The notes beneath the pieces are model-generated. The model was not told where the DNA came from and did not search any database. It saw nothing but the letters and a program-made list of their open reading frames with translations. From NCBI GenBank assembly GCA_003482885.1, contig DMXN01000032.1, positions 13,129-77,128 on the forward strand: a stretch of 64,000 nt of DNA. Reading direction: 5' to 3'. The translations under genes were made by a program, and so were the position numbers. This DNA comes from Candidatus Moraniibacteriota bacterium. Lineage in GTDB: Bacteria; Patescibacteriota; Minisyncoccia; Moranbacterales; UBA2206. This document shows, one piece after another, positions 1-64,000 of this stretch. Numbering within the stretch: the first letter of the stretch is position 1; each line of letters opens with the position of its first letter.

Positions 1-2183
1 AAACGGCTGGCGTCATAACCGCGCGATTTCGCCTCTTCGGTTTGAGCGAAAAGCTCGCGAATAAAGGAAAAAACTCCGGTATAAGTGGCAGCGTTTGATC
101 TTGGAGTGCGGCCAATCGGCGCTTGATCGATGCTGATTACCTTGTCGATATTTTCCATTCCGCTGATTTTTTTATGCCGGCCGGGAGCTTCCTTGGTTTT
201 AAAAAAATATTTTGCCAAAGATTTGGCAAGAATATTGGAAACTAATGTCGATTTTCCGGAACCGGAAACTCCAGTCACTGCGATAAATTTTCCCAAAGGA
301 AAATCAACATTGATATTTTTCAGATTATGTTCGCAAGCTCCTTGAATTTTAATAAACTTACCCGCGCCTTTTCTGATTTTCTTTTTATTTCCAACTTTTT
401 TTCGGCCGTTTAAATATTCCGCCGTCAATGTTTTTGCTTTCAAAAGTTTCGGCAAATCTCCGGAAAAAATAACTTCCCCGCCTTCTTCGCCGGCTCCAGG
501 CCCCATATCGATAACCCAGTCGGCGGCACGAATTATTTTCTCGTCATGTTCCACCGCAATAAGCGAATTGCCTGCCTCGCGCAATTCTTCCATCGTGCCG
601 ATTAATTTTTCCGTATCGCGATTATGCAGTCCTATTGACGGCTCGTCCAAAATATAAGTGATGCCGGAAAGTTCCGAACCGATTTGCGTTGCCAAGCGAA
701 TCCGCTGCCCTTCCCCGCCGGAAATCGAATTGGCTCCGCGCGAAAGCGCTAAATAATCCAGTCCAACATTTTGCAAAGCCGCGGCGCGCGATTTCATTTC
801 TTTAACAAGTGGCGCGAGTATTTCTTTTTTCGCTAAACTTAGTTCGGTTTTTTCCAGTTCATCCAAAAACGCGGAAAAGTCCGTTAAAGACAAATCGACT
901 GCCTGATCGATTGATTTTCCCGCCACCAACACGGATAAATACTCTCTTTTTAATCTTTTTCCGGAACACAACGGACAATCTTTTTCAATCATGTATTTTT
1001 CAATTTCGCTTTTTGAACAATTGGAATTCAATTCTTCGTATTTTTTTTTCATCGCCGGAATTACTCCTTCAAAAATAATTTTAGGGTCGTTCGATCCGTA
1101 AAGCGTAATATTTAAATGTTCTCTGCTGATTTTTTTCACCGGAATATTCACGGAAAAACCGTATTTATCTCCCAGCATTTTCAAGATATTGTTGCCGCTG
1201 GCGGCTGACGCTCCGCGACATCCGAATTTATTCCAAAACAAAATCGCTCCTTCCGCCAACGAAAGATTTTTATTGGGAATAAGCAAATCTTCGTCAATCT
1301 CCTTGATCGCTCCCAGCCCCGCGCAACGCTGGCAAACGCCTTCGGGATTATTAAAAGAAAAATGTTTCGGCGTGATATCAGCCATTTCAAAAAAACATTC
1401 CTTGCAAACAAAATCCCTATTGTATATTTTCTCCGTTTCATTATCCTTAATTATCATCGCCATTCCTTTGCCCAACTTAAAGGCCGTTTCGATTGAATCT
1501 AAAATTCTTTCCCTGTCCGGACTTTTTTTATTAAACACTATTCGATCGATTACAATTTCAACATCGCGCATATCCTCCGTTTCATCTTGCGCCAACGCTT
1601 CTTGAAATGATATTATTTTTCCGTTAACGCGCAATCGCGCATAACCCAGCTGACCGACGCTTTTTAATTTTTCTTTCCAGCTTTTTCCTTTGCCATTAAA
1701 TTTCGCCAAAATCGCGATATTGGTCTTGTCGGGGGAATTAAGAATATCTTCCAGCACTTCTTGATTGCTGATTTTTTCCAAGGGAGTTTTGCAATATGGA
1801 CAATGCGGAACGCCGATTTTGGCGTAAAGCACGCGCAGATAATCATAAATTTCGGTCAAAGTTCCGACGGTTGATCTCGGACTGCGACCAATGCTTTTTT
1901 GATCAATGGAAATGGTCGGCGTTAAATTTTCGATTTTATCCACATCCGGTTTGGCCGAAATATCCAAAAATTGCGCCGCGTAACTGGACATACCCTCTAG
2001 GTATCGCCGATTGCCTTCGGCGTAAATTGCGTCAAAAGCCAAGGATGATTTTCCGGAACCGGAAAGTCCGGTAATAACAACCAATTTATCGCGCGGAATT
2101 TCCACATCGATATTTTTCAAATTGTTCACCCGCGCTCCGCGAACAATAATTTTCGAACGATCTTTAGATTTGCTTTTTAGCAT
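1..2183 (-). CDS. uvrA: Excinuclease ABC subunit A (UvrA), N-terminal ~727 aa; C-terminus lies beyond the left window edge
   Basis: Reverse-strand translation from the ATG at 2183 reads [51 protein letters not shown] (Walker A). Further in it reads [11 protein letters not shown] and, near position 1, [14 protein letters not shown], all typical of UvrA. It is absent from the ORF track because it runs off the window. Confidence 0.85.
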
Positions 2184-2266
2184 AGGATATATAAAAAAAT
2201 TTTAACTCTTCGGCGACTCACCATCCTAGCTAAAAATAGTACATCAGTTTTTTGATTTTAGCAAGT

Positions 2267-2980
2267 TCACAATACCAGCATCTTTCCGTTTTCTCTCAGC
2301 CATTTCCTGCGTTTTTTATACTCCGGCATCACCGCTTCCACTTTATTCCAAAATTTGCGGGAATGATTTTTTTCCAAAATATGCGTGAGCTCGTGAATGA
2401 TCACATATTCAATAACGCTTTCCGGCGCCATAATCAAACGCCAATTGAAATTCAAGCTGTTTTTCGGTCCGCACGATCCCCAATTGGTTTTGGCGCTGGA
2501 AATTTTAATTGATTGATAATTTAAATTTAATTTTTGCGCTATTGTTTCCGCGCGCGAAGATATTTCTTGCAATGCTTGTTTTTTGTACCAACCAAACATT
2601 CTTTCTTTGGCGCGCCATAAAAAAACTTTCGGAAAAAACAATTCCTTGCAGTCACTATTTTTGTTTAATTTAATTTTTAAACTTTCTGTTATTTCTAATT
2701 GATATTTTTCGCCAAGATATGAAAATTCCTCGCCGGCGATAAACTTTTTTTCAATCGCCTTCGGCCATCTTTGAATTTCTCGCATTTTTCTCGCAATCCA
2801 ATCGCTTTTTTGCGCCACAATTTTTTCAATATACTCCAAGGAAGTTTTCATCGGCGCGCGCACAATTAAAGTCGCGTCGGAAGAAATCGCCAAAGCCAAA
2901 CTTTTTCTTTTGGAACGGATTATTTTTGAGATTTTGATTTGAGGCATTGTGATTAATAATTCACTGAACGATTTTCCCAA
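2267..2980 (-). CDS. DUF45/YgjP-like (WLM/SprT-like) HExxH metal-dependent hydrolase
   Basis: 237-aa ORF with the HELTHILEKNHSRKFW zinc-binding motif near its C-terminus; size and motif are typical of the YgjP family. Confidence 0.65.
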   Translation of the reverse strand: MGKSFSELLITMPQIKISKIIRSKRKSLALAISSDATLIVRAPMKTSLEYIEKIVAQKSDWIARKMREIQRWPKAIEKKFIAGEEFSYLGEKYQLEITESLKIKLNKNSDCKELFFPKVFLWRAKERMFGWYKKQALQEISSRAETIAQKLNLNYQSIKISSAKTNWGSCGPKNSLNFNWRLIMAPESVIEYVIIHELTHILEKNHSRKFWNKVEAVMPEYKKRRKWLRENGKMLVL

Positions 2981-3233
2981 TTGATTTCCAACCTATAACA
3001 TTAACATCAGTACGAAATTGATCGTCTTTGCCCGCAATCGATTATGAAATCAATCTCGCTGCCTTTGCTATCACGCCAAAAAATAAAAACTTCTCGATTT
3101 ATGTTTGAGCATCTCTTTTTATGTGCATACTATATTAAGCAATTTTAAAAAAATTATACCTTCATAGTACAGATTGAAGAAAAAAAGTCAACTTGCGCTG
3201 TTTTCACTTGCAAAAATAGATTACAAGCGCGTT

Positions 3234-3276
3234 TCGAAAAATAAAATAGGCAAAGTCCATCGCAACGGACTTTGCC
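3234..3276 (-). terminator. Rho-independent terminator downstream of the PKD-domain gene
   Basis: Perfect 10-bp stem ggcaaagtcc/ggactttgcc (3249-3276) with an 8-nt loop, followed on the minus strand by a T-rich tract. Confidence 0.5.
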
Positions 3277-3289
3277 TAACGGTTATGAC

Positions 3290-3946
3290 CTATTCGGCCA
3301 CAATACTCTTTCCCCAAACGGTGCTTGTCCCTCCGGGACAAGTCACCACGAGAGTGGGGTGGTACTCCCCCGGCCTCTCGTAAGTATGTTCCAACACGGG
3401 ACCTCGTCCCGTGCTTCCCGTGTCGTCTCCAAAGTCCCACTCGTACGAGCACGAGCGAGAATCGACCCCCTTTGCAAAGAGGGTCTCATCGAAAAAGAAC
3501 ACCCCGAGGGGGGCGTCCCCCTCGAGATACTCGCGATTGTCATGATACGGCCCCCGACACCCGGGGGGCAGTTCACTGGTCGCACTTTCGTCAAAGTGCG
3601 ACCAGACATCCCCCACTAAGAAGGAATCCGTGAAGCTGTCCGACCCTCCCGGGCCGGTCACCGTAAGGGTTACCTCGTGGTAACCCTTACCAAAAGTATG
3701 GAAAAAAAATATGCCGGAGCCTGTTGCTCCGTCAGTTGCCGACCATACCCGGGAGGTTATCCTCCCTTTTGAGGTGGACACCGCCAATAGCTTGAAGGGG
3801 TGAACACCCGCTCCTAGCCAGGGGAAATGAACAAAATTTGCTTTCGGCCGTCCAAAAGCAAATGACTCCACCGTCGTCGCGACGGTCGTCAAACAAACTG
3901 CCACCATCAAAAATAAAAAAATCAACCACTCTTTTTTCAGATTCAT
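3290..3946 (-). CDS. Secreted protein with two PKD-like domains; GC-rich, likely horizontally acquired
   Basis: MNLKKEWLIFLFLMVAVCLTTVATTVESFA is a signal peptide, and AAGGAG lies upstream of the ATG at 3946. Two PKD-like repeats are present (…HTFGKGYHEVTLTVTGPGG… and YEWDFGDDTGSTG…HTYERPGEYHPTLVVT). GC is about 55-58% against about 33% in the flanks. Confidence 0.65.
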   Translation of the reverse strand: MNLKKEWLIFLFLMVAVCLTTVATTVESFAFGRPKANFVHFPWLGAGVHPFKLLAVSTSKGRITSRVWSATDGATGSGIFFFHTFGKGYHEVTLTVTGPGGSDSFTDSFLVGDVWSHFDESATSELPPGCRGPYHDNREYLEGDAPLGVFFFDETLFAKGVDSRSCSYEWDFGDDTGSTGRGPVLEHTYERPGEYHPTLVVTCPGGTSTVWGKSIVAE

Positions 3947-4079
3947 TTTTTCTCTCCTTTTTCTTTTTTTTAAAAAACCGAGGCAATTTCGGACCATCCG
4001 AAACTGCCTCTCATCACTATCGAACATTTAACTATAATATCCTTTTTGAAAAAAGTCAAGGGCATCACTCGCCTGCTAA

Positions 4080-7052
4080 TTATGGCGCCACTTCTATCCA
4101 ATTGCCACTTGGCTCGGGACAGACATCGCAAGTTATTTGCTTATCGGGACAACCGGCGCCTCCATTGCAGTTCGCGGGAACTTTGCAACCAAAACCGCAG
4201 TTGCTATCGCAACAATTTTGAGAAACGGTTGGCAAACCGCATTTTGCTCCGCAATCTTCAGGCACGCATAAATAATTCGGAACGCAAGCGATGGTATATT
4301 CGCATTTCTTTCCATCCGTGCAAGAAGCAACATTCGTCCACGATATATTTTCAGTAAGTCCGCTTTCATCTCCTGCGCACTTAGTGGCGCCGTTAGGAAC
4401 ACTTCCCGCGCAAGAAAAAGGAATCGCTGCGCTAAAAACCGCGCCGGCTGTTTTATTTCCATCCATAGTAACACTGCATGATGAGTTTTTGTCGCAAGAG
4501 GAAGCAGCGCTACTCCATCCGTCAAAAATGGAAGTTCCAGTGGGAACTTCTTTTAAGTTGACAGATGTTCCGGATTCATATGTCCAAACACAAGTCTTGG
4601 GAACTGTTTGACTTTGAGTCGAGGGGCTGCCACAAGAATTTCCCGGAACCGCGGTATCACTCACTGTTCCTGTTCCTCCGTTGTTAAAATTCTTTACTGT
4701 GAGCTTATAGTTTCCTCCAAAATCGACCTTCACTTCTTTAATGCCTGTTTCGTGTTCCATTTTCACAGTACATATTTCTGGAATCTCATCTTCGTCGTTA
4801 GAATCAGAAGTGCTGTCGCATCCTGTCCAATTTATCGCCGTTACGCCATCATCGAAGTCAGCCGTAAGTGTAACATTCGTATCCACATCAAAAAAGGAAA
4901 GACAATTTTTTAATTGATCTTCATCATCCATTCCGCATCTTATTCCAAGAGGAGAAGACTTTACCCAGCCGTTGCCGACAGTATTCACTTCCAATCCGGT
5001 TTCAGCAACCAGCACTTTGTAAAGAATTTTGAGACCATTATAATTTTCTATGTCCGCCTCTGTACAATAATACAAATAATCATCGCAACTGCCCTCCCCG
5101 GGACCGATATATTTACAAGCTGATAAATTATTGTCAAATAAAGACTTAGCATTAGAGATACAAGAAACACAGGTATCGCAAACCTCTTGTTGTATATCAT
5201 AATCATAATAACAATTACAATCCGAAGATGACAAGAATTTAAGTGCTACCTCCGGAAAATCTTGTGAAATAAATGTGCCGCTTTTCTTAACCTCGCTGTG
5301 GGCGTTGACAACTGGCTTGCCGCCGATAGGGGTCACGGGAAAGGCATAATGATAAACTTTCAAAGGAAAAAAAGCGTGATGGTTTCCTCCCTTAAAAGGA
5401 ACCTGCTTTGGTTCTGTTACCCAATAGCTCGGGCTGGAACCATGAGGAGAATAAAGATAGGCTATTGTTGTTTTCTCATCATCTTCTTCGGATGCTCTCC
5501 ATGACAAAGTGAATGGATAATGCGCGCCGGTATTACTACAATCGTAAGCGTTAAATCCTGCTGTAGCTGTGATATCTTTTCCCGGAAGATAAAACGATTT
5601 ATCAATATTGTAATAAACGGTCTCATCTTCACCGATAACAACCGATTCCGCCCTTGCTTCTTTCGTTCCCGTTGCCGCTATCATCAAAAAGAATAAAAGG
5701 AAAATTCCCAAAGAGCCGGCATTTCTTTTTTTGATGAAAATCAAAGCGAGAGAAATTACCGTAATCAAAAGAACGAAAATCAAAACGACTGTTTTGGTTT
5801 TTGATATTTTTTCCGTTTGAATTTTTGCTTCGCCGCCGCCGGCGAAGACATCTGAACTTTTCATTTCAAAATTATTTTGGTCAAGAATATTTCCATCTTT
5901 ATCTTTGATTATGGCAACAACTTGCGGATTTACACAATCTTTGATAATCGGAATTTCCAATTCTATAAAATTACTTTGTTCATCTGTTGATTGAATAATT
6001 TTTTTTGAGCAATTTTCAACTTCAATATTCAGTGTCCCGTTTTCAAGTTTGGTTTCTCCCAAGCGCGAATTCGCGAAACCGTCGGCTGAAGCAGACCAAA
6101 AGAAAGAAACTTTGGCGGTTTCGCCTTTGGCATAATAATCCTTGTCCAAACGAAGATTTTGGACAGTGGCGCCAAGACCATGAAGAACATAATGAAAAAC
6201 TGTTTTATTGGAAATTGTTTTTTGCGATTGCGCGTCATTGAGCGCGAGCTGCGCGTCATACGCTTGCGGCTTCAAAGCTTTGGGCAAAGTGAAACTAAAA
6301 AGTTTTTTCTCGTTTTTTTCCAAATGCAAAGCAGTTTGATTTTCCCCATTGTCGGAAACAATTTCTCCGGCAACAGTGCGGAAATGCGTTTCAAAAAAAG
6401 GAATAAAATCAACAGCGGTTGAAAAATGATTGGTTATTTCGCAATTGCCGATAAGTTTTTCGTTTTCCGCGATATCCACTCCCTGATATAGAGTGTAATG
6501 CGTTTTTGATTCCTCTCCCTCGATCGTGAGATAACAAGAAGCGTTTGCTATTTCTAGATATTGCGTATTTTTCGCCGCGAGATCAACTTCTCCGACATAA
6601 GCCAAAGAATGGATCAACCCCTTGATGTTCATAGCTTTTATAAATACCTTGTATTTTCCGCTAAGATATTCCGGAACCGGATAAGCGATGCTCTCGGAAA
6701 CACCCTGTTTTTCAGCAAGACTGATTATTTTATCATAAACTTTTTCGTCTATCAGATATTGATTTTCGCCATCTTGCTTAATCAATTGAACTGAATACAT
6801 AATTTGCGGTTGAGCTTTCTCACGGTTGTACAAATCAAAAAGTATTCTCAGTCGCGATTTTTCTTGATCATATTTAACAATCTCGGCATTGTAAATATTA
6901 ACCGTGGAAATTATAACTGGCGTTGAATCATCCGACGAATTTCCCGCCACGACATCTTCCGCCCGCGCCGGCGAAACAAAAAAAGCCAACGCGAAAACAA
7001 TTAGCAGGCTTTTGGCAATTAAATTAAACCTTCTCTTTTTTTGTGTTTCCAT
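4080..7052 (-). CDS. 990-aa surface protein: signal peptide, two central hydrophobic segments, Cys-rich GC-rich C-terminal domain
   Basis: The N-terminus METQKKRRFNLIAKSLLIVFALAFFVSPARA is a signal peptide. A TM segment near aa 430 is followed directly by a second signal-like segment (LGIFLLFFLMIAATGTKEARA). The C-terminal 230 aa carry more than 25 Cys (CCDSNCGFGCKVPANCNGGAGCPDKQITCDVCPEP), encoded by about 50% GC DNA. Confidence 0.6.
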   Translation of the reverse strand: METQKKRRFNLIAKSLLIVFALAFFVSPARAEDVVAGNSSDDSTPVIISTVNIYNAEIVKYDQEKSRLRILFDLYNREKAQPQIMYSVQLIKQDGENQYLIDEKVYDKIISLAEKQGVSESIAYPVPEYLSGKYKVFIKAMNIKGLIHSLAYVGEVDLAAKNTQYLEIANASCYLTIEGEESKTHYTLYQGVDIAENEKLIGNCEITNHFSTAVDFIPFFETHFRTVAGEIVSDNGENQTALHLEKNEKKLFSFTLPKALKPQAYDAQLALNDAQSQKTISNKTVFHYVLHGLGATVQNLRLDKDYYAKGETAKVSFFWSASADGFANSRLGETKLENGTLNIEVENCSKKIIQSTDEQSNFIELEIPIIKDCVNPQVVAIIKDKDGNILDQNNFEMKSSDVFAGGGEAKIQTEKISKTKTVVLIFVLLITVISLALIFIKKRNAGSLGIFLLFFLMIAATGTKEARAESVVIGEDETVYYNIDKSFYLPGKDITATAGFNAYDCSNTGAHYPFTLSWRASEEDDEKTTIAYLYSPHGSSPSYWVTEPKQVPFKGGNHHAFFPLKVYHYAFPVTPIGGKPVVNAHSEVKKSGTFISQDFPEVALKFLSSSDCNCYYDYDIQQEVCDTCVSCISNAKSLFDNNLSACKYIGPGEGSCDDYLYYCTEADIENYNGLKILYKVLVAETGLEVNTVGNGWVKSSPLGIRCGMDDEDQLKNCLSFFDVDTNVTLTADFDDGVTAINWTGCDSTSDSNDEDEIPEICTVKMEHETGIKEVKVDFGGNYKLTVKNFNNGGTGTVSDTAVPGNSCGSPSTQSQTVPKTCVWTYESGTSVNLKEVPTGTSIFDGWSSAASSCDKNSSCSVTMDGNKTAGAVFSAAIPFSCAGSVPNGATKCAGDESGLTENISWTNVASCTDGKKCEYTIACVPNYLCVPEDCGAKCGLPTVSQNCCDSNCGFGCKVPANCNGGAGCPDKQITCDVCPEPSGNWIEVAP

Positions 7053-7346
7053 TTTTTTTATTTTAAAAATTATTTTTATATTTTTAATTATACGCTTTTT
7101 CAGAAAGAACGCAAGAAAAAAGTTATCCCCAGTCGAAAAACTAAACCGCGCGAAACGGATTATTTTCCGAAACTGTCCAAATATTTTTCAAAATCAACGA
7201 TTCATTTGGCTTTTTCGGGATAAAAGAGAAACGGCTCAACATCTTTCTCCGCTTGTTTTAGGTTTATTTTCGCGATAACTTCTTTCATTTCTCAAATAAG
7301 TTCTTTCCGGCTGTTAATGTTAAATCCTTTTTTTTTCGCGTTTTAT

Positions 7347-8009
7347 CTACAAACTGACAAATTTCACCGGCAAAACTTTGCGAAAAATTCCGGCAAAGAT
7401 AAAAGAGTCGGATTTGTGGATGAAAATCGGCTGATGAATCGGATTGGTCGATTTCGGAAAAAGCCCGATCACTTCATCGCTTACCTTTTTGTAATGCTTG
7501 ATCGTCGCCATTCCGTTCACCACCGCCACGACGATTTTCCCTTCCAATTCCTCCTGATTTTCGTATTTTTCAAAAATGACATAATCGCCATCGTTGATTT
7601 TTTCCTTATCCATCGAATCACCCAACGCTTTGACCGCAAATAACAGCGATTCGTCTTTATCGCGAAAAAGCGCTTTGGAAATTTGCAAAAAACCATCCAC
7701 ATTGTCCTGCGCGTAAGCCAGCGCCTCTCCGCAAGACGCCAAACCGTAGACCGGAACAGAAAAAATGTTTTTAAAATTAGCGTAATTTTTATTTTCCACC
7801 ATGTACAGTTTTTTCTTTTTATCGCGCTTTACCAAATCCTTTTTTTCCAGCGACTCGATTACTTGCATCACCGATTTCAAACTGTCTTTCACTCCTTGCG
7901 ATTCCAAATATTTTTGCAGACGGTAACTGGTGGGATTTTCTTTTGTTTTTTCAATCAGTTCTCGAACGGATTCGAGAATGTTTTGTTGTTTAGCGGTAAG
8001 TCTTTGCAT
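7347..8009 (-). CDS. lexA: LexA repressor (wHTH plus S24 peptidase)
   Basis: N-terminal LTAKQQNILESVRELI wHTH region. The C-terminus carries the S24 peptidase motifs GLASCGEALAY (A-G cleavage region), ALGDSMD (catalytic Ser) and ATIKHYKK (Lys). Confidence 0.85.
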   Translation of the reverse strand: MQRLTAKQQNILESVRELIEKTKENPTSYRLQKYLESQGVKDSLKSVMQVIESLEKKDLVKRDKKKKLYMVENKNYANFKNIFSVPVYGLASCGEALAYAQDNVDGFLQISKALFRDKDESLLFAVKALGDSMDKEKINDGDYVIFEKYENQEELEGKIVVAVVNGMATIKHYKKVSDEVIGLFPKSTNPIHQPIFIHKSDSFIFAGIFRKVLPVKFVSL

Positions 8010-8085
8010 TTTTTGTTTGGCGAAGATTATATAAATAAAATTTATTTTTACAATCGCGCTTTAAAATTATTTTATTATGCTGTTA

Positions 8086-8114
8086 TCTTAACATTGATAG
8101 TTTATCATTGTCAA
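8086..8114 (-). promoter_or_regulatory. Putative lexA promoter with a near-perfect palindrome (candidate LexA operator) in the spacer
   Basis: Minus strand reads TTGACA (8114..8109), an 18-nt spacer, then TAAGAT. The spacer contains the palindrome TGATA-N3-TATCA (8095-8107), extendable to caTTGATAgttTATCAttg. Confidence 0.3.
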
Positions 8115-8131
8115 GGGTGCGTTTTATGTTT

Positions 8132-8167
8132 TATGAAAACAAAAGGTTCAGGCGAAACGCCTGAACC
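8132..8167 (-). terminator. Rho-independent terminator of the dsbA-like gene
   Basis: ggttcaggcg-aaa-cgcctgaacc is a perfect 10-bp stem (8145-8167), with a T-run on the minus strand (aaaacaaaa on plus, 8137-8144). Confidence 0.55.
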
Positions 8168-8214
8168 TGCATTTTAGACACTCCATCCGTTTTTTTGCTT
8201 AACAAACACAAACC

Positions 8215-9321
8215 CTAATTCCCGCAAGCGGCGTCGGCGTTTCCCACACTGGCGGTTCCTTCGCCGAATCCGGCTGACGGAACAATGGCGGAAAGTTTAG
8301 CTGAACATTCTTTCGGTTCCGTTTTGAATCCGGAACAAATAGTTTTTAACAAGCTAGCGGAATCTCTTCCGGCCGCCGAAGCTTCCACTCCGTTAATCAC
8401 CAATGTCGGAGAACCTTTTACTCCATATTTTTCATTGTCGCTTTTATTGACATCGAATGGAGGAAATGTTCCATTGCTCCAACTGCCTTTATCGTTATAT
8501 TGCTCGGTTATTTTAAATTGTTTATCCGCTTCCGCGACGCATCCGGACAATTTCGCCGCGTTAATTCCTATTGATTTTGAACAAGTTTCACTCTTAGCGC
8601 TGTCTTTCAAAAAACATTTTAAATAAGCGCTTAATTTTGCCGGCTCATTTTTTTGAATGCAATATTGTTTCAAGTTTTCATCAATTTCTTTTTTCTCATG
8701 CATTGCGTAATTAACGAATTTCAGAGTGTAATCAATTTTCGCTCCAAGCGCGTCAATCACCGGCAAGATTCCTTTTTCAATTTGCGTTCCGTAGGGACAG
8801 TAGCTCATCACAAAAAGCTCTACTGTTGGTTTATCAGCCTTGGTAATTTCCGCCACCGGAACAGCTTCCGCTTGCGCTTTTTTTTGCTCAGTTATTTTCT
8901 GTTCCGTTTCCGCGATATCCATCGCGTTGGGGAAAAATTTCGTTCCGTCCAAGGAAAGATAAGATGTGATTTCTTGTTGTTGCTTTCCTTCGCCAATTTT
9001 CACTATCACTTTAAACATACCGTTTTCTTTTGTTACGGATCCTATTTCCGCTTTCATCCCTTCCTGTATCAAATTATTATTGATGAAATCTGTCACTTTC
9101 GTCTTCGCTTCCATTTGCGTCAAATTATGTTTTTTCCAAACCAATTTGTAATAGCCAAATCCCCCCGCGATAATAATTAAAAGCAACGCCACAATTATTT
9201 GCGGTAAAAACTTTTTTACTTTCTCGCAATTGCATTTCATTCTCTCGCAACAATTTGTTTTTACGGTTTCTTTCGCCATTTCCCCATCTGCCGAAGAGAC
9301 GGGATTTTTTTCAATTTCCAT
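8215..9321 (-). CDS. Membrane-anchored DsbA/BdbD-like thiol:disulfide oxidoreductase (thioredoxin fold, CPYG)
   Basis: Cytoplasmic Cys-rich N-terminus (NCCERMKCNCEK), one TM (LPQIIVALLLIIIAGGFGYY) and the thioredoxin-fold active site VELFVMSYCPYGTQ. Confidence 0.7.
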   Translation of the reverse strand: MEIEKNPVSSADGEMAKETVKTNCCERMKCNCEKVKKFLPQIIVALLLIIIAGGFGYYKLVWKKHNLTQMEAKTKVTDFINNNLIQEGMKAEIGSVTKENGMFKVIVKIGEGKQQQEITSYLSLDGTKFFPNAMDIAETEQKITEQKKAQAEAVPVAEITKADKPTVELFVMSYCPYGTQIEKGILPVIDALGAKIDYTLKFVNYAMHEKKEIDENLKQYCIQKNEPAKLSAYLKCFLKDSAKSETCSKSIGINAAKLSGCVAEADKQFKITEQYNDKGSWSNGTFPPFDVNKSDNEKYGVKGSPTLVINGVEASAAGRDSASLLKTICSGFKTEPKECSAKLSAIVPSAGFGEGTASVGNADAACGN

Positions 9322-9541
9322 AAGTTCTTTTTTAATTTATTAATTTTATGACTTGCTTAAACCACTGACACTTTGATATTATAGTTTTTTTTAAAACTTA
9401 GCGCAAACGCGAATTTTCAACTTTTTATGTTACGCTTTTTATAAGCCAAAAAGCAACCAAAAAATCGTTTTTCGCTATTGACTAAAAAACAACGGCATGC
9501 TAACCTCGAATGGTTATTAAGCAAAAATAAGATTTAAATAA

Positions 9542-9772
9542 ATGCTGAAATTTATCAATGCGATTGAAATTGTTATAGCTATTCTTTTAACCATTTCTAT
9601 TTTATTGCAAAACAGAGGCGCGGGACTTTCCGGAACTTTCGGAGGAGGATTCGGCGGTTATCATACTAAACGCGGATTTGAAAAATTTTTGGTTTTCCTT
9701 TCTATTTTTCTTTCTTGCGTTTTTATCGTTTTAGCTGTAATTAATTTGATTTTGACTAATAAATTAAATTAA
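9542..9772 (+). CDS. secG: Preprotein translocase subunit SecG
   Basis: 76 aa with two TM segments and the SecG signature LLQNRGAGLSGTFGGGFGG. Confidence 0.7.
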   Translation: MLKFINAIEIVIAILLTISILLQNRGAGLSGTFGGGFGGYHTKRGFEKFLVFLSIFLSCVFIVLAVINLILTNKLN

Positions 9773-9864
9773 AAGCTATTAGCATTAAACTCGAAAATTA
9801 TAAATGGCTTTCGCCGAAATACTGGACTAATCTGTATCAAGTCACTAATTTCAAAGAAAAGATT

Positions 9865-11487
9865 TTGCTTTGTTTTTTAGTATTGCTTTTCGTTTCTTCT
9901 CTCTCTTATTGGGGGATTTCTTTTTATTACTCACGCACGGAAGCGCTTCCCGCTTTCGGCGGAGAGTATATTGAAGGAAGCGTAGGACAGCCGCAGCATA
10001 TAAACCCGCTTCTTTCCGCTTCTAACGACGCCGACGCCGATTTGGCGCAAATTATTTATAACGGTCTGCTTAAGTATGACGAAAAAGGAACGCCAATTCC
10101 CGATCTTGCCGAAAGCTACGAAATAAATGAAGAGAAAACCGTCTATACTTTTTATTTGAGAAAAAATGTTCTTTGGCACGACGGTGAACCTTTCACTGCC
10201 AACGACGCGCTTTTTACTTTTAATTTAATCTCCGACCCCGCCTATAGAAGTCCCCTCCGTTCCGGCTGGCAAGGAGTAAAATTGGAAATGCCGGACGATT
10301 ACACTTTAATTTTCACCACCGAAACTCCTTTCGTCGGATTTTTGAACAATGCCACCTTTGGCATTTTGCCCAAGCACATTTGGGAATCGCTAAAACCGGA
10401 AAGTTTCAATCTATCGGAATTAAATTTGGAACCGATCGGCACCGGACCTTTTAAATATAATTCGTTTCAAAAAGATTCCAAGGGCAATATTCTTTCTTAT
10501 AAATTAGACGCCAATCCGAATTACTTTTCCGGAAAGCCCTATCTCGCGAAGTTGTCGTTTAATTTTTATTCCGATGAAACTTCCGCGCTCGATGCGTACA
10601 ACCGCAAAGAAGTTATGGGTATCAGCAGTTTATCAACGAAAAATACCGGTGTCATTAAAAATCAAAGTAGTTCCGCTTTGCATAAATTTTTCATTCCCCG
10701 CTATTTCGCCGTCTTTTTCAACCAAACAAAAAATGCCGCTGTTGCCGATGATAAAGTCAGAGAAGCTCTAAATTACGCGACAAACCGGGAAGAAATAGTC
10801 CAAACCGTGTTGGGCGGAAACGGCGATCCGATCTACTCGCCGATTCTTCCCGATATGCCGGGTTATTCTCCCGACTTGAGCAAAGTTGATTATGCTTTGG
10901 AAAAAGCCCGAACATTATTAGATTCCGATGGCTGGAAGATATCCGATAATGGTTTTCGCGTTAAAAACGATAAGTTATTGGAAATAAATTTAATTACCAC
11001 CGATTGGGATGAATTGGCGAAAACCGCGGAAATAATCAAAACTCAATGGGAAAAAGCCGGCGTCAAAGTCAATACCGACAGCCTGTCTATTTCCGATATT
11101 CAACAAAATTATATTCGTCCGCGGGAGTATGAAGCTTTACTTTTCGGACAAATCGTCGGCGCTGATCCTGATCCGTATTCCTTTTGGCATTCCACGCAAA
11201 AAAAAGATCCGGGATTGAATTTGGCGCTTTTCGGCGACAGCGACACGGATAAATTGATCGAGGACGGAAGAATAGAATTTGACAGGCAAAAAAGAGCGGA
11301 AATTTATACCGAGTTTCAAAATGTCTTACTTGAAGAAATGCCGGCGATTTTTCTTTACAGTCCGAAATATATTTATCCGGTGAACAAAAAAATCAAAGAA
11401 ATAAATGTTGAAAATTTAATCACTCCCTCTAAACGATTTTTCAATATTGACAAATGGTTTATCAATACGAAAAGAGTTTGGAAATAA
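9865..11487 (+). CDS. ABC transporter substrate-binding protein, family 5 (peptide/nickel type)
   Basis: Signal/TM N-terminus followed by SYEINEEKTVYTFYLRKNVLWHDGEPFTANDALFTFN, typical of SBP_bac_5; 540 aa. Confidence 0.75.
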   Translation: MLCFLVLLFVSSLSYWGISFYYSRTEALPAFGGEYIEGSVGQPQHINPLLSASNDADADLAQIIYNGLLKYDEKGTPIPDLAESYEINEEKTVYTFYLRKNVLWHDGEPFTANDALFTFNLISDPAYRSPLRSGWQGVKLEMPDDYTLIFTTETPFVGFLNNATFGILPKHIWESLKPESFNLSELNLEPIGTGPFKYNSFQKDSKGNILSYKLDANPNYFSGKPYLAKLSFNFYSDETSALDAYNRKEVMGISSLSTKNTGVIKNQSSSALHKFFIPRYFAVFFNQTKNAAVADDKVREALNYATNREEIVQTVLGGNGDPIYSPILPDMPGYSPDLSKVDYALEKARTLLDSDGWKISDNGFRVKNDKLLEINLITTDWDELAKTAEIIKTQWEKAGVKVNTDSLSISDIQQNYIRPREYEALLFGQIVGADPDPYSFWHSTQKKDPGLNLALFGDSDTDKLIEDGRIEFDRQKRAEIYTEFQNVLLEEMPAIFLYSPKYIYPVNKKIKEINVENLITPSKRFFNIDKWFINTKRVWK

Positions 11488-11561
11488 ATTCGGTCTTTTC
11501 TTTTCATTTTTTCCATTTTAAATTATCCTGCCAACACTAATTTATAAACAATTTAACTATT

Positions 11562-12932
11562 ATGTACAGTGTCATTCTTTGTGGCGGAGCAGGAACAAGA
11601 CTGTGGCCGCTTTCGCGAAAAAATTTTCCAAAACAATTCCTTAATCTCTTCGGAAACAAAACGCTGATTCAGGAAACATATTCTCGCATGCGGGAAATTA
11701 TGCCCAAGGAAAATATTTTTTTCATCACAAATAAAGAAGGATTTTTTAATGTTGCCAATCAAATAATCGAAATTGAAAAAGAATTTAACAAGAATCAAAT
11801 TTTTATCGAACCAAAAAGTCAAAACACCGCTCCGGCAATCACGCTGGCAATGAAATTTTTGGAAGAAAAATTTAAAATCAGTCCAGAAAGTCCCATCGCT
11901 TTTCTTCCGTCCGATCATTATATCAAGAACAAGGATGTTTTTCTTAAAATAATTAAAAAAGCTATGCAAAATGTCGGCAACCATATAGGCACCATCGGCA
12001 TAATACCGACAATTCCGACCACTGCTTACGGCTATATAAAAAAAGGAGAAAAAAATGAACATTTTTCCAAAGCTTTGGAATTCAAGGAGAAACCAACTGA
12101 GGAAAAAGCCAAGGAATATATCGCTTCGGGAAATTTTGTGTGGAATTCCGGAATATATATTTTCAACCGCCAAACGCTTCTAAACGAACTCGAAAAACAT
12201 TGTCCGGAAATATATGAAATTGCTGAAAATAATCTAGAAAAATTTTTGGAAAAATTCGCTGAACTTCCATCTGTTTCAATCGACTATGCCATATCGGAAA
12301 AATCAAATAACACCATAGTTTTTGACGGAGATTTCGGCTGGAATGATGTCGGATCTTTTGACAGCATCGCGGAAATAAGCGAAAAAAAACCCGACAAAAA
12401 GCATATCGCCATTGATTCTAAAAATATTTTTATTCACAGTAATAACAATCGTATAATAGCGACTATCGGAGTGGATGATTTAAATGTGATAGAAACCGCC
12501 GATAGCATTCTTATTCAAAAAAAGGGTCGTGGTGAAGATGTGAAAAAAATAATCGATTATCTGAAAGAAAACAAATTAAAAGAGCTTGAGCATGTTCTTC
12601 TTGTTCACAGACCATGGGGAAAATATGAAGTTTTGATTGATGATCCGGATCACAAAGTGAAAAAAATAACAGTTTATCCGGGAGCAAAATTAAGCTTGCA
12701 AGCACACAATCATCGCGCCGAACATTGGATAGTTGTCAAAGGCACAGCCAAAGTTACCAATGGCGACAAAGAAATATTTTTATTTGAAAACGAAAACACC
12801 TACATTCCAAAAATGGCGAAACACAGATTGGAAAATACCGGAAAAATAAATCTTGAAATCATCGAAGTGCAAACCGGAAACTATTTGGAAGAAGACGACA
12901 TTATTCGTTTTGATGATGTCTATAATCGTTAA
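11562..12932 (+). CDS. manC: Mannose-1-phosphate guanylyltransferase / mannose-6-phosphate isomerase (bifunctional, C-terminal cupin)
   Basis: MYSVILCGGAGTRLWPLSRKNFPKQF is the nucleotidyltransferase G-loop. The C-terminus is a cupin (RPWGKYEVL…YPGAKLSLQAHNHRAEHWIVVKG). Confidence 0.85.
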   Translation: MYSVILCGGAGTRLWPLSRKNFPKQFLNLFGNKTLIQETYSRMREIMPKENIFFITNKEGFFNVANQIIEIEKEFNKNQIFIEPKSQNTAPAITLAMKFLEEKFKISPESPIAFLPSDHYIKNKDVFLKIIKKAMQNVGNHIGTIGIIPTIPTTAYGYIKKGEKNEHFSKALEFKEKPTEEKAKEYIASGNFVWNSGIYIFNRQTLLNELEKHCPEIYEIAENNLEKFLEKFAELPSVSIDYAISEKSNNTIVFDGDFGWNDVGSFDSIAEISEKKPDKKHIAIDSKNIFIHSNNNRIIATIGVDDLNVIETADSILIQKKGRGEDVKKIIDYLKENKLKELEHVLLVHRPWGKYEVLIDDPDHKVKKITVYPGAKLSLQAHNHRAEHWIVVKGTAKVTNGDKEIFLFENENTYIPKMAKHRLENTGKINLEIIEVQTGNYLEEDDIIRFDDVYNR

Positions 12933-12950
12933 TAAATACTTTTAAAAATT

Positions 12951-14384
12951 ATGAAAATCAACCCAAGCATTTTTCGCGGCTATGATCTTAGGGGAATAGC
13001 CGGAACAGATCTTACTCCAGAAATCGTGGAACATATAGGCAGAGCTCATGGAACCTATATGAAAAGACATGGAATAACAAAAGCGATTGTCGGACGCGAT
13101 TGTCGATTTACCAGCGCCGAATACAGCGACGCTTTAATTAGAGGATTTAGTTGGGCTGGAATTGACACAATTGATATTGGCTTGAATATGGTAGGCACTT
13201 TTTATTGGGCGCAATATCATCTTAACGCAAAAGGTGGCGCTTTTGTGACCGCCTCACACAATCCATCTGAATATAATGGATTTAAATTCGCCATTGATTT
13301 TTCAGAAACATTAGTAAGCGAAGGAATGCAAGAACTGCGCCGAATGGTTGAAGAAGAAGATTATAAACAAGACAAGCAACCGGGAAAAATAGAAAAACAA
13401 AATATCAGCGAAGTTTATTTTGAAGATTTAAATAAAAGATTACCAATAACAAAAAAATTCAGAGTTGTTATCGACCCGAGCAATTCCACCGCCGGAGCGA
13501 TCGTTCCTGAATTTTTGAGAAAAATCGGATGCGAAGTGATTGAAAAAAATTGCAATATTGATCCGTCCTTTCCATTGGGAACTCCGGACCCAACTGAAAG
13601 CCGCGTCGCTGAAAGAATGAAAAAAGAAGTACTGGAAGAAAAAGTCGACCTTGGATTTTCCTATGACGCCGACGGGGATCGCATCGGAATTATTGATGAC
13701 AAAGGAGGCATAATTTGGAACGATGTGCTGGTAGCGCTATTTGCAATTGATGTTTTGCGTAATCATCCGGGAGAAAGAATAATGTATAACACGCTTTGCT
13801 CAAAAGTTGTGGAAGATACGATTAAAAAAAACGGCGGCGTACCGTTTATGTGGAGAACCGGTCATTCGTTTTTGAAGAAAAAAAATCAAGAAGTGAAAGC
13901 GGCCTTTATCGGAGAACTTTCCGGCCATTTCTTTTTTTCCAAAGATTTTTACAATCATGATGATGGAATATATTCGACTCTGCGTTTATTGTCATACTTG
14001 TCCAGAACTAATCAGTCGCTTTCTGAAGCAGTGGCTGGTCTACCAAAATATATTTCCAGTCCGGAAATAAAACTTGGCTGCGCGGACAATGTGAAGGTTG
14101 CGTTGATTGAAAAAATGAGCGAGATTTTAAAAAAAGATTTTCCGCAAGCGGAAGTGGTTTCCGATGAACGGGCGGGAGATGGAGTAAGATTGAATATGGA
14201 CGATTCAATGTTTGTTGTACGCTATTCTCAAAATGGACCATACCTCACAATAAAATTTGAAGCTAAAACTCAAGAAAAATATGACCAGCTGAAAAAATAT
14301 CTTAATACTTTTCTTCATAATTATCCGGAAGTGGATTGGACCGGCAAAACTATCGCAACAGTAAACGCAGAAGTTTTGGCGTAA
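12951..14384 (+). CDS. manB: Phosphomannomutase/phosphoglucomutase
   Basis: The active-site segment is TASHNPSEYNGFKF, with a GDGDR metal-binding loop (SYDADGDRIGI). It lies 18 nt downstream of manC. Confidence 0.8.
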   Translation: MKINPSIFRGYDLRGIAGTDLTPEIVEHIGRAHGTYMKRHGITKAIVGRDCRFTSAEYSDALIRGFSWAGIDTIDIGLNMVGTFYWAQYHLNAKGGAFVTASHNPSEYNGFKFAIDFSETLVSEGMQELRRMVEEEDYKQDKQPGKIEKQNISEVYFEDLNKRLPITKKFRVVIDPSNSTAGAIVPEFLRKIGCEVIEKNCNIDPSFPLGTPDPTESRVAERMKKEVLEEKVDLGFSYDADGDRIGIIDDKGGIIWNDVLVALFAIDVLRNHPGERIMYNTLCSKVVEDTIKKNGGVPFMWRTGHSFLKKKNQEVKAAFIGELSGHFFFSKDFYNHDDGIYSTLRLLSYLSRTNQSLSEAVAGLPKYISSPEIKLGCADNVKVALIEKMSEILKKDFPQAEVVSDERAGDGVRLNMDDSMFVVRYSQNGPYLTIKFEAKTQEKYDQLKKYLNTFLHNYPEVDWTGKTIATVNAEVLA

Positions 14385-14432
14385 AACAAAAAACCGTAGG
14401 GATGCGCCATGGCGCGTTCCTACGGTTTTTCT
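14384..14432. terminator. Bidirectional rho-independent terminator between manB (+) and trpS (-)
   Basis: Long hairpin ccgtaggga-tgcgccatggcgcgt-tcctacgg (14394-14425), flanked by an A-run on the left and a T-run on the right. Confidence 0.6.
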
Positions 14433-14454
14433 ATTCAACAATATTTTACCAAAC

Positions 14455-15522
14455 TTACACAACAAACCCAATTTTCTTTTTCACTTCATCCAATTTTTTT
14501 CTAGCAATCGGGCGGGCTTTCTTTGCGCCTTCTTCCAAGATTTTTAAAACTTTTTCATCCGACAAATCGCGCATCCGCGCTTGTAAAGGTTTTAAAAATG
14601 TGATAATCACCTCAGCTAAGTCGTTTTTAAAATCAGCGTAACCCTTGCCTTTATATAATTCTTCCGCTTCTTTTGCAGTTTTGTCCGAAAGTAAAGAATA
14701 AATATTGATCAAATTTTTGAGCGCCGGTTTTTCATCGCTGTAAATTATTTCCGAACCGGAATCTGTCACAGCTTTTTTAATTTTTCTTCGCACAGTTTCC
14801 TCATCATTAGAAAGCGCGATATAGTTATATTCCGAGCTCGCCGACTTGGACATTTTTTTGCTCGGATCATCCAACCCCATAATATTCTCGCTTTCTTTTT
14901 TTGTGTACGCTTCCGGAATAATAAAAGTTTCCCCGAATTTTTTGTTAAACCGTTTTGCCAAATCCCGCGCCAATTCAATATGCTGTTTTTGATCTTTCCC
15001 CACTGGCACAATCTGCGTTCCATATAACAAAATATCCGCCGCCATTAAAACAGGGTAATCGAAAAGACCGACACCGGTCTTATTAAATAGATACTCGTAA
15101 TATTCTTCTGGCTCAAGCACTTCCCTTTTAATCTCTTTCCCTTCTAACTTATGTTTTAAAATTATTCTTCGTTCTTGAATATTGGTTTTATCTTTAAACT
15201 GCGTCATTTTCATTAAATCAGAATTTCTTGCAATCGCATTTAAAATCCAGCACAATTCCGCATGCTCCGAAATATGCGATTGAATAAAAATCACGCATTT
15301 TTTTGGATCGATACCGGCAGCTAAATAAATTTTCGCGACTTCAATAGTTCGTTTTTTTAATTCTTCCGGATTTTGCGGAACAGTAATCGCGTGCATATCC
15401 ACCACGCAAAAAATCGAATCGAACTCGTCTTGAAGTTTGACCCAATTTTGAATGGCGCCTAAATAATTGCCAATATGCAGATTGCCGCTTGGCTGGATGC
15501 CGGAAAAAATTCTTTGTTTCAT
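14455..15522 (-). CDS. trpS: Tryptophanyl-tRNA synthetase
   Basis: Class I motifs are present: SGIQPSGNLHIGNYLGAI (HIGH) and KMSKS (DPSKKMSKSA). Confidence 0.9.
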   Translation of the reverse strand: MKQRIFSGIQPSGNLHIGNYLGAIQNWVKLQDEFDSIFCVVDMHAITVPQNPEELKKRTIEVAKIYLAAGIDPKKCVIFIQSHISEHAELCWILNAIARNSDLMKMTQFKDKTNIQERRIILKHKLEGKEIKREVLEPEEYYEYLFNKTGVGLFDYPVLMAADILLYGTQIVPVGKDQKQHIELARDLAKRFNKKFGETFIIPEAYTKKESENIMGLDDPSKKMSKSASSEYNYIALSNDEETVRRKIKKAVTDSGSEIIYSDEKPALKNLINIYSLLSDKTAKEAEELYKGKGYADFKNDLAEVIITFLKPLQARMRDLSDEKVLKILEEGAKKARPIARKKLDEVKKKIGFVV

Positions 15523-15702
15523 AAAAATATTTTACTTTTTAAAATTTTTATTATATTTTTCGAAATACTCGTCGATTTCAATTCTAAGCTCTACTCCTAC
15601 TCTTTCAAAACATTTGAGCAAATCTTCATACGCGCCATCACCACCCAGAAAATCCCAAAACTCATTAGCAACCTTTAATTCATTTTTTAAATCAAGCATA
15701 CC

Positions 15703-16323
15703 TCATATTGTCCATCGGTTATATGGCTGCGGATCATATGGATTATAAGGTATGGCAATTATGGTTTGCACTTTTGCCTTAGGCTTTTCCACTAAGATTG
15801 TTGCTGTCCACTCCAAGAGCGTTCTTTTAAACTCCTTAAAACCGCCTGCGTTTGGTTTGGCGGTTTTTATATCAAACAAAAATAATTCCCCAGAAGAATT
15901 TTCCAATAAAACATCAACTTTTGTCGGTTTAATTTTTCTAAATTCCCCCTGTCGCGCAACTTTTCTAATAATTTCGATTTCTTTAATTTTATTTGGCAAT
16001 AATCTTGCGGTTGTCAAATCATCAATAATTTTTTGAATTGCAATTTGAGCATTTGCGCTTATTCTATCGCCCGCGATAGCTTGTGATTCTGCCCTTTTAA
16101 ATTTATTTTTAGCCAATAACAAGGCAACTGGCTCAAAAATACTTGTTCCAAAATTTGTATTAAGCGAGTGAATAAAGGAATACAACGCTAAACGATCCTT
16201 GCCTAAAAGTCTTGTGTGAAATGGCATTGTAGCTGGTTCAGGTTTATAATTTTGAAATTTATGCCTAATAGCGCTTTTTAAAAAAAATTCTATACCATCG
16301 ATTTGTTGCTTCAATAAACTCAT
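15703..16323 (-). CDS. Putative type II restriction endonuclease (PD-(D/E)xK-like, DIK motif)
   Basis: 206 aa whose start overlaps the MTase stop by 4 nt. KVDVLLENSSGELFLFDIKTAK gives D…(E/D)xK spacing like the EcoRV DIK catalytic motif. No further homology is recognisable by eye. Confidence 0.4.
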   Translation of the reverse strand: MSLLKQQIDGIEFFLKSAIRHKFQNYKPEPATMPFHTRLLGKDRLALYSFIHSLNTNFGTSIFEPVALLLAKNKFKRAESQAIAGDRISANAQIAIQKIIDDLTTARLLPNKIKEIEIIRKVARQGEFRKIKPTKVDVLLENSSGELFLFDIKTAKPNAGGFKEFKRTLLEWTATILVEKPKAKVQTIIAIPYNPYDPQPYNRWTI

Positions 16324-17912
16324 ACATTTTTAAAATGAAAAATTATTTCTGAATAAGGACATTTATCTCTTTCAGTGCGATTGAGCACTGGTCTTTTATA
16401 TTGATTGATAATCTGCATACCTGCATTTTTCGCAATTTGCGGATATAAATTCCATTTGTCATTAGCTACCAAAAAAATATCAAAATTGCTTACAAGAAAT
16501 TTTTTTGAATTTATCAAAACTTGCGATATACCTTCAATATAAGATTTTTTTGCATCTATTCCCTGACCTTTATATAAAGGACCGATTTCTAATTCATCTT
16601 TTCTCTTGAAACCAAAAAGATCATACGCATAAGCATGTTGTTCATGATAATCTATTTGACCGACATAAGGAGGCGATGAGAAAATACCTTTAATTTTCTG
16701 CTTTTCAAACAGCTTATAGAAATCTTTATTTCTTGCTTTTATTTCCTTTGAAATATCCACAGATCTTGAGTCGCCAGTAATTGATGCCCAGCAAGCGCCA
16801 TTTTTTAATTTCTGAAACTCTCTAATCCTAAAAATTGTATCATTTGCATAACGACTAAACCAATACTTAATCGAAAAAAGAGGCTTGCAAATTTTTTTAT
16901 GCTTCCAGCAATAATAGGTTTCAATCTGCGGATTTTTGAGTGTTGCTAAATCCGAATGAGTTGTTGCCCGACAGGAACGAATTGTTCGACTTAAAATAAT
17001 CGCTAGAACTCTTTTGTTTTTTTCATCTTTTATTTTTTTGATTTGGCTAAAAGCAAAATTGATTTCTTTTCGTATGTTTTTAATATACCATTTATCGAGA
17101 AAAGTTTTGCTGTTTTTTTGTTCGAGCTCTATGTTATATTTTGAAATTAGTTTTTTATAGATACTCAAAAATTCTTTTTCTTTCTCAATCGCGTATTTAT
17201 TTTCATCAACTTCTCGCTTATATACCTTTCTTTTAAATTCTGGCGAAGGAAAATTTTTATTGTTAAATTTAGCAAGTTCAAAATAAAGTTCTTTTTCAAA
17301 TTCTTCTATTTTTTCATCAGTTTCAAATTTAGTAATTTTTATATTAATATTTGCTACTTCCTTAGCTAACGAATCTAAATTATAATTAAACAACTTTATG
17401 TCTGTCATCATGCAATTAAACCGAGAAATATCAACTCCAATTGAATGAATGCCAAGCTCATTTGCTTGCACTAAGATTGTGCCTGATCCTGAAAAAGGAT
17501 CCAAAATAATATCTCCTTTTTTAAAAAAAACATTCTGTTTAAAATCATCCGTGTGATTATCAATAAAATACTCCACTAACTGCGGTATGAATTTACCTTT
17601 ATATGGATGCAACCTATGAACATGTTTTGTAGTATCCTTTTCTCGTAAATTGTCAAAAGATAATTCCCAATTTAAATCATCCCCGAGTTTCTTTTTCCAT
17701 TCAGCTTCTCTTGTGCCATTAAATGATTGGTAATATTGTTGCAAGTCTTTGATATTTATTTGAGCAGACCCATTTTCTCCATATTTTTTAACTTTTCCAT
17801 ATTGTATGAGATAAGAAATATTTGACTCGCTAATATTTCGACCTAAAAAAGAACTTGCCCAATCGCATGCTTCCTTCAGCGTTAATAATTGTCCAATGAT
17901 TGCTAATCCCAT
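16320..17912 (-). CDS. DNA N6-adenine/N4-cytosine methyltransferase with permuted motif order
   Basis: A beta-class-like block HPYKGKFIPQLVEYFI…GDIILDPFSGSGTILVQANELGIHSIGVDIS (motif I) lies at aa ~100-170. Motif IV FSSPPYVGQIDY lies at aa ~410. Confidence 0.75.
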   Translation of the reverse strand: MGLAIIGQLLTLKEACDWASSFLGRNISESNISYLIQYGKVKKYGENGSAQINIKDLQQYYQSFNGTREAEWKKKLGDDLNWELSFDNLREKDTTKHVHRLHPYKGKFIPQLVEYFIDNHTDDFKQNVFFKKGDIILDPFSGSGTILVQANELGIHSIGVDISRFNCMMTDIKLFNYNLDSLAKEVANINIKITKFETDEKIEEFEKELYFELAKFNNKNFPSPEFKRKVYKREVDENKYAIEKEKEFLSIYKKLISKYNIELEQKNSKTFLDKWYIKNIRKEINFAFSQIKKIKDEKNKRVLAIILSRTIRSCRATTHSDLATLKNPQIETYYCWKHKKICKPLFSIKYWFSRYANDTIFRIREFQKLKNGACWASITGDSRSVDISKEIKARNKDFYKLFEKQKIKGIFSSPPYVGQIDYHEQHAYAYDLFGFKRKDELEIGPLYKGQGIDAKKSYIEGISQVLINSKKFLVSNFDIFLVANDKWNLYPQIAKNAGMQIINQYKRPVLNRTERDKCPYSEIIFHFKNV

Positions 17913-17954
17913 AATTCAAAATTATATCTATATTTTACTATAAAAATACAAAAA

Positions 17955-19760
17955 CTACACTTCGATAATCACCGGCAAGACCATCGGACGGCGCTGGGTT
18001 TGCTGGAAAAGATACAGCCCGACTACTTCGCGAATATTATTTTCAATAAATTTCTTTTCGGGAGAAGTTTTTTTGGAAGTCGTGTCCTTGATCGCTTTTT
18101 GCACGCGCCGCTTGGTTTCATTCACTAAATCAAAATTATCTTTAACATAAATAAATCCGCGCGAAGTAACTTGGATATTCCCGACCACTTGCTTGGTTTT
18201 GCTGTCAAGAATAACCGTAATCACAAACATTCCGTCCGCCGAAAGCACTTGACGATCGCGAATCACTACTTGCCCGACATCGCCAATTCCCAATCCGTCC
18301 ACCATTACATAACTGGCATCCACTTTTTTAGGCAAAATTTTAGCTTGACCGTTTTGCGCTTCCAAAATATTTCCGTTGTCCAAAACAAAAATATTATCCT
18401 TATGAAAACCGATTTTCAACGCCAGTTTAGCCGCTTCTTTTAACATATAATGATTGGCATAGACCGGCAGAAAAAAATCCGGCCGCACTTGTCTGAGCAT
18501 TTCTTGAATATCCTGCGCGCTGCAATGACCGCTAGTGTGCACATCCATCACATCGCTGTGAATAACATTGTCGCATTTGCGGTAAAGATTGTCCTTAAGC
18601 CTTTGCACAGTTCTTTCATTGCCGGGAACAACCGACGAGGAAAAAATCACCGTGTCATTTTTTTTAATTTTAATATGGCGATGATTGTCCGTAATGATGC
18701 GGGAAAGCACCGCGTTTCCTTCTCCTTGCGCGCCAGTGCAAATAATTACCACACGGTTTTCCGGATATTTATGCAAATCTGAAACAGGAATTAAAGTTTC
18801 TTTGTGCATTTTAATATACCCCAATTCTTTGGCGATTTCCACATTCATTTTCATACTGTATCCGTCCAGTGCCACTTTTTTGCCGATTTTTTCCGCGTAT
18901 TCCAAAATATGACCGATTCTTCTTATTTGCGAAGAAAAAGTTCCGATAATAATTTTTCCCACTGATTCGCTGATCAATTTTTCCAAATTATGATACATTT
19001 CTTCTTCGGTAGTGCGAGAGGGATTAGTCACAATCGCGCCCAAACTTTCCAGCATCAAAATTCTCGGACTTGGAAGTTTTGAGAGCTCTTTATAATCCAC
19101 AAGTTTTCGTCCAGCCGGATCTTTTTCCATCGTCCAGTCCCCGGGATGAATCACCGTTCCATCGGGAGTTTTGAGAATCACACCAACCGCGTCCATAATG
19201 GAATGTTCAACTTCAAAAAATTCAATTTCAAATTTCCCCAAACGGATTTTATCAGCAACGGAATTTACTCGCATCGTTTTGAGCTGTTGCGCCGAACCTT
19301 TTTCAATATCTTCCATTTTTTTCTTCACCATCGCGAGTGTCATATCGCGTCCGATAACTGGTGGATAACCGAGTTGGCGAAGAAGTATCGGTGCGGCGCC
19401 GATGTGATCAAGATGCCCATGGCTGAAAATCACTCCGCGAATATTTTTTTCTTTACCTTTGAGATAACTGATATTGGGAATGATATAGTCGATGCCGGGC
19501 ATATCTTCTTCTGGAAATTGCAAACCCATATCCAAAATCACAATGTCGCCACCATACTCAAAAAGCGTCATATTACGGCCGACTTCTTCCTGTCCTCCCA
19601 GCGGAATAATCCGCAAAGCGCTTTTTGGACTTTTCTGAAATATCGGCTCTCTGTTGGGATTGATTTTTATCCTCGCTAGTCCATCGAGTGTTTTTGGCAT
19701 CGCAAAACCGCTTGGTCGCGCTAAACCAGTCGGCAATGCATTGGTTGTTTTCTTAAGCAT
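17955..19760 (-). CDS. rnj: Ribonuclease J (beta-CASP metallo-beta-lactamase)
   Basis: IIPLGGQEEVGRNMTLFEYGGDIVILDMG is followed by the HGHLDHIGA metallo-beta-lactamase motif and a C-terminal beta-CASP region; 601 aa. Confidence 0.85.
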   Translation of the reverse strand: MLKKTTNALPTGLARPSGFAMPKTLDGLARIKINPNREPIFQKSPKSALRIIPLGGQEEVGRNMTLFEYGGDIVILDMGLQFPEEDMPGIDYIIPNISYLKGKEKNIRGVIFSHGHLDHIGAAPILLRQLGYPPVIGRDMTLAMVKKKMEDIEKGSAQQLKTMRVNSVADKIRLGKFEIEFFEVEHSIMDAVGVILKTPDGTVIHPGDWTMEKDPAGRKLVDYKELSKLPSPRILMLESLGAIVTNPSRTTEEEMYHNLEKLISESVGKIIIGTFSSQIRRIGHILEYAEKIGKKVALDGYSMKMNVEIAKELGYIKMHKETLIPVSDLHKYPENRVVIICTGAQGEGNAVLSRIITDNHRHIKIKKNDTVIFSSSVVPGNERTVQRLKDNLYRKCDNVIHSDVMDVHTSGHCSAQDIQEMLRQVRPDFFLPVYANHYMLKEAAKLALKIGFHKDNIFVLDNGNILEAQNGQAKILPKKVDASYVMVDGLGIGDVGQVVIRDRQVLSADGMFVITVILDSKTKQVVGNIQVTSRGFIYVKDNFDLVNETKRRVQKAIKDTTSKKTSPEKKFIENNIREVVGLYLFQQTQRRPMVLPVIIEV

Positions 19761-19930
19761 ATTGTTTGTTAAAAATTATTATTAGAAAGATAGCGTTAAA
19801 AAAACGCTAAAATGACAAAATCAAAAATGAATTATTTTTATTAAAATAGAAGATTTTTTTTCAACCACAAAAAAGAAAGTTTTACGATAGAGTAATTGTA
19901 ACAGATTACCATCGTTGTGTCAAGCTGAAT

Positions 19931-22036
19931 TTATAGCAGCTCCAACTCGCTTATCTTCTCCCAGTCAGTTTCATTTAGCACTGTGATTTTATCTTCGCCG
20001 ATAATGTATAGATAATCGTTGATATAAATCGCTCGTTTGACAAAATTTTGTTCAACAGCTTTTTTAAGTTTTAATTTATACAATTCATATCGCGAACATT
20101 TCACCGTTTCTTTTGCGCATTCGGGAGAATTATACATATACGAAAAGACATAGCCGCCTTTGCTTCCCGGCAAGAAAAAAATATTGTGTTTTTTATCCAA
20201 TAAAAAGGCGTGATAATTATTGGAAACTTCCGACCAATATTCGTCCAACAAGTATTTATCGATTTCCATCGGATTATTTTTATCCGAAACATCAAACAGA
20301 GAAATTTTCACTTGCGAGCCTTCCATTCCAATGCCTAAAATATGCGTTGCGTCCAACGGATGCAGATAAGAAGAATAGCCCGGAATTTTCAATTCTCCGG
20401 CTAATACCGGATTGGCGGGATTTGCCAGATCGAGAACGAAAAACGGATCGGTTTGACGAAAAGTTACTATGTAACCTTTGTCTTCAATAAATCGCGCCGA
20501 ATAAATTCGTTCCGTTTTGCCCAAATCCAAAACTTGTCCGATGGTTTGAAGATTTTTGTCTAAAACATAAACATCACTCGCGGTTTCTCCCGAACCCATT
20601 CCATCAAAATCTATCCCCCATCTTAAACCAACAGTTGTCGCCACTCTTAAATTTCCCTGATATTCATCCATCGCAAAATTGTTTAGTAAATTTCCCGGCA
20701 CCGCGCCGCTGGATTCTATTTGAAAATTCTCCAAAGCGATTTTCACTATTCCCGTTTTTTCCAAATCCCGATTGTGTTTTTTATAGTAAGCGCTCATTCG
20801 ATTAGCCATTTCATTTTCTCTTTTCAGCCGTTCATCGTTATCGAATAAATTATTGTATTTTTCAATCAGCATCGTTATTTCCTGCAATTTGGAATTCTCG
20901 GAAATATCATAACTTTCCAGTTTTTTTATTTTCGCGATAATTTCAGCCGAAAAAATATCTTCGTTTTCTTTGACAAATCCGCCGAAAAATTCAGCGACGC
21001 TTCCGCTAAAAGCATAAGTAGCGTAAATCGCGTTTTCCGACATATAAATTATCGAGGAGCCGGAAGAACCGACGAAAGAAACTGAATTTTTAATTTCGCC
21101 CGTGCTTGAATCTAATGTCATCGCCGTAAAAATTGCGTCAACCGGCGTTGGAGCGATCGGATGATAAATATCTGCGCACTGAATATTTAAAGCTGTTCCA
21201 TCTGTAAATAAAGGCTCGAAAGGGCACGGTCGGGATGAATTGATAATATTTTTAGTGATTAAATATATTTTTCCGCCACGCAAACGCGAAGTTATTACTG
21301 AAGTATTTTTATCCAATTTTACAGTCCATTTTTTTTCCGGCGACTCAGGATCGGAAACATCATAGCCGATAATTTCTTGTCCCAATTGGGAATAATTTAT
21401 ATTGGAATTAGAAAAAATAACTAATTTTTTTTCATCCAAAAGCAAATCGCCCTGCTTGTCAATTTCGCTTTCAACTTTTAAACCAGCCAGTGGAAACGCG
21501 CTGATAATATTGGTTTTTTCTTGCGGTTGATCTTCGGGCGCTATTTTGCTTTGTTCGTTAAAAGAAATACCTCTATCGGCATTATTTCGCATTATAGAAT
21601 AATATCGCTGCCAGCCGGAAAAATATATTTCTTTACCATTAGTTTTCACAATATCCGGCTCGTCAATGCCGGCAACTTGAACATTAGTTTCAGAAATCCT
21701 CTCTGGCGCCCCGCCCGCCCCCATTCCATCTATGGCGCTTTTTTCCATCATAAAAGATGGGGATCCTAATTGATTTGCCGCTCGCATATTAAATCCTCCG
21801 CCGTATCCTTCGACTAATTTTGACGACTCGTCCAAATAATTTTTAAAATCTTGCTCGGAAGAAAACTTTTCCATATCGGAAATATTTTCGCCCGCCGGCT
21901 TGGACAAAATATTGGTAACGACAGGGGAATCATAATCAACACAACTGATTTTTATCATTAAGACGACAAAAATTAAAATCGCCAGTAAAACCCCCGCCGC
22001 CATCAACGGCTTGATTTCTAAATTTTTTGTGAACAT
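19931..22036 (-). CDS. Secreted beta-propeller domain protein (PF09826-like)
   Basis: N-terminal TM/signal segment. The C-terminal GYIVTFRQTDPFFVLDLANPANPVLAGELKIPGYSSYLHPLDATHILGIGMEG is characteristic of the beta-propeller family common in CPR and archaea. Confidence 0.55.
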   Translation of the reverse strand: MFTKNLEIKPLMAAGVLLAILIFVVLMIKISCVDYDSPVVTNILSKPAGENISDMEKFSSEQDFKNYLDESSKLVEGYGGGFNMRAANQLGSPSFMMEKSAIDGMGAGGAPERISETNVQVAGIDEPDIVKTNGKEIYFSGWQRYYSIMRNNADRGISFNEQSKIAPEDQPQEKTNIISAFPLAGLKVESEIDKQGDLLLDEKKLVIFSNSNINYSQLGQEIIGYDVSDPESPEKKWTVKLDKNTSVITSRLRGGKIYLITKNIINSSRPCPFEPLFTDGTALNIQCADIYHPIAPTPVDAIFTAMTLDSSTGEIKNSVSFVGSSGSSIIYMSENAIYATYAFSGSVAEFFGGFVKENEDIFSAEIIAKIKKLESYDISENSKLQEITMLIEKYNNLFDNDERLKRENEMANRMSAYYKKHNRDLEKTGIVKIALENFQIESSGAVPGNLLNNFAMDEYQGNLRVATTVGLRWGIDFDGMGSGETASDVYVLDKNLQTIGQVLDLGKTERIYSARFIEDKGYIVTFRQTDPFFVLDLANPANPVLAGELKIPGYSSYLHPLDATHILGIGMEGSQVKISLFDVSDKNNPMEIDKYLLDEYWSEVSNNYHAFLLDKKHNIFFLPGSKGGYVFSYMYNSPECAKETVKCSRYELYKLKLKKAVEQNFVKRAIYINDYLYIIGEDKITVLNETDWEKISELELL

Positions 22037-22132
22037 ATTTTTGTTTTTTCCACCGAAGGCGGATCAGCCTCCGGCTGAAAAAAATTAAAAATTATTTATA
22101 AAATCAAAAAAGGCTTTTTTATTTGAAAATTC

Positions 22133-24724
22133 CTACGGCGCAATTGCAATATTCGTATTCACTCTTATACTTTCCGAATCCGAGTTTCCATTATCATCCG
22201 TCGCGTTGATTTTTATTTCCAAGCTGGAATTATATTTATCGCTCGGCACGGTATAGGACGCGCTGAAAGAATCGCTGCTACTGGAAGAAATATCATTGCC
22301 ATCCACACTTAATGTGGCTTTTTTAACGCCGTACGGCGCGTCGAGTTTAACGGAAATATTAAACGAAGAAGTTGTAATCGTTTGTCCGTTAGAAGGCGAA
22401 CTTATATTCGCTTGAATCTTGTACCTTGAAAAATCTTTTTCCTCGCATTCTTCGTCCGGTATGGAATCGGTAGAATAATCTTTGTCTTTCAACCATTTTT
22501 TTACGCCTTTTTCCCAATTTTCAAATTGCGAATCGCTTTTTGGATCTTTCGGCGCGTCTCCGCGAACATCATCCTTATTGATATAATATAGAATATCATG
22601 CGTAATGGAAAATTTCTTTTTCTTCACTTTGTTGTCCGGACAAGCCGAACTAGCTAAACAATATTTATCGTCCTCTCCCGGAATTTCGCAAACTTTTAAT
22701 TCTTTTTTCATTTCCAATTTTCCATCCAAAATATCTTTGCCGGTTTCCTCCGGTTCGTATTTGGGGAAATTTTCAATGTTATAATTTTTCAAAGCTTCAT
22801 CCATAAATGCCCGCCAAATCGGCGCAGCGACATAAATTCCGTCCGCTCCTTCTTTCATTATAGAATGGTCATTATTGCCCGCCCAAACGCCGGCCGCCAG
22901 CGACGGCGTATATCCCATTGTCCAACCGTCGCGCCATTCATTGGTGGTTCCGGTTTTGGCGGCCACCGGGCGATTTTCAAAACTCAAAGGATTTTTTTCG
23001 CCGAACACCGGCGCACGCAAACTATTGGTAGAAAGAATGTAGTCAATCATCGTAACATACTTTTCTTCCAACACTCGATCGCCTGCATCGGAATTATATT
23101 TTTCCAAAATATTTCCCTTACTATCCTCGATGCGCAAGATCGCTGTTTTATTATGAAGAATTCCTCCGGTGGCAAATGTGGAAAAAGCGTTGACATGATC
23201 AAGCAGCTTCACTTCTCCGCCACCCAGCACTAAAGAAAGTCCGTATCGTTCCGGTTCGGTCAAGGTTGTAATCCCCATATTTCGCGCAGTATTAATAGAA
23301 TCTTTGACGCCGGCCAAATAAAGAGTTTTCACCGCGGGAACATTTAAAGATCTTGCCAACGCGTCTTTCATTTGCATTAAGCCGGAATTTTTCCCATCAT
23401 AATTTTTTGGATTATATATTTTTCCATCATCTGTGCTGAAATTTGTGTCCGTATCCCAAATATTAGTTTCCGGCGTAAAACCTTTCGCGAACGCTGTAAG
23501 ATAAACATAAGGTTTAAAAGACGATCCCGGCTGAAGCAATGATATGGCGGCATTAACATTTGATTCAAAAACACAAGTTTTTCCCGAAGCGCAACCTTTC
23601 GGTTCGCTTTCAGCAAAATAGTCTTTACTGCCGACCATCGCTAAGATTTGTCCGGTTTTCGGATCCATCGCCACCAGCGCCACATTGGCTGCCTTATAAA
23701 TTTTGGTATTTTTTTCCGCGCCTTCCCGCACCGCTTTTTCCGCCGCTTGCTGTTTATCCCAATCGAGAGTGGTATAAACTTTCAATCCTCCCTGTTCCAC
23801 CGCCTGATCGCCGTATTTTTGCTGCAAGTAATCTTTGATATACATCACGAAATGAGGCGCCGCAAAAATATTTTTTTGCGGCTGCAATTTATCAAGAGTA
23901 CGCATATTTATCGCTTCATCAGCTTGATCTTGAGTAATATAGCCTAATTTCGCCATAGTGTTCAAAGCGAAATTTTTGCGAGCAATAAGAGCGTCCCGAT
24001 GCGAACCATAAGGAGAATAATAGGCAGTGGCTTGCGGTAAAGCGGAAATAATCGCCGCTTCGTCAAGCGTCAATTCGCGCGCCGGTTTTGCAAAAAATGT
24101 TTGCGCTGCCGCTTCAATTCCGTAAGCGTTAGATCCGTAAGGAATTTCGTTGAGGTACATCGTCAAAATTTCGTCTTTGGAAAATTTTGTTTCCACTTCC
24201 AGCGAGAGAATAACTTCTTTGATTTTTCTGATTAAAGATTTTTCGTTGGTGAGCAAAGAATTTTTCACCAGCTGCTGCGTAATAGTGGAACCGCCTTGCG
24301 CTTTGCCGAAATTTATCACATCTTTTAAAACCGCGCGGATAATCGAAGTTAATTTTATGCCGTGATGATTGTAAAAATCTTGGTCTTCAAGACTGATAGT
24401 GGCGTATTTTATGACATCCGGCATTTCAACAAAAGGAATTTGCGTTCTTTTTTCCTCGCCGTGGACTTCATAAAGCAAATGGTCACCAGAGCGATCATAA
24501 ATTTTTGTCGATTCGATAATCACCCGACTGCTGATTTTATCCGGGCTGGGCAGGTCTTTATAAAAATAGGCGAAAATTCCGGCAGAAATTAAAATGCCCA
24601 CCACTATCGCAATACCAAAAATTCTAAAAATCCATTTCCAAATCTTCCGCCATTTTAAAGCATTTTTTTTGGAAGAATAAACAGGAATTTTAGGCGAAAA
24701 AATGTTTTGCATAAGATAAGGCAC
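22133..24724 (-). CDS. Penicillin-binding protein 1A (GT51 transglycosylase plus transpeptidase) with a C-terminal Ig-like/Cys extension
   Basis: N-terminal TM. GT51 motifs ISLEDQDFYNHHGIKLTSIIRA and GGSTITQQLVKN, and transpeptidase motifs SSFKP and KTGTT. The track start at 24724 is GTG; the first ATG is at 24712. Confidence 0.85.
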   Translation of the reverse strand: MPYLMQNIFSPKIPVYSSKKNALKWRKIWKWIFRIFGIAIVVGILISAGIFAYFYKDLPSPDKISSRVIIESTKIYDRSGDHLLYEVHGEEKRTQIPFVEMPDVIKYATISLEDQDFYNHHGIKLTSIIRAVLKDVINFGKAQGGSTITQQLVKNSLLTNEKSLIRKIKEVILSLEVETKFSKDEILTMYLNEIPYGSNAYGIEAAAQTFFAKPARELTLDEAAIISALPQATAYYSPYGSHRDALIARKNFALNTMAKLGYITQDQADEAINMRTLDKLQPQKNIFAAPHFVMYIKDYLQQKYGDQAVEQGGLKVYTTLDWDKQQAAEKAVREGAEKNTKIYKAANVALVAMDPKTGQILAMVGSKDYFAESEPKGCASGKTCVFESNVNAAISLLQPGSSFKPYVYLTAFAKGFTPETNIWDTDTNFSTDDGKIYNPKNYDGKNSGLMQMKDALARSLNVPAVKTLYLAGVKDSINTARNMGITTLTEPERYGLSLVLGGGEVKLLDHVNAFSTFATGGILHNKTAILRIEDSKGNILEKYNSDAGDRVLEEKYVTMIDYILSTNSLRAPVFGEKNPLSFENRPVAAKTGTTNEWRDGWTMGYTPSLAAGVWAGNNDHSIMKEGADGIYVAAPIWRAFMDEALKNYNIENFPKYEPEETGKDILDGKLEMKKELKVCEIPGEDDKYCLASSACPDNKVKKKKFSITHDILYYINKDDVRGDAPKDPKSDSQFENWEKGVKKWLKDKDYSTDSIPDEECEEKDFSRYKIQANISSPSNGQTITTSSFNISVKLDAPYGVKKATLSVDGNDISSSSSDSFSASYTVPSDKYNSSLEIKINATDDNGNSDSESIRVNTNIAIAP

Positions 24725-24725
24725 T

Positions 24726-24759
24726 TTTTAAGCTCCTTATAGTTTAGTTGAAAATTGAG
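24726..24759. repeat. Copy A of a ~34-bp direct repeat bracketing AbiE pair #1; contains the PBP1A RBS
   Basis: tttttaagctccttatagtttagttgaaaattgag. On the minus strand it supplies AAGGAG 8 nt before the PBP1A GTG start. Copy B lies at 26188-26223, with 30 of 34 positions matching. Confidence 0.4.
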
Positions 24760-24780
24760 GAAGTATCAGCATACTTTTAA

Positions 24781-25500
24781 TCAAATATTTTTATCTATTT
24801 CCCTAATAAGCATCTGCCGGAAATTCTTGATGATTGAATGAAAAGAAGCTGGTAAAAATCGTTTCAATTCTCCAGAAAAATTTATATCAGACTTTAAAAT
24901 AAGACTTTTTATTTCTGCTAATTTGTTTTTTTGCTCCGGCATAATCAGTCTTCCGCGCAAAAGAAAATATATATCAAAAAAATCGCGGGGCTTTTGGCGC
25001 GACAATGCTGCTTGAATTTTTTCACCAATCAATTGTTTTGCATTCAAACACACCAAAGTATAACTTGGCAAAAAATCAGAAACTATTGCATGCAATTCTC
25101 CAATAAATTTGGTTTTCTTACGATTGGAAATTTCCAATCGTAATTGAATTGAAAAATCAAAAAATTTACAGATAAAAATTGCCAAAAAACCACCAGAAGT
25201 GGCCTTGGATTCTTGCAAATCAGTTTTAATATTAAAATTTTGCATATTTTTCAAAGTCGCAATCAATAAACTCTCAAGAACTTCCACGGAAAGATTAGAA
25301 GAAAAATCAAGATCTTCGGAAAAGCGCGGAGAATCAAAAATAATTCGCAATGCCGTGCCACCTTTGAAAAAAATATTTTCGCTTTGCGACAATTGATAAA
25401 ATTGCGACAAAAAAATATGCTGGCAATATTCTTGCGCCACATTGAAATCCGAAGTTTGTAATTTTACGGACAATTTTCTAATTTGCTCTTGCGTCATCAT
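24781..25500 (-). CDS. AbiEii/AbiGii-family nucleotidyltransferase toxin (type IV TA), pair #1
   Basis: FFKGGTALRIIFDSPRFSEDLDFSS is the hallmark of the PF08843 family; it overlaps the upstream antitoxin gene by 23 nt. Confidence 0.8.
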   Translation of the reverse strand: MMTQEQIRKLSVKLQTSDFNVAQEYCQHIFLSQFYQLSQSENIFFKGGTALRIIFDSPRFSEDLDFSSNLSVEVLESLLIATLKNMQNFNIKTDLQESKATSGGFLAIFICKFFDFSIQLRLEISNRKKTKFIGELHAIVSDFLPSYTLVCLNAKQLIGEKIQAALSRQKPRDFFDIYFLLRGRLIMPEQKNKLAEIKSLILKSDINFSGELKRFLPASFHSIIKNFRQMLIREIDKNI

Positions 25501-26092
25501 AAAGTTTAGAAACCAAATTATCTATTTGAGAATCGTTAAATAATTTCTGCCATTGCCTTATTTTTTTCTTTATTAAATGAGAAACATCCAGCCTATCATT
25601 GAGTTCAGTTTTTTTTCGGGACAAATAATACAGATAGTCCATTAATGCTTTTTCTGGCTCAGCAATTAAAAATTTTTCATTGTTTTTCTCAATAAGACAA
25701 TATCCGGTAAATAATTTTTTTTTAATTTTGTTGTAGGAAAAATCCTGATCCATTGCCATGAACGAGCGAGTAGCTTTTGAAGAAATAGAGGTAATGGAAT
25801 AAGTTTTTTCCGGAATTATATTATAAAAAGACAAGGCGGATTCCAATGAGATATAAGACGGTTGATAAATTTTATTGGCAACTACGAATACGCTCGGTTT
25901 AATTGAAGCTAGGCAATAAAGTCCGTTTTTGAGTTTTAAAAAGAATTTTTTTTGAGTATATCGACCTATAAATTTGCTAACAGCAAGAGGGGATGTGCTA
26001 AAAATCCTTTGAAACTCGCGCGGACTAAAAATTGCGACATTGCTTTCCAAGAGTTTTTGTTGGACAATCAATGGATTCATTTTTTTTACCAT
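25478..26092 (-). CDS. AbiEi-family antitoxin/transcriptional regulator, pair #1 (probable ATG start at 26092 or 26080)
   Basis: …NGLYCLASIKPS…YQPSYISLESALSFYNIIPE matches the AbiEi_4 pattern. The track start at 26128 is TTG and overlaps the predicted -10 box, so a downstream ATG (MVKKMNPLIV) is preferred. Confidence 0.7.
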   Translation of the reverse strand: MVKKMNPLIVQQKLLESNVAIFSPREFQRIFSTSPLAVSKFIGRYTQKKFFLKLKNGLYCLASIKPSVFVVANKIYQPSYISLESALSFYNIIPEKTYSITSISSKATRSFMAMDQDFSYNKIKKKLFTGYCLIEKNNEKFLIAEPEKALMDYLYYLSRKKTELNDRLDVSHLIKKKIRQWQKLFNDSQIDNLVSKLYDDARAN

Positions 26093-26119
26093 ATAGTATG
26101 AAAAGTGAATTACGCAATC

Positions 26120-26148
26120 ATTATACAAATCCCTTATTTTTCTGTCAA
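26120..26148 (-). promoter_or_regulatory. Consensus sigma70-type promoter driving AbiE pair #1
   Basis: Minus strand reads TTGACA (26148..26143), a 17-nt spacer, then TATAAT (26125..26120). This is a perfect consensus hexamer pair. Confidence 0.45.
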
Positions 26149-26187
26149 ATTCACATCATGGCTCATAATTTAAACTAAAAAACCGAA

Positions 26188-26223
26188 TTTTTAAGCTCTT
26201 TGTAGTTTAGTTTAAAATTTGAG
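26188..26223. repeat. Copy B of the ~34-bp direct repeat bracketing AbiE pair #1
   Basis: tttttaagctctttgtagtttagtttaaaatttgag lies 27 nt downstream of the DUF1704 stop codon. Confidence 0.4.
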
Positions 26224-26249
26224 AAAAATCAAGACAAAACTAAAAAAAA

Positions 26250-27569
26250 TTATTTTTCCAAATCTTCCAAGTCAGCATCATTTATTCCAAGTTGCTCAAG
26301 TATCCAGATGTGTCTAGGATTAGTTGGATCATATTTTCCGACAGAAAATCTTTTAATTTCTTCGGGATTGCTTTTCGCAACATCCCAAATCCCAATATTT
26401 CCTTCTCGATACACAATATCTCGCGTAAGACATGCTCCGGGTGTCTGGCAAGTTGTTCCTCGAAATGTTCGCACACATCTATTCCACGCACTAATTTGAG
26501 CAAAAGATAATACCTCCGCACCTTCTTTTTTTGAAGTAATTAAAAAATAATCTTTCAGAATTTCAAAAACTTGTCGAAAATTTCTTTTTTTGCCATCCAA
26601 GCCAGCAGCTAAAGATATTGCAAGATGTCCATCAAGACCGGAAAATTCTTCCGCTCCTTTTATAGTTTGCTCTTTATAAGTGGCAATACCTTCTTCTCCT
26701 TTTAGATACCTGTCCAGTCCTAATCCTAATATTTTCAATTTTGATCTTTCTCCATTTTCTCTTCGCAAAACATGCGTTTCTATTTCATGCGCTATTAATG
26801 TTTGCAACTCCAGCGCTTTAAGTTTTCTTTTTTCAGGAATAAAGACTTTCTTTTTTTCCTGATTTACATTAATAGCTTTTATCTTTCCTTCTTTTTCAAT
26901 AATAACCTCCCAATTTTTTAATTTATGCGCTTCAAGCGCAGATTCAAAAGCCGTTTTTATTTCTTCAGCGGTATATTCTGATTTATCGTCCACTTCAACC
27001 TTAGAAAGTTTATTGCCAAAATTTATAGTGCTTTCATTATTCATGAAAGCTTCAAATAATTCTTTATTGATCCTTTTTGCGGCGCTGTTTATTTCAGAAT
27101 TAGCACTAAATATTTTTTGGTCTACTATGGTTTTGAGTTGAGAAAGCGTATATTCATAAATTTCTTTTTCCGGCTGTCCATAAATAAATTTAGAATATCT
27201 TGCCACATTGCGGTCATCGCCGGATTTAGTTTTTTTTAACATTCTTAATTCAGCCAACTTTTCATTTATTTTCCAGCGATAAACTTGACTGACTACTTTA
27301 TTTTTTTCTTCGGCTATAATTTCATTTTTAAGTTGCAAAAGAGCTGTTTCTTTTTCGTCAAAATCAAAAGTTTCCAAATCAGGATAATCCAATGATGGAT
27401 TTTCGATTTCTCCGGAAATAAACTTATTTTTTTGATTTTCTCTAAAGTTCTTTTCTCCGTTCAAATACGAATAATCAGAAAAAGACCCGCTTTTTTCAAA
27501 TCTTTCATACCATTTATCATCAAATGCCTCATGCTTTTCAGTGGAAAATGAGGGTTGTTCAAAGGACAT
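26250..27569 (-). CDS. DUF1704 (QEGLA-motif) MATCAP-like HExxH metallopeptidase
   Basis: LIAHEIETHVLR (HExxH) is followed by YLKGEEGIATYKEQ (QEGLA-like). 439 aa, at the downstream end of the ATP-grasp operon. Confidence 0.55.
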   Translation of the reverse strand: MSFEQPSFSTEKHEAFDDKWYERFEKSGSFSDYSYLNGEKNFRENQKNKFISGEIENPSLDYPDLETFDFDEKETALLQLKNEIIAEEKNKVVSQVYRWKINEKLAELRMLKKTKSGDDRNVARYSKFIYGQPEKEIYEYTLSQLKTIVDQKIFSANSEINSAAKRINKELFEAFMNNESTINFGNKLSKVEVDDKSEYTAEEIKTAFESALEAHKLKNWEVIIEKEGKIKAINVNQEKKKVFIPEKRKLKALELQTLIAHEIETHVLRRENGERSKLKILGLGLDRYLKGEEGIATYKEQTIKGAEEFSGLDGHLAISLAAGLDGKKRNFRQVFEILKDYFLITSKKEGAEVLSFAQISAWNRCVRTFRGTTCQTPGACLTRDIVYREGNIGIWDVAKSNPEEIKRFSVGKYDPTNPRHIWILEQLGINDADLEDLEK

Positions 27570-27589
27570 ATTTTTTAAAATAAAAAAAA

Positions 27590-28639
27590 TTAAAACTTGT
27601 TTTTTATTATTTTTTCGTACAACTTGATATATTTATCCGCCATAACGGAACTATCAGAGTGTTTTTCTGCAAATTCTCGACATTTTTTTCGGTCGAATTT
27701 TTCGATAGAAACAGTTGCTTTTATCAATTCATCTATATTTTCTGATAAATAAGCAACCTTTTTCCATTCTGATAATTCTTCAAAAGGACGCACTCTGCAT
27801 CCGATAACTGGAGTGCCACAAGCTAATGATTCCATTACAATCAACGGGCAAATACTTAAATTTGCTCGAATTGGAAAAAGTAATGCCTCGGCATTTTTTA
27901 AATAAAAAAAAAGTTTGTTTTGCGAAGCTTCACCCATATAAATAATTTGATCGTTTAAAAAAGGTTTTATTTTTTCATGAAAATATTTTTGTCTATCCTC
28001 GCCCACTCCGATTCTTCCAAAAATTAGCAACTTCTTTTTTGTTTCTTGAGCGATTTTTATAGCCAAATCAATTCCTTTGTTTTCAAGTAAGCGACCGGCT
28101 GTTATTAGATATGTTCCTTTAATAAAAGAAGGTTTTATTTTATCTATTTCGATTCCGTTATTAATTATTGCAACAGTTTTAAAATTTTTCTTATGCGCTT
28201 TTGATTGAGCCACTGCATAAATGCCGATTTTTTTCATTTGGTCAAATTCTTGCTTAGTTATTTTGCTATGCAAAGTAAGAACGCAAGGCTTTTTCAGGAG
28301 TGTAGCTACGGCATAAGCATATCTATAAGAATGAAGATGAATAATGTCAAATTTATCTTGATAAGAAGAGACTTTTAGGATATTTTCCAGTATAAGATTT
28401 CTTCTAAAATATTCTGTCTGATCTTTAAATCCTTTCATATTCCAAATACTTTTGGGAATAGTTGGTATATGTTTAGATTTTATTTTCCAATCAGCAGGAG
28501 CAAATAATGTCACATCAACCTCGGTTCTTTTTAGTAGCGCATTTACTAGATTTTTTACAACAATTTCCGGTCCCCCAGTTTGTCCAAACGAAGGTGCGAC
28601 CATGGCAATTTTAATTTTTTTTAGCATAATTTCAATCAT
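27590..28639 (-). CDS. Glycosyltransferase family 4 (GT-B)
   Basis: MVAPSFGQTGGPEIVVKNLVNAL at the N-terminus and CGTPVIGCRVRPFEEL (EX7E region) at the C-terminus; 349 aa. Confidence 0.7.
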   Translation of the reverse strand: MIEIMLKKIKIAMVAPSFGQTGGPEIVVKNLVNALLKRTEVDVTLFAPADWKIKSKHIPTIPKSIWNMKGFKDQTEYFRRNLILENILKVSSYQDKFDIIHLHSYRYAYAVATLLKKPCVLTLHSKITKQEFDQMKKIGIYAVAQSKAHKKNFKTVAIINNGIEIDKIKPSFIKGTYLITAGRLLENKGIDLAIKIAQETKKKLLIFGRIGVGEDRQKYFHEKIKPFLNDQIIYMGEASQNKLFFYLKNAEALLFPIRANLSICPLIVMESLACGTPVIGCRVRPFEELSEWKKVAYLSENIDELIKATVSIEKFDRKKCREFAEKHSDSSVMADKYIKLYEKIIKNKF

Positions 28640-29591
28640 TTAAACTTTTTATAATTTCAGAAAAATATCTATCTTTTATTTTTTTAGTTCCTATGATATC
28701 AAGCAAATCCAATCCTGGCGAGGTATTCATTTCAATTAAGTATGGATTTCCATTGCGATCAAACATAAAATCTAATGAGTAGTTTGATTTTGGATAAATA
28801 GACAGCTTGCAGATAATTTTTTTAACTAAATTTTTCACTGATTGAGGAATTGATTTTTGAGGAACTAAAACAACTTTTGCTCCCTGATGAAAATTTGTAA
28901 ACAAAGAATCCTTTTGAGCAATTCTTGATAAAGCATAAATTGGTTTGTGATTGATAAAAACAATTCGCAAATCAGCAAGTTCGTTCTTTGCTGAAAATCT
29001 AGGAATTCCACCCTTGCCTTCAATAAATTCTTGAATTATAACAGGAAAATTCAGAGAGTTATTTTTGATTTTGTTTTTTTCTTCGATTGTTATTCCAAAA
29101 CCTCCTGATCCATAGATAGGCTTTGCAACAATTTTTTTAGTTTTAGCTTTTTTTAGAATTGAGGGTAGCTCATTTTCTTGCATAGCCAAAAAGGATTTTG
29201 GCATAAACTCTCCTAAGCACAAATACTGAGATAGTTTATTTCCAAGCATTGTACGAAATAGAGGATTATTCAGCATGACTGTTTTTTTTGAAAGAGTTAT
29301 TTTATTATCAAACATTTTGTAATCTTGTTTACCTGATAGTTTATCTAGAATAAAGTCAGGCTTGATAAAACTATTTATTTTAGCCCATTGTTTATTTTTA
29401 AAGCCCCAAGCTTTTTTGAAAATATTTTTATCCGAGTTGTACCATTCAATATTTGCTCTGTATAGCGTTATTCCGTGTTTTATGGAATATTTACACAAAT
29501 TTTCAATAGTTTGTCTTGTGTGCGGATTATTCTCCAGAACAGTTTTTTTATTCCAGTCATCCTCGCTATATATTATAACTAAGCTTTTCAT
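28632..29591 (-). CDS. ATP-grasp ligase, YheC/YheD-like
   Basis: KIVAKPIYGSGGFGI…VIIQEFIEG…YLIEMNTSPGLD are ATP-grasp signature elements. It overlaps the GT4 gene by 8 nt. Confidence 0.65.
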   Translation of the reverse strand: MKSLVIIYSEDDWNKKTVLENNPHTRQTIENLCKYSIKHGITLYRANIEWYNSDKNIFKKAWGFKNKQWAKINSFIKPDFILDKLSGKQDYKMFDNKITLSKKTVMLNNPLFRTMLGNKLSQYLCLGEFMPKSFLAMQENELPSILKKAKTKKIVAKPIYGSGGFGITIEEKNKIKNNSLNFPVIIQEFIEGKGGIPRFSAKNELADLRIVFINHKPIYALSRIAQKDSLFTNFHQGAKVVLVPQKSIPQSVKNLVKKIICKLSIYPKSNYSLDFMFDRNGNPYLIEMNTSPGLDLLDIIGTKKIKDRYFSEIIKSLND

Positions 29592-29604
29592 GTTTGTTAA
29601 AAGG

Positions 29605-30537
29605 TTAACAGGTTATTCTAAAAATATCACACAATATTTCCTTAACAACATTTCGTTTTTTTCCGGAGGATGGGAAATAGTGAATAGAAATATCCGGATG
29701 AGCGTTTACTTCCAAGAAATATATTTTCTGCGCTGAAGCACTGAGCGAAATATCTTCACAAATAATATCCACACCGGCTAATTTCAAATTAACCAAACGA
29801 GCAGCCTTTAGCGCAAGCTGTTTAATGCTCTCGTTAACAATGTCCGTGCAATCAATGGATGTTCCTCCTTCTGCCAAACAAGAGTTATTTTGCAAGTATA
29901 CCACAACATCTTTTGGAGGAATAAAGTCGAGCGAGTATGCTTCCTTGCTAATCGCAGACAGCACCTTGTCATTGAGTATTATTTTTTTCCCCAGTCTTTC
30001 GTTTTTATATTTAATTAACTCCTCGATAGAATCTTTTCCGTTTCCCATTATTTGAGGCAAAATCATATTCAAACATCCCAGTATTCTATTTCCGTAAACA
30101 AGTATACGATATTCCTTTCCAAATATCATTTCTTGAATAACCAGCCCTCTTTTGAAATTAGGCAATATGCCGGAAAGTTCTTCCTTATTTTTAATATTTG
30201 GAAAGATATTTATGCTTCTTGCTCCGCTATTTTCTTTGACAATTGCAGGAAATTTAATTGTGCCAATAGCATTTTTCGCTTCCATAGCATTTTTAAAATA
30301 AAGACTGTTGGGAAGCGGTATGCTATTTTTTAGCCAAACATAATAGGCAAGACTTTTATTTTTGGAAAGTCTGATGCTTTCCGAATTTGGATTATCTGCT
30401 ATATGGAATGAACCATAAACGACTATCTCAGTTTTACCATTGGATATAAACACGACTTTCTTACCCAAGGGAGGTATTTCTGTTTTTAATCCAAGTCTTT
30501 TCGCCTCTCCAACGATTATTTTGAAATTTTCACTCAT
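29605..30537 (-). CDS. ATP-grasp ligase (RimK/cyanophycin-synthetase-like)
   Basis: FPAIVKENSGARSINIF…GLVIQEMIFGKEYRILV…FLEVNAHPD are ATP-grasp motifs; 310 aa. Confidence 0.6.
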   Translation of the reverse strand: MSENFKIIVGEAKRLGLKTEIPPLGKKVVFISNGKTEIVVYGSFHIADNPNSESIRLSKNKSLAYYVWLKNSIPLPNSLYFKNAMEAKNAIGTIKFPAIVKENSGARSINIFPNIKNKEELSGILPNFKRGLVIQEMIFGKEYRILVYGNRILGCLNMILPQIMGNGKDSIEELIKYKNERLGKKIILNDKVLSAISKEAYSLDFIPPKDVVVYLQNNSCLAEGGTSIDCTDIVNESIKQLALKAARLVNLKLAGVDIICEDISLSASAQKIYFLEVNAHPDISIHYFPSSGKKRNVVKEILCDIFRITC

Positions 30538-31943
30538 TTGCTTGTGTTAATTAAAAATTTACTCAAATTTCTTCTGCCAATAATCATTTGATAATTCAAA
30601 GTTGCTCGATCCGCAATATTAACTTTTGTTTCTATGTTTATAGTATCCAAAACAAATGAAATTTTTACCATTGGACGAATGGATGATCCGCTGGCAGAAA
30701 ACACAACAGCAATATCTTCAAGTTCCGGAATTGAATTTTTATATTTTTTCAAAATATTTTCTTTGATGACTTTCTCATTTTCTGGCGTAATAACATATCC
30801 TGACAAATCAATTGCGGCGAATTTTTCTACCACTTCAGAAAATCCCAATTCTTTCGCCAGTTCCGTATCAATCGAAGTTGAATATGCTCCTGTGTCAATT
30901 TTCGCTTCCACTTCGATTTCTTTCCCGTCTTTGCCGATCAGTTTTACTTTTTCCACTGTGCCGATTACTTTTTTTCCGGAAATTTCTTCCAATTCTTCCT
31001 CGATTTCTCCTCCGAAAAGATCCATCCCAACGCGAATGCCTTTTTTAATGGTTTTAATTTTAATTCCCGCCGCTTTTTTCAATCTTCTTTTTAATCCGTC
31101 AAGATTGGCGATTTGAATCGCCAATCCCGGTCGCGCGTTGAGTTCCAAAATTACCGGACCGCGTTCTTTATCAATCGCGATGTCTACGCCCAAAAAACCC
31201 AGATTGGAAATTTCTTGCGAGCGGACCGCTAAATTTAAAATATCCATCCAATAAGGAATTTTAATTCCGGAAAGTAAAAGTCTTGTACCGGGCAAATATT
31301 CAATAATTTTTTTCTTGCCTAAAACAGCCGTAGTCGTTACGCCGGAAGCCAAATCTATTCCCACGCCGATCGCGCCTTGCGCTAAATTGGCTTTGCCATT
31401 GGATTCTTTGGTCGGCAAACGCAACATCGCCATAATCGGAATTTTATTAAAAACAATCACGCGAATATCGGGAATTCCTTTATACGCGTAAGGTTTGAAA
31501 AGTTTCAAAAGTTTCAACCGCTCTTCGAAAAAAGCGACATCTGGAATACCGGACAAAGAATATGATCCGTCCAAAATGTTTATAATATGATTTTTCAAAT
31601 CGGAAATAGAAATCAACGAACCATCGGCTTTTATCCACGCGTCGGATCGTTTTTTGCTTTTTCCATAAAGCACGACAATCCCCTCGCCGCCAAAACCGCG
31701 ATTGGGCTTCAAAACAAAACTGTCCGGCAATGCTTGCCAATTAAAATTATCCAAATCGGTTTGATTTTTAATTTGCGCAATAAGCGCCGGAACGGCAATA
31801 TCATTTTTTTTAAGAATTCTTTTGCTGAACAATTTATTATCCGCCAATTTTTTGGCGCGCGCGCGATTGAAAGGGCGGATATATTCCAAGTTTCTGGAAT
31901 TCATCCCCAATATTCCCCGACTTTTTTTAATAAACTCGAACAT
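30534..31943 (-). CDS. Alpha-L-glutamate ligase-like ATP-grasp (RimK-related) fused to a C-terminal retropepsin-like (DTGA) domain
   Basis: N-terminal MNSRNLEYIRPFN… then FVLKPNRGFGGEGIVV…ILELNARPG (ATP-grasp). The C-terminal ~130 aa read GTVEKVKLIGKDGKEIEVEAKIDTGAYSTSID, i.e. an aspartyl-protease DTGA, PF05618-like. Confidence 0.65.
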   Translation of the reverse strand: MFEFIKKSRGILGMNSRNLEYIRPFNRARAKKLADNKLFSKRILKKNDIAVPALIAQIKNQTDLDNFNWQALPDSFVLKPNRGFGGEGIVVLYGKSKKRSDAWIKADGSLISISDLKNHIINILDGSYSLSGIPDVAFFEERLKLLKLFKPYAYKGIPDIRVIVFNKIPIMAMLRLPTKESNGKANLAQGAIGVGIDLASGVTTTAVLGKKKIIEYLPGTRLLLSGIKIPYWMDILNLAVRSQEISNLGFLGVDIAIDKERGPVILELNARPGLAIQIANLDGLKRRLKKAAGIKIKTIKKGIRVGMDLFGGEIEEELEEISGKKVIGTVEKVKLIGKDGKEIEVEAKIDTGAYSTSIDTELAKELGFSEVVEKFAAIDLSGYVITPENEKVIKENILKKYKNSIPELEDIAVVFSASGSSIRPMVKISFVLDTINIETKVNIADRATLNYQMIIGRRNLSKFLINTSK

Positions 31944-31956
31944 ATTGTAAAAAAAC

Positions 31957-32604
31957 TTATTTCATTATTTCCTTAAATCGAAGATACTCGCTGAAACGCA
32001 AACCCGTCCATTTGCCGAGAATAATATTAATCGGAATAGTGAAAAGAATAATCCAAGGATAAGCAATGATAAAATTAACCAGCGCGCTCCAACCGGCAAT
32101 ATAGAAACCGAGAATGGAAATGACCAAAGTTTCCGCCGCCAAAATAATAGCGACACGGTCGCCTTTCTCAATTTGCACAGCGATAAATTTTTCCACCAAC
32201 GAAATCATAATTAAAATAGGAAAAATAGATACCGAGGCCAGTCCGGTTCTTTTAACACTTCCGCCGATTGCCAACATCGCTAAAATAGAAAGCGCGACAA
32301 TCGTAAGCATAATCGCCACGCGCGGAAGGTAAAGCAAACGAAAAGATTTCAAAGCGATTCTCATCAGCATCCCGATTAAAATAATCGTAATAAAAATAGC
32401 GATGCCGTATTTGATGCCGTTGGTAGCCAAAAAAGCAAAGGTAATTAACAACGGAGTATAAATTCCAAAAGCCTTAATTCCCACCACTTGTCGCAAAAAA
32501 GCGATAAATGTCGCGATAATCGGCAACATTAAAATCAGCTTAACCGTTTCAAAAGGCACGCCTTGGTTTAATAAAAAGTTGACTACTGAGCTGGTGTTTA
32601 ACAT
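31957..32604 (-). CDS. 7TM integral membrane protein (the 7TM module usually partnered with RimK-like ATP-grasp and retropepsin-like genes)
   Basis: 215 aa with about 7 predicted hydrophobic helices, 13 nt upstream of the ATP-grasp/retropepsin gene. Confidence 0.55.
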   Translation of the reverse strand: MLNTSSVVNFLLNQGVPFETVKLILMLPIIATFIAFLRQVVGIKAFGIYTPLLITFAFLATNGIKYGIAIFITIILIGMLMRIALKSFRLLYLPRVAIMLTIVALSILAMLAIGGSVKRTGLASVSIFPILIMISLVEKFIAVQIEKGDRVAIILAAETLVISILGFYIAGWSALVNFIIAYPWIILFTIPINIILGKWTGLRFSEYLRFKEIMK

Positions 32605-32615
32605 AAATTAAAAAA

Positions 32616-33134
32616 TTATTTTAAATTATTAAATTTTCTGCTATTTATATGGCACACCGCGATCGCCAACGCATCGGCTGTGTCATCCGGTTTGGGAATG
32701 CGGTTTAAATGCAAAATATTTTTTGTCATCAACTGCATTTGTTTTTTTTCCGCTCGACCATAACCGGTCAGAGCCTGTTTGACTTGCAACGGAGTATAAC
32801 CGAAAACTTTAACATTATTCTGCCTTAAAGTCAAGAGCATCGCTCCTCTAGATTGCGCCACTTGAATAACCGTTTTTTGATTTTTGAAAAAAAACAAACT
32901 TTCAATCGCCGCTTCGGCCGGCTTATGTTTTTTGATTATTTTTTCTAAATCCTGTGCCATTTCTAAAATCCGACTATCATCGGAATTACTTTTCGCAGTG
33001 CTAATATCGCCATAGGCCGCAGAAAATATTTCCCCGTTTTTTTCTTCCACAATCGCCCAGCCGGTCGTGGCTGTTCCTGGGTCAATGCCGAGAATGCGCA
33101 AAGTAGAATTTGAATTGCCAATTATTTTTTTCAT
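32616..33134 (-). CDS. ruvC: Holliday junction resolvase RuvC
   Basis: LRILGIDPGTATTGWAIVE carries the catalytic Asp of the RNase H fold, and the C-terminus reads DTADALAIAVCH. Confidence 0.85.
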   Translation of the reverse strand: MKKIIGNSNSTLRILGIDPGTATTGWAIVEEKNGEIFSAAYGDISTAKSNSDDSRILEMAQDLEKIIKKHKPAEAAIESLFFFKNQKTVIQVAQSRGAMLLTLRQNNVKVFGYTPLQVKQALTGYGRAEKKQMQLMTKNILHLNRIPKPDDTADALAIAVCHINSRKFNNLK

Positions 33135-33190
33135 ATTTACTTTGCTATTCTTTATATTATAATACTAAAATAAGATTCGAGAAAATTTTT

Positions 33191-33967
33191 TTATCCCAAT
33201 CTCTGCTTGACATATTCCCGAAAACGCAAAACTCTTTCTTGATCATCGGGCTTGAGAAGAAACGGAAAGACATCTTTGGTCAATTTCGCCAAATCTAAAT
33301 CGCCGATTGAGGCTAGTAATTTTTCTTTTAATTCGTCTTTATTTTTAATACCAAATTTAAACGATAAATATTCATAATTAAAATCTCCCCTACCAAGCAA
33401 ATAACTCAGGTCATAAAAATCTCTGCCCTTCATTCTTTTTCTGCCAAAAATAGCTGCCACTTTCATCGACAAAATAATATCAATCGGCGTTATTTTAATA
33501 TTGCGAAATACATCAAACTTTTGCAATAAATAATTTTGTGGCACATACTCAAAACTATGCGGCACTGTGTCAATTTGAATTAGAATTTTTTCATTCTCCG
33601 CCACGCTCAAATTATTTGCTTGCAAAATTCTGGGAATTTTTATGTGGCAATGAAAGGCTCCTTTAAAAACATTCCTCATTTCAATTTCATAACCTTCGAG
33701 TTCCAACTCCTTTTTAATAATTTTTGACAACTCTATGAATTCATCGGCAGTCAAACCGAAATTATCGAAATCCAAGTCTTCGGAAAAACGCGCGCTGCCA
33801 TAACAAATTTTGATGGCTGTGCCACCTAAAAAAGAAAGCTTGGCGCCGATTTCCTGCTTGAAAATTATATCCAAAATTTTGTATTGCAAATATTCCCGCA
33901 AAATACCACGATCAAAACCGACTAAATTATTTGGATAGTGCTTTTTTATTTCACTGATACTGATCAT
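33191..33967 (-). CDS. AbiEii-family nucleotidyltransferase toxin, pair #2
   Basis: LSFLGGTAIKICYGSARFSEDLDFDN; 4-nt overlap with the upstream antitoxin. Confidence 0.8.
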   Translation of the reverse strand: MISISEIKKHYPNNLVGFDRGILREYLQYKILDIIFKQEIGAKLSFLGGTAIKICYGSARFSEDLDFDNFGLTADEFIELSKIIKKELELEGYEIEMRNVFKGAFHCHIKIPRILQANNLSVAENEKILIQIDTVPHSFEYVPQNYLLQKFDVFRNIKITPIDIILSMKVAAIFGRKRMKGRDFYDLSYLLGRGDFNYEYLSFKFGIKNKDELKEKLLASIGDLDLAKLTKDVFPFLLKPDDQERVLRFREYVKQRLG

Positions 33968-34578
33968 AATTTTATAACTTTATTTAATCTTTTAATTTTT
34001 TTGCTTAATGTGTTTGAATTAAATTCTTTTAAATATTTTTTCAATTTTTCTTGATTAATAAGTTCATGATAAATTTCTTCATTTAGTCTTAATTCTGAAA
34101 TATCATCTTCAGTTCGTATATCACTGCGCAAATACAAAAAATCCAAAATCGCTTTTTCCGGCTCGGCGATTTTATATGCCACATTGCCATTGTTAACAAT
34201 TTTATAACCGAAAAACAAATTTTCTTTTATTGAACGATATTGAAAATTGCCAATAGAAGTTTCTAACATTCTGGTTTTTCTGGTCGCAATGCAGGTTGTC
34301 AAAAAAACAACCTCCGGAATTAAGTTGTAAATCCTTAAAGCGGATTCCATGCTGACATAAGACGGCTCGACTAATTTGTTGCTGATAAAATAATTTTCAT
34401 TTTCATCAATCGTCTTGTCCGCGAAAACATAAAATAAATTGAAAAGTTTTTTAATATAACCTTTTTTTTGCCATTCATAAAATCGCCTAGATTCAAAATC
34501 AGGAAAAATATTCTTCACTTCCCGCATATCAATCAGTGCTCGATTTTTAAAAGTATTATAAAAATCTAGATATTTCAT
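33964..34578 (-). CDS. AbiEi-family antitoxin, pair #2
   Basis: …PSYVSMESALRIYNLIPEVVF… matches the AbiEi pattern; 204 aa. Confidence 0.7.
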   Translation of the reverse strand: MKYLDFYNTFKNRALIDMREVKNIFPDFESRRFYEWQKKGYIKKLFNLFYVFADKTIDENENYFISNKLVEPSYVSMESALRIYNLIPEVVFLTTCIATRKTRMLETSIGNFQYRSIKENLFFGYKIVNNGNVAYKIAEPEKAILDFLYLRSDIRTEDDISELRLNEEIYHELINQEKLKKYLKEFNSNTLSKKIKRLNKVIKL

Positions 34579-34758
34579 TTCTTTTTTTAGTTATTTTTAA
34601 CCAATATCTGAAATAATTATAACATATCTGAGAAAAATTGCAAGTTTTGAGAAAATCATCATATTTTCTTGCCGGCGCTTTTGCAAATGAAATTGAGCCG
34701 TTCTTTTAGGACAAAAAACATAATCGCGCAAGATATCGCGCAAAGAAATTTTTTAAAT

Positions 34759-34789
34759 AAAAAAAGCCGACTCTTTTCCTAGAGACGGC
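34759..34789 (-). terminator. Terminator of the radical SAM/peptide operon
   Basis: Hairpin gccgactc-ttttccta-gagacggc (34766-34789, one mismatch) followed on the minus strand by a T-run. Confidence 0.4.
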
Positions 34790-34820
34790 TGAAAATGTTT
34801 ATTCTTGAAGAAAATCAGAG

Positions 34821-35813
34821 TTATGCCATTACATATTCTGCTCTGATTTTCTCGATTAGTTCAATCCGAGAAAAAATTTCTTCAGGTTCTTCAGAAATAT
34901 TCCCGATCGGTCGATTGACATTTCGCGCTTGGTCGACGCAGAAAACGATTTTACCGCGATGGTCGATACGCAATCCGCGACGGAATTCCGCGGGAGAACT
35001 TTCCAGCATCACCCGCAGAGTGCTTCTGTTAGCGATGGGTTTCTCAATGAAAGTTATTTTTTCTGCGCTTACTTTTTTCACATCCTCGCGAACACAATCA
35101 GAAAACGCATAAAAAATTTCTTTGTCGAGATAATCTCCTTTGACGGAGATTAACATTTCCCGAGGCGGATTAGAAACGAGATTGTTAATCGTATCCATAA
35201 AGACACCAACTTTTATATCTCTAGGATACAGCGGGAACATGTGAATATTTCTGACTCCCAAGTCCCGCAAAAATTTCGCAAACTCGTTCAATTGCGGTGC
35301 AGATTTTTCGTCAACCTTGTGCAAAACAAAAACGTCTGCGCCAGTGTCGAGAAGATATTTAATGCCGGAAATTGTTTTGGCAAAATTGCCCTTTCCCCTT
35401 GTCGCTTCGTGAACTTCTTCAAGCCCATCGAGCGACACATCGACGAAAGAAACAAGGCCTGCCAATTTTTTGGCATACTCTTTTGTCATGAGCGTGCCGT
35501 TTGTGATAACACCCACTTTTGGAATGCCCATCGCGCGTACTCCGCCAAGCACGGCAAAGGTTTTCTTGGGAGACAAAAAAGGTTCTCTCCCAACGATGGC
35601 GACACTCTCCAACCCGGAAAGCTTATGGACTTTCTGGATAAAGTTCAGCGTCGCATCCGTATCTATTTCCACAAATGACTCACCATTGATACCAGCAAGA
35701 TAACAATACGGGCAACGCAAGTTGCACATATTGTTGACGAACAGCGAGACACTTTTTATTTTGGGTGGTTTGGCTAACCGTCCCGCGCTTCCTTCAAATC
35801 CAACTGCGCACAT
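34821..35813 (-). CDS. Radical SAM enzyme (CxxxCxxC; no SPASM recognisable) with an N-terminal extension homologous to the upstream peptide
   Basis: MCAVGFEGSAGRLAKPPKIKSVSLFVNNMCNLRCPYCY is the 4Fe-4S cluster motif. REPFLSP, ITNGTL and VSLDG are rSAM core elements; 330 aa. Confidence 0.8.
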   Translation of the reverse strand: MCAVGFEGSAGRLAKPPKIKSVSLFVNNMCNLRCPYCYLAGINGESFVEIDTDATLNFIQKVHKLSGLESVAIVGREPFLSPKKTFAVLGGVRAMGIPKVGVITNGTLMTKEYAKKLAGLVSFVDVSLDGLEEVHEATRGKGNFAKTISGIKYLLDTGADVFVLHKVDEKSAPQLNEFAKFLRDLGVRNIHMFPLYPRDIKVGVFMDTINNLVSNPPREMLISVKGDYLDKEIFYAFSDCVREDVKKVSAEKITFIEKPIANRSTLRVMLESSPAEFRRGLRIDHRGKIVFCVDQARNVNRPIGNISEEPEEIFSRIELIEKIRAEYVMA

Positions 35814-35935
35814 TATTCACTCACCTCCTCTTCATTGTCGCAAGAAGTTGATTCTTCTGTTGCCGGCTTTGTCTCTATTTCTTCCTTGTCGTCCTCTTGT
35901 AATTGCCCTGCACTTCCTTCAAATCCTAACGCCAT
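35813..35935 (-). CDS. 40-aa highly acidic peptide (candidate RiPP-type precursor), translationally coupled to the radical SAM gene
   Basis: MALGFEGSAGQLQEDDKEEIETKPATEESTSCDNEEEVSE. GGAGGT lies 6 nt upstream of the ATG, and its stop TAA overlaps the rSAM ATG (TAATG). Its first 10 residues are repeated at the rSAM N-terminus. It is not in the ORF track because it is below the length cutoff. Confidence 0.5.
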   Translation of the reverse strand: MALGFEGSAGQLQEDDKEEIETKPATEESTSCDNEEEVSE

Positions 35936-36126
35936 GAGAGTACCTCCAAATATTAAGTTTTATAAGAACTGAAAACCGCTCCTTATTTAAACCATACAAG
36001 TAATTTATTTATTTTGTTTTCAAGTCAATACATTTTTAAATTATATTAGCAAATAACATCCTTTACGAAGCCAAAATTTGAACAAAATAATTTGACTTTT
36101 TCGACAACATAAAGTACCCTTGAATT

Positions 36127-36918
36127 ATGAATTATTCAAACAAACTTAAAAAAATAGGATTTTCCGAAGCGGAAGCCGCGGTTTATTTGGCTTGTTTGGA
36201 ATTGGGCGGAGCTAAAGCCTCTGAAATTGCCAAAAAAACAAATTTATTGCGCACTTCAATTTATACTGTCAGCAAAGCGCTTCTTGAAAAAAGTTATCTT
36301 CAAAAAAGCAAGCATGGCAAAATAGACAAATTTATTGCGCGCGATCCCAAAATAATTTTGGAAGAAACCCGAGAAAATCTCGATTCGTTCGCCGCGATTG
36401 TTCCCAATCTCGGAAATCTCATGAATCTTGCCGCCAAATGTCCAAAAGTAGAATTTTCCGAAACCAAAGAAGGAATTTTGAATATTTACAAACAAATAAT
36501 AAAGGCTGACAGAAAATATCCAATCTGTCTTATCGAGTCAGGCAAAGCAGTTGAAAAAATTTATGAGATTTCCGGATGGGACTTTGTTTATGAATGGCAA
36601 AAAAAGTTTTCAGAAAAAGATATCGCGGTTAAAGGAATTATCACAGATGACCTGCTTCCTGTTTTTGAAAAAATTCCAGAGAAGATAAAGAATTTGCTCA
36701 GCAGAAGAACTCAAATTGCACGAGTTATTAAAAAAGAGGAATTTCCTTTTTCAATCAATCTCTATCTTATGTATCCCAACCTTGTCTATTTTATAGTTCC
36801 TGATAGCTTGTTTGTCCTCAGTATTGAAAACAAGGATATTTATATTTCTCTAAAATCTATGTTTGAAGGATTATATGAAAAAACAAAATCAGTGGATGCA
36901 AAAGAAATTTTTGGATAA
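36127..36918 (+). CDS. TrmB-family transcriptional regulator
   Basis: LKKIGFSEAEAAVYLACLELGGAKASEIAKKTNLLRTSIYTVSKAL is a TrmB-type wHTH. It is divergent from the peptide/rSAM operon. Confidence 0.7.
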   Translation: MNYSNKLKKIGFSEAEAAVYLACLELGGAKASEIAKKTNLLRTSIYTVSKALLEKSYLQKSKHGKIDKFIARDPKIILEETRENLDSFAAIVPNLGNLMNLAAKCPKVEFSETKEGILNIYKQIIKADRKYPICLIESGKAVEKIYEISGWDFVYEWQKKFSEKDIAVKGIITDDLLPVFEKIPEKIKNLLSRRTQIARVIKKEEFPFSINLYLMYPNLVYFIVPDSLFVLSIENKDIYISLKSMFEGLYEKTKSVDAKEIFG

Positions 36919-36919
36919 G

Positions 36920-37534
36920 TTATTTTTTATGCCCCCGTCCCTCATGCCATGGAAACATATCTCGTCGAAGTTTTGCCATTCGGCCGTCGGGATGATAGAA
37001 AACCAAACCTTCTGCCAGAACTTCGGGAAATTTGAATTTTTGATTGAAAATACTTGGTAAAGTTTTGAACCATTCGGAAATGGAATAGAAATCTTTTGGA
37101 TATTTATTTTGCACCCAAGTGTGCCAATGACAGCGTTCGCTCAAAACTTCAAAAGGGATAAAAATATTGCCAGTGATTTGGTGCGGATTGCCATTGAAAA
37201 GTTCGCCGATGAGCTCTCCATAATGATCGCCATCTTCCCAATTGGCGCACCAACCGCGCTTTATCGCCTGCGCGATACCTTCAAAACAAGCTGCTTCCCA
37301 ATTGGTTTTATGAATATTAAAAATATTTTTTTCATTTGTCCGATTAAAAATCTCAGAAATATTTCCATTTTTAATTCGAATGCAAATATTCGTTCCGTCA
37401 ATTTTATCTGATGCTCGCACTCCCGACTCAAAAACCCAAGAATAATCAGGATCAATTTCCGGTGTCACGATATATCGTCCGTCAATTTCTTTTCGCACAA
37501 ATGGCGAATGAAGTTTTGGAAAATCTTTTAGCAT
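36920..37534 (-). CDS. Minimal ATP-dependent RNA/DNA ligase-family nucleotidyltransferase (KxDG)
   Basis: SDKIDGTNICI is motif I (KxDG), AEGLVFYHPDG is motif IV (EG-V), and MAKLRR is a motif V-like region; 204 aa. Confidence 0.5.
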   Translation of the reverse strand: MLKDFPKLHSPFVRKEIDGRYIVTPEIDPDYSWVFESGVRASDKIDGTNICIRIKNGNISEIFNRTNEKNIFNIHKTNWEAACFEGIAQAIKRGWCANWEDGDHYGELIGELFNGNPHQITGNIFIPFEVLSERCHWHTWVQNKYPKDFYSISEWFKTLPSIFNQKFKFPEVLAEGLVFYHPDGRMAKLRRDMFPWHEGRGHKK

Positions 37535-37609
37535 ACTATTTCAACTTTAATTTCACAATTTATCTATGTGAGTATATGTGAGAAAACTATCAAAACTAAG
37601 TAAGCGCTT

Positions 37610-38329
37610 CTACAAATTATCAAAAATCTCCTGCGTATCGTCTTGGTCGTCCAGCGTTTCTAAAAGTTTTTCGTAATCCAGCCTGTCGGATTCAGAAAGA
37701 ACGGTTTTTTGCAAAGGAATAAATATCATCCCGACGGCTTCAATTTTCAAGCCGGGTTTTTCCAAATTTTCTTGAACGGTTTTCAAATTTTCCGGCAAGG
37801 TATAAATAGTCAAAATATTGTCAGCATAAATTGTGTCTTCGGCGCCGGCATCAATCGCTTTTTCTTCAATTTTATCAAGATCATTTTCATCTTGTACGGA
37901 AATATTAATACTGCCGACTTTTTTGAAATTCCACGACACACTGCCCACTTCGCCAAGTTTTCCACCGGCTTTCGTGAAAATGTTTTTTATTTCACTCACC
38001 GTTCGATTGCGATTGTCAGTGGCGGTTTTTATCAGCATCATAACGCCGCCCAGTCCCATGCCTTCATAAATTATTTCCGCGATTTCGTTGCCGTCTTTTA
38101 ATTCGCCCGTGCCTTTTTTGATGGCGCGGTCGATATTTTCTTTGGGCATATTGTCCAAACGGGCGCGATCAATCGCCAATCGCAATTGAAAATTAACGTC
38201 CGGATTGCCACCGCCATCGCGCGCCATAATTGTGATCATCTTGGCGTGTTTGGTAAAAATCTTGCCTCGTTTGGCATCGTTAATGCCCTTGCGATGTTTT
38301 ATTCCCGCCCAATGCGAATGTCCCGACAT
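37610..38329 (-). CDS. yebC: YebC/PmpR-family transcriptional regulator
   Basis: MSGHSHWAGIKHRKGINDAKRGKIFTKHAKMITIMARDGGGNPDVNFQLR is the canonical YebC N-terminus. Confidence 0.85.
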   Translation of the reverse strand: MSGHSHWAGIKHRKGINDAKRGKIFTKHAKMITIMARDGGGNPDVNFQLRLAIDRARLDNMPKENIDRAIKKGTGELKDGNEIAEIIYEGMGLGGVMMLIKTATDNRNRTVSEIKNIFTKAGGKLGEVGSVSWNFKKVGSINISVQDENDLDKIEEKAIDAGAEDTIYADNILTIYTLPENLKTVQENLEKPGLKIEAVGMIFIPLQKTVLSESDRLDYEKLLETLDDQDDTQEIFDNL

Positions 38330-38342
38330 AAATTTATAGATT

Positions 38343-39032
38343 TTAAATCGCTATTCTTAAAAATCCATTCAGTGCCGCGCCTAAAAATACGCGCAATGGC
38401 GTGGAAAAAAAGAAAATAAAAAATAATAAAAGCATAAAACCGAATTGTTCCAGCATAGCTTGCGTTTCAATTTTAATCGGCAAAACGGAAAATAAAAGTT
38501 TCGATCCGTCCAGCGGCGGAATGGGAATTAAATTAAAAAACGCCAAAAAAACATTGATGATCACAATAATCATCAAAAGTTCATAGAAAATCGCGCTCAC
38601 TGATCCGGCGATAGTTGTTGACACTATTGACCATTCATTAAAAGTGTTGATAATATCTTTTTTAAAATGCAACGGCAATGCAATAAATCTTGCCGCAAGT
38701 GCCGCCAAAAAAGCCACGATTAAATTGGAGGCAGGTCCCGCCATCGCAACAATTGCCGGTCCCCATTTTTGATTTTTCAAATTATATGGATTATATGGCA
38801 CCGGTTTTGCCCAACCGAAAGCGAAGCCGAAAGAAAGATACATAAAAAGCGGAGCTAAAAATGAGCCGACAAAATCCAAATGATTGAACGGGTTAACAGT
38901 CAACCGTCCGGCATATTTGGCGGTCGCATCGCCTAGCCATAAAGCCATCACTCCATGCGAAATTTCGTGAATAATGACGGAGTAAAGCAATATGACAACA
39001 AAAAAAACGATCAAAACTATTTCATTGGCCAT
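38343..39032 (-). CDS. Site-2 protease family (M50) intramembrane metalloprotease
   Basis: An HExxH motif inside a TM segment ([17 protein letters not shown]), polytopic membrane topology, and LDGSKLL (the LDG motif). Confidence 0.7.
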
Positions 39033-39105
39033 AAAATATTTGCTAAAATTATATCCTTATGCTAACCTATATTTTGTAATAAATCAACTGTTAACACTTA
39101 ATTTT

Positions 39106-39282
39106 ATGAGTCAAGTTTGCCAAGTTTGCGGCCGTGGTTCCGGATCGGGACATACCGTCAGCCATTCTAATGTTAAAACCTTGCGAAAATTTCGCGTCAA
39201 TTTGCAAAGCAAAAAAATCGATGGCGCAAAAACCAAAGTTTGCGCTAATTGCATAAAAACAATGTCAAAGAGGGGGAGATAG
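39106..39282 (+). CDS. rpmB: 50S ribosomal protein L28
   Basis: [38 protein letters not shown]…; 58 aa. Confidence 0.8.
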
Positions 39283-39304
39283 TTTTTCTTAATTTCGTGA
39301 ACAT

Positions 39305-39343
39305 CAAAAAATCCTCCGAGCTTTCGCAAGGCGGATTTTTTGA
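39305..39343. terminator. rpmB terminator hairpin; copy 1 of a 38-bp repeat flanking AbiE pair #3
   Basis: aaaaaatcctccgagctttcgcaaggcggatttttt. It is nearly identical to the hairpin at 40877-40914, with one mismatch in the stem. Confidence 0.55.
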
Positions 39344-39344
39344 T

Positions 39345-40175
39345 TTATAGCTTCGCATTGATTAGATTCTTTAAAATATTTTTCATATTTTTGCTGACAT
39401 TTTTTATATAATTCGCATCATCAATAAATGCTTCCAAATCCAATTCGATGCTTTTGGTGTCGGCTTTTTTAATATTGTCCAAAAGTATTTTCTTCAAGTC
39501 TTCTAAATTTTTCACATTTTCAATGCAAGAAATATTCGGAATAATTTCTTTTTCCAAATACCACATCAAATCAAAATAATCACGACCTTTAACCATCACT
39601 AAATCATTACCGTTTTTATCCGTTTTTTTCCACTGCCGGTTAAGAACCGCTCGAATTTTTGTCGCCATCAAAGTCGGCAAATCAAATGATTTTATCAAAA
39701 TAGACTTATTATATTTGAATAACGGCAAAATTTCGGTTTTATATTTTTTGCAAAAATCGAATCCGGAAAAAATTTCCACTTTCAAAAACAATAAGTCCGA
39801 CTCGCTTTTTAAGGACAAACCGATTTCATTGAGAATTGGAAATTTCAAATACACTCGAAATTTCTGCGCTGTTGTTTTGACCTGAAAACTATATTTGGCT
39901 TTAAAGAAACTTTCCAAATCACTTTTCAATTCAGTAATATCAACTTCTTTTTTCAAATCGACAAAATCCAAATCCTCGGAAAGCCGCGGCAATTTATGGC
40001 ACTGCGCAAGACACGACCCGCCATAAAAAACCAAATCGCTGTAACGCGGATGGGAATAAATAAAATCCAAAACCAAAATCTGCAAATAATCTTTGAGCAA
40101 ATTACGGTTGTACAGCGCGCTTTTCGAAGATGAATTCTGCAATAAATTTTTTAACTCTTCTTTAAGTCTTTCCAT
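39345..40175 (-). CDS. AbiEii-family nucleotidyltransferase toxin, pair #3
   Basis: LVFYGGSCLAQCHKLPRLSEDLDFVDLKK. Confidence 0.75.
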   Translation of the reverse strand: MERLKEELKNLLQNSSSKSALYNRNLLKDYLQILVLDFIYSHPRYSDLVFYGGSCLAQCHKLPRLSEDLDFVDLKKEVDITELKSDLESFFKAKYSFQVKTTAQKFRVYLKFPILNEIGLSLKSESDLLFLKVEIFSGFDFCKKYKTEILPLFKYNKSILIKSFDLPTLMATKIRAVLNRQWKKTDKNGNDLVMVKGRDYFDLMWYLEKEIIPNISCIENVKNLEDLKKILLDNIKKADTKSIELDLEAFIDDANYIKNVSKNMKNILKNLINAKL

Positions 40176-40819
40176 AGTTTTATTAAAATATTATAAAGCT
40201 CGCGCATTTTTTCTGATTTTTCCAGTTCAATATATTTTTTTAATTCGCTGATGTCATTGCTTTTTAATTCGCTTAAATTCAAACGCAATTCTTTGATCGC
40301 ACTTTCGGATAATAACATTTTTTTTCGAAAATACAAAAAATCAAAAAGCGCTTTGGCGACAGTCGCTTTTTTAAATGAAAAATTATTTTCTTTTAAAATC
40401 TTAAAACCGCAAAATAATTCAGGCTTAATGCTATGGTAATAAAAATTGTCTAAATTATTTGTCAACAGCTTTGTCTTTTTAAGAGCAACTGCCGTATAAT
40501 TTTTCGGCATTTCCGTTAAAAGATTATTTTCGGACAAAATATAATCCATGCTCAAATAGCTCGGTTCATAGATTATTCCGGAAACAAATTCTTCGTATCC
40601 GGTAAATAGATTTTTTCTTTTAATATCCTCTATATAATCAGCAGAAACATACATGCCTTTTTTAAGGCGAATGATTTTTCCGTTTTTTGAAAAACGCGAA
40701 AGCAGAACACGCAAAAAATGCCGGTTTTTTTCAATAGAAAAAACACTCTCCAGTGTAAAATACGGCAAAGTCTTCAAATGGTTTATTATATTGGCTGTTT
40801 TCGATATGTCATTTCTCAT
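40151..40819 (-). CDS. AbiEi-family antitoxin, pair #3
   Basis: …KGMYVSADY…YEPSYLSMDYILSENNLLTE; overlaps the toxin start by 25 nt. Confidence 0.7.
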   Translation of the reverse strand: MRNDISKTANIINHLKTLPYFTLESVFSIEKNRHFLRVLLSRFSKNGKIIRLKKGMYVSADYIEDIKRKNLFTGYEEFVSGIIYEPSYLSMDYILSENNLLTEMPKNYTAVALKKTKLLTNNLDNFYYHSIKPELFCGFKILKENNFSFKKATVAKALFDFLYFRKKMLLSESAIKELRLNLSELKSNDISELKKYIELEKSEKMRELYNILIKLWKDLKKS

Positions 40820-40876
40820 AATATACTACTATTGTATATTATGAGAAACAACTTGTCAAGTCAAGCAAACCAAAAC

Positions 40877-40940
40877 AAAAAAATCCTCCGAGCTTTCGCA
40901 AGGAGGATTTTTTTGTCCCCTCTCCTTGCTAAGGAGAGGG
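40877..40940. terminator. Tandem hairpins downstream of ndk: copy 2 of the 38-bp repeat plus a 10-bp-stem hairpin
   Basis: aaaaaaatcctccgagctttcgcaaggaggattttttt (perfect 13-bp stem) and ccctctcctt-gct-aaggagaggg (40918-40940). Confidence 0.55.
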
Positions 40941-40952
40941 CTAGGGTGAGGT

Positions 40953-41576
40953 TTATTCCAAAATCCCGTCCAAATTTACATCATAAAGAATTTGTTCTTG
41001 GACAAGGCGATAATTCAAAATTTCGTTTTCTGAAAACCAAATTGGGATTTCTTTTTCCGCTTCTTCCGTGTTTCCCGAAGCATGGATCAGATTGCGAATA
41101 CTTCTTTGATCAAGATCAGCCATTTGATAAGTATCCAAAGTGAAATCGCCCCGAATTGTTCCGATATCGGACGACAATGGCTCCGTTCCTCCGGTAATTT
41201 TTCTGACCAATCCCGCGGCTTGATTGCCTTGCCAGATCATCGCGATAACCGGACCAGAACTTAAATATTTGGCGTTTGATTTCATAATGGCAATGCCGTT
41301 TTCTTTGAACGAGGCAAAGGGCGATTTTAGTCCCTTTTTTTCATAAGCCGCCGCCGCTTTTCTGCCCACCTCTTCCAACCATGCGTCACCGCCTACTTCA
41401 TAATAATGCTTGGTAGCCATTTCTTCTGTCGCAATAAGCATTTTCAATGCCACCATTTTCAAACCGACTCGCTCGTACCTTTTAATAATTTCCCCGATTA
41501 AAGTTCTCTGCACTCCGTCCGGTTTGATAATAACCAGCGTCCTCTCCTTGCTTGGATGATTTTTTTTGTCCGTCAT
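40953..41576 (-). CDS. ndk: Nucleoside diphosphate kinase with an internal insertion and a C-terminal extension
   Basis: ERTLVIIKPDGVQRTLIGEIIKRYERVGLKMVALKM and NLIHASGNTEEAEKEI (catalytic His). About 207 aa against the usual ~140; a ~30-aa insert follows the HYYEV region. Confidence 0.8.
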   Translation of the reverse strand: MTDKKNHPSKERTLVIIKPDGVQRTLIGEIIKRYERVGLKMVALKMLIATEEMATKHYYEVGGDAWLEEVGRKAAAAYEKKGLKSPFASFKENGIAIMKSNAKYLSSGPVIAMIWQGNQAAGLVRKITGGTEPLSSDIGTIRGDFTLDTYQMADLDQRSIRNLIHASGNTEEAEKEIPIWFSENEILNYRLVQEQILYDVNLDGILE

Positions 41577-41687
41577 TGTTTTGATAAAATTAAAAATTAT
41601 TACTTTAATAAAAAACGGCATAAACCGTTTTCAGCCAATTTCAGTTTAGCAAAATGAGGAAAATAAATCAAACCGTTTCGCGGTTCT

Positions 41688-42866
41688 TTATTCTTTCAAG
41701 CTATCTATTTTTTTCAAATCAAAAATATTTTTTATCAGCATTTTTTTCTCAACAGCAAACTCATCAAACAGTTTTTTCTGTTCTTTATTCATTTCTGAAT
41801 TATACTTCGCTTCAATCAATGTTTTTCTTTCCGTCAAAAAATCAATTTCATTTTTTTCTCGATAAACATAGCGCGGATTGAGTTTTTTTATTTTCAAATA
41901 GACATAATTTTCAAATAAACTGCCCTTATCGCGAAAACCGGTAAAATATACGCGGATTCCCAAATCTGCGGCATAGATTTTCTTAGCGGATAATAATCGC
42001 TCGTTGGTTTTCCCGAAACGCGACACTAAAAAAATCAGATATGAATCAGCGAACATTTTCAAATATCTCTTGGCTGAATCTGGAGATATATCCAAAATTT
42101 TAGCGATTTTATTGATACTAATAATCTTGCCGGCTCTTTCCATAAGCAAAAGAAAAAAATCCTTAAGAATCTGCGTGTCTTTCACTCCATAGAAAGCGGC
42201 AATATCTTTTTGAATTATATCATCCACTAATTCTTTCAAATATTCAGTATTGCCGGTTAAGACATATTCAGGCATTCCGCCGGTTCGCATAAAATCCTCA
42301 AAATGGCGTTCCAATAAATGCTTATCAGTTTTTTTGACTATAATTTTTTTAAATCGCAAATATTCCTCAAAATCCAACGGTAAAACTTCAAGCGCGATAT
42401 TTCGTCCGGTTAAAAAAGCCTTCTTGCTTTTCAAAAGCGAAGCACTGGATGAAGAAGCGAAAATTTTAACATTTTGCTGATCATAAATATTTTTAAGCTG
42501 CAACTCAAAATCTTTTTGATAAGCGACTTCGTCCAAAAAAAGATAAACTTTTTTAGAAAAAACGATTTTATGAATTTTTCGATATTCATCGATAATTTCC
42601 AAAATATTTTTATTGGCCAAAAGATAATCATCCATACTCGCGTAAAAAATCAATTTTGGGTTGATTTTCATTTCAGCTATAAGATAATAAATAAGTTGCT
42701 TCATTAAGGTGGTTTTGCCAACACGCCGCAGTCCGGTCAAGAAAATGATCTGCTTGGTAGCTAAATTATCTTTTAGCGCTTCAAAAATTTGCGGTCTGTC
42801 AATAATGTTTTTTAGCTCAAATTCACCTTCCCACCAAGGATTATAACGATACAATATTTGTTCCAT
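41688..42866 (-). CDS. AAA+ ATPase (AAA_14 plus DUF4143 type)
   Basis: NPWWEGEFE…IIFLTGLRRVGKTTLMKQL is the Walker A region, with the typical ~390-aa architecture. Confidence 0.75.
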   Translation of the reverse strand: MEQILYRYNPWWEGEFELKNIIDRPQIFEALKDNLATKQIIFLTGLRRVGKTTLMKQLIYYLIAEMKINPKLIFYASMDDYLLANKNILEIIDEYRKIHKIVFSKKVYLFLDEVAYQKDFELQLKNIYDQQNVKIFASSSSASLLKSKKAFLTGRNIALEVLPLDFEEYLRFKKIIVKKTDKHLLERHFEDFMRTGGMPEYVLTGNTEYLKELVDDIIQKDIAAFYGVKDTQILKDFFLLLMERAGKIISINKIAKILDISPDSAKRYLKMFADSYLIFLVSRFGKTNERLLSAKKIYAADLGIRVYFTGFRDKGSLFENYVYLKIKKLNPRYVYREKNEIDFLTERKTLIEAKYNSEMNKEQKKLFDEFAVEKKMLIKNIFDLKKIDSLKE

Positions 42867-42894
42867 AAAATCGATTTAGCAATTATACCAGTAC

Positions 42895-42946
42895 TATATG
42901 ATGGCATCGTATAGTTTGTCAAGAATCTATACGATGCCATCATATA
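42895..42946. repeat. Perfect 20-bp inverted repeat with a 12-nt loop
   Basis: tatatgatggcatcgtatag-tttgtcaagaat-ctatacgatgccatcatata. It has no flanking T-run, so it is not a canonical terminator. Confidence 0.5.
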
Positions 42947-43140
42947 AACAAAAGTAGAAATCTTATATTGGTATCAGCTAATGTTTCCTTTTCTTTTTTC
43001 CGACAGCAATCGGAATTGTTTAAAAAAAAATTTAAAAAATCTTTTTCCGTTTTGGGCGAAGGGCAGAGGGGTTAGGAGTGAATGCCCAAAATCCAAAACA
43101 CAATATTTCTTTTCAAACAAACAGGCAAAAAGGAAGGGGT

Positions 43141-44661
43141 TTAAGGGGAAGGAATTTTTGCCTTTTTGTTTTCGTTCATCAATTTGCTCATTTTTATTTT
43201 TGGGTTTATCCCTAATTCAAAACATTTTCTTGCCCACGATTCGATCTTTTGTTTTAGAATTATAGAATTAATTCCAGATATTTTTTTAGGTAAATTCTTG
43301 TTTTGTATAACTAACCAAATGCAGTAATTTTTAAAATTAGTGTCTACTTTTTTTATATTTGCTTTTTTGCTAATCAGTTCTAATGTGTTATTTGCTTGAT
43401 CACAGACATAACCTAATTTTTGTGCAGTTCCAAATTTTACGGCATAAACAGTTTCACCTTTTTTTGAATCCCACGCCTCAATCAGTGTCCCAGCTTTAAC
43501 TTTAATGATTGAAAAATTTTTATCAGCATTTGTATACCCGTGTTTTTTTAGATTTTCATTAAAATCATCTTCTACCCCAGTAATTTCAAGTAAATCATTT
43601 TCCACTTCTTCAAGATCAATACTATCTATGTATTCGTTTAACTGATCTATGTAATCCTCATTAAATTTCATCCATTTACCTTGTGTTAGAAGTACATTCT
43701 GATCATCTATTATGTAATCAATAGATTCCTTTACGGTTTTTGAGAAAGGCTTTGCATCTTCTTTGATGATGTGAACTCTGATATTTAGGATTTGCTCTTT
43801 TGATATAGAATGCGTTAATATAAAAGCCTTTAATTTGTCGATTGAGAGATCTTCAAATTCACCCGAAGCATAACTGTCTAAGGAAAATTTATATTTTTCT
43901 TGTCCAGAGAAAATAAAATCAATTCCAATAAGTTCGTGACTATTTGAAGTAAAATCTGTGCCTTCCCTTGCAGAGATAATTTCTTCTACTAATTTATTCT
44001 CATACCCTTCTGTTATGGGGGTTGCATCAAGGATTACAGTTCTTGGTAGTTTAAATAATTCAGGTAACTCATAAGCTTTGATTATTGATTCTAAAAATAC
44101 CGCCAGTGTTTCTTTTTCGATTATCGGACTCAACAATGAAGAAGAGCCAAATTTGCCAGATTTACCAAAATCTTTTATAAAATCTTTCGAAATAGATGAT
44201 TGTAAATAATCAATAGATTCCCCACTTTCGATGTCTAGTTGGCTGTTTTTTGTATAGCTCTTTATTTCTTTTTTCTTTTTTCCCGCGAATTTTTTTGACG
44301 ATTTTTGTCTAATATCTTTCTGGTTTGCAATTCTTTTGGCTATATGAATACCGAAATCATGGTCACAAAATTGGCGTAGATAAAAATGTGATTTTCCATA
44401 GCTTAATGCGAAACAATATTTTTCATTTTTCCAAATATAGGCACAATAAAATATTTTATTTTCAGGTTTATCCCCAGTAAAGAAATCTTTATATGTAGTT
44501 ACCCATGGAATTTGAATCGGATCTATATCTTTAGAGAAATAAAAATCAGCCTTCCATCCATTTTGTTCGGTGGAGTTAATATTTTTAAGTCCCAATAATT
44601 CAAATTTATCTTTTAAATTAGCGACTTTATCCTTTGGAATTTTGAATATATTTAGCTTCAT
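43141..44661 (-). CDS. Hypothetical 506-aa protein linked to the type IIS R-M cluster (possible nuclease/accessory component)
   Basis: No motif recognisable by eye. It starts 2 nt after the stop of the beta-class MTase gene upstream. Acidic and Lys-rich. Confidence 0.35.
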   Translation of the reverse strand: MKLNIFKIPKDKVANLKDKFELLGLKNINSTEQNGWKADFYFSKDIDPIQIPWVTTYKDFFTGDKPENKIFYCAYIWKNEKYCFALSYGKSHFYLRQFCDHDFGIHIAKRIANQKDIRQKSSKKFAGKKKKEIKSYTKNSQLDIESGESIDYLQSSISKDFIKDFGKSGKFGSSSLLSPIIEKETLAVFLESIIKAYELPELFKLPRTVILDATPITEGYENKLVEEIISAREGTDFTSNSHELIGIDFIFSGQEKYKFSLDSYASGEFEDLSIDKLKAFILTHSISKEQILNIRVHIIKEDAKPFSKTVKESIDYIIDDQNVLLTQGKWMKFNEDYIDQLNEYIDSIDLEEVENDLLEITGVEDDFNENLKKHGYTNADKNFSIIKVKAGTLIEAWDSKKGETVYAVKFGTAQKLGYVCDQANNTLELISKKANIKKVDTNFKNYCIWLVIQNKNLPKKISGINSIILKQKIESWARKCFELGINPKIKMSKLMNENKKAKIPSP

Positions 44662-44662
44662 G

Positions 44663-45445
44663 TTAAATGTTTGGCGTTAATCTTTTTTTAGCAATCCCTA
44701 CATATTGCTTTTCTTTTTCAATCCCAATCCAATCCCGACCAAATTTTTTAGCTACAAAAGCTGTAGTTCCGCTTCCTAAGAATGGATCCAAAATAATGTC
44801 GCCCTTGCTGGAGCTTGCTAAAATTATTCTTTTTAGCATTTCTTCTGGTTTTTGAGTTGGATGCAACGCCTTACCGTCTTTGCCTCGTACTCTTTCTTTG
44901 CCTTGAACTAATGGTAATTCCCAAAAGTCACGCATTTGTTTTTCGGTTCCATCTTTTTGTTTTTCAGGATTTATTTCTTTAATTTTTTTATAATTAAAAG
45001 TCCAGCCACTACCTTTGACAGCCCAGATTACAAATTCTGTTGCGTGAGTAAACACCCTCCTTGTCATATTCGGCATGGCGTTCGTTTTATACCAAGTAAT
45101 GATGTTATTTACTTTGAAATCAAGCTGTTTTAGTACAATCATTACTTCTCCAATGTTGTGATAACTGCATGCGATGTAGATTGATCCTGTGTCTTTTAAA
45201 ACTTTGTGGCAAGCTCCGATCCATTTTCTTGTAAACTGTAAATATTCAGGCGCTGTCATTTTGTCCCAATGTTCATTTACCATATACCAATCTCCACCAG
45301 TTTTGCTACCTTGCCATTTTAAACCATTGCCAGATAAATTATATGGAGGATCAGCAAAGACAAGATCAATAGAACTCTTATCAATCTTTGTATTGAGTAT
45401 GCTTATGCAATCGTCGTTGTAGATAATATTTTTTTTCATACTCAT
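44663..45445 (-). CDS. Beta-class DNA methyltransferase (N6-adenine or N4-cytosine)
   Basis: Motif IV DLVFADPPYNLSGNG is N-terminal. Motif I DIILDPFLGSGTTAFVAKKFGRDWIGIE is C-terminal. Confidence 0.8.
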   Translation of the reverse strand: MSMKKNIIYNDDCISILNTKIDKSSIDLVFADPPYNLSGNGLKWQGSKTGGDWYMVNEHWDKMTAPEYLQFTRKWIGACHKVLKDTGSIYIACSYHNIGEVMIVLKQLDFKVNNIITWYKTNAMPNMTRRVFTHATEFVIWAVKGSGWTFNYKKIKEINPEKQKDGTEKQMRDFWELPLVQGKERVRGKDGKALHPTQKPEEMLKRIILASSSKGDIILDPFLGSGTTAFVAKKFGRDWIGIEKEKQYVGIAKKRLTPNI

Positions 45446-45448
45446 AGG

Positions 45449-47266
45449 TTAAAAATTTAGACTTTTTTGCCATGACGAAATGGCATTTGGGATATTCCTA
45501 AGCCAGCCATCTGAATCGCTAAAAGAATTTGATGAATTGATTATTTCATCGTATAGGCGAGCAATTTCGCTATGTTTTAAAAATTTATTCTCTGTTTTTA
45601 TCTGTACGAGTACTTTCAAAAGAGACACGAAATTGTTTATTGATAAAGGAATTATTTTTTGTTTATTACCCTCGTATTCATATTTTATGGCCGTCCAAAA
45701 GGTATTTATAGTATCTCTGTGCATTTGGGGAGCAATAAACAAGCAATATGTAGTTTTGTCACTATGTTTATTTTCAAAATCTCTTAAATGTCTCATCACT
45801 GGTTGCCCCTCGTTATACCACTGATCTCTGCCCGTTAGCATTGTTGCCTCACAAATAGCATTAAAACTTTGATAAAAACACTCAATATCTGGCGTGTTTG
45901 CTGGTGCTGTAAATGTTGGTTCGTTATCATCGCCGACTGGATAGTTTGGCTGTATTTTTAATGCATCGTTCAGGGCATTCAGACCCAATGATGATAACTT
46001 TTCAAGCAGTATTGGTCTGTCTTCAGATTCAAAAATATTTTCAAATTCTTGAATGTAGGATTTAATTTGTTCTGTGTCTTGTGACTTTTGATGATTTTGT
46101 TTGTCTTGTAGCTCTCTTCGATAGTTTCGCAGTTCATTGATAAATTTTTTCAATCTATCTTCATCTAGTTTTTGATAATCCAAAAATACTTTTGGCGTTA
46201 TCCTCGTTTCTCGTTCAAATAACTTTATATCTTCAAGCAATTTTATGGCAATTTCAATAAGCTTTTCTTTAGTTTCCCATGGTAATTTTGGCTCAGAGAT
46301 GTCAGAAATATAGTCTAAGTATTTCTCTTTTGATTCAAATGTCTTTGATTGAGCATTATCAAAATCCAACAAAGCATCAATTTCAACCGATCTTCTCGGC
46401 TCCAGATCAATATAAAAACCACCACCCCGTATATAAATATAGCGAGTTAGGCGGAAGTATCTGATAGCGTTGTCTCCATAGTCTTTGAGATTTTTTAGTA
46501 GCTTTTGAATTTCTGTAGTATTTGGTTTTCCAATAAATTCCCGTGCGAAAGTTTTTTTATATTTGTCTCGGATTGTTTTTTGTTCCTGCTTCGGTTTGTC
46601 TTTAAGGTCTTTTCGTAATGCGATAATTTTTTCAGAATAAATTTCTATATCTTCATAATTAACAAGGGTTGGACAAAATAAAGAAAATTCTTCCTTACTT
46701 ATTCCTTTTTCTTTTTCTCCTGATTTCCTAGATTTTTTATTTACTTCCCGAATAAGATGAAGCACGCCGACAAATGGTTCTATGTTGTATCCATCTTCAA
46801 GTTTATAGTCATCACTATCAGGGTTTGGGATTTGCCACTTGATAAAACTTCTAAAGAATATTTCACCAAGATCAAAATCGTCTTTTAGAAATAGTTTTCC
46901 TAAGCTGGTTATACAGATTTTTTCATCTTTAATGACAGCAAGCCCAAATTTTTTAAGAGGGTTTATTGATTGCCGCCCTCTCATTGAAGGATCTTTATAG
47001 TTTTTAGCATTAAAAATCGTTTCGGCTTGTTCAAAGGTAATTGTTTTTGTTTGATCGTCAATTAAATCAATTTGTTCATAAGATAATCCATTGTAAAATT
47101 GGTTGCTTCCATAGCCGTAAACCCTTTCTTTTATCAAAAGAATTTGATATTTTCTCTGACTTTCTAAATCCCACTTACAATTTTCAAGCTGTTTTAAAAC
47201 AATTAAAAAATCTCTCAATCTTTCAGGATTTCTTAGTGTTGTAGTAATTGACCAAGGTTTTTTCAT
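45449..47266 (-). CDS. AlwI/BstNBI/MlyI-family type IIS restriction (or nicking) endonuclease
   Basis: N-terminal WSITTTLRNPERL…, mid-protein IEPFVGVLHLIREVNKK and C-terminal YCLFIAPQMH…IIPLSINNFVSLLKV parallel the conserved blocks of Nt.BstNBI/AlwI-family enzymes; 605 aa. Confidence 0.65.
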   Translation of the reverse strand: MKKPWSITTTLRNPERLRDFLIVLKQLENCKWDLESQRKYQILLIKERVYGYGSNQFYNGLSYEQIDLIDDQTKTITFEQAETIFNAKNYKDPSMRGRQSINPLKKFGLAVIKDEKICITSLGKLFLKDDFDLGEIFFRSFIKWQIPNPDSDDYKLEDGYNIEPFVGVLHLIREVNKKSRKSGEKEKGISKEEFSLFCPTLVNYEDIEIYSEKIIALRKDLKDKPKQEQKTIRDKYKKTFAREFIGKPNTTEIQKLLKNLKDYGDNAIRYFRLTRYIYIRGGGFYIDLEPRRSVEIDALLDFDNAQSKTFESKEKYLDYISDISEPKLPWETKEKLIEIAIKLLEDIKLFERETRITPKVFLDYQKLDEDRLKKFINELRNYRRELQDKQNHQKSQDTEQIKSYIQEFENIFESEDRPILLEKLSSLGLNALNDALKIQPNYPVGDDNEPTFTAPANTPDIECFYQSFNAICEATMLTGRDQWYNEGQPVMRHLRDFENKHSDKTTYCLFIAPQMHRDTINTFWTAIKYEYEGNKQKIIPLSINNFVSLLKVLVQIKTENKFLKHSEIARLYDEIINSSNSFSDSDGWLRNIPNAISSWQKSLNF

Positions 47267-47268
47267 AA

Positions 47269-49077
47269 TTATTTTGTTACATTACAATAAAAAATTCGTT
47301 CGGCGTTTCCATCGCCATTGCTTTTCCCAGCAGTGAACGCCTTATAATCTCTTTCAAAAATTTCTACTTCACCTTTGTTTTTTAATATTCGTAAAATATC
47401 ATTGTCGTTTATTCTAGCATTTGAGCGCCCATCTTTTGAATCCCCAGTATTATTATAAGACAATAATATATGTTTACAATTTACATTTTTAATTAAGTCC
47501 TCAAATGCCTGTGTAGCATTTTTAAGGCAATAGGAGCTTTTTATGTGGGAGCGATCCATTTTTTTTGCTACTCCTTCAACATTAGGTTTTTTCCATTCAG
47601 CTAAATTTTCCAGTAAATGATAGGCATCTGAATATTGACGCGAGTTATAGGGCGGATCTATGTATAAAACATCGCAAACAATTTTTCTAATCAAGATATT
47701 TGCGTCTTCTTTGTAAATATCGTTATTTCCGTTATTTAAGTGGTCAATATCTGGGGCTAAAAGTTTTACTGGCTGTAGCATGTCTAAATCTTTACGAAAA
47801 GCGTCATAATGTCCGACGGTATTTGCAACCTTGTCAACGGCATAAATTAAGGAACAGATGAGAATGTTTTTTTCTTCTTCCGTTTCGGCAATTCTTTCTA
47901 TTTCTTCACGGATTGCCCCAATCTTTCTAGCATTTTCTAGTGAAAAATAAGTATTACCAAAGTATTTTGAAAAATAATTATCTTGATCAGTTTTCAAATT
48001 ATTGAGAATATCAATTTTATCCGCAATGTTCTGAATAGGTGAATTTGTACCAAGAAACGTTTTTAGACAAACATAATTTGTAAAAAGGAAATCATTAGAA
48101 ATAATTTTTATTTCTGGTTTATTAAATCTTTCTCCGACAACACCTGTCCCTGCGAAAATATCACAAAATGATTTTATTCCGTTGCATTTTTCTGCGACAA
48201 TATCTTCAATAAATCCGAGCAGTTTATATTTATTACCTAAGTATCTTCTATTTTGCAATTGGAAGGTATTGTTTTGAGTTTTTGAAAAGTGAAAATAGGG
48301 TTTGTCAATTTTTTGTATGGTCGTTACCTCGTAGGCTAGTTTTTCAATTTCAAGTAAGGCGAAAAGAGTACCCTGTATTCCGTCAGCGACATAATCAAAC
48401 CCCTCTTTTTTCTTTTTTAACTTTTCGTAAAAACTATAATGATTATTTTCAGAAACAATAATGAAATCAATAACGGGAATACCCATTATTTCTCCCGCTT
48501 GTGCAATTTTTTCAACAACTTCAATATCTTTTTCGCTTGGCGAAGAATCACCTGAAGGGTGATTGTGAATTAGAATAACGCTGGCGGCGTTTAATTCCGT
48601 AGCTGGGTAGAAAATTTCTCTTGGGTGTAGTAATGCCTTATCTAATAGTCCGATGCTAACGACTTCCTTTTTGAGTAGGGAATTTCTAGCATTAAGATAC
48701 AAACAGACCAGATGTTCTTTTTTCTTATCCCTTAAATCGTAAGTAAGAGACAGAACATCTTGGGAATTTTTGATAATAATCTCGTTTGATTTTTCATCCG
48801 CATAAAATCTTTTTACCAACGAAATTGCGGAAGTAATTTGTAGTGCTTTAGCTTGACCAATACCCGAAATCTCTAAAAGATCATCAACGGTTATATTCAA
48901 AAAGTTTTTACCGAATTTTTTAATAATACTCTCCGAAAGTTGCCTAACATTTTTACCTTTTATACCACTGCCTAAAAGAATCGCCAAAAGATCACTTTTT
49001 GAAAGTGCGTCAGCCCCTTTTTTTAGAAATTTTTCTCTCGGGCGATCAATTTTTGGTATATCCTTAATTTTTGGCAT
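47269..49077 (-). CDS. Fusion protein: RadC-like JAB/MPN domain (N-terminal) plus Dam-family (alpha-class, D12) N6-adenine DNA methyltransferase (C-terminal)
   Basis: N-terminal MPKIKDIPKIDRPREKFLKKGADALSKSDLLAILLGSGIKGKNV…ILIHNHPSGDSSPSEKDI is the RadC JAMM motif. The C-terminus reads RRYLGNKYKLL…FCDIFAGTGVVG…ISND…VLYIDPPYNS, the Dam motifs. Confidence 0.7.
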   Translation of the reverse strand: MPKIKDIPKIDRPREKFLKKGADALSKSDLLAILLGSGIKGKNVRQLSESIIKKFGKNFLNITVDDLLEISGIGQAKALQITSAISLVKRFYADEKSNEIIIKNSQDVLSLTYDLRDKKKEHLVCLYLNARNSLLKKEVVSIGLLDKALLHPREIFYPATELNAASVILIHNHPSGDSSPSEKDIEVVEKIAQAGEIMGIPVIDFIIVSENNHYSFYEKLKKKKEGFDYVADGIQGTLFALLEIEKLAYEVTTIQKIDKPYFHFSKTQNNTFQLQNRRYLGNKYKLLGFIEDIVAEKCNGIKSFCDIFAGTGVVGERFNKPEIKIISNDFLFTNYVCLKTFLGTNSPIQNIADKIDILNNLKTDQDNYFSKYFGNTYFSLENARKIGAIREEIERIAETEEEKNILICSLIYAVDKVANTVGHYDAFRKDLDMLQPVKLLAPDIDHLNNGNNDIYKEDANILIRKIVCDVLYIDPPYNSRQYSDAYHLLENLAEWKKPNVEGVAKKMDRSHIKSSYCLKNATQAFEDLIKNVNCKHILLSYNNTGDSKDGRSNARINDNDILRILKNKGEVEIFERDYKAFTAGKSNGDGNAERIFYCNVTK

Positions 49078-49184
49078 AAATTATTTTCGTAGCGGAGAGG
49101 CGAAAACACCTTTTTGATTTGCCATAAAGTTATAATTTATTTTTACCTCTTCATTCTACCATTTTTAAATCTTCATGCCAACGC

Positions 49185-49212
49185 AAAAAAGCCCTGCGGA
49201 AGCAGGGCTTTT
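49185..49212 (-). terminator. recA terminator
   Basis: gccctgc-ggaa-gcagggc is a 7-bp stem with a GNRA-like loop, followed on the minus strand by a T-run. Confidence 0.5.
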
Positions 49213-49231
49213 AAAAAAATGGAAATATTAC

Positions 49232-50320
49232 CTACGCTTTTTCATCCACTTCTTCAACCTCGCCTGTCGCGTCGTTTTCCAACTCTTTCACTCTCTTAAA
49301 GATGCCTTTGGCGATTTCGGCTTGTATTTTTGGATTGCTTTTCAAGAAAGCTTTCGCCGGTTCGCGTCCGACTCCCAATTTGATTTCTCCCAAAGAATAG
49401 GAATTGCCTTTTTTGGTTACGACTTCATATTTTACGCCGGTGTCCAAAATATCGCCCGCGGCGGAAATTCCTTCATTGTACATAATATCAAATTCCGCCG
49501 TGCGAAAGGGTGGCGCCACTTTATTTTTCACGATTTTTACTTTTGTTCGATTGCCCACAATATCTTCGCCTTTTTTAATTTGCGCCGAGCGGCGCACTTC
49601 AATTCGCACCGAAGCGTAAAATTTCAACGCGTTTCCTCCCGTCGTTGTTTCCGGATTGCCGAATACTACGCCGATTTTCATTCGGATTTGATTGATAAAA
49701 ATCACCGTGCAATTAGAACGGGAAATAACCGCAGTTAATTTTCGCAAAGCTTGCGACATCAATCTAGCTTGCCGGCCCATATGCGAATCGCCCATATCGC
49801 CTTCGATTTCCGCTTTCGGTACCAACGCCGCGACACTGTCCACTACAACTATATCAATTGAATTAGAGCTTACCAACGCTTCCACAATATCCAAAGCCTG
49901 TTCGCCATTGTCCGGCTGGGAAATTAAAAGATTATTTATATTCACGCCGATTCTTTTGGCGTATTCCGGATCAAGCGCGTGTTCCGCATCGATAAACGCC
50001 GCCGTTCCTCCGGCTTTTTGCGTATTAGCTATAATGTGCAAAGTTAAAGTTGTTTTTCCCGAAGATTCCGGTCCGTAAATTTCCACTACCCGTCCTCTCG
50101 GAATTCCACCGATGCCCAAAGCCAAATCCAAAGAAATCGAACCGGAGGGAATCGATGCCACATCCACATGTTTAATATCACCCAACTTCATAATCACGCC
50201 GTCTCCGAATTTTTCTCTAATCTCGGAAACAACATTGTCCACACCCTTGTTTTTCTCGTCTTTCTTTTCATCTTTCATAATGATTTTATCAATTAGTTTG
50301 TTAATTATTTTCAAAAACAA
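49232..50320 (-). CDS. recA: Recombinase RecA
   Basis: [20 protein letters not shown] is the Walker A motif; also present are [13 protein letters not shown] and the L2 loop region. The true start is probably the ATG at about 50278 (MKDEKK…). Confidence 0.9.
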
Positions 50321-51308
50321 CTCCCTTCACCGCCCCATCGCTATCTCCCAATACTCCCATGTCTTTTCCGTTTAGTTTTATATGCGTCACATTGGCTCTT
50401 CCGGAACTGATTACAATTTTATCATAGGCGCTGAAATTTTGCACAGCCCCCGCTAAAACCGTCCCGCTAAAAATCAAATTTCCATCCGCTTCCACGCTAA
50501 TCCAAACCGAACCAGAATCGATGGTTAATTCAATTTGCATCGTTTGTTCATTGACCTCCGGCATATTTTGAGCCAATATTTCATTCGACGCCGAGGAGCC
50601 ATCTGCATCAATATTTTCTTGCGCTAATTTCGCCTGAACCGTGATATTTTCCACCGCCTCTTTTTGAAATCTATTAACCGCCTTGATTTTAATCACATTT
50701 ATTCCGTCTTGCAAAGCAACATTTTCCTTAAATCCCCCTTCATCATCCGTCAATATCGACTGCTCGTTGACAAATACGCGTGCGTCTTTATCCGTTTTTC
50801 CTTCCAATAATACTGAATCTCCTTGCGCTTCTGAATTTGTTTCAGGATTAAAAATAATCAAACGGGGAACATTGGTAAGTACTCCGGCTTGGCGATAAAG
50901 ATACAAAAAGGTCGCCAAAACAACAAAAATTGAAAAAGCTAACGCAAATTTTTGCGGCGTGAAAATAAACGAGGAAATATTAATCGGCTTGATTTTCGAA
51001 TCTTCCTTGGCGGGATTCTTGCTTTTTTTTAAATTTTTATTGATGCCCTTTTCTTTCTCGTAAAGCCTGATTAAATTTCGTTCATCCACTCCCATGAAAT
51101 CACCGTAGCTTTTCAAGAATCCCCGCACATAAACATCCGCCGGCAATTCGTCATATTTGCCTTCTTCCAAACATTCCAAATATTCCACACGGATTCTAGT
51201 AACGCGGGAAACCTCATTCAACGCGATTCTTTTGTCGGAACGCAATTTTTTTAATTTTTCTCCCAATGTAAGCGTTCCAACTTTTTTTTTTGTAAAACCA
51301 TTTGCCAT
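50301..51308 (-). CDS. RodZ-like protein (XRE HTH, TM, DUF4115-like C-terminus)
   Basis: [37 protein letters not shown] is an XRE-type HTH, followed by one TM ([17 protein letters not shown]) and a beta-rich C-terminal domain. Confidence 0.55.
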
Positions 51309-51318
51309 ACCCTACGAA

Positions 51319-53694
51319 TTACATTTCCCATTTATCCCTCTTTTCTTGATCGTCAACATTATCATCATAAACAGTTTGCTCCTGTTCGGGCAAACCGAAA
51401 ATTTCTCTCGGTTTGGCTCCGTCCGCCGGACCGACGATGCCTTTTTCTTCCAAAATATCCAGCAGTCTTGCGGCTCTGGCATAGCCGACGCGCAAACGGC
51501 GTTGCAAAAAAGAAGCAGAGGCTTTTTTAGATTGCAAAATTTCTTTTTTAGCTGTTTCATATAATTCATCATTTTGCGAATCATCAAATGAATTAAATTT
51601 ATCCAACTCCTGCGCAACCGCAGCAGGATTATTTAAAGCGGATTCTTGCATATCTTCTTCATCAATAATATTTTGCGGATTTTCTTCTTTGATAAATTTA
51701 ACAATTTCTTTCGCTTCTTTTTCCGTCGCAAAAACGCCCTGAACTCTTTGTGGTTTAGACGAACTGGCGGAAAGATAAAGCATGTCGCCATTGCCCAATA
51801 ATTTTTCCGCGCCCGCCATATCTAAAATCGTGCGTGAATCGATTTGCGTTGCCACTTGGAAAGCAATTCTGGTGGTGATATTGGCTTTAATTAAGCCAGT
51901 AATTACTTCCACTGACGGTCGTTGCGTAGAAATAATCAAATGAATTCCCACCGCGCGCGCCATCTGCGCGATTCGCACGATTGCTCCTTCCACTTCCCTA
52001 CCATGACTGCCCATCAAATCTGCCAACTCATCAACAATAATTATAATATACGGAACAGTTTTTAAATCTTCCTCGCTCACTTCGCCAGTTTCCGCATCAA
52101 CTAATTTTCTTTTCTCGCCATTTTTTAATTTTTCTTTATAAGAAATAATATCGCGCACTCCGATTTCTTGAAATAATTTATACCGTTTTTCCATTTCCGA
52201 CACCGCCCATTTCAAAGTGTTAATAACTTTAGCATTTTCCACAATCACATCCGTAAGCAAATGAGGAATTCCGTTATACAAAGACAACTCTACTCTTTTC
52301 GGATCAATCATAATAAATTTCAAATCCTCCGGGGAGTTTTGGTATAGCAACATCGCGATAATAGAATTGATGCAAACAGATTTTCCCGTTCCTGTCGCTC
52401 CGGCAATCATCAGATGCGGCATCTTATCAAGACTACCGAAAATATAATTGCCGCTCACATTCTCGCCCAGCGCCAGCGATAAGTTAGATTTTCTGTTTTT
52501 AAATTCTCGACTTTCCAAAATCGTCCGCAAACGCACGAAAGAAGAACTTCTATTTGGAACTTCGATTCCAAATAGCGATTTTCCCGGAATCGGCGCTTCA
52601 ATGCGAATCGGGTTGGCCAACGCCAAAGATAAATCATTTTGCAGCGCCAATATTTTGGCGATTTTCACTCCAACCGCCGGACGAAAACTGTATTGCGTAA
52701 CGGACGGTCCGACTTTAATCTCTCCCCGTTCCACTAAAATACCGAAATTATCCAGTGTTTTTTTGATTATTTCCGCGTTCATTTCCGTATCTCCGCTTTT
52801 CGCTATTCCCGACGCTTTTTCCAAAATATCCACCGGAGGAAATTTCCATTTTTCTCCGCACCGTTTTTTAGCTGACAAAGGAATTTTGTTTCCGATTTTT
52901 TTTTGGGAAAAAACGCCGCCGATTTCCATCTCTTCCAAATCGGAATCCACAAATTGATCCCGCCCTTCCACGAATTTTATTTTTCCGATATTCTCTCCAA
53001 TAGCCTCATCCTCTAACTTTTTCCCTGCTTGATTTTTATTATCATCCTCAATATTATCAATCGCTTCAGCAGAAATATTTTCTTGTTTGTCTTTTTGTTC
53101 TAAATTTATTTCTATTGCTTTTTCTTCGTCTTGTTTCTTTTCTTTTTTAAACTTCCTTAAAAAATTAACAATAGAAAATTCGAAAGCCACTATTATTCCT
53201 AGCAAAAACAAAGCCAAGATCACCACCAAGCTTCCGGCGTTACCTAAATATTTGGCTAAAAAATACGCCGCGGCATAGCCGACATATCCGCCGCCTTTTC
53301 CTTGCGCCGCCATTTCGCGCATTTCGGAAGCTTTGAAAAACCAATGAAAAAATCCCGTCATACTGACAAAAATAACCGCCAAGCCAACCAACTTTGTCAC
53401 ATAAAAAAGCGTTTCCTTTTTGAAAAGCAAAACGGCGCCGGCGATAATTAAAAATAACGGCAGAATAAATTTCGCCCAACCGACTGCCTGTGCGCTTAAA
53501 TTATTCAAAGATTTTCCCGCCATCCCGGAATAACCGAAAAAACCGAAACCGGTTAAAATCGCCAGCGTGAATAAAACCACTCCGGCAATATTTCTTTTTA
53601 CATCGGAAGAAAGATTGAAGTTAAATTTATTCTCTTTTTCGCCTGCGATATTATTTTCTTTTTTTTCTTTTGATAAGGTTTTTTTTCGTCCCAT
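51319..53694 (-). CDS. ftsK: DNA translocase FtsK/SpoIIIE
   Basis: N-terminal TM segments, Walker A in HLMIAGATGTGKSVCINSII, and a gamma-domain wHTH (SASFLQRRLRVGYARAARLLDILEEKGIVG). Confidence 0.85.
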   Translation of the reverse strand: MGRKKTLSKEKKENNIAGEKENKFNFNLSSDVKRNIAGVVLFTLAILTGFGFFGYSGMAGKSLNNLSAQAVGWAKFILPLFLIIAGAVLLFKKETLFYVTKLVGLAVIFVSMTGFFHWFFKASEMREMAAQGKGGGYVGYAAAYFLAKYLGNAGSLVVILALFLLGIIVAFEFSIVNFLRKFKKEKKQDEEKAIEINLEQKDKQENISAEAIDNIEDDNKNQAGKKLEDEAIGENIGKIKFVEGRDQFVDSDLEEMEIGGVFSQKKIGNKIPLSAKKRCGEKWKFPPVDILEKASGIAKSGDTEMNAEIIKKTLDNFGILVERGEIKVGPSVTQYSFRPAVGVKIAKILALQNDLSLALANPIRIEAPIPGKSLFGIEVPNRSSSFVRLRTILESREFKNRKSNLSLALGENVSGNYIFGSLDKMPHLMIAGATGTGKSVCINSIIAMLLYQNSPEDLKFIMIDPKRVELSLYNGIPHLLTDVIVENAKVINTLKWAVSEMEKRYKLFQEIGVRDIISYKEKLKNGEKRKLVDAETGEVSEEDLKTVPYIIIIVDELADLMGSHGREVEGAIVRIAQMARAVGIHLIISTQRPSVEVITGLIKANITTRIAFQVATQIDSRTILDMAGAEKLLGNGDMLYLSASSSKPQRVQGVFATEKEAKEIVKFIKEENPQNIIDEEDMQESALNNPAAVAQELDKFNSFDDSQNDELYETAKKEILQSKKASASFLQRRLRVGYARAARLLDILEEKGIVGPADGAKPREIFGLPEQEQTVYDDNVDDQEKRDKWEM

Positions 53695-53725
53695 AAAAAC
53701 ATTTTAGCACAAATTTTGAAAATAC

Positions 53726-53756
53726 AAAAAAACCTTCGCGAGAAGGCTTTTTTGTA
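53726..53756. terminator. Hairpin terminator separating the small ORF from ftsK
   Basis: aaaaaaaccttcgcgagaaggctttttt is a 5-6 bp GC stem flanked by A and T runs. Confidence 0.4.
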
Positions 53757-53781
53757 TTGGAATTGTTTTTAATTGTTATTT

Positions 53782-53931
53782 TTAAAAAAATCCCGCATTG
53801 CTCAAAAAGGTAACTGTGAGCGCCGGCATTAAAGCCAACAGAATCGCGAAATTCATCGTTTCGCTTTCTTGATGCTCCGCTTCCCTTTTTTCGCATTCGG
53901 GACACTGGCACATTGGTTTTTCTTGGTCCAT
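53782..53931 (-). CDS. 49-aa small membrane protein with an N-terminal CxCxxC motif
   Basis: MDQEKPMCQCPECEKREAEHQESETMNFAILLALMPALTVTFLSNAGFF. AAGGA lies about 14 nt upstream and it has its own terminator; it falls below the ORF-track cutoff. Confidence 0.35.
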   Translation of the reverse strand: MDQEKPMCQCPECEKREAEHQESETMNFAILLALMPALTVTFLSNAGFF

Positions 53932-54057
53932 ATTTTTATTTTTTCCTTGCTCGGGAATTAACCTCCCAATCGCAAAGATTTTTAATAAATAAAAAAGAAG
54001 CCGGATTCACCCGCTTCCTTTACTGTATTTATAGTGTACACCGATTGAACGAAAAAG

Positions 54058-54771
54058 TCAAGAAAAATCGCCCGAACTTTTTTTCAATCCTTCGCGATAA
54101 AGTTTCAGTTGAAATATCAAATCTTTTTTCAAGTTATTTTTCACCCAATCTTTTTGTTTGGCATCCAGCAATTCTCCCAAACCTTGCAAGATATATTTGT
54201 TGTCAAATTTTTCCAAAATCTCTATAGATTTTTCGATATAATCAAGAATATTTTTTTTTGTTTTTTTAACAATCGTTTCTTTATTAATATCCCAATGTTT
54301 TGAGAAAAAGCAATGAACATCAAAAAAATCACGCGAGGCTGTTTTTTTTCTGTCCGCCAGCGCCGCCAATTTGCAAGCAAACATATCGCCTGGTTCCATA
54401 ACTTTCATTGAAATGCCGAGATAATCTTTTACTAAAAACTTTCCGGCGCTTCCTCTTCTCGAAATTTCTATTTTAATATTTCTTTCATTTTTTCCGTACG
54501 AAAGCAGAAAAAAAATAGTATAACGCTTTATATGTTTTTCCATGATTTCCCCATGCTTTGAAAGAATTTTTTCCAACTCCACAAAAACTACTTTTTCTTT
54601 TTCCTCGCTTAATAAATCAAAATCCAGATCAACGCTATAGCGAGGTAAATCATAAAAAAGATACGCCGCCGTACCACCCTTAAATCCCAAATAAGGCGCG
54701 ACAGAAAGCGTTTCATAAATATCTTTTAAAATTTCAACCATTGCGGTTTTGTGCAATTCCCAATTAAGCAT
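54058..54771 (-). CDS. AbiEii-family nucleotidyltransferase toxin, pair #4
   Basis: LGFKGGTAAYLFYDLPRYSVDLDFD. Confidence 0.75.
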   Translation of the reverse strand: MLNWELHKTAMVEILKDIYETLSVAPYLGFKGGTAAYLFYDLPRYSVDLDFDLLSEEKEKVVFVELEKILSKHGEIMEKHIKRYTIFFLLSYGKNERNIKIEISRRGSAGKFLVKDYLGISMKVMEPGDMFACKLAALADRKKTASRDFFDVHCFFSKHWDINKETIVKKTKKNILDYIEKSIEILEKFDNKYILQGLGELLDAKQKDWVKNNLKKDLIFQLKLYREGLKKSSGDFS

Positions 54772-55333
54772 AGTTTTTTTTGTAAAAAGTTATATGTTCT
54801 TCCGTTTTTTTATTGCCGTAAATCGGCGCAAGAGCCAAGCATTCTTTCCAATCGATATTTTTTAAATTGTCAAAATAATAGTTGGGGTTAATATAAATCA
54901 TATCGAGAAACGCTCGTTCTTTATTGGCTATAGAAAAACCATTTTCTTTTCGAACTCCGTATTGATTCAAAAGCGCGGTTTTTTTTATTTTCCGGTAAAC
55001 TATTTTTTGACCGTTTGCCAATTCGATTTCTCTTGAAAAACAACCAGCCGCAAAAATCGTTTCGTAGTGCTGAAAAATAACTCCTTCATTTCTAAGCACG
55101 GTTTCAAAGCTGATATACGATGGGGAATAAATTTTTGCCACCGCCTCATAAATATTATATTCCAACTTTGCGTAGATTCCTCGTCTAAGATGGACGAGAT
55201 TGCCTTTATTAGTATAATATTTAAGACTGGCTTTAAGTTTATTCAGATTGTCTTCACCCCAAATCAAGCCTATTTCACTGGCCGTAAAAACGGTGTTTTT
55301 AGTTTGATAAAGGCTTAGAATGCGGTTTTCCAT
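54764..55333 (-). CDS. AbiEi-family antitoxin, pair #4
   Basis: …LRRGIYAKLEY…YSPSYISFETVLRNEGVIFQ; 8-nt overlap with the toxin. Confidence 0.7.
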   Translation of the reverse strand: MENRILSLYQTKNTVFTASEIGLIWGEDNLNKLKASLKYYTNKGNLVHLRRGIYAKLEYNIYEAVAKIYSPSYISFETVLRNEGVIFQHYETIFAAGCFSREIELANGQKIVYRKIKKTALLNQYGVRKENGFSIANKERAFLDMIYINPNYYFDNLKNIDWKECLALAPIYGNKKTEEHITFYKKNYA

Positions 55334-55552
55334 ATTTTTGGTGAACCAAAGGTAATAAATTTTCTTACCTTTAGTCTACACCATTTCGGAAAAACTGTCA
55401 ATCATTTGACTTTTCCCCCATTTCGTGCTAAATTATTCAGTCGTTTCACATAGAGTGAAACAATATGGCTCAAAGGAAAAAAAGGGCCAATAGTTGGCTC
55501 TTTGACAAATTTTGATAGGAAATTAAAATTCAAGTATTTAGGAGGTAGGGAT

Positions 55553-56227
55553 ATGGCAGGATTGATAGAAATATTAGATAGAGTTGCGACATTTTTTTTA
55601 GTTGCAGAAAAAATTCCCATCTTAGGGAAAATTCTGAAAACCACCACTGAAAAAGGTGGGGAAGTAATCGGGAAAAAAATGGAATCGGTTATCGGCAGTT
55701 TTTTAGATGCCGAGGCTGCAAAAAAAACTTTTGACGATGAAATTTCATTTGAAAAAGTAGTTGCAACGGGAACGCTAGCCTCTGCTGAAAGGCAGGTCTT
55801 GATGAGCTATGTCGGTCGCCTTCGAGGTACAACTCCTGATTTAGCTAGTGAGCTCACTCGATGGGTTCACAATACCTTGGTGGCTAATCGTCAACAAGTG
55901 AAACTGTCGACGGGTCAAAAAGAAAACCGTGAAGAAAGAACTTCTGTCGATGATTCCGAAGGAATTCAAATCGCAGAAAACTTACTTCTCGATATTATCA
56001 AAGCAACGGATGATTCTGCGAGAGAAGAAATTCTCAAGCAAAGAGACATCCGTATTAGAGAAAAAAAGACTCCGAAAGGAGTTGAGACAGCAAAAAAAGT
56101 TGGGTCGGCGGTCGCTTCTCAACAAAAAGCAAATTTTGACGACCACAAAAAAACTGCCACAAGCTTTGAAGCTGCCGGCAAAAAATACCTCGAAGAAGTA
56201 CGAGCCAAAAGGAGGGCGCAAAAATGA
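55553..56227 (+). CDS. Hypothetical soluble protein, first gene of the GC-rich island (ATG at 55553 preferred over the track start)
   Basis: AGGAGG lies 7 nt upstream of ATG(55553) MAGLIEILDRVATFF. About 48-50% GC, and the C-terminal half is Lys/Glu-rich. No recognisable motif. Confidence 0.5.
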   Translation: MAGLIEILDRVATFFLVAEKIPILGKILKTTTEKGGEVIGKKMESVIGSFLDAEAAKKTFDDEISFEKVVATGTLASAERQVLMSYVGRLRGTTPDLASELTRWVHNTLVANRQQVKLSTGQKENREERTSVDDSEGIQIAENLLLDIIKATDDSAREEILKQRDIRIREKKTPKGVETAKKVGSAVASQQKANFDDHKKTATSFEAAGKKYLEEVRAKRRAQK

Positions 56228-57285
56228 CAATTTTCATAATATTACCCCTAATAATACTTACTCTGGCGTGGATATTTAACGCCCCAGCTAGGCAGTACAT
56301 GAACGGCGGATTGGCTTATTGCTGGGGATGGTTTTTAGCTCATATCCCCACCGTCGGCGGAGTGTTGGCGGTGGTCGGCGTTGTTGTCGCGTTACCAATC
56401 ATTCTCGGCGCCGGTTGGATCGGCTTTTGGGCAGCCATCGGCAGCTGGGCGCTTGCGCCTACTGCCGGTATGACCATCGGAATCCTTTCGTTGGTTGGCA
56501 TTTTTGCCTTCCGGAAAACGATCGGATTCTTCCTAACGATAGCGTTCATCGCTATCGTAATCGGCTTTTGTTTCCCGCTTCTTAAAGAAGCAATAAACCG
56601 ATACAGCCAGTCCGGTCAGGATGAGCTGGCTAATGTCCTCGATAGTCAATCCGTCCAGATGCAATCGCAAGGCGTAATGCCAGCGGTTGTCATCGAAGAT
56701 GCCGTGCTGTATAACAGAGACGGCAAAGTCATAAATGATTCTGTCAAGAAAGGCGTGGAGTTGCGAACCATTAGCCTGAAAAAATACTCGCTCGGAAAAA
56801 ACCCCGAGACCTTCATCAATGTAATGCTCTCCAACGCAAAGGGTGAGTATTTTGATGGGGAATGCGGGTTAATCCCAGTCAGGAAATTGAAACTGGGAAC
56901 AACCGCGGCAGAAGAGTCCCGCAAAGTCGAAGAGGCTAAGCGGGCGAAAATCGAGAATACCGACTCCGACGCCGATAAGATTTCTCGACGGGAGTTGGAA
57001 AAGGAAACTGCCGCGCGGACAGCGGTGGCAACAACCGGTTGCCAGCCCGACCAGGATAAGGGCGTGTATTGCGCCCATATCCAGCCGGGTGGGTTTGACA
57101 CTCTCCAGCTTCCCGCTGGGGAGTATGCACTTGTGCCGGCAACGGCACAGGTTCGCTGGGATAAAAACCAGTATAAAGCCAGCGGCGGAACATTGTCGCT
57201 GGCTGTTCCTAGATTGGTTTTTTTCTCGTTTCCCGACAATGTAATGTCGGGAGATATCACAATCACAAAAAAACCTCCTTCCTGA
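56224..57285 (+). CDS. Hypothetical polytopic membrane protein (4-5 N-terminal TM segments plus a ~200-aa soluble C-terminal domain), GC-rich island
   Basis: ATGA overlap with the upstream gene, very hydrophobic N-terminal 130 aa, and about 52% GC. Confidence 0.55.
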   Translation: MTIFIILPLIILTLAWIFNAPARQYMNGGLAYCWGWFLAHIPTVGGVLAVVGVVVALPIILGAGWIGFWAAIGSWALAPTAGMTIGILSLVGIFAFRKTIGFFLTIAFIAIVIGFCFPLLKEAINRYSQSGQDELANVLDSQSVQMQSQGVMPAVVIEDAVLYNRDGKVINDSVKKGVELRTISLKKYSLGKNPETFINVMLSNAKGEYFDGECGLIPVRKLKLGTTAAEESRKVEEAKRAKIENTDSDADKISRRELEKETAARTAVATTGCQPDQDKGVYCAHIQPGGFDTLQLPAGEYALVPATAQVRWDKNQYKASGGTLSLAVPRLVFFSFPDNVMSGDITITKKPPS

Positions 57286-57343
57286 ATTTTAGGAAGAGAG
57301 GTTTTGAAAAAAAGGGCAGACTCATATTATTGAGCTGCCCTTT
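57275..57343. terminator. Bidirectional terminator (two hairpins) after the GC-rich two-gene module
   Basis: cttcct-gaatttt-aggaag, then gggcagactc-atattatt-gagctgccc followed by ttt. An A-run precedes it on the opposite strand. Confidence 0.5.
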
Positions 57344-57366
57344 AAAATTGGCTAAAAAAATATTTT

Positions 57367-58497
57367 TTACAAAACAAAATTAAAATAATTATCTTTTGCA
57401 ATATTCATAAATTCCGAACCCAAATAATTTTTCAAAAATTCTTTCGGCAACTTAGCCTTTCCATTCCACTTAAATTCAAACGCGCTTAATTTTCCGCCTT
57501 CTTCTTCGATATAGTCAATTTCTTTTTGATCATAAGTGCGCCAAAAATATTTATTGCAACCTCTTTGCTTATGAGAGTTGGCTTTCAATCTTTCAATGAT
57601 CATTAAATTTTCCCAAAGTGCTCCGACATCATTGCGCAAAGATAGATTATTGAAATTTTGAATCAAACTATTTCGCACTCCCAAATCATAGAAATATATT
57701 TTCATCGATTTGGAAATTTCCTTGCGCAAATTACGGCTGAATGCTCTTAGAACAAAAATTATAAATGATTGTTCCAAAATATCAATATACTTTTGCACTG
57801 TTATGCGACTGACGCCAAGATTTTGCGCCAGCTCATTGTAAGAAACCTCGCTTCCCATTTGCAATGCCAAAAGTTTCAACAAATTTTCAATGATTCCGGA
57901 TTTTTTAACTCCTTCAAAGGCTAAGATATCTTTGTATAAATAATTTGAAACAATTTCATTTAATCTTTCTTTGGCAATTTCCTCGCTTTCTGCCAAAAAA
58001 ACTTCCGGATACACTCCAAAGCGCATAATATTTTCAAGTTTGGCATCAATTTCAACACGACTAAACTTCCGATCAAGCTCGGCAAGAGAAAAGGGATACA
58101 GCATAAAACGAATAGCTCTTCCGGTCATCGGTTCGCTGATTTTATTTGCCAATTCAAAACTGGAAGATCCGGTGGCAATTATTTGAATTTCCGGACAATG
58201 ATCAACTAGAATTTTCAAAATAACTCCGGCATTGGGAAGTTTTTGCATTTCGTCCAGAACTGCAATTTTATATTTCCCCAAAAACATCCGCAGTTTTTCC
58301 ACTTCAGGAATTTCAATATTCCGCCTGACCGAAAGCAACTCGCAATCAAAATAATAGGCATCTTCTCCATATTGACTGATTATATTTTTCGCCAATGTTG
58401 TCTTGCCAGTTTGCCTAGCTCCATAAATAATGATTGCTTTTTTTTTGAAAAGCCGGCTTTCAATCTGTTTTTGCGCTATTCTTGGTATATTTTGCAT
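57367..58497 (-). CDS. AAA+ ATPase (AAA_14 plus DUF4143 type), second paralogue
   Basis: KAIIIYGARQTGKTTLAKNII is the Walker A motif; 376 aa. Confidence 0.75.
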   Translation of the reverse strand: MQNIPRIAQKQIESRLFKKKAIIIYGARQTGKTTLAKNIISQYGEDAYYFDCELLSVRRNIEIPEVEKLRMFLGKYKIAVLDEMQKLPNAGVILKILVDHCPEIQIIATGSSSFELANKISEPMTGRAIRFMLYPFSLAELDRKFSRVEIDAKLENIMRFGVYPEVFLAESEEIAKERLNEIVSNYLYKDILAFEGVKKSGIIENLLKLLALQMGSEVSYNELAQNLGVSRITVQKYIDILEQSFIIFVLRAFSRNLRKEISKSMKIYFYDLGVRNSLIQNFNNLSLRNDVGALWENLMIIERLKANSHKQRGCNKYFWRTYDQKEIDYIEEEGGKLSAFEFKWNGKAKLPKEFLKNYLGSEFMNIAKDNYFNFVL

Positions 58498-58608
58498 AAA
58501 TTAGCATTAAAATTGCTACTCTAATTACAATTTTATGCTTAATTTTGTAATTTGTCAAGTGTTTTTTACTTTAAATCATCTTCTTGACATGGGGGTTTCA
58601 ACAAAAGC

Positions 58609-59106
58609 TTACAAACTCGCGCTTAAGATTGCGTCGATTGTTTCAATGACAATATACCCGGAAAGCGCCACTGCCAATCCGATAATGGAAGCCGTCATAG
58701 TTTTTTTGGCGGTTTCCATCATTTTTTCATCCGCCGCCGCCAAATAATACTGAACGCCGGCAATCACAAGGCCGATCACCGCCAAAATTCCAATTAAACT
58801 CAAGAGCCAATCGGCGACATTTTCAATAATGCCTTTCACTAAACCGGCATTAGTCGGTAAACCGGCCAACTCGTCCGGAACAATTTCGCTCTCGCTGCCG
58901 GCTTTCTCACAGCAATTATTGTTTGCAAGATCACAAGCAACAGCAGTCTTCAGAATGTCACTATTGGGACAATCGAGCGATGGAATGCCAGGGTATGGAT
59001 AGCAATATCCGCCGGAATCCGTACAGGCATCCGCTTGCGCGTTATTAACCAAGCAAAAACTGAAAATGAAAAATAAAGTTAAAATTAAAAATATTTTTTT
59101 TGACAT
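58609..59106 (-). CDS. VirB2/TrbC-like pilin-family protein with a Cys-rich N-terminal domain (paralogue 1 of 4)
   Basis: Signal peptide, then 8 Cys (DACTDSGGYCYPYPGIPSLDCPNSD…CDLANNNCCEKAG), then a conserved two-helix module (VADWLLSLIGILAVIGLVIAGVQYYLAAADEKMMETAKKTMTASIIGLAVALSGY). Confidence 0.55.
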   Translation of the reverse strand: MSKKIFLILTLFFIFSFCLVNNAQADACTDSGGYCYPYPGIPSLDCPNSDILKTAVACDLANNNCCEKAGSESEIVPDELAGLPTNAGLVKGIIENVADWLLSLIGILAVIGLVIAGVQYYLAAADEKMMETAKKTMTASIIGLAVALSGYIVIETIDAILSASL

Positions 59107-59111
59107 AAAGT

Positions 59112-59480
59112 TTAAAATAAATAATCAGCGTTTAACATATAATCCACCGCGGTAACAACCACCACTCCGGAAAGCGCCACAATTACTCCATAAATCGAAG
59201 CCATCATTGCGCTTTTAGCAGTTTTCATTTTAGCGTCATCCCCCGCCGAAGTTAAATACATCAAACCGGAAATTATAAAACCAATCACGCCGGCGATTCC
59301 CACTAGCGTTAAAAGCCAATCAAGAATATTGGAAATAATACCATAGATGCCCTCAATAGGATCGGGCAGACCAAAACCCGACACATCAAGCAGATCCCAA
59401 CCGCCAATAGCGGTTTTTTTAAACCCGAACAAAAACACCAAGCTCAAAACCGCGATGGATAAAAAATTTTTTGATTTCAT
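59112..59480 (-). CDS. VirB2/TrbC-like pilin-family protein (paralogue 2)
   Basis: Signal peptide plus the module ILDWLLTLVGIAGVIGFIISGLMYLTSAGDDAKMKTAKSAMMASIYGVIVALSGVVVV. Confidence 0.55.
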   Translation of the reverse strand: MKSKNFLSIAVLSLVFLFGFKKTAIGGWDLLDVSGFGLPDPIEGIYGIISNILDWLLTLVGIAGVIGFIISGLMYLTSAGDDAKMKTAKSAMMASIYGVIVALSGVVVVTAVDYMLNADYLF

Positions 59481-59494
59481 TTTTCTTGTTTTTC

Positions 59495-59661
59495 TTTGTC
59501 ATTCCCGCGAAGGCGGGGATCTAGGTTCCACTAAACTATTTACTACAACAAATCAAATTATATTTTTTATTTTATACTACTTTGCACTAATTGTATTAAT
59601 TTGTTTTTTCTTTATATAAAACTTGTGGTGACTGGATCCCCGCCTTCGCGGGGATGACAAT
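59495..59661. mobile_element. MITE-like 167-bp element: GC-rich 27-bp terminal inverted repeats around an AT-rich core
   Basis: The left end is ttgtcattcccgcgaaggcggggatc. The right end is gatccccgccttcgcggggatgacaa, which matches 26 of 27 positions when reverse-complemented. Each end is itself a small GC hairpin (cccgc-gaag-gcggg). Confidence 0.4.
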
Positions 59662-59707
59662 AAGAAATTATAAAATTATTATCTATACTGTATCACAAAA
59701 AACAAAA

Positions 59708-59740
59708 TAAAAATAGTCCGCCATGGCGGACTATTTTTTA
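59708..59740 (-). terminator. Terminator of pilin paralogue 3
   Basis: tagtccgcc-at-ggcggacta is a perfect 9-bp stem with A and T runs on either side. Confidence 0.5.
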
Positions 59741-59766
59741 ACTTTTGCAAATATATATTTTCAAAA

Positions 59767-60123
59767 CTAGAATGTCGCGCCACCCAATAAGCCACTGGCC
59801 GCTCTAAGCGCCACCACGCCGGCAATCGCCACAAGCACTCCGATAATCGAAGCAACCATCGCGCTTTTAGCTTTCTTGATTTTATCTTCATCTCCGGCCG
59901 CCGTCAGATATAAAATTCCGGAAATCGCGAAACCGATTACTCCGGCAATCCCGATCGCGGTCAAAAGCCAGTTCATAATATTAGCGACAATATTCATAAC
60001 GGATTCTTCAGGAAGACCAGTTCCCCCTCCCGCGGTCGGATCAAAAGCTCCGAATACAATCGCCGGCGCTGCTAATGCCGCAACTGAAATCCCATAAGCC
60101 AATCCTCTAATTTTATTTTTCAT
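59767..60123 (-). CDS. VirB2/TrbC-like pilin-family protein (paralogue 3)
   Basis: Signal peptide plus IMNWLLTAIGIAGVIGFAISGILYLTAAGDEDKIKKAKSAMVASIIGVLVAIAGV. Confidence 0.55.
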   Translation of the reverse strand: MKNKIRGLAYGISVAALAAPAIVFGAFDPTAGGGTGLPEESVMNIVANIMNWLLTAIGIAGVIGFAISGILYLTAAGDEDKIKKAKSAMVASIIGVLVAIAGVVALRAASGLLGGATF

Positions 60124-60156
60124 ACAAACACCTCCTTCTATTTTTTATATTTATTT

Positions 60157-60918
60157 TTATCCCGTTATTAATTTCTCCACTTGTTGCAATATTGTGAGTG
60201 AACCCAGCGCGATGATGATTCCGATAATCGACCACTTTGCCATTGTTTTGGCGGTTTCTGTTTGTTTGCCGCCACTGTAATCCGTCATATACATTCCGCC
60301 GGCGATCACTAAACTGATTATAGCAATTATTCCCACAATCGACAAGAGAAAATTCAAAACATTGGTGGCGATTTGCTGAACGGTCAACGCATTTTCAATT
60401 CCGCCACCCGTCAATGTTCCGCCTAAAATTTCTTGCACTTGTTTCAAAAATGTCGGCGCCGCGACAACGATTGACAGGCCGATCACGGAATACAGCCAGC
60501 AATCTTTCGCTCGCTTTATCATTCCCGGATCGCCGGAAGATACCATGTACAAAATTCCTCCGATGACAATAAACACTATCGATAATGTCACCACCAAGCC
60601 GGAAAGCGCTTTGAGCAATGAAGTTAAAACTTCATCGATGGAATTAGAAGTAATCGGATTGGTAAATTCGGTTGTGGTATTGGAACCACCGGACGGCGGA
60701 GCTGCTTGAGGACACTCAGGAAAAGAAGCGCATGTTTGCTCTATTAATGTTCCTGCACCGCAAGTTCCATCTTTATCAATTACATTGCACTTTATTTGTT
60801 CTGTCGCGTCATCCACGCAACACCATTCCCCCGCCGCCCGCGCTTCAATTCCGCCGAATAAGCAACCCGACAAAACAGCCCACAAAGTTAGACTGAAAAT
60901 AAACTTTTTGTTTTGCAT
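60157..60918 (-). CDS. VirB2/TrbC-like pilin-family protein with a Cys-rich N-terminal domain and an internally duplicated two-helix module (paralogue 4)
   Basis: 7 Cys in EWCCVDDATEQIKCNVIDKDGTCGAGTLIEQTCASFPEC. Two copies of the module are present: LLKALSGLVVTLSIVFIVIGGILYMVSSGDPGMIKRAKDCWLYSVIGLSIV and VLNFLLSIVGIIAIISLVIAGGMYMTDYSGGKQTETAKTMAKWSIIGIIIALG. Confidence 0.55.
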   Translation of the reverse strand: MQNKKFIFSLTLWAVLSGCLFGGIEARAAGEWCCVDDATEQIKCNVIDKDGTCGAGTLIEQTCASFPECPQAAPPSGGSNTTTEFTNPITSNSIDEVLTSLLKALSGLVVTLSIVFIVIGGILYMVSSGDPGMIKRAKDCWLYSVIGLSIVVAAPTFLKQVQEILGGTLTGGGIENALTVQQIATNVLNFLLSIVGIIAIISLVIAGGMYMTDYSGGKQTETAKTMAKWSIIGIIIALGSLTILQQVEKLITG

Positions 60919-61052
60919 ATGGTTCTACGAAATTACAAAATTATACAAAAGTACGAAAGCACAAAATAATACAAACTTAACTTAGAAAATAGGCAAATCT
61001 TTTCGTATTTTTGTATTTTTTGTATATATTCGTAAGTTTCGTAGGAACGAGA
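60919..61052. promoter_or_regulatory. About 130-bp imperfect palindromic region upstream of the pilin array (candidate operator/promoter)
   Basis: The left arm has ggttctacgaaattac and gtacgaaagc. The right arm has tttcgtattt, attcgtaag and tttcgtaggaacga. These TACGAAA/TTTCGTA motifs are arranged symmetrically around position ~60985. Confidence 0.3.
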
Positions 61053-62432
61053 TTATTTCGCTTCCGCTCTTGTTAATCTTTCCCCGGCCGCTTGAAGAGC
61101 GTCCGCCACAGTCGCGGCGCCTTTATTCACTTGATCTATCATTTCGGCAAAAACAAATTCGGTTGCCGCCGCATCGATTTGCTTCCAACTTTTCGCCGTC
61201 AAATTTCCTTTGGCGAATATATTCAAATCAACATCGTTCTTTTGTTTTTCAATTAAATCTTTTCTAGCGGCCGGCTGTTTGGTTATTTCCAAATATTTTC
61301 CCGCCGGATCAAAATTCAAATCAATTGGTTTGTTCACCGCCATCGTACTTGATGCCGGCGCGACAATCGGCATTTCCGCTTTGGTTGTCAGATAGGTTAA
61401 TAATTTCCATGCTTCCGTAATGCGAATATCATTGGATACCGGCGTGGTTTTGTTTTTTGGATCAGCTTCAATTGTTTTATTATTCGCCACTGCGAACGCC
61501 CAATAATTGGCGTAATTAACCGGCGCGCCCGGAAAAACTTGCGGGATTTCCGCCACCGTAAAATTTAATTTTGGCGCTTTGCTTTTGATTACATCCATCT
61601 GCCAAGAATAATTTAACATCATCGCCAACGATCCTTCCGAAAAAGCATCGATGGAATAATGCGTCACAGGATTCCATGAATAACTGGATGATCCGGCTTT
61701 GGCAAATTGTGTATAAAAATCCAAAGCTTTGACAGCATTTCCATCTCGACCGAAATCTATTTGACCTCTTTCATCGCGCATTTGCACGCCATTCTGCAAC
61801 ATTAAAAGATTTAAAATGTCAGTCGAACGATTGATATTATAGGCGGTTCCCAGCGCAGCGCCGGATTGGGTAATTCCTCCTTGATTATTGATTTTAGTCA
61901 GTTTTTCCGCCAAGATCACAAATTCTTCCCAAGTTTTTGGCGGAGCGGTAATGCCGGCGGCGTTAAAAAGATCCTTATTATAATATAGCGCCAGCGAATC
62001 AACGGAAAGTGGAACGGCGTAAATCGCGCCGTCCGCGATAAAATCATTGGCGCAAACATCGGCAAAATCTTTGCGGAATTTTTGCTCGGTTAAAATTTCT
62101 TTCGGCGCGGCTGATATTTTATTGGAAAATTCCGCCAACCATGTATTGTGAATCAAAAAAATATCCGGACCTTTCCCTGAAGCCAACGCGTCAACCAAGT
62201 CTTTTTTGTAAGTTTCAATGCGTTGTTTTTTGTAGATAATATTTCCAACATTAGGATTGATGTCGCGATAGTTTTTGAATATTTCCGCGTACGCGTCGCT
62301 GTCATCCAAAACGCCCCACACTTCCAAGTCCACTCTGTATTTTTCCGCTGTCTGTCTGCACCCGCAACCGGAAACAACCAATAGAATAAAAGCTAAAAAA
62401 GATATTAAGAAAATTTTTGTTTTATTTGGCAT
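61053..62432 (-). CDS. ABC transporter extracellular solute-binding protein (family 1, sugar type), lipoprotein
   Basis: Lipobox region LLVVSGCGC, about 460 aa, with a general SBP_bac_1 pattern (…YNKDLFNAAGI…). Confidence 0.7.
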   Translation of the reverse strand: MPNKTKIFLISFLAFILLVVSGCGCRQTAEKYRVDLEVWGVLDDSDAYAEIFKNYRDINPNVGNIIYKKQRIETYKKDLVDALASGKGPDIFLIHNTWLAEFSNKISAAPKEILTEQKFRKDFADVCANDFIADGAIYAVPLSVDSLALYYNKDLFNAAGITAPPKTWEEFVILAEKLTKINNQGGITQSGAALGTAYNINRSTDILNLLMLQNGVQMRDERGQIDFGRDGNAVKALDFYTQFAKAGSSSYSWNPVTHYSIDAFSEGSLAMMLNYSWQMDVIKSKAPKLNFTVAEIPQVFPGAPVNYANYWAFAVANNKTIEADPKNKTTPVSNDIRITEAWKLLTYLTTKAEMPIVAPASSTMAVNKPIDLNFDPAGKYLEITKQPAARKDLIEKQKNDVDLNIFAKGNLTAKSWKQIDAAATEFVFAEMIDQVNKGAATVADALQAAGERLTRAEAK

Positions 62433-62434
62433 AT

Positions 62435-63013
62435 TTATTTTTCTAAAATTACTCCGTAATGAAAATCACTGATCGCCATTTCTTTTATAATGCTCAAGCC
62501 ACAATTTATCGCCAGCTCGGAAATTTCATCCTTGGAAATACGCAAATTTCTTGCCGGACCAAAAGAAGAATCTTTTTCTCCCCATTCAATAACCAAAATT
62601 TTCCCGCCGGTTTTCAAAACGCGCGCCGCTTCTTTAACTATTATTTCTTTGCTTTTATTTTGAAAAAGCATATTCACCAAAAATACCCAGTCTAAGCTAT
62701 TTTCCTTTAATTTTGATCCGCCGGCCACTTCTAAGTTAGCTCTTTTAATAATAATATTATTAAAGCTCAAAACTTTCGCTTCCGATTCAACTGATTCCAA
62801 TTTATCTTTTAAAATATCCAGAGCGTACACTTGTCCTGTTTGCCCGACTTTTTCCGCCAAAGGAAAAGCGAAATAACCGATGCCGCAACCGAAATCGCCA
62901 ATCGACATTCCCGCCGTGATTTCTAACAAATCAATGGTCGCGCGCGGATCAATAAATTTAATTCCAATATTATTTTCCATTATCTTTATTGTACAATTAT
63001 CTTTATTGTACAA
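62435..63013 (-). CDS. Class I SAM-dependent methyltransferase
   Basis: GMSIGDFGCGIGYFAFPLAEKVGQTGQVYALDI is motif I (GxGxG), and LKTGGKILVIEW is the post-II motif. Confidence 0.7.
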   Translation of the reverse strand: MYNKDNCTIKIMENNIGIKFIDPRATIDLLEITAGMSIGDFGCGIGYFAFPLAEKVGQTGQVYALDILKDKLESVESEAKVLSFNNIIIKRANLEVAGGSKLKENSLDWVFLVNMLFQNKSKEIIVKEAARVLKTGGKILVIEWGEKDSSFGPARNLRISKDEISELAINCGLSIIKEMAISDFHYGVILEK

Positions 63014-63073
63014 TAATTTTTAAAAAACAACAACTCGCTAGACAAAGCAAGTTTTAGATGCTAACCTGATTTT

Positions 63074-63592
63074 ATGGAATCAGTAAAATCGCTAATAGAA
63101 GAAAATTTGCTTTTGCTTTTCGGAGCGCTTTTTTTTCTATCATTATTATCAATCGGCTGGACATTGTTTCTCCAACTTAAATTAAAAAATATACAAACTG
63201 CCAACAAGGAACTGTTTCGAGGAGGAAAAATTCCCAACTTGGAAGAATTGCTTTTAGAGCAAGCCAAGAATCTTAAAAATTTAGACAAAGACATTCAAGA
63301 GCTTTTCAATATTTCCAATAAAATCAACGCTTTGGCGCTGAAAAGTTTGCACAAGTTCGCGGTTGTCCGTTTCAATCCTTTCAAAGATACCGGCGGAAAC
63401 CAAAGTTTTTCCATCGCGCTACTCGACGGAAAAAATAACGGACTGACTATTACCGCTCTTTATACCCGCGAAGGCACGCGAGTCTACGCCAAATCCATCG
63501 CCAATAAAGATTCAAAAACATTCCCGCTAACGGATGAAGAAAAACAAGCCATTGAAATCGCCTCGGGCGAGGAGAGTAAAAAGAAGAAATAG
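63074..63592 (+). CDS. DUF4446-like protein (N-terminal TM, VVRFNPFKDTGGNQSF core)
   Basis: One TM, then a coiled region, then FAVVRFNPFKDTGGNQSFSIALLD; the assignment rests on memory of the family pattern. Confidence 0.45.
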   Translation: MESVKSLIEENLLLLFGALFFLSLLSIGWTLFLQLKLKNIQTANKELFRGGKIPNLEELLLEQAKNLKNLDKDIQELFNISNKINALALKSLHKFAVVRFNPFKDTGGNQSFSIALLDGKNNGLTITALYTREGTRVYAKSIANKDSKTFPLTDEEKQAIEIASGEESKKKK

Positions 63593-63848
63593 AGCCCTTG
63601 TTTATTTAAGTGGTATCGACTTAATTCCTGTTATTGTTTTGAATAAGACAGTCTTACTAAAATATCTTAGCCACAAGTTTTCGTAAGCTTATAACCTTAC
63701 ATGGCATTATGCTCACCCGCAAGTTTTTCTTTTACAGCTTCGATTTTTTAATTTATCGATTTCTTCGCCGGACTCTCTTTGAACTTCACCGGCATCTTTT
63801 TCTATAACTGTCGCTATCTCTTGAAATTCTCTTCTTGCCAATTTATTT

Positions 63849-63998
63849 TTTTTCAGCTTCTATGATTGATGTCTCAATAGCTTGTTGTACAATAAAAGGA
63901 ATTTTATGATTCATATACTCAACTTGACGCCGTTCATTATCTGCATCAAAATGCAACCAACGCATACTTTTCTTAACATTGCTATATTCACCTGAATG
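63849..63998 (-). CDS. 3' end (49 codons) of an unidentified gene entering from the right window edge
   Basis: The reverse-strand frame reads …HSGEYSNVKKSMRWLHFDADNERRQVEYMNHKIPFIVQQAIETSIIEAEKK*. No stop occurs before the edge, and the family is not recognisable. Confidence 0.3.
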
Positions 63999-64000
63999 AA

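Follow-up and report, generated by a model that had tools for sequence, protein, structure and literature searches.

The locus considered here, on the minus strand of a contig of a Candidatus Moraniibacteriota bacterium, joins a RadC-like protein and a DNA methyltransferase (MTase) in a single reading frame and raises the question of whether such a fusion is genuine, to which genetic system it belongs and what a RadC domain may do at the head of a methylase. RadC is near-universal in bacteria and competence-induced in several species, its label as a DNA repair protein was questioned in 2008, and its function was called elusive still in a 2026 preprint. All positions given below refer to the stretch of 64,000 nucleotides that was analysed, hereafter the window, and all features lie on its minus strand.

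The fusion gene (47269..49077) consists of one unbroken frame of 602 aa starting with ATG. Its first part contains the UPF0758_N/HhH domain of RadC (aa 4-78; 48844..49068; Pfam PF20582, E = 1e-22) and the RadC JAB/MPN domain (aa 102-219; 48421..48774; Pfam PF04002, E = 8e-38; PDB 2qlc, E = 2e-25), in which the JAMM motif H171-x-H173...S175...D184 is found at nt 48526-48567. This part scored 218.4 bits against the NCBIfam equivalog NF000642/PRK00024 (cutoff 180) and 211 bits against TIGR00608 (cutoff 133.85), and it is a complete HhH and JAB protein with an intact metal site, as a preliminary description of the locus had proposed. A flexible linker of about 50 aa follows (aa 220-272; 48262..48420; AF2 pLDDT below 50 for aa 220-267), and the remainder is a D12-class (alpha-group) N6-adenine DNA MTase domain (aa 273-602; 47272..48261; Pfam PF02086, E = 3e-32 over aa 279-535; PADLOC MTase_II PDLC03373, E = 4e-114). 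AdoMet motif I (FxGxG), here FAGTG (nt 48142-48156, aa 308-312), is located N-terminal to the catalytic motif IV, DPPY (nt 47647-47658, aa 474-477), which is the D12 (alpha) arrangement. The earlier assignment to the Dam family was too specific, as the Dam model TIGR00571 gave 24.8 bits against a cutoff of 114.85 and matched aa 466-544 only. The motifs on which the first reading of the gene was based were all recovered and were invariant in 49 aligned homologs, namely HNHPSG...PS..D (aa 171-184) with the JAMM residues E154, H171, H173, S175 and D184, RRYLGNK (aa 277-283), FAGTG and DPPY.

No point was found in support of two adjacent genes having been joined by a frameshift, an assembly error or a lost stop codon. 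The exact 602-aa protein was present on 18 contigs from at least six independent runs or samples, and the uninterrupted fusion was carried by at least 120 distinct clusters at 90% identity and by about 60 GTDB species representatives. These independent assemblies settle the check for a frameshift that had been called for, and the chance that the fusion is an artefact is practically nil. The linker, with a mean identity of 61% among homologs, was itself under purifying selection (dN/dS 0.23), and the values for the HhH, JAB and MTase domains were 0.067, 0.080 and 0.066, respectively, with synonymous sites saturated; the RadC and MTase halves are under equally strong purifying selection, at a dN/dS of about 0.07. 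There was no plausible separate start for the MTase inside the gene, the only candidates being ATG198, located within the JAB domain, and TTG274, which lacks an SD sequence, so that the fusion appears to be obligate. The AF2 model of the fusion was mediocre (pLDDT 64, pTM 0.52, linker below 50) and gave no confident inter-domain geometry. The fusion is genuine and ancient and is widely distributed, not the rare oddity that it was first taken for; metagenome proteins of this kind are common and are annotated as 'RadC' or 'adenine-specific MTase'.

The genes next to the fusion place it in a restriction-modification (R-M) system, as had been suggested. Directly adjoining it is an AlwI/N.BspD6I-family Type IIS restriction (or nicking) endonuclease of 605 aa (45449..47266; Pfam PF09491, E = 6e-80; PDB 2ewf, N.BspD6I, E = 4.5e-35; PADLOC PDLC03393, E = 3e-133), which in turn adjoins a second MTase of the beta class (N6_N4, CcrM/HinfI-like, 260 aa; 44663..45445; Pfam PF01555, E = 9e-64). 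The second MTase scored under the CcrM equivalog cutoff, is kept in all type-A cassettes and is presumed to be the partner that methylates the other strand. The trio was conserved in 25 loci, and in the window it is followed by a DUF6119/TIGR04141 protein of 506 aa (43141..44661), which had no PADLOC match as a known defence protein and occupies a variable fourth slot, the place of a changing defence gene, filled elsewhere by AAA_13, GmrSD or a HerA pair. The genes are tightly packed in the order RadC-MTase, endonuclease, beta-class MTase and DUF6119. With an AlwI-family endonuclease encoded beside its presumed cognate methylases, the locus is assigned by gene content to the AlwI family of Type IIS systems. 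This Type IIS R-M cassette is horizontally mobile, and the fusion ORF stands at its head as M1.

Non-coding sequences were found on both sides of the cassette. Upstream of RadC lies the remnant of a conserved leader (49078..49120), which occurs in this place in a subset of cassettes and of which the copy in the window has an internal deletion of about 56 nt. A promoter-like site, TTGGCA-17-TG-n-TAGAAT (49153..49181), occurs in sequence specific to the window, with the recA terminator hairpin, itself read from the sequence, on one side and the cassette on the other; the site is a match to the consensus only, and the number of such sites was not above that in shuffled sequences. At the other end, a conserved non-coding 3' element (42976..43172) with a 17-bp hairpin and C-rich loops recurs in at least 10 loci, where it follows the cargo. 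It had no Rfam match and was rejected as a known RNA; it was rejected also as a structured RNA, having one 17-bp hairpin and no covariation support, and as an integron attC site, judged by eye, as its arms fail the RYYYAAC/GTTRRRY cores.

The cassettes were found in at least 60 species, which belong to a dozen Patescibacteria lineages, to Poribacteria, Nitrospirae and Desulfobacteria and to DPANN archaea, most hosts being ultra-small CPR/DPANN organisms. Their contexts were unrelated across phyla and included a 4.9-Mb Poribacteria chromosome and a complete Moraniibacteriota genome. Homology between the window and 66 loci begins within about 10 nt of the RadC ATG, and the GC content of the cassette is 0.32 compared to 0.41 in the adjacent recA-ftsK region. 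The window contains no second radC. That an R-M cassette landed by chance beside a host radC near recA was rejected, because the two halves, RadC and MTase, show equal conservation across phyla; the other loci, moreover, have no recA upstream. No relatives of the fusion were present in IMG/VR viral contigs and no phage or plasmid records covered at least 80% of the query. All contexts of the fusion were chromosomal R-M cassettes, and it was accordingly not counted among the polyvalent proteins of phages and conjugative elements (Iyer et al. 2017). The cassettes form a very widespread mobile R-M family, which in ultra-small microbes reaches over the boundaries of phyla and even of domains.

With the AlwI/N.BstNBI/N.BspD6I/MlyI/PleI group of Type IIS systems the cassette shares a full-length PF09491 endonuclease homologous to the N.BspD6I structure, two methylase activities, as expected for an asymmetric site, and a tight linkage of M and R genes. 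The cultured relatives of this family (on Staphylococcus and Enterococcus plasmids) have one double D12 MTase of about 700 aa and no RadC, whereas in the present cassette a RadC head sits on the first MTase and the second is an enzyme of its own, of the beta class. Type IIS systems contradict the preliminary statement that Dam MTases normally stand alone, these double MTases being the nearest cultured relatives. The RadC part resembles housekeeping RadC/YicR (UPF0758; PRK00024; PDB 2QLC) end to end, with HhH and JAB domains and an intact JAMM motif, but it is only about 45-53% identical to the nearest stand-alone RadCs, has a tail of its own (see below) and travels horizontally, in fusion or linkage with R-M methylases. 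Fusions of RadC with ArdC, DnaG primase and DinG/RAD3 helicase were described by Iyer, Zhang, Rogozin & Aravind (2011), and RadC was later found in polyvalent proteins (Iyer et al. 2017). Those proteins likewise combine a RadC JAB domain with domains of DNA transactions or conflict, which supports a nucleic acid-related role; however, they are located on conjugative elements and prophages, the fusion described here is part of a chromosomal R-M cassette, and those papers do not list a DNA methylase among the RadC partners. In the literature searched, RadC-MTase fusions were without description, in line with the initial remark that the architecture had not been characterised.

The RadC head was not confined to one type of methylase. 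The same head (69-95% identical) was found on type-A D12 MTases, on type-B D12 MTases, of which the MTase part is only 45% identical, on C5 MTases of HinP1I-type and HpaII-type systems and in a C5-D12 triple fusion. RadC-C5 and RadC-beta fusions with a more distant RadC also exist. In one locus (L061) an unfused RadC head is the first gene before a PLD endonuclease and a beta MTase, and in two others (L053 and L056) RadC is intact while the MTase part is truncated. The MTase tree contained at least three separate RadC-D12 joins. The cassettes with RadC heads have four unrelated nuclease families (AlwI, HinP1I, HpaII and PLD), and where RadC is fused the partner was always the MTase and never the endonuclease or the cargo genes. 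The RadC head is hence a modular unit that was joined by recombination to at least three MTase classes. This recurrence on three classes, the unfused copy in first position and a selection equal to that on the MTase strongly reinforce the proposal that RadC is functionally tied to R-M.

In a sister three-gene cassette a bona fide LexA is located exactly in the RadC position. Its A-G cleavage site, catalytic Ser and catalytic Lys were intact in 70-78 of 78 sequences, from which this LexA is predicted to be auto-cleavable. LexA-headed and RadC-headed MTases formed sister clades in the MTase tree, and other relatives begin with either S24 alone or an XRE HTH. Some 'headless' MTases (e.g. P0377, P0384 and P0389) are nested in the RadC-headed and LexA-headed clades but look like truncated gene calls, and were not counted as head losses. 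A separate XRE/C-protein-like gene abuts the RadC ATG in about one third of the RadC-headed cassettes. SsoII-type C5 MTases carry N-terminal regulatory DNA-binding extensions, and R-M operons controlled by C-proteins are known as well. As in these systems, the first MTase of the operon bears an additional module at its N-terminus, where close relatives of the fusion have LexA, S24 or an XRE HTH, but RadC is not a sequence-specific HTH, and many RadC-headed cassettes have an upstream XRE gene of their own. The locus is an R-M system in which RadC is a modular accessory head, and across the cassettes this head is swappable, being RadC, LexA or none.

A conserved tail follows the JAB domain inside the linker, D228-Y-V-A-D-G-I-Q235-G-T-L238-F239-A-L-L-E243 (48349..48396), and D228, Y229, Q235, L238 and F239 were invariant in the 49 aligned homologs. 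The tail motif was present in 145 of 145 RadC-D12 proteins and also in C5-fused, beta-fused and free RadC heads, and was not found in 25 stand-alone, housekeeping-type RadC representatives; judged from these comparisons, it appears exclusive to R-M-associated RadCs. Its invariant QxxLF core (nt 48361-48375), in the form Q-[GAN]-[TS]-L-F within the low-pLDDT linker, resembles a clamp-binding motif and agrees with 4 of 5 positions of the clamp consensus, a match that shuffled linkers reached in 6-13% of cases. In the LexA-headed sister MTases, which are independently derived, QLPLF was found in the linker in 63 of 80 cases. The clamp-binding consensus QL(S/D)LF and the precedent of eukaryotic DNMT1 with PCNA are documented (PMC9690074). 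Through PCNA, the maintenance methylation of DNMT1 is coupled to replication. In DNMT1 as in the fusion, a short linear motif of the Qxx[L] type lies within disordered sequence ahead of the DNA MTase domain, whereas the motif of the fusion is of the bacterial QxxLF type and not a PIP box, and is a putative clamp motif recognised from sequence. The reading of the tail as a putative clamp-binding segment rests on this five-residue motif with its match at four positions. Against it count that the RadC tails are mutually homologous and amount to one observation, and that the hosts include archaea, in which PCNA takes the place of the beta clamp. In the literature searched, clamp-binding motifs were not found for any bacterial DNA methyltransferase.

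The role of the head may tentatively be depicted as follows, in what is our preferred reading though one we hold with less than even confidence: RadC would act in cis, through the flexible tether, as a DNA-directed accessory module that targets the methylase. The head would place or hold the methylase on newly synthesised DNA behind the replisome, on repair or recombination patches, or on incoming DNA. Contact with the DNA would be made through non-specific HhH binding and the invariant QxxLF tail would probably dock on the sliding clamp, while the retained JAB site presumably acts on a DNA-associated substrate. Modification could thereby keep pace with restriction, which would be critical when a mobile R-M system arrives in a naive host and where an asymmetric site needs one MTase per strand. 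The tether is supported by the low AF2 confidence of the linker; against the mechanism as a whole counts that no biochemical activity for any RadC was found in the literature searched.

Other readings of the head deserve to be weighed against this targeting role. RadC, as a DNA-binding domain with a peptidase, might be a functional analogue of LexA, a DNA-binding domain with an S24 peptidase, that senses DNA damage or ssDNA, for instance from self-restriction, and then alters the output of the MTase or the operon, one possible route being that the JAB domain cuts the linker or a partner protein, for example the endonuclease. Such a damage-responsive regulator agrees with the replacement of RadC by a LexA with an intact cleavage site and catalytic residues in the same three-gene cassette, with the sister relation of the two clades and with the S24 and XRE heads, and D228, Y229 and G233, which are conserved in the tail, could mark a site for recognition or cleavage. 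HhH domains, however, bind DNA without sequence specificity, which makes RadC a poor operator binder, and the separate XRE/C-protein-like gene already fills the role of regulator in about one third of the cassettes. Characterised JAB peptidases cut at a Gly-Gly site, which the linker lacks, and Iyer et al. argue that the RadC JAB has no groove for a ubiquitin tail and is likelier to process nucleic acid. Taken together, we find a regulatory head unlikely. The protease-centred mechanism of the preliminary description, in which the JAB domain removes methylation-born DNA-protein adducts or controls the nuclease by proteolysis, found no direct support and is more doubtful still. The intact, invariant JAMM site is compatible with it, as is the fusion of some RadC heads to C5 MTases, enzymes that form covalent DNA intermediates. 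The commonest partners, however, are N6-adenine MTases, of the D12 and beta classes. These enzymes act without a covalent DNA intermediate, so that adduct removal cannot explain their fusion, and nothing links RadC to the endonuclease, the heads being combined with four unrelated nuclease families.

It might also be that RadC is a hitch-hiking passenger, a mobile-element protein with a role of its own in establishment, anti-restriction or DNA processing on arrival, and that the in-frame fusion, as a product of compaction in tiny genomes, is mechanistically meaningless for methylation. RadC-like genes are common on mobile elements and occur fused to the anti-restriction protein ArdC, the hosts are mostly ultra-small, an unfused RadC works in the same position, and RadC remained intact where the MTase was truncated. 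On the other hand, fusions originated repeatedly and with three MTase classes, the fusion was kept over saturating synonymous divergence without an internal start that would release the MTase, the partner is always the MTase, and the fusion persists in the 4.9-Mb genome, where there is no pressure for compaction. We give the passenger a low probability. A wider version of the targeting role, in which the R-M RadC head in general is a clamp-docked DNA-processing module that couples R-M methylases to replication, repair or incoming DNA, is put forward as a speculative possibility and we consider it improbable as it stands. If true, it would be a prokaryotic counterpart of the DNMT1-PCNA coupling, and the LexA-headed cassettes would be a second solution, in which R-M output is linked to DNA damage. 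The housekeeping, competence-induced RadC would then share a hidden job, managing the modification and restriction status of new DNA, which would explain why radC mutants have no phenotype in standard transformation assays.

The joining of the RadC head to several unrelated DNA methylases ties RadC to restriction-modification biology. Three classes of R-M methylases that differ in their chemistry have repeatedly acquired a RadC of one tight clade, which is strongly selected and carries an extra conserved motif, and these findings together provide the first concrete and testable genetic context for RadC. The cassettes with swappable heads are relevant also to how R-M systems become established in new hosts without killing them.

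The fusion gene (window 47269-49077, minus strand) is a single unbroken 602-aa open reading frame with an ATG start, in which Pfam places a UPF0758_N/HhH domain (aa 4-78), a RadC JAB domain (aa 102-219) and a MethyltransfD12 domain (aa 279-535), bearing out the in-frame fusion of RadC to an adenine methyltransferase (MTase) proposed in the preliminary description. The RadC half scored above the NCBI RadC equivalog model (218 bits, cutoff 180), and its JAB part matches 2QLC, the sole solved RadC structure. The adenine specificity of the MTase half stood and its assignment to the Dam family did not: with 24.8 bits against a cutoff of 114.85 the Dam model failed, and this half is therefore a D12-class adenine methylase and no Dam orthologue. 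The same protein was found on 18 contigs from independent assemblies, covering at least six runs or samples, with identical neighbours each time. A frameshift joining two genes, which had been put forward for checking, is thus excluded, and an artefactual fusion has a negligible likelihood. Within the fusion ORF, no in-frame start codon equipped with a ribosome-binding site was found that could free a separate MTase; the first methylase of the cassette is produced obligatorily in fusion with RadC.

The fusion is the first of four closely packed minus-strand genes arranged head to tail. The second encodes a 605-aa AlwI-family endonuclease (PF09491, E 6e-80; N.BspD6I homologue, E 4.5e-35) with 'Type II nicking endonuclease' as its best PADLOC model, the third a CcrM/HinfI-like, beta-class N6_N4 MTase of 260 aa (M2, 44663-45445), and the fourth a 506-aa DUF6119/TIGR04141 protein (43141-44661). 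The unit is a mobile Type IIS R-M cassette, with a GC content of 32% versus 41% in the adjacent recA-rodZ-ftsK genes. The stretch separating the fusion gene from the recA terminator hairpin contains a sigma-70-like site, TTGGCA-17-TG-n-TAGAAT, a consensus match only. Downstream, PADLOC identified a PDC-S01 candidate ATPase (AAA_14/DUF4143, 41688-42866) and farther on an AbiEi/AbiEii pair (40151-40819 and 39345-40175), which place the cassette within a defence island. A nucleoside-diphosphate kinase gene separates the ATPase from the pair (39345-42866), and another AbiEii is located past ftsK on the source contig.

Proteins of about 600 aa that combine the three Pfam domains turned up in a database search, at 75-96% identity, in at least 120 distinct 90%-identity clusters, where they go by the name 'DNA repair protein RadC' or 'adenine-specific DNA-methyltransferase'. 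Scanning GTDB species representatives yielded 66 loci, in candidate division WWE3 (96% identity), about 12 Patescibacteria lineages, a 4.9-Mb Poribacteria chromosome, a complete Moraniibacteriota genome, Nitrospirae, Desulfobacteria, Margulisiibacteriota and Woesearchaeota/Nanoarchaeota. At each of these loci, homology at the DNA level sets in no farther than about 10 nt from the RadC start codon. Flanking sequences are unrelated, and recA was upstream of the cassette in none of them. No relative came up among IMG/VR viral contigs, nor any phage or plasmid record covering at least 80% of the query. Among 118 full-length homologs, mean identity was 84% in HhH, 83.5% in JAB, 81% in the MTase and 61% in the linker, and Nei-Gojobori dN/dS was 0.067, 0.080, 0.066 and 0.23, respectively. 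The low dN/dS in all domains, with synonymous sites near saturation, indicates that both halves are functional and under selection and that the join is ancient.

One RadC module, 69-95% identical to window aa 1-225, heads differing R-M systems, and its association with R-M methylases is both specific and recurrent. Besides the cassette as in the window (type A), type B has a RadC-D12 MTase whose MTase part is only about 45% identical, together with another D12 MTase and an AlwI-family enzyme of 505 aa (about 25% identical). RadC-C5 MTases were paired with R.HinP1I-family or R.HpaII-family enzymes, and locus L060 (1612-4419) carries a RadC-C5 cytosine-D12 adenine MTase triple fusion of more than 936 aa running past the contig end. 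C5 and beta MTases also carry more distantly related RadC heads. In another arrangement a 260-aa RadC stands free, ahead of a PLD/NgoFVII-like nuclease and a beta MTase, and rearranged loci keep RadC intact with only a stub of the MTase. Such a third cassette type (L053 669-4311, L056 8001-10754, L061 8001-10700) starts with an intact RadC, free or with a D12 MTase stub of about 45 aa, continues with a Bro-N protein or no gene, and ends in the nuclease plus a beta MTase that shares 86-96% identity with M2; RadC thus outlasts the loss of its fused MTase. A rough NJ tree built on the D12 domain puts RadC-headed lineages at no fewer than three separate places, one MAG holds three RadC-headed loci, and several-fold segment-wise dS differences between the window and its closest relatives indicate mosaic recombination.

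Position four of the cassette is a variable slot (window 43141-44661; L005 12468-14555; L006 12413-15293; L010 12350-15043; L001 12416-14617), occupied by DUF6119/TIGR04141 (window, L014, L033, L046), GmrSD, which is a Type IV nuclease, a HerA/DUF87 pair or AAA_13 proteins. PADLOC has no model for DUF6119, which nonetheless travels with R-M cassettes. A non-coding element of about 200 nt (42976-43172, gene strand minus), overlapped by the final DUF6119 codons and 77-87% conserved across phyla, lies 3′ of the variable cargo in at least ten loci. Two of its hairpins, of 10 bp and 17 bp, have C-rich loops (CCCCTTAAACCCC / CACCCCTAACCCC), and a third is terminator-like; the element gave no Rfam match and no covariation, and may be a 3′ end marker of the mobile unit. 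Some type A and some type B cassettes have a conserved leader, about 200 nt long (…GGTGTTTTCTCCGCTTCGCTACGAAAACGATTTATTTATAAGGGGAAAACGAATACAAT…), ahead of RadC (window 49078-49120; L005-L007, L028, L029, L053, L055); the window copy retains about 40 nt, with an internal deletion of 56 nt. In other cassettes the ATG is abutted instead by a gene for an XRE HTH or a DUF4357 protein.

Beyond JAB, every RadC head, with any partner, carries the tail DY[VI]A[DE]G-x-Q-x-[TS]LF[DA]LL (window aa 228-243; D228, Y229, Q235, L238 and F239 invariant). It was present in 145/145 RadC-D12 proteins and falls in a segment with AlphaFold pLDDT below 50. The 25 stand-alone RadC representatives lack it and stop some 35 aa past the JAMM motif. 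The QxxLF core of the tail bears a suggestive resemblance to the bacterial clamp-binding consensus QL(S/D)LF (PMC9690074). QLPLF occurs in 63/80 LexA-headed linkers, unrelated in sequence to the RadC tails; clamp-like pentapeptides arose in 6-13% of shuffled-linker trials. Similar peptides (QLNLSF, QLALF, QLSLPG) were seen close to the N-terminus of several headless, N-terminally extended MTase relatives (P0128, P0132, P0149), a hint that docking on the clamp may extend more widely through this MTase family.

In the closest sister clade of the window MTase (60-62% identical; at least 85 clusters, Patescibacteria only), RadC is replaced by a full LexA (wHTH and S24) with intact A-G cleavage site, Ser and Lys. 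The LexA-D12 MTase heads the same three-gene cassette with AlwI endonuclease and beta MTase (L078 8001-12284, L080 8001-12287, L081 8001-12289), which suggests SOS-responsive R-M cassettes; a large serine recombinase was noticed near them. Further relatives bear S24 alone, an XRE HTH or no head, and cultured Firmicute plasmids carry a classical double MTase of about 700 aa with an AlwI enzyme.

All parts belong to known families, and the architecture, of which the preliminary description knew no characterisation, is already common, if unremarked, in sequence databases (the clusters enumerated here). A methylase partner is absent from the RadC fusions of Iyer et al. 2011 and 2017, who listed HhH, ArdC, DnaG and DinG and RadC in polyvalent proteins, and a 2026 CPR methyltransferase survey does not mention fusions. 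Although induced during competence, RadC is not required in standard transformation assays, and its mechanism is still 'elusive' according to a 2026 preprint. New are the modularity of the RadC head, its specific methylase partnership, the head-specific tail and the LexA-headed parallel.

What the head does can be read in several ways. The proposal that JAB processes an adduct or controls the nuclease is doubtful, weakened because adenine MTases are not known to form a covalent intermediate and because RadC heads accompany four unrelated nuclease families. A damage-responsive or proteolytic switch like LexA is rather unlikely, and RadC as an independently acting passenger, fused through compaction, is improbable to a similar degree. 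We tentatively prefer a cis-acting accessory directed to DNA: flexibly tethered to the MTase, the RadC head would use HhH DNA binding, plausibly together with clamp docking, and might thereby bring the methylase to newly made or newly arrived DNA.

Follow-up and report, generated by a model that had tools for sequence, protein, structure and literature searches.

What is built from four paralogous small membrane proteins encoded side by side in the chromosome of a Patescibacterium? Patescibacteria account for a large share of bacterial diversity, and their cultured members grow attached to host cells. The array considered here lies in a 64-kb stretch of DNA (the window, meaning the whole stretch analysed) from a Candidatus Moranbacteria (Patescibacteria) chromosome of groundwater origin; identical proteins from groundwater metagenomes carry the name Candidatus Moranbacteria. 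Moranbacteria are placed in the class Paceibacteria in Table S1 of a survey of Patescibacteria (PMC12102498). The four genes probably encode paralogous VirB2-like pilins of a chromosomal type IV secretion system (T4SS) typical of Patescibacteria, which would form a pilus with Cys-headed minor subunits.

Layout of the array and family assignment of its proteins

Four minus-strand pilin ORFs of 165, 122, 118 and 253 aa had been claimed by a first-pass annotation, and all of them were recovered at the positions given there. They are called A to D below, with D as the first gene of the array.

58609-59106, minus strand: gene A, 165 aa, pilin with a 6-Cys head
59112-59480, minus strand: gene B, 122 aa, small headless pilin
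59481-59675, no strand assigned: element of ~195 nt in the C-B spacer
59709-59738, minus strand: terminator-like hairpin 3′ of C, a 13-bp stem followed by a T run
59767-60123, minus strand: gene C, 118 aa, small headless pilin
60157-60918, minus strand: gene D, 253 aa, double-module VirB2-like pilin

D and C are separated by 33 nt, C and B by 286 nt, and A starts 5 nt past the stop codon of B. The description of the genes as consecutive thus holds for their tandem order on one strand but not for strict contiguity, because of the 286-nt spacer. This spacer contains the terminator-like hairpin, a promoter-like site and the inverted-repeat element; the hairpin after C suggests two transcription units, D-C and B-A. 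The element has imperfect inverted ends of 51 nt (78% complementary), each holding a GC-rich hairpin of which two copies were found against zero expected, and it is probably an inserted MITE-like element outside the pilin system. A, B and C are linked by a 194-nt DNA repeat family with 60–71% identity, and no recent gene conversion among the paralogues is seen at that DNA identity. Both tRNA and Rfam scans of the window were empty.

Hydropathy profiles reveal an N-terminal hydrophobic leader in every array protein, followed by two long hydrophobic segments, or by four in the case of D. A conserved A-x-A precedes the mature N-terminus, and cleavage of the leader is predicted. Together with the module alignment, these profiles confirm that all four proteins consist of a signal peptide and a two-helix module. 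The shared module is ~84 aa long, and its five copies align over 84–87 columns with 23–55% pairwise identity, the modules of B and C being 55% identical. Only eight columns are invariant, so that the consensus proposed at first pass is a good fit for A, B and C and a loose one for the two copies in D.

The earlier assignment of the module to VirB2/TrbC pilins is borne out by profile searches. All four proteins exceed the gathering cut-off of PF18895 (T4SS_pilin; 26.6 bits), with 40.6 bits for A, 36.4 for B, 30.0 for C and 71.1 for D, the last in two stretches, and with E-values of 2.7e-10, 5.4e-9, 5.4e-7 and 8.3e-20 across the four. D also passes PF04956 (TrbC/VirB2; 40.3 bits, cut-off 27.9), for which A reaches 18.4 bits and B and C are not listed, and NCBIfam NF045849 (50 bits, cut-off 40), for which A, B and C stay below the cut-off at 21–29 bits. 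The resemblance among modules and the Pfam matches are far above chance.

The helical-hairpin fold, proposed in the same annotation as a check, is indeed what AF2 predicts. A single module is modeled as one hairpin with helices at residues 5–41 and 46–83 (pLDDT 79), and D as two hairpins with helices at 94–126, 131–164, 180–212 and 218–252 (pLDDT ~90). Among 350,542 PDB chains, the top Foldseek match of the single module is the Aeropyrum pernix conjugation pilus (8dfu; TM 0.61 over 81 of 84 columns), a match that is not significant (E 1.2), and D matches the same structure with probability 0.85 and TMt 0.65. A profile search of the PDB returned no match, and sequence similarity to 8dfu is not detectable.

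It is very improbable that the four gene products are small membrane proteins of some unrelated kind (holins, bacteriocin immunity proteins or PilA-type pilins, for example) whose T4SS_pilin match is an artefact of hydrophobicity. Short two-TM proteins of biased composition, with weak sub-threshold matches to other membrane families, are what such an artefact would look like. However, all four proteins lie above a curated cut-off, no other Pfam family comes near its own cut-off apart from the TrbC/VirB2 match of D, and orthologues adjoin PrgI and VirB4 genes (see below). The holin or immunity family match that the first-pass annotation had named as fatal to its reading was looked for, and no such match appeared.

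Holins were considered separately and rejected, as there is no PHROG holin match and no endolysin or phage gene nearby; the sole PHROG match is that of C to a family of unknown function (E 0.007). PilA-type (type IV) pilins were rejected as well: the four proteins lack the class III leader, G/(F,M)-T-L-x-E (the G/FTLIE type), and have two hydrophobic helices per module. Type IV pilus genes (PilC, PilX_N) are present elsewhere on the contig.

Heads, fused modules and putative subunit roles

The four proteins differ in what is attached to the module. The parts of D and A are as follows.

60835-60918, minus strand: signal peptide of D (aa 1–28), predicted cut after A-R-A, hydrophobic segment at aa 6–24
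60664-60834, minus strand: head of D, one 6-Cys unit (CC-x9-C-x8-C-x9-C-x5-C) and a Pro/Ser/Thr linker
60412-60663, minus strand: pilin module 1 of D (aa 86–169), envelope from a custom module HMM
60160-60405, minus strand: pilin module 2 of D (aa 172–253), envelope from the same HMM
within 58609-59106, minus strand: parts of A, namely signal peptide (aa 1–25, A-Q-A), head (aa 26–81) and module (aa 82–165)

N-terminal domains with 7–8 Cys had been noted in these two proteins. The totals are right (seven in A and eight in D), but one Cys of each protein belongs to the signal peptide and one of D's to module 1, so that each mature head is a 6-Cys cassette. The Cys pattern of the A head is C-x6-C-x10-C-x11-C-x6-CC. 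The linker of the D head ends in a conserved T-x-F-x-N-P-I, and the head is modeled by AF2 as a small beta structure (pLDDT ~70). A possible lipobox in D (LSGC at 16–19) was also considered and is unlikely, because close homologues keep the A-x-A site but not Cys19.

Among homologues of D, the 6-Cys unit occurs in 0 to ~5 copies per head, giving heads with multiples of ~6 Cys. The heads diverge much faster than the pilin body: identities of head versus body are 36% versus 91% and 56% versus 92% in two comparisons, with medians of 30% versus 54%. Such fast-evolving Cys-rich heads are natural candidates for host-specificity determinants. A nearby DsbA-like oxidoreductase had been invoked to stabilize the heads, but no such gene is present in the window or in ~20 kb of its flanks; Pfam scans of 50 window ORFs gave no match to a thioredoxin or DsbA family, and none of the window ORFs of at least 70 aa has a CxxC motif of thioredoxin type. 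This absence of a disulfide-forming enzyme from the window and its ~20-kb flanks counts against the pilus explanation.

D carries the module twice, as had been claimed, with two HMM envelopes, four hydrophobic segments and two predicted hairpins. The two copies share 28% identity (E 2e-9), and from its sequence D appears to be a covalent dimer of two diverged protomers. The double-module architecture is found in all of the best 120 D homologues. There are longer chains as well: those with 2–17 modules behind a single signal peptide are common in related proteins, and their existence constrains any model of how the structure is assembled.

The small paralogues have other distinguishing features. 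Among the array genes, C alone has a canonical Shine-Dalgarno sequence, GAAGGAGGTG, both here and in four other lineages, and it is the most conserved paralogue (84/66/75/45% identity). Since it alone has this signal in five lineages, C is likely the major pilin and hence the major subunit to seek in filaments. B is without a Shine-Dalgarno sequence. The module of A is closest to that of the last, head-bearing pilin of related arrays (67–76% identity).

From such sequence features, putative roles of the four proteins can be drawn. The pilins would be inserted into the membrane by Sec and their leaders cut; a PrgI/VirB4 machine encoded elsewhere in the genome would then extract them and build a short tube or pilus reaching the host cell surface. 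C, headless, most conserved and with the only strong ribosome-binding site, may provide the bulk of the subunits and B a second headless one, while A and D would be low-abundance subunits whose N-terminal, disulfide-knotted 6-Cys heads lie outside and contact the host. Rapid change of head sequence and variable cassette number could tune host specificity.

Or the array may encode membrane-embedded parts of a T4SS channel or a short stalk with no extracellular filament, in which tandem modules form helical bundles in the membrane and the heads decorate a pore facing the wall or the host. This is the less likely reading. Chains of up to 17 modules fit poorly with classical growth by one subunit at a time, which weighs against a pilus, and a 34-helix chain is easier to imagine as a membrane assembly than as a polymerizing subunit. 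Furthermore, monoderm T4SSs are generally without pili (PMC12102498; PMC12857230), and no VirB2-type filament of a Patescibacterium is reported in the literature searched (PMC12857230; bioRxiv 10.64898/2026.03.03.709456). The filaments so far isolated from CPR bacteria differ in kind, those solved from one cultured species being Ig-like “Pam” pili (bioRxiv 10.64898/2026.03.03.709456). On the other hand, the known members of TrbC/VirB2, to which the module is homologous, polymerize (PMC12857230), the best structural neighbor of the module is a conjugative pilus subunit (8dfu), and the strong ribosome-binding site of one small paralogue suggests a bulk structural subunit.

A bolder form of the pilus explanation is that the VirB2-like module serves as a covalently concatenated block, chains of 2–17 protomers pre-forming the wall of a T4SS-derived tube, and that 6-Cys knot cassettes on minor paralogues such as A and D constitute a host-recognition layer that sets the host range of the episymbiont. 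We regard it as speculative and rather unlikely; if true, both the pilus architecture and the mechanism of specificity would be unprecedented among T4SSs.

Genomic neighborhood and the link to type IV secretion

The genes surrounding the array are the following.

55553-57285, plus strand: convergent gene pair encoding a soluble protein of ~224–241 aa and a 353-aa protein with an N-terminal multi-TM region
57367-58497, minus strand: AAA_14/DUF4143 ATPase gene directly downstream of the array
61053-62432, minus strand: SBP_bac_1 solute-binding protein (SBP) gene, conserved upstream neighbor
62435-63013, minus strand: SAM methyltransferase gene, conserved upstream neighbor

The first-pass annotation had seen no VirB4/VirD4 ATPase in the window, and Pfam scans of the 50 ORFs agree. 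Indeed, no virB4, prgI, traC-like, SLT or coupling-protein gene is found in the 64-kb window or in ~20 kb of its flanks, which counts against the pilus explanation; the machinery may be elsewhere or lost. No VirB4 with an accession from this assembly was found; four VirB4-anchored look-ups and an accession check all led to other samples or assemblies. VirB4 is recorded for 13 of 15 Moranbacteria assemblies examined in Table S1 of PMC12102498. VirB4 is highly conserved, with at least 74% identity (mostly 75–90%) across the best 120 clusters.

The link to the machinery comes from sister lineages. In five loci (L050, L063, L067, L075 and L076), a double-pilin gene precedes, in the same orientation, a gene of PrgI size, a gene for 226–252 aa and a gene for a VirB4-like ATPase. 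PF12666 (PrgI) is above its cut-off in both of the loci checked (L075 and L076). The L076 ATPase matches PF19044 with 101 bits and AAA_10 with 40.5 bits, and the ATPases of the other four loci are 73–90% identical to it. In four independent VirB4-anchored loci, the order is methyltransferase, SBP, pilin, a second pilin that is probably double, PrgI, TraC-like and VirB4. In total, linkage of orthologues in the matching syntenic slot to T4SS core genes was found in 9 independent loci or locus groups. The double pilin of one related locus (L105) is 41% identical to D over both modules (E 2e-37), and in many related arrays the first gene encodes a fusion of a pilin module with an SLT lytic transglycosylase (VirB1-like). 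By sequence and gene order, D is orthologous to the double pilin encoded just before PrgI (VirB3-like) in sister lineages. Since this double pilin adjoins PrgI, TraC-like and VirB4 genes there, the array is tied to a type IV secretion system, and the earlier suggestion that the partner machinery lies elsewhere is a fair reading. The conserved double pilin accompanies PrgI-VirB4 in the loci examined and thus offers a handle on the secretion machine. The conjugative role also suggested for the array appears unlikely by analogy, because published Patescibacteria systems are mostly without relaxases (PMC12102498).

The slot itself is conserved. In the window, IF2 and DUF4446 genes are followed by the methyltransferase, SBP_bac_1 and pilin genes, and the order methyltransferase, SBP, pilins recurs in L001, L005, L007, L008 and L011 as well as in all VirB4-linked loci examined. 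In 66 of 80 loci, the pilins have an SBP_bac_1 gene within 10 kb; this is an association by neighborhood, and a functional link is putative. The AAA_14/DUF4143 ATPase gene is also present in L011 and is absent at the matching position in L005, L007 and L008; it is outside the pilin system. The convergent pair keeps its position beside window-type arrays in five lineages and is almost unalignable between them; it has no Pfam or PHROG match, and a search of 5.8 billion proteins returned only two homologues. As T4SS partners, the two proteins (224 and 353 aa) are at most putative: they match no family, and neither PrgI nor TraC-like nor any other cluster protein is similar to them. An FtsK gene (51319-53694), beside rodZ-like and recA genes, was rejected as a TcpA-type coupling protein: its 4TM, alpha, motor and gamma domains are those of the housekeeping translocase.

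A further explanation is that the pilin genes became separated from a machine that was then lost, and that they persist with a different function or with none. Window-type arrays are uncoupled from prgI and virB4, and there are four pilins in the window against five in L005 and L007. In L011, the closest relative, an unrelated gene splits the array, and the A orthologue appears frameshifted. We nevertheless hold such a relic to be improbable. All four ORFs are intact with conserved modules, and C (84%) and the body of D (74–91%) are as conserved as the housekeeping neighbor SBP (84%). The well-conserved VirB4 is present in most of the Moranbacteria assemblies examined, and the array is expanded rather than decayed, with 4–5 genes against two in VirB4-linked loci.

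Comparison with known systems

VirB2 of the Agrobacterium T pilus, TrbC of RP4 and TraA of the F pilus are single-module subunits of roughly 60–80 residues with no extra domains; they come from diderms with outer-membrane core complexes and serve DNA transfer. The array proteins share with them a leader, two hydrophobic helices and a short charged loop, with a predicted hairpin and the PF04956 match of D. They differ in their monoderm host, N-terminal heads and tandem fusion, and A, B and C are below the PF04956 cut-off. The Mbov_0395 family of pilin-like conjugal transfer proteins of Mycoplasma ICEs (NF045849) also comprises VirB2-like two-helix proteins from a wall-less or monoderm lineage, and D is above its cut-off. 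However, A, B and C fall short of this “equivalog” model for an ICE protein, and neither an ICE nor a relaxase or integrase lies beside the window array. The Aeropyrum pernix Ced/conjugation pilus subunit (8dfu) is likewise a VirB2-like hairpin from an organism without an outer membrane, although the match is not significant, and it belongs to another domain of life and to a DNA-import system. Tandem amplification and diversification are known from the virB2 arrays of Rickettsiales and Bartonella, for example Anaplasma phagocytophilum, where they are read as host-facing surface variation (cited in PMC12102498). Those are diderm intracellular animal pathogens with a VirB/D4 system, and what varies in them is the pilin itself rather than an added set of Cys-rich cassettes.

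The closest comparison is with Patescibacteria themselves. Tandem VirB2-like pilin arrays are already published in this phylum (Wang 2023; Quinonero-Coronel 2025), and thus the kind is known. Arrays of 2–11 genes, defined as at least two pilin genes in tandem order with at most one non-pilin gene between them, occur in 383 assemblies; identity within an array averages 25% and reaches at most 54% (PMC12102498). The four same-strand genes here, with gaps of 33, 286 and 5 nt, fall under this definition, and module identities of 23–55% compare with the published values. Like the SEML1_0006-0019 cluster of Southlakia epibionticum and the surveyed arrays, the window array has PF18895 and PF04956 matches and same-strand paralogues of low identity in the same phylum. 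It is likewise chromosomal and beside housekeeping genes, with orthologous loci linked to PrgI and VirB4 of the monoderm (MPF-FATA-like) type. It differs in being detached from virB4, in its fused double pilin and two hypervariable 6-Cys heads, and in its Paceibacteria (Moranbacteria) host, published arrays being most abundant in Microgenomatia and Saccharimonadia. Fused double pilins and fast-evolving Cys-rich heads found no mention in the Patescibacteria T4SS literature searched (PMC12102498; PMC10633639; PMC12857230). In S. epibionticum, the one species tested, both the T4SS and the pilin array in its gene cluster are essential (PMC10633639; PMC12857230), and the present locus, with its relatives, offers concrete ways to approach what such a machine builds or moves.

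Pilin genes and their family

Four consecutive genes on the minus strand, called A to D together with their proteins, form a tandem array transcribed in the order D, C, B, A.

VirB2-like pilin genes of the array
58609-59106, minus strand, A, 165 aa, Cys-rich N-terminal head
59112-59480, minus strand, B, 122 aa
59767-60123, minus strand, C, 118 aa
60157-60918, minus strand, D, 253 aa, Cys-rich N-terminal head

All four proteins start with a hydrophobic leader ending in a small-x-small site, which is followed by two long hydrophobic segments with a short charged loop between them in A, B, and C, and by four such segments in D. The five copies of this two-helix module are alignable over ~84 residues, with 8 invariant columns and pairwise identities of 23-55%; the two modules of D share 28% identity (E 2e-9). 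Thus, ORFs and alignments bear out the first-pass annotation, which had described four tandem genes with a leader and a shared module that D carries twice. Its count of 7-8 Cys is correct for the totals (A 7, D 8), but the mature heads hold six each, because one Cys apiece belongs to the leader and one more to D module 1. A, B, and C have in common a 194-nt DNA repeat that is only 60-71% identical, and are therefore anciently diverged paralogues with no recent gene conversion.

The T4SS-pilin assignment made in that annotation is right: each of A-D scores above the curated threshold of Pfam PF18895 (T4SS_pilin; 26.6 bits), at 40.6 (A), 36.4 (B), 30.0 (C), and 71.1 bits (D), and D alone is also above the cut-offs of PF04956 (TrbC/VirB2) and NCBIfam NF045849. 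A holin or another unrelated family had been named there as the opposing case; no PHROG holin match was found for A-D, and every other family stays well short of its own cut-off. All four lack a leader of the type IV prepilin kind. The helical hairpin expected earlier is what AlphaFold2 predicts, as a single hairpin for one module (pLDDT 79) and, for D, as two hairpins (pLDDT ~90) preceded by a leader helix and a small beta head (pLDDT ~70). That A-D are unrelated membrane proteins is most improbable, since it is contradicted by the curated profile scores as well as by the synteny described below.

A gap of 286 nt separates C from B and includes a terminator-like hairpin with a 13-bp stem immediately after C, and a promoter-like site. 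The array therefore probably comprises two transcription units, D-C and B-A, as judged from consensus scans. The same gap harbors a ~195-nt element (59481-59675) whose two 51-nt ends are imperfectly inverted and both contain the GC-rich hairpin ATCCCCGCGAAGGCGGGGAT (two copies found vs. none expected by chance); the element looks like a small MITE-type insertion. Among the four genes, a canonical Shine-Dalgarno sequence precedes C only, in the window as well as in four further lineages, and C is the most conserved paralogue, level with the adjoining solute-binding protein (SBP_bac_1) gene. C is a candidate for the major pilin.

Gene neighborhoods in relatives and in the window

A scan of GTDB species representatives for relatives of D found 243 genomes, of which the best 80 loci were examined; nearly all are from Moraniibacteriota or Parcubacteria. 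Among these best 80, the pilin genes are all on one strand in every locus, number at least two in 76 (mode five, maximum nine), and have an SBP_bac_1 gene within 10 kb in 66. The double pilin, the two-module type represented by D, stands first in 27, as in the window, and last in 38. Many representative MAGs with a Moranbacteria-type locus, including the IF2, DUF4446, and SBP_bac_1 synteny, are titled “uncultured Bdellovibrionales” (L026, L029, L035, L044, L047, L050, L053, and others); these labels are probably wrong.

In five of the best 80 loci, the same slot has IF2 and DUF4446 on one side, and then a methyltransferase, SBP_bac_1, a pilin, and a double pilin, followed on the same strand by a PrgI-size gene (149-171 aa), a gene of 226-252 aa, and a VirB4-like ATPase. 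The PrgI-size gene is above the PF12666 cut-off in the two loci checked, L075 and L076. The L076 ATPase scores 101 bits with PF19044 and is above cut-off for AAA_10 and DUF87, and those of the other four loci are 73-90% identical to it. When four different VirB4 proteins were taken as starting points, each led to this gene order; in these VirB4-anchored loci, the gene between PrgI and VirB4 is labelled TraC-like (PF26593), and ComM, a G5/DPBB lytic transglycosylase, KsgA, and UvrD are found downstream. In one of these loci, the double pilin is 41% identical to D over both modules (E 2e-37). From the shared slot, the gene order, and this alignment, D is the orthologue of the pilin normally located directly upstream of prgI-virB4; in the clade of the window (L001, L005, L007, L008, and L011), the pilin block has expanded to four or five genes and become detached from the machine. 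The family and T4SS association of A-D are, in our judgment, very probable.

A second tie to T4SS-type cell-wall passage comes from arrays in which the double pilin is the last gene: in many of them, the first protein is a pilin module fused to an SLT lytic transglycosylase. Of ten such opening proteins tested, six are above the SLT cut-off, and three above both the SLT and pilin cut-offs. In one version, a subtilase (Peptidase_S8) domain is present as well.

Pilin-SLT fusions (VirB2-like and VirB1-like in one chain)
L008:6818-7960
L026:7482-8549
L031:3874-4944
L041:6091-7281
L053:2380-3462
L061:7890-8975
L045:5314-7803

The window itself has no VirB4, VirB6, VirD4, PrgI, SLT, or relaxase gene, and tblastn with the full T4SS cluster protein set from relatives finds only the pilins in the window and its ~20 kb flanks, so that the absence of a VirB4/VirD4 ATPase noted on first reading holds; the window FtsK is of housekeeping type. 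A relic array whose machine has been lost is very unlikely, since the ORFs are intact and conserved, and VirB4 is near-ubiquitous and highly conserved in the group; a machine encoded elsewhere would be the preferred reading.

The window is otherwise ordinary chromosome (IF2, RbfA, FtsK, RecA, RuvC, RNase J, PBP, TrpS or TyrS), whose housekeeping genes are intermingled with numerous genes for defence and toxin-antitoxin systems. Groundwater metagenomes contain identical proteins and identical contigs (126-142 kb), which carry the name Candidatus Moranbacteria. The defence and toxin-antitoxin genes are unusually dense at 15703-17912, 24781-25500, 33191-33967, 39345-47266, 54058-54771, and 57367-58497, with four AbiEii toxins, two AAA_14/DUF4143 ATPases, one DUF6119 protein, and TdeIII and AlwI restriction enzymes with their methylases. 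Adjoining the AlwI system, a 602-aa protein (47269-49077) joins, in one chain, a D12-class (Dam-type) adenine methyltransferase to a RadC-like JAB domain accompanied by the UPF0758 N-terminal domain. A cluster at 26250-32604 encodes a MATCAP-like carboxypeptidase, a GT1 glycosyltransferase, a 7TM_transglut membrane protein, and three ligases of the RimK/ATP-grasp type, of which one has a Zn-protease domain fused to it; the cluster may serve to ligate peptides or amino acids. Two probable surface proteins, one of 990 aa with an InlB B-repeat-like domain and one with a PKD domain, are encoded upstream of lexA (3290-7052). On the same contig, 12-20 kb past the left end of the window (L009:14726-20714), T2SSF/PilC and PilX_N genes are accompanied by a gene for a large lipase-like protein; to judge by its PilC/PilX_N genes, the organism possesses a distinct type IV pilus system as well. 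Furthermore, a gene pair converges on window-type arrays in five lineages (window 55553-57285, plus strand; L005:13222-15119; L007:13179-15087; L008:11168-13304; L011:15556-17342), encoding a soluble protein of ~230-320 aa and then one of ~350-380 aa with an N-terminal multi-TM region; the pair matches no family, and its sequences are hardly similar from one lineage to another.

Heads, multi-module chains, and the proposed pilus

D-type heads are built of zero to about five copies of the unit CC-x5-10-C-x5-10-C-x6-12-C-x3-6-C, their Cys counts clustering at 0, 6, 12, 14, 18, 22, and 28, and are followed by a conserved T-x-F-x-N-P-[IL]; A-type heads have the CC at the end instead. By sequence comparison, heads diverge much faster than the module-containing bodies: head vs. 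body identity is 56% vs. 92% and 36% vs. 91% in the two closest homologues of D, with medians of 30% vs. 54% among its homologues. Instability within the array is concentrated in the head-bearing genes. Where L005 and L007 have two head-bearing genes, the window has one. In L011, the closest relative, an inserted 23S_rRNA_IVP-family gene (L011:10779-11153) separates the double pilin from the pilin that follows, and the orthologue of A (L011:12352-13031) is split into ORFs of 96 and 130 aa by either a frameshift or an assembly error.

Two modules are present in all of the 120 best homologues of D. A single-module profile search collects 51,523 cluster representatives at E <= 1e-3, whose highest scorers have 2-8 modules and, in one protein, 17. 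With a single signal peptide and short linkers, these chains are true concatemers rather than fused gene calls. P0123, P0125, P0127, P0129, and P0204, for example, have one signal peptide and then 4, 5, 6, 8, or 17 tandem VirB2-like modules; the linkers of the 17-module chain contain Cys, and one related cluster member is from Candidatus Andersenbacteria. No description of the 4-17-module chains was found in the open-access literature.

A-D are VirB2-family proteins whose orthologues are encoded together with PrgI and VirB4, and they are likely pilins of a T4SS that form a tube or pilus with host-binding heads. Sec would insert them such that the N-terminus is outside and the loops between helices, which are positively charged, remain inside, and a VirB4-driven machine encoded elsewhere would build the tube or pilus through the wall, with C as the bulk subunit and A and D as minor subunits displaying their heads outside. 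Both subunit termini face outward in solved conjugative pili. D would supply two protomers in one chain. The heads may bind the host surface, with cassette variation tracking host specificity. The DsbA-like oxidoreductase once suggested nearby is wrong, because no DsbA or thioredoxin-like gene was found in the window. A membrane-embedded channel or stalk of A-D without any filament is favored by the multi-module chains and by the solved filaments of one cultured CPR species, which are unrelated Ig-like Pam pili; nonetheless we consider it unlikely. The T4SS tube or pilus stays the better explanation, while its most specific form, an extracellular filament with adhesive heads, is tentative, at slightly under even chances.

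Comparison with published pilin arrays

Tandem VirB2-like pilin arrays of Patescibacteria have already been published, and so the window array is not a new kind of system. Using the same two Pfam models (PF18895 and PF04956), Quinonero-Coronel et al. (2025; PMC12102498) reported 441 Patescibacteria arrays, each of 2-11 genes and spread over 383 assemblies, whose members share 25% identity on average within an array, and a pilin gene near virB4 in 1135 of 1948 assemblies; of the 15 Moranbacteria assemblies considered from Table S1 of that source, 13 have VirB4. In Southlakia epibionticum, a pilin series inside the T4SS cluster is essential (Wang et al., 2023; PMC10633639), and a possible pilus of the monoderm Patescibacteria T4SS is an open question in a 2025 review (PMC12857230). 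Fused pilin modules or Cys-rich heads were not found mentioned in the open-access literature on Patescibacteria pilin arrays. To these known arrays, the present analysis adds the orthology to the pilin pair preceding PrgI-VirB4, the double (and higher) module architecture across the family, the hypervariable 6-Cys head cassettes, and a candidate major pilin.

Follow-up and report, generated by a model that had tools for sequence, protein, structure and literature searches.

Neisseria intergenic mosaic elements (NIMEs) are built from RS units of 50–150 bp flanked by inverted dRS3 repeats, and hairpins of the CGTC REP/dRS3 class were, to our knowledge, long held to have no dedicated enzyme. Within this class, the CGTC-1 REPs (dRS3 in Neisseria and RPE-6 in Rickettsia conorii) carry a CGTC, TGTC or CCTC tag, an 8-bp stem that starts with AT, a 4-nt loop and a CCA tail, and they occur mostly as head-to-head dimers with the tags outside and spacers of 20–100 bp (Di Nocera, De Gregorio and Rocco 2013, PMC3733652). 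The same study concluded that CGTC REPs are without a dedicated transposase and reported no tyrosine transposase gene flanked by CGTC repeats.

A link between the class and the Ssn single-strand nucleases dates only from 2025 (Chenal et al. 2025, PMC11893778). Members of the Ssn family (cd10448) are site-specific single-strand DNA nucleases that bind NTS or SRM (Ssn-related motif) hairpins and cut a few nucleotides upstream; GTC on the 5′ side of the palindrome and a C just 3′ of it are the critical determinants, and the enzymes are inactive on double-stranded DNA, on RNA and on the reverse strand (PMC11893778). In N. meningitidis, Ssn lowers transformation by NTS-bearing DNA. Chenal et al. 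liken the NTS–ssnA–NTS arrangement to an insertion sequence, possibly domesticated, and put forward mobility of the cassette as a hypothesis, Ssn being a hydrolytic nuclease without demonstrated strand-transfer or transposition activity (PMC11893778).

Here we describe a 167-bp element (59495–59661) in a 64-kb window, by which we mean the whole stretch of DNA analysed, from a Candidatus Moranbacteria MAG (Patescibacteria, candidate phyla radiation). The element is a new example of this recently described system and not a new kind of element: very probably a head-to-head SRM dimer whose spacer is what remains of an SRM–ssn–SRM cassette after loss of nearly the whole 97-codon ssn gene. Independent assemblies of groundwater metagenomes from JGI and ENA agree exactly over the locus, so the element is not an assembly artefact; three Logan contigs span part of the locus only.

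Two arms enclose an AT-rich spacer of 107–113 nt. The left arm, TGTCATTCCCGCGAAGGCGGGGATCTAG (59497–59524), is an SRM/CGTC-1 REP hairpin that reads forward on the plus strand with its TGTC tag outside; the right arm, TGTCATCCCCGCGAAGGCGGGGATCCAG (59632–59659), reads forward on the minus strand, likewise with its tag outside, and ends in a CCA tail. In both, an 8-bp stem carries a GAAG loop. The right arm, laid out as ATCCCCGC-GAAG-GCGGGGAT-CCA, forms a perfect stem (−9.7 kcal/mol as single-stranded DNA, with 0 of 200 shuffles folding as well), and the left arm, ATTCCCGC-GAAG-GCGGGGAT-CTA, has a variant tail and one T:G stem mismatch (−6.3 kcal/mol as DNA). These folds bear out the preliminary description of each arm as a small hairpin. 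Its inverted repeat also stands, with a full extent of 28–29 nt (TGTCATYCCCGCGAAGGCGGGGATCYAG), but the count of 26 matches in 27 positions does not: 59495–59521 and 59635–59661 agree at 25 of 27 positions, and the 26-nt string quoted there (ttgtcat...gatc) at 25 of 26, one fewer than claimed. Base composition had been overdrawn as well, with arms of roughly 70% GC in a genome of roughly 30%; the measured values are 59–63% for the arms, 22% for the spacer and 37% for the window. Folded as a whole, the element reaches z = −10.5 on one strand and −11.4 on the other.

Allowing up to three mismatches, the 24-mer of the arm occurs twice in the window and not once across 100 shuffles, which excludes a chance origin of the arms. 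Relaxing the search to 8 substitutions in 29 positions brings up no further copy in the window, and the window together with a 17-kb extension (about 81 kb contiguous) holds one arm pair only and no ssn homologue.

The arms belong to the class described above. The degenerate SRM search sequence defined by Chenal et al. (PMC11893778), HGTCWYN(0-2)YYVSBRHN(0-5)WNVSBRGN(0-2)RNCYNB, has exactly two matches in the window, which are the two arms, against a mean of 0.1 expected by chance from block shuffles of the window. Both arms keep the hairpin palindrome with GTC on its 5′ side and a C immediately 3′ of it, and both have the features of CGTC-1 REPs: a TGTC tag, a stem starting with AT, a 4-nt loop and a 3-nt tail close to CCA. 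Compared with the strict Neisseria NTS, CGTCATTCCCGCGMAVGCGGGAATCYRG, for which at most one mismatch was allowed, the left arm has two mismatches and the right arm three (the latter counted manually), two of the changes in the right arm forming a compensatory T>C/A>G stem pair. With two and three mismatches to the Neisseria consensus, the arms are SRMs and not NTSs in the strict sense.

The same hairpin is widespread. Exact matches to the 24-mer GTCATYCCCGCGAAGGCGGGGATC were found in 41 IMG/VR stretches of 44–71% GC, and the 29-mer of the right arm with its preceding T (59632–59660) is present exactly in at least 120 metagenome contigs of 32–69% GC; among the 118 metagenome copies listed for this 29-mer, at least 44 have an inverted partner 4–136 nt away with the TGTC ends outside. 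The arm motif is an autonomous hairpin, found in many phyla both alone and paired. We also observed that three Logan contigs of the locus (L044, L045 and L050), each drawn from as many as 13 samples, begin or terminate precisely at the 29-mer TTGTCATCCCCGCGAAGGCGGGGATCCAG; from these breaks in short-read contigs, the repeat must be a branch point in de Bruijn graphs. Among ssn-bearing contigs in the protein database, many are also short, at 0.5–2 kb.

Complete cassettes with the same ends are present in related genomes. A scan of GTDB representatives for the arm plus its junction picked out 14 loci, of which three belong to Moraniibacteriota or related MAGs. In two Moraniibacteriota MAGs (L189 and L179), a pair of inverted arms separated by 380 bp brackets an open reading frame of 97 aa whose product has a GIY-YIG domain (PF01541, E = 9e-16), and the same arm–ssn–arm architecture recurs at L212–L220. 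All the catalytic residues of the GIY-YIG domain are invariant in 15 diverse homologues; the Moraniibacteriota protein shares 61% identity with the SsnA orthologue of N. gonorrhoeae, and the nearest solved structures are those of uncharacterised UPF0213 proteins. We had considered the association of the repeat with a GIY-YIG gene as an undescribed one and rejected this, as it is already in Chenal et al. 2025 (PMC11893778).

By tblastn over 1.29 Mb, ssn lies within about 100 bp of the repeat in 16 of about 190 repeat-selected loci, typically with one arm 40–60 nt upstream of the gene and an inverted arm 1–50 nt downstream. When IMG/VR loci were selected by the protein instead, 18 of 19 had at least one tagged hairpin nearby and 12 of 19 had hairpins on both sides with outward tags. 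In annotated records, CGTC-class or CGTC-like tagged hairpins, different in each species, also flank the ssn homologues of Neisseria gonorrhoeae, Sinorhizobium meliloti, Azospirillum lipoferum and Novosphingobium aromaticivorans. The contexts of the Moraniibacteriota units vary: one is beside rsmA, another between gatB and miaA, and another between a DUF212 gene and a Mur ligase gene.

Three of these loci deserve separate mention. On plasmid AZO_p3 of Azospirillum lipoferum 4B (L223, NC_016623.1, 255506–255799), ssn sits in the sufB–sufC interval, and on either side of it is a head-to-head dimer of the exact 24-mer of the window (CGTCATCCCCGCGAAGGCGGGGATCCA), an intergenic insertion inside a conserved operon. 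At L212/L213 (JGI 3300037810; ENA ERZ27249449), miaA (IPPT) runs convergently to ssn and its annotated 3′ end is overlapped by the downstream arm of the unit; the repeat seems to supply the last codons of this host gene. Finally, the contig of P0037 (ERZ1426830, 13,875 bp; L218–L220), from a related Moraniibacteriota, has a full arm–ssn–arm unit in the pilin cluster that the window also carries, between an SBP gene and the first pilin gene; the right end of the unit is 15 nt before the ATG of that pilin, compared with 16 nt for the window element. This unit is a second, independent insertion at the same pilin locus and in the same orientation.

The spacer of the window element can be read against these units from both ends. 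On the side of the right arm, the homology is strong. The 46 nt inside this arm, aligned without gaps and anchored on the arm, are 65–80% identical to the 5′ untranslated region (UTR) and first codons of five Moraniibacteriota ssn units; against L189 there are 37 matches over the 46 nt, whereas the maximum in 5000 shuffles was 29 (0 of 5000 reach the observed value). A local alignment of this side to L189 gives 37 of 44 matches (z = 11.8), and L189 is also the best blastn-short match over about 1.4 Mb of fetched loci (29 of 32, E = 1e-4), with L212/L213 matching the same stretch at E of about 0.1. By MAFFT, the first 92 nt of the element, comprising the arm, the 5′ UTR and six codons, are collinear with four ssn units. 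From these alignments, the putative 5′ UTR remnant of the cassette occupies 59592–59631 on the minus strand. It is followed at 59574–59591 on the same strand by a putative remnant of ssn codons 1–6 (MAFFT and pairwise alignment), in which the start codon is lost and a stop codon has arisen in frame (ATT AGT GCA AAG TAG TAT, compared with ATG AGA ACT AAA GAT TAT in L189).

Towards the left arm, the homology is modest. The arm-anchored alignment places the last ssn codons, the stop codon and the 3′ UTR at 59525–59557 (minus strand), where TTT GAT TTG TTG TAG corresponds to CTC GAT TTT GTA TAA in the units. The 30 nt inside the arm are 63–73% identical to the 3′ ends of the five units, a level that 0 of 5000 shuffles reach, and the remnant holds a GTGG that pairs with CCAC at the opposite end of the spacer. 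Free local alignment of this side gives z = 1.4 and MAFFT an alternative placement, which leaves the deletion breakpoints uncertain; the global and MAFFT placements also differ for the middle of the spacer (59558–59573, minus strand), which is of uncertain origin and has the deletion junction or junctions in it or nearby. Measured from TGTCAT to ATGACA, a full unit is about 409 nt and the element 163 nt, so that about 246 nt are missing. We infer from the arms and the spacer together that the element is an ssn-less, MITE-like, non-autonomous derivative.

The element interrupts a cluster of four T4SS_pilin (PF18895) paralogues on the minus strand (60918–60157, 60123–59767, 59480–59112 and 59106–58609), separated by 33, 286 and 5 bp, as the preliminary description had measured them. 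It lies in the 286-bp gap, between paralogue 2 (59767–60123, 118 aa, a weak T4SS_pilin match), which is upstream, and paralogue 3 (59112–59480, 122 aa), whose ATG is 16 nt downstream. Read along the minus strand, the gap consists of a 29-nt motif, a terminator-like hairpin, an extended −10 element, the 167-bp element, a 16-nt A-rich leader and the paralogue-3 ATG. The hairpin after paralogue 2 (59709–59738) resembles a bidirectional intrinsic terminator and belongs to the older intergenic region, not to the element. The putative extended −10 of paralogue 3, TGTGATACAGT (59687–59697, minus strand), is about 27 nt upstream of the element, and a second match to a promoter consensus, GTGATA-18-TATAAT, is at 59696–59667.

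Syntenic pilin clusters in four relatives, with paralogue-3 proteins 88, 78, 65 and 65% identical to that of the window, supply the empty sites that the preliminary description had suggested looking for. The gap between paralogues 2 and 3 is 117, 115, 113 and 105 bp in these relatives, compared with 286 bp in the window, and this difference identifies the element as an insertion. In the alignment, the relatives are conserved up to ...TAATTT(C/T)TTA.. and then again from the A-rich leader before the ATG, and an extra block of about 165–173 nt, without counterpart in the four relatives, is present in the window alone. With relatives at graded distances, a single gain on the lineage of the window is more parsimonious than several precise losses, and the comparison suggests that the element arrived after the split from the close relatives. 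The −10 is kept in position as TGnTATAAT in all four relatives, which places the element within the 5′ UTR of paralogue 3, and at the terminator position the relatives carry a hairpin of different sequence. The element is flanked by TTTCTTAT| and |AAGAAAAAC. The target-site duplication envisaged in the preliminary description did not appear: no direct repeat was found at the window element or at five full ssn units. A second copy with the same spacer was found neither in about 220 fetched loci (about 1.4 Mb) nor, by the arm-plus-junction pattern scan, in GTDB representatives.

The 29-nt motif at the start of this gap is a 27–29-nt near-palindrome, TTTGAAAATATATATTTGCAAAGTTAA, at 59738–59766 on the minus strand, immediately downstream of the paralogue-2 stop codon. 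It is almost invariant in the window and in three relatives with pilins only 65–88% identical, and the adjoining terminator stem changes completely. Being more conserved than the coding sequence, TTTGAAAATATATATTTGCAAAGTTAA may be a protein-binding site.

Three other explanations for an element of this form can be weighed against an ssn-derived SRM dimer, and each of them fails on at least one of the features tested. The nearest is a REPIN: a REP-associated tyrosine transposase (RAYT, HUH/Y1 family), with its gene at another site in the genome, would have copied the REP doublet. By operational definition, a REPIN is a pair of inverted REPs with less than 130 bp between them, and the arms here are 107–113 nt apart; Bertels and Rainey assign a nearly identical Neisseria repeat, ATTCCCGCGCAGGCGGGAATC, to a Group 2 RAYT (bioRxiv 10.1101/2021.07.10.451892), and the lack of a target-site duplication is consistent with single-strand transposition by an HUH enzyme. 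Yet ssn, not a RAYT gene, is what adjoins the repeat in the 16 repeat-selected loci, and it is from an ssn cassette, not a RAYT gene, that the spacer comes. The report that CGTC repeats flank no tyrosine transposase gene (PMC3733652) weighs in the same direction, as does a tblastn search of the window and 177 repeat-selected and syntenic loci, which returned no RAYT match to its sole query, E. coli RayT of Group 3. We regard a REPIN as improbable on this evidence. The odds are poorer still for a classical MITE, meaning a deletion derivative of a DDE-type insertion sequence moved via its terminal inverted repeats, and we give this reading almost no credence. Size, terminal inverted repeats, AT-rich core and intergenic position would all suit it, but the arms are self-contained hairpins that also occur singly, the element is without the target-site duplication that goes with such an origin, and no transposase is among the 25 most frequent of the 100 Pfam families matched by the 53 open reading frames of the window, a ranking that a lone Y1_Tnp match could escape. 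Moreover, the gene-bearing units with the same ends encode the 97-aa GIY-YIG nuclease and nothing else. The preliminary view of a non-autonomous inserted element therefore survives, on the strength of the empty sites and the ssn-derived spacer; its terminal repeats are not those of a classical transposon but autonomous REP/SRM hairpins, and its parent is an Ssn unit.

The preliminary description had offered a structured small RNA or attenuator as its other possibility. A cis-regulatory RNA of this kind, whether attenuator, stabiliser or small RNA, under selection for the control of pilin paralogues 3 and 4, would account for the position of the element between a conserved promoter and a start codon and for the predicted hairpin in the pilin leader, which is very stable (−65 kcal/mol, z = −10.5). 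The same fold, however, leaves the start region unpaired, including the last 10 nt or so before the ATG; neither arm hairpin is followed by a U-tract, and the arms are found in thousands of unrelated contexts. Four relatives keep the promoter, terminator and start region and do not have the element. The sub-threshold matches to the Rfam family WsnRNA46 on both strands might be taken to favour regulation, but nothing in the whole window reaches an Rfam gathering score. Selection for a regulatory RNA thus appears very improbable, and the suggestion of a small RNA or attenuator is not upheld, although the element may incidentally influence mRNA stability or translation.

In E-value mode, the Rfam search at the locus returned sub-threshold microRNA-like hairpin models and WsnRNA46 only. 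Identity with WsnRNA46 (RF02625, Wolbachia sRNA 46) was rejected, since the scores are 33.2 and 29.4 bits against a gathering score of 65.3 and the stems and spacer are unrelated. The consensus of this family is itself an inverted pair, TGTCAT...GGATCCAG / CTGGAT...ATGACA, which explains sub-threshold matches on both strands (59482–59676 in the window), and WsnRNA46 appears to model a Wolbachia SRM head-to-head dimer.

For the SRM dimer with an ssn-derived spacer, two routes of formation can be proposed. A complete cassette may have inserted here and then lost ssn in place, which we hold to be somewhat the more probable course; or, with a smaller though considerable probability, the copy that moved here may already have been truncated, its Ssn provided in trans. 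One copy in about 81 kb and the lack of an ssn gene nearby lean towards decay in place, though not decisively. By either route the insertion landed in the 5′ UTR of pilin paralogue 3, 16 nt before the ATG and without a target-site duplication. Extrapolating from the biochemistry of Chenal et al. (PMC11893778), a cognate Ssn would bind either arm as a single-stranded DNA hairpin, and its cuts, one on each strand, would fall a few nucleotides 5′ of the arm, immediately beyond the element. Transcription probably carries the element into the pilin mRNA, where it would form a long 5′ hairpin that, according to the folding model, leaves the A-rich start region free, and any effect on pilin expression would be incidental.

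Some neighbouring features of the window are recorded here for completeness. Among its 53 open reading frames, Pfam finds AlwI-type and TdeIII-type restriction endonucleases and two N6_N4 DNA methylases. AlwI recognises GGATC, a sequence present in both arms; the co-occurrence of the AlwI-type gene and these sites is probably a coincidence. Compared with L042 and L044/L047, assemblies of the same locus differ at strain level at about 54058–54771 and 56224–57285 of the window. An AbiEii toxin gene is intact in some contigs (237 aa) and split in the JGI contig (95, 61 and 52 aa), and the gene next to it encodes 353 aa elsewhere and 328 aa in the JGI contig.

With this locus, the Ssn/SRM system reaches a Patescibacteria genome that has very few copies. 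The element has lost its interior and its gene, yet the spacer still reveals where it came from, and the empty-site comparison dates its insertion after the split from close relatives. A derivative of this kind together with empty sites is a prediction of the mobile-element hypothesis, and the locus lends modest support to the movement of SRM–ssn–SRM units. The broader proposition, that SRM–ssn–SRM cassettes are mobile in CPR bacteria and leave ssn-less, MITE-like derivatives, with this locus as the first record of a filled and an empty site, we advance tentatively, as a possibility with the balance still against it. If true, the two pilin-cluster insertions in two Moraniibacteriota lineages, 15–16 nt before start codons, would hint at targeting to, or retention at, surface-protein loci, where such elements might modulate recombination as proposed for the NTS clusters of Neisseria. 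For experiment, the two arms with their known flanks are a concrete substrate, and the Moraniibacteriota Ssn P0026 and its relatives are the candidate enzyme. For annotation, arm pairs of this kind break short-read assemblies and should not be taken as regulatory RNAs.

Among described systems, Ssn/NTS (PMC11893778) is the closest, as the Moraniibacteriota parent units share its NTS–ssnA–NTS architecture. The window element differs in holding only the decayed ends of ssn, with no gene between or near the arms, and in residing in a CPR genome with very few copies rather than in a repeat-rich symbiont; to a mobility that was proposed and not demonstrated in that work, it adds a comparison of filled and empty sites. 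With the CGTC-1 REPs (PMC3733652), the element has in common the head-to-head dimer, the outside tags and the complementary spacer ends. Unlike that high-copy family, it is represented by one dimer in the roughly 81 kb searched here; its spacer of 107–113 nt is at the long end of the usual 20–100 bp, and its host phylum is outside the five listed in that study. The REPIN–RAYT system (Bertels and Rainey 2011; bioRxiv 10.1101/2021.07.10.451892) likewise has an inverted REP doublet that folds into a single long hairpin, and its units are non-autonomous and believed to rely on one enzyme whose single-copy gene the same repeats flank, but the family associated with the repeats here is a GIY-YIG nuclease and not an HUH tyrosine transposase. 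To the NIMEs, the element is similar in its core of about 110 bp, its inverted dRS3-type repeats and its surface-protein gene neighbours; it differs in standing singly rather than in an array, and in having a core that can be traced to ssn.
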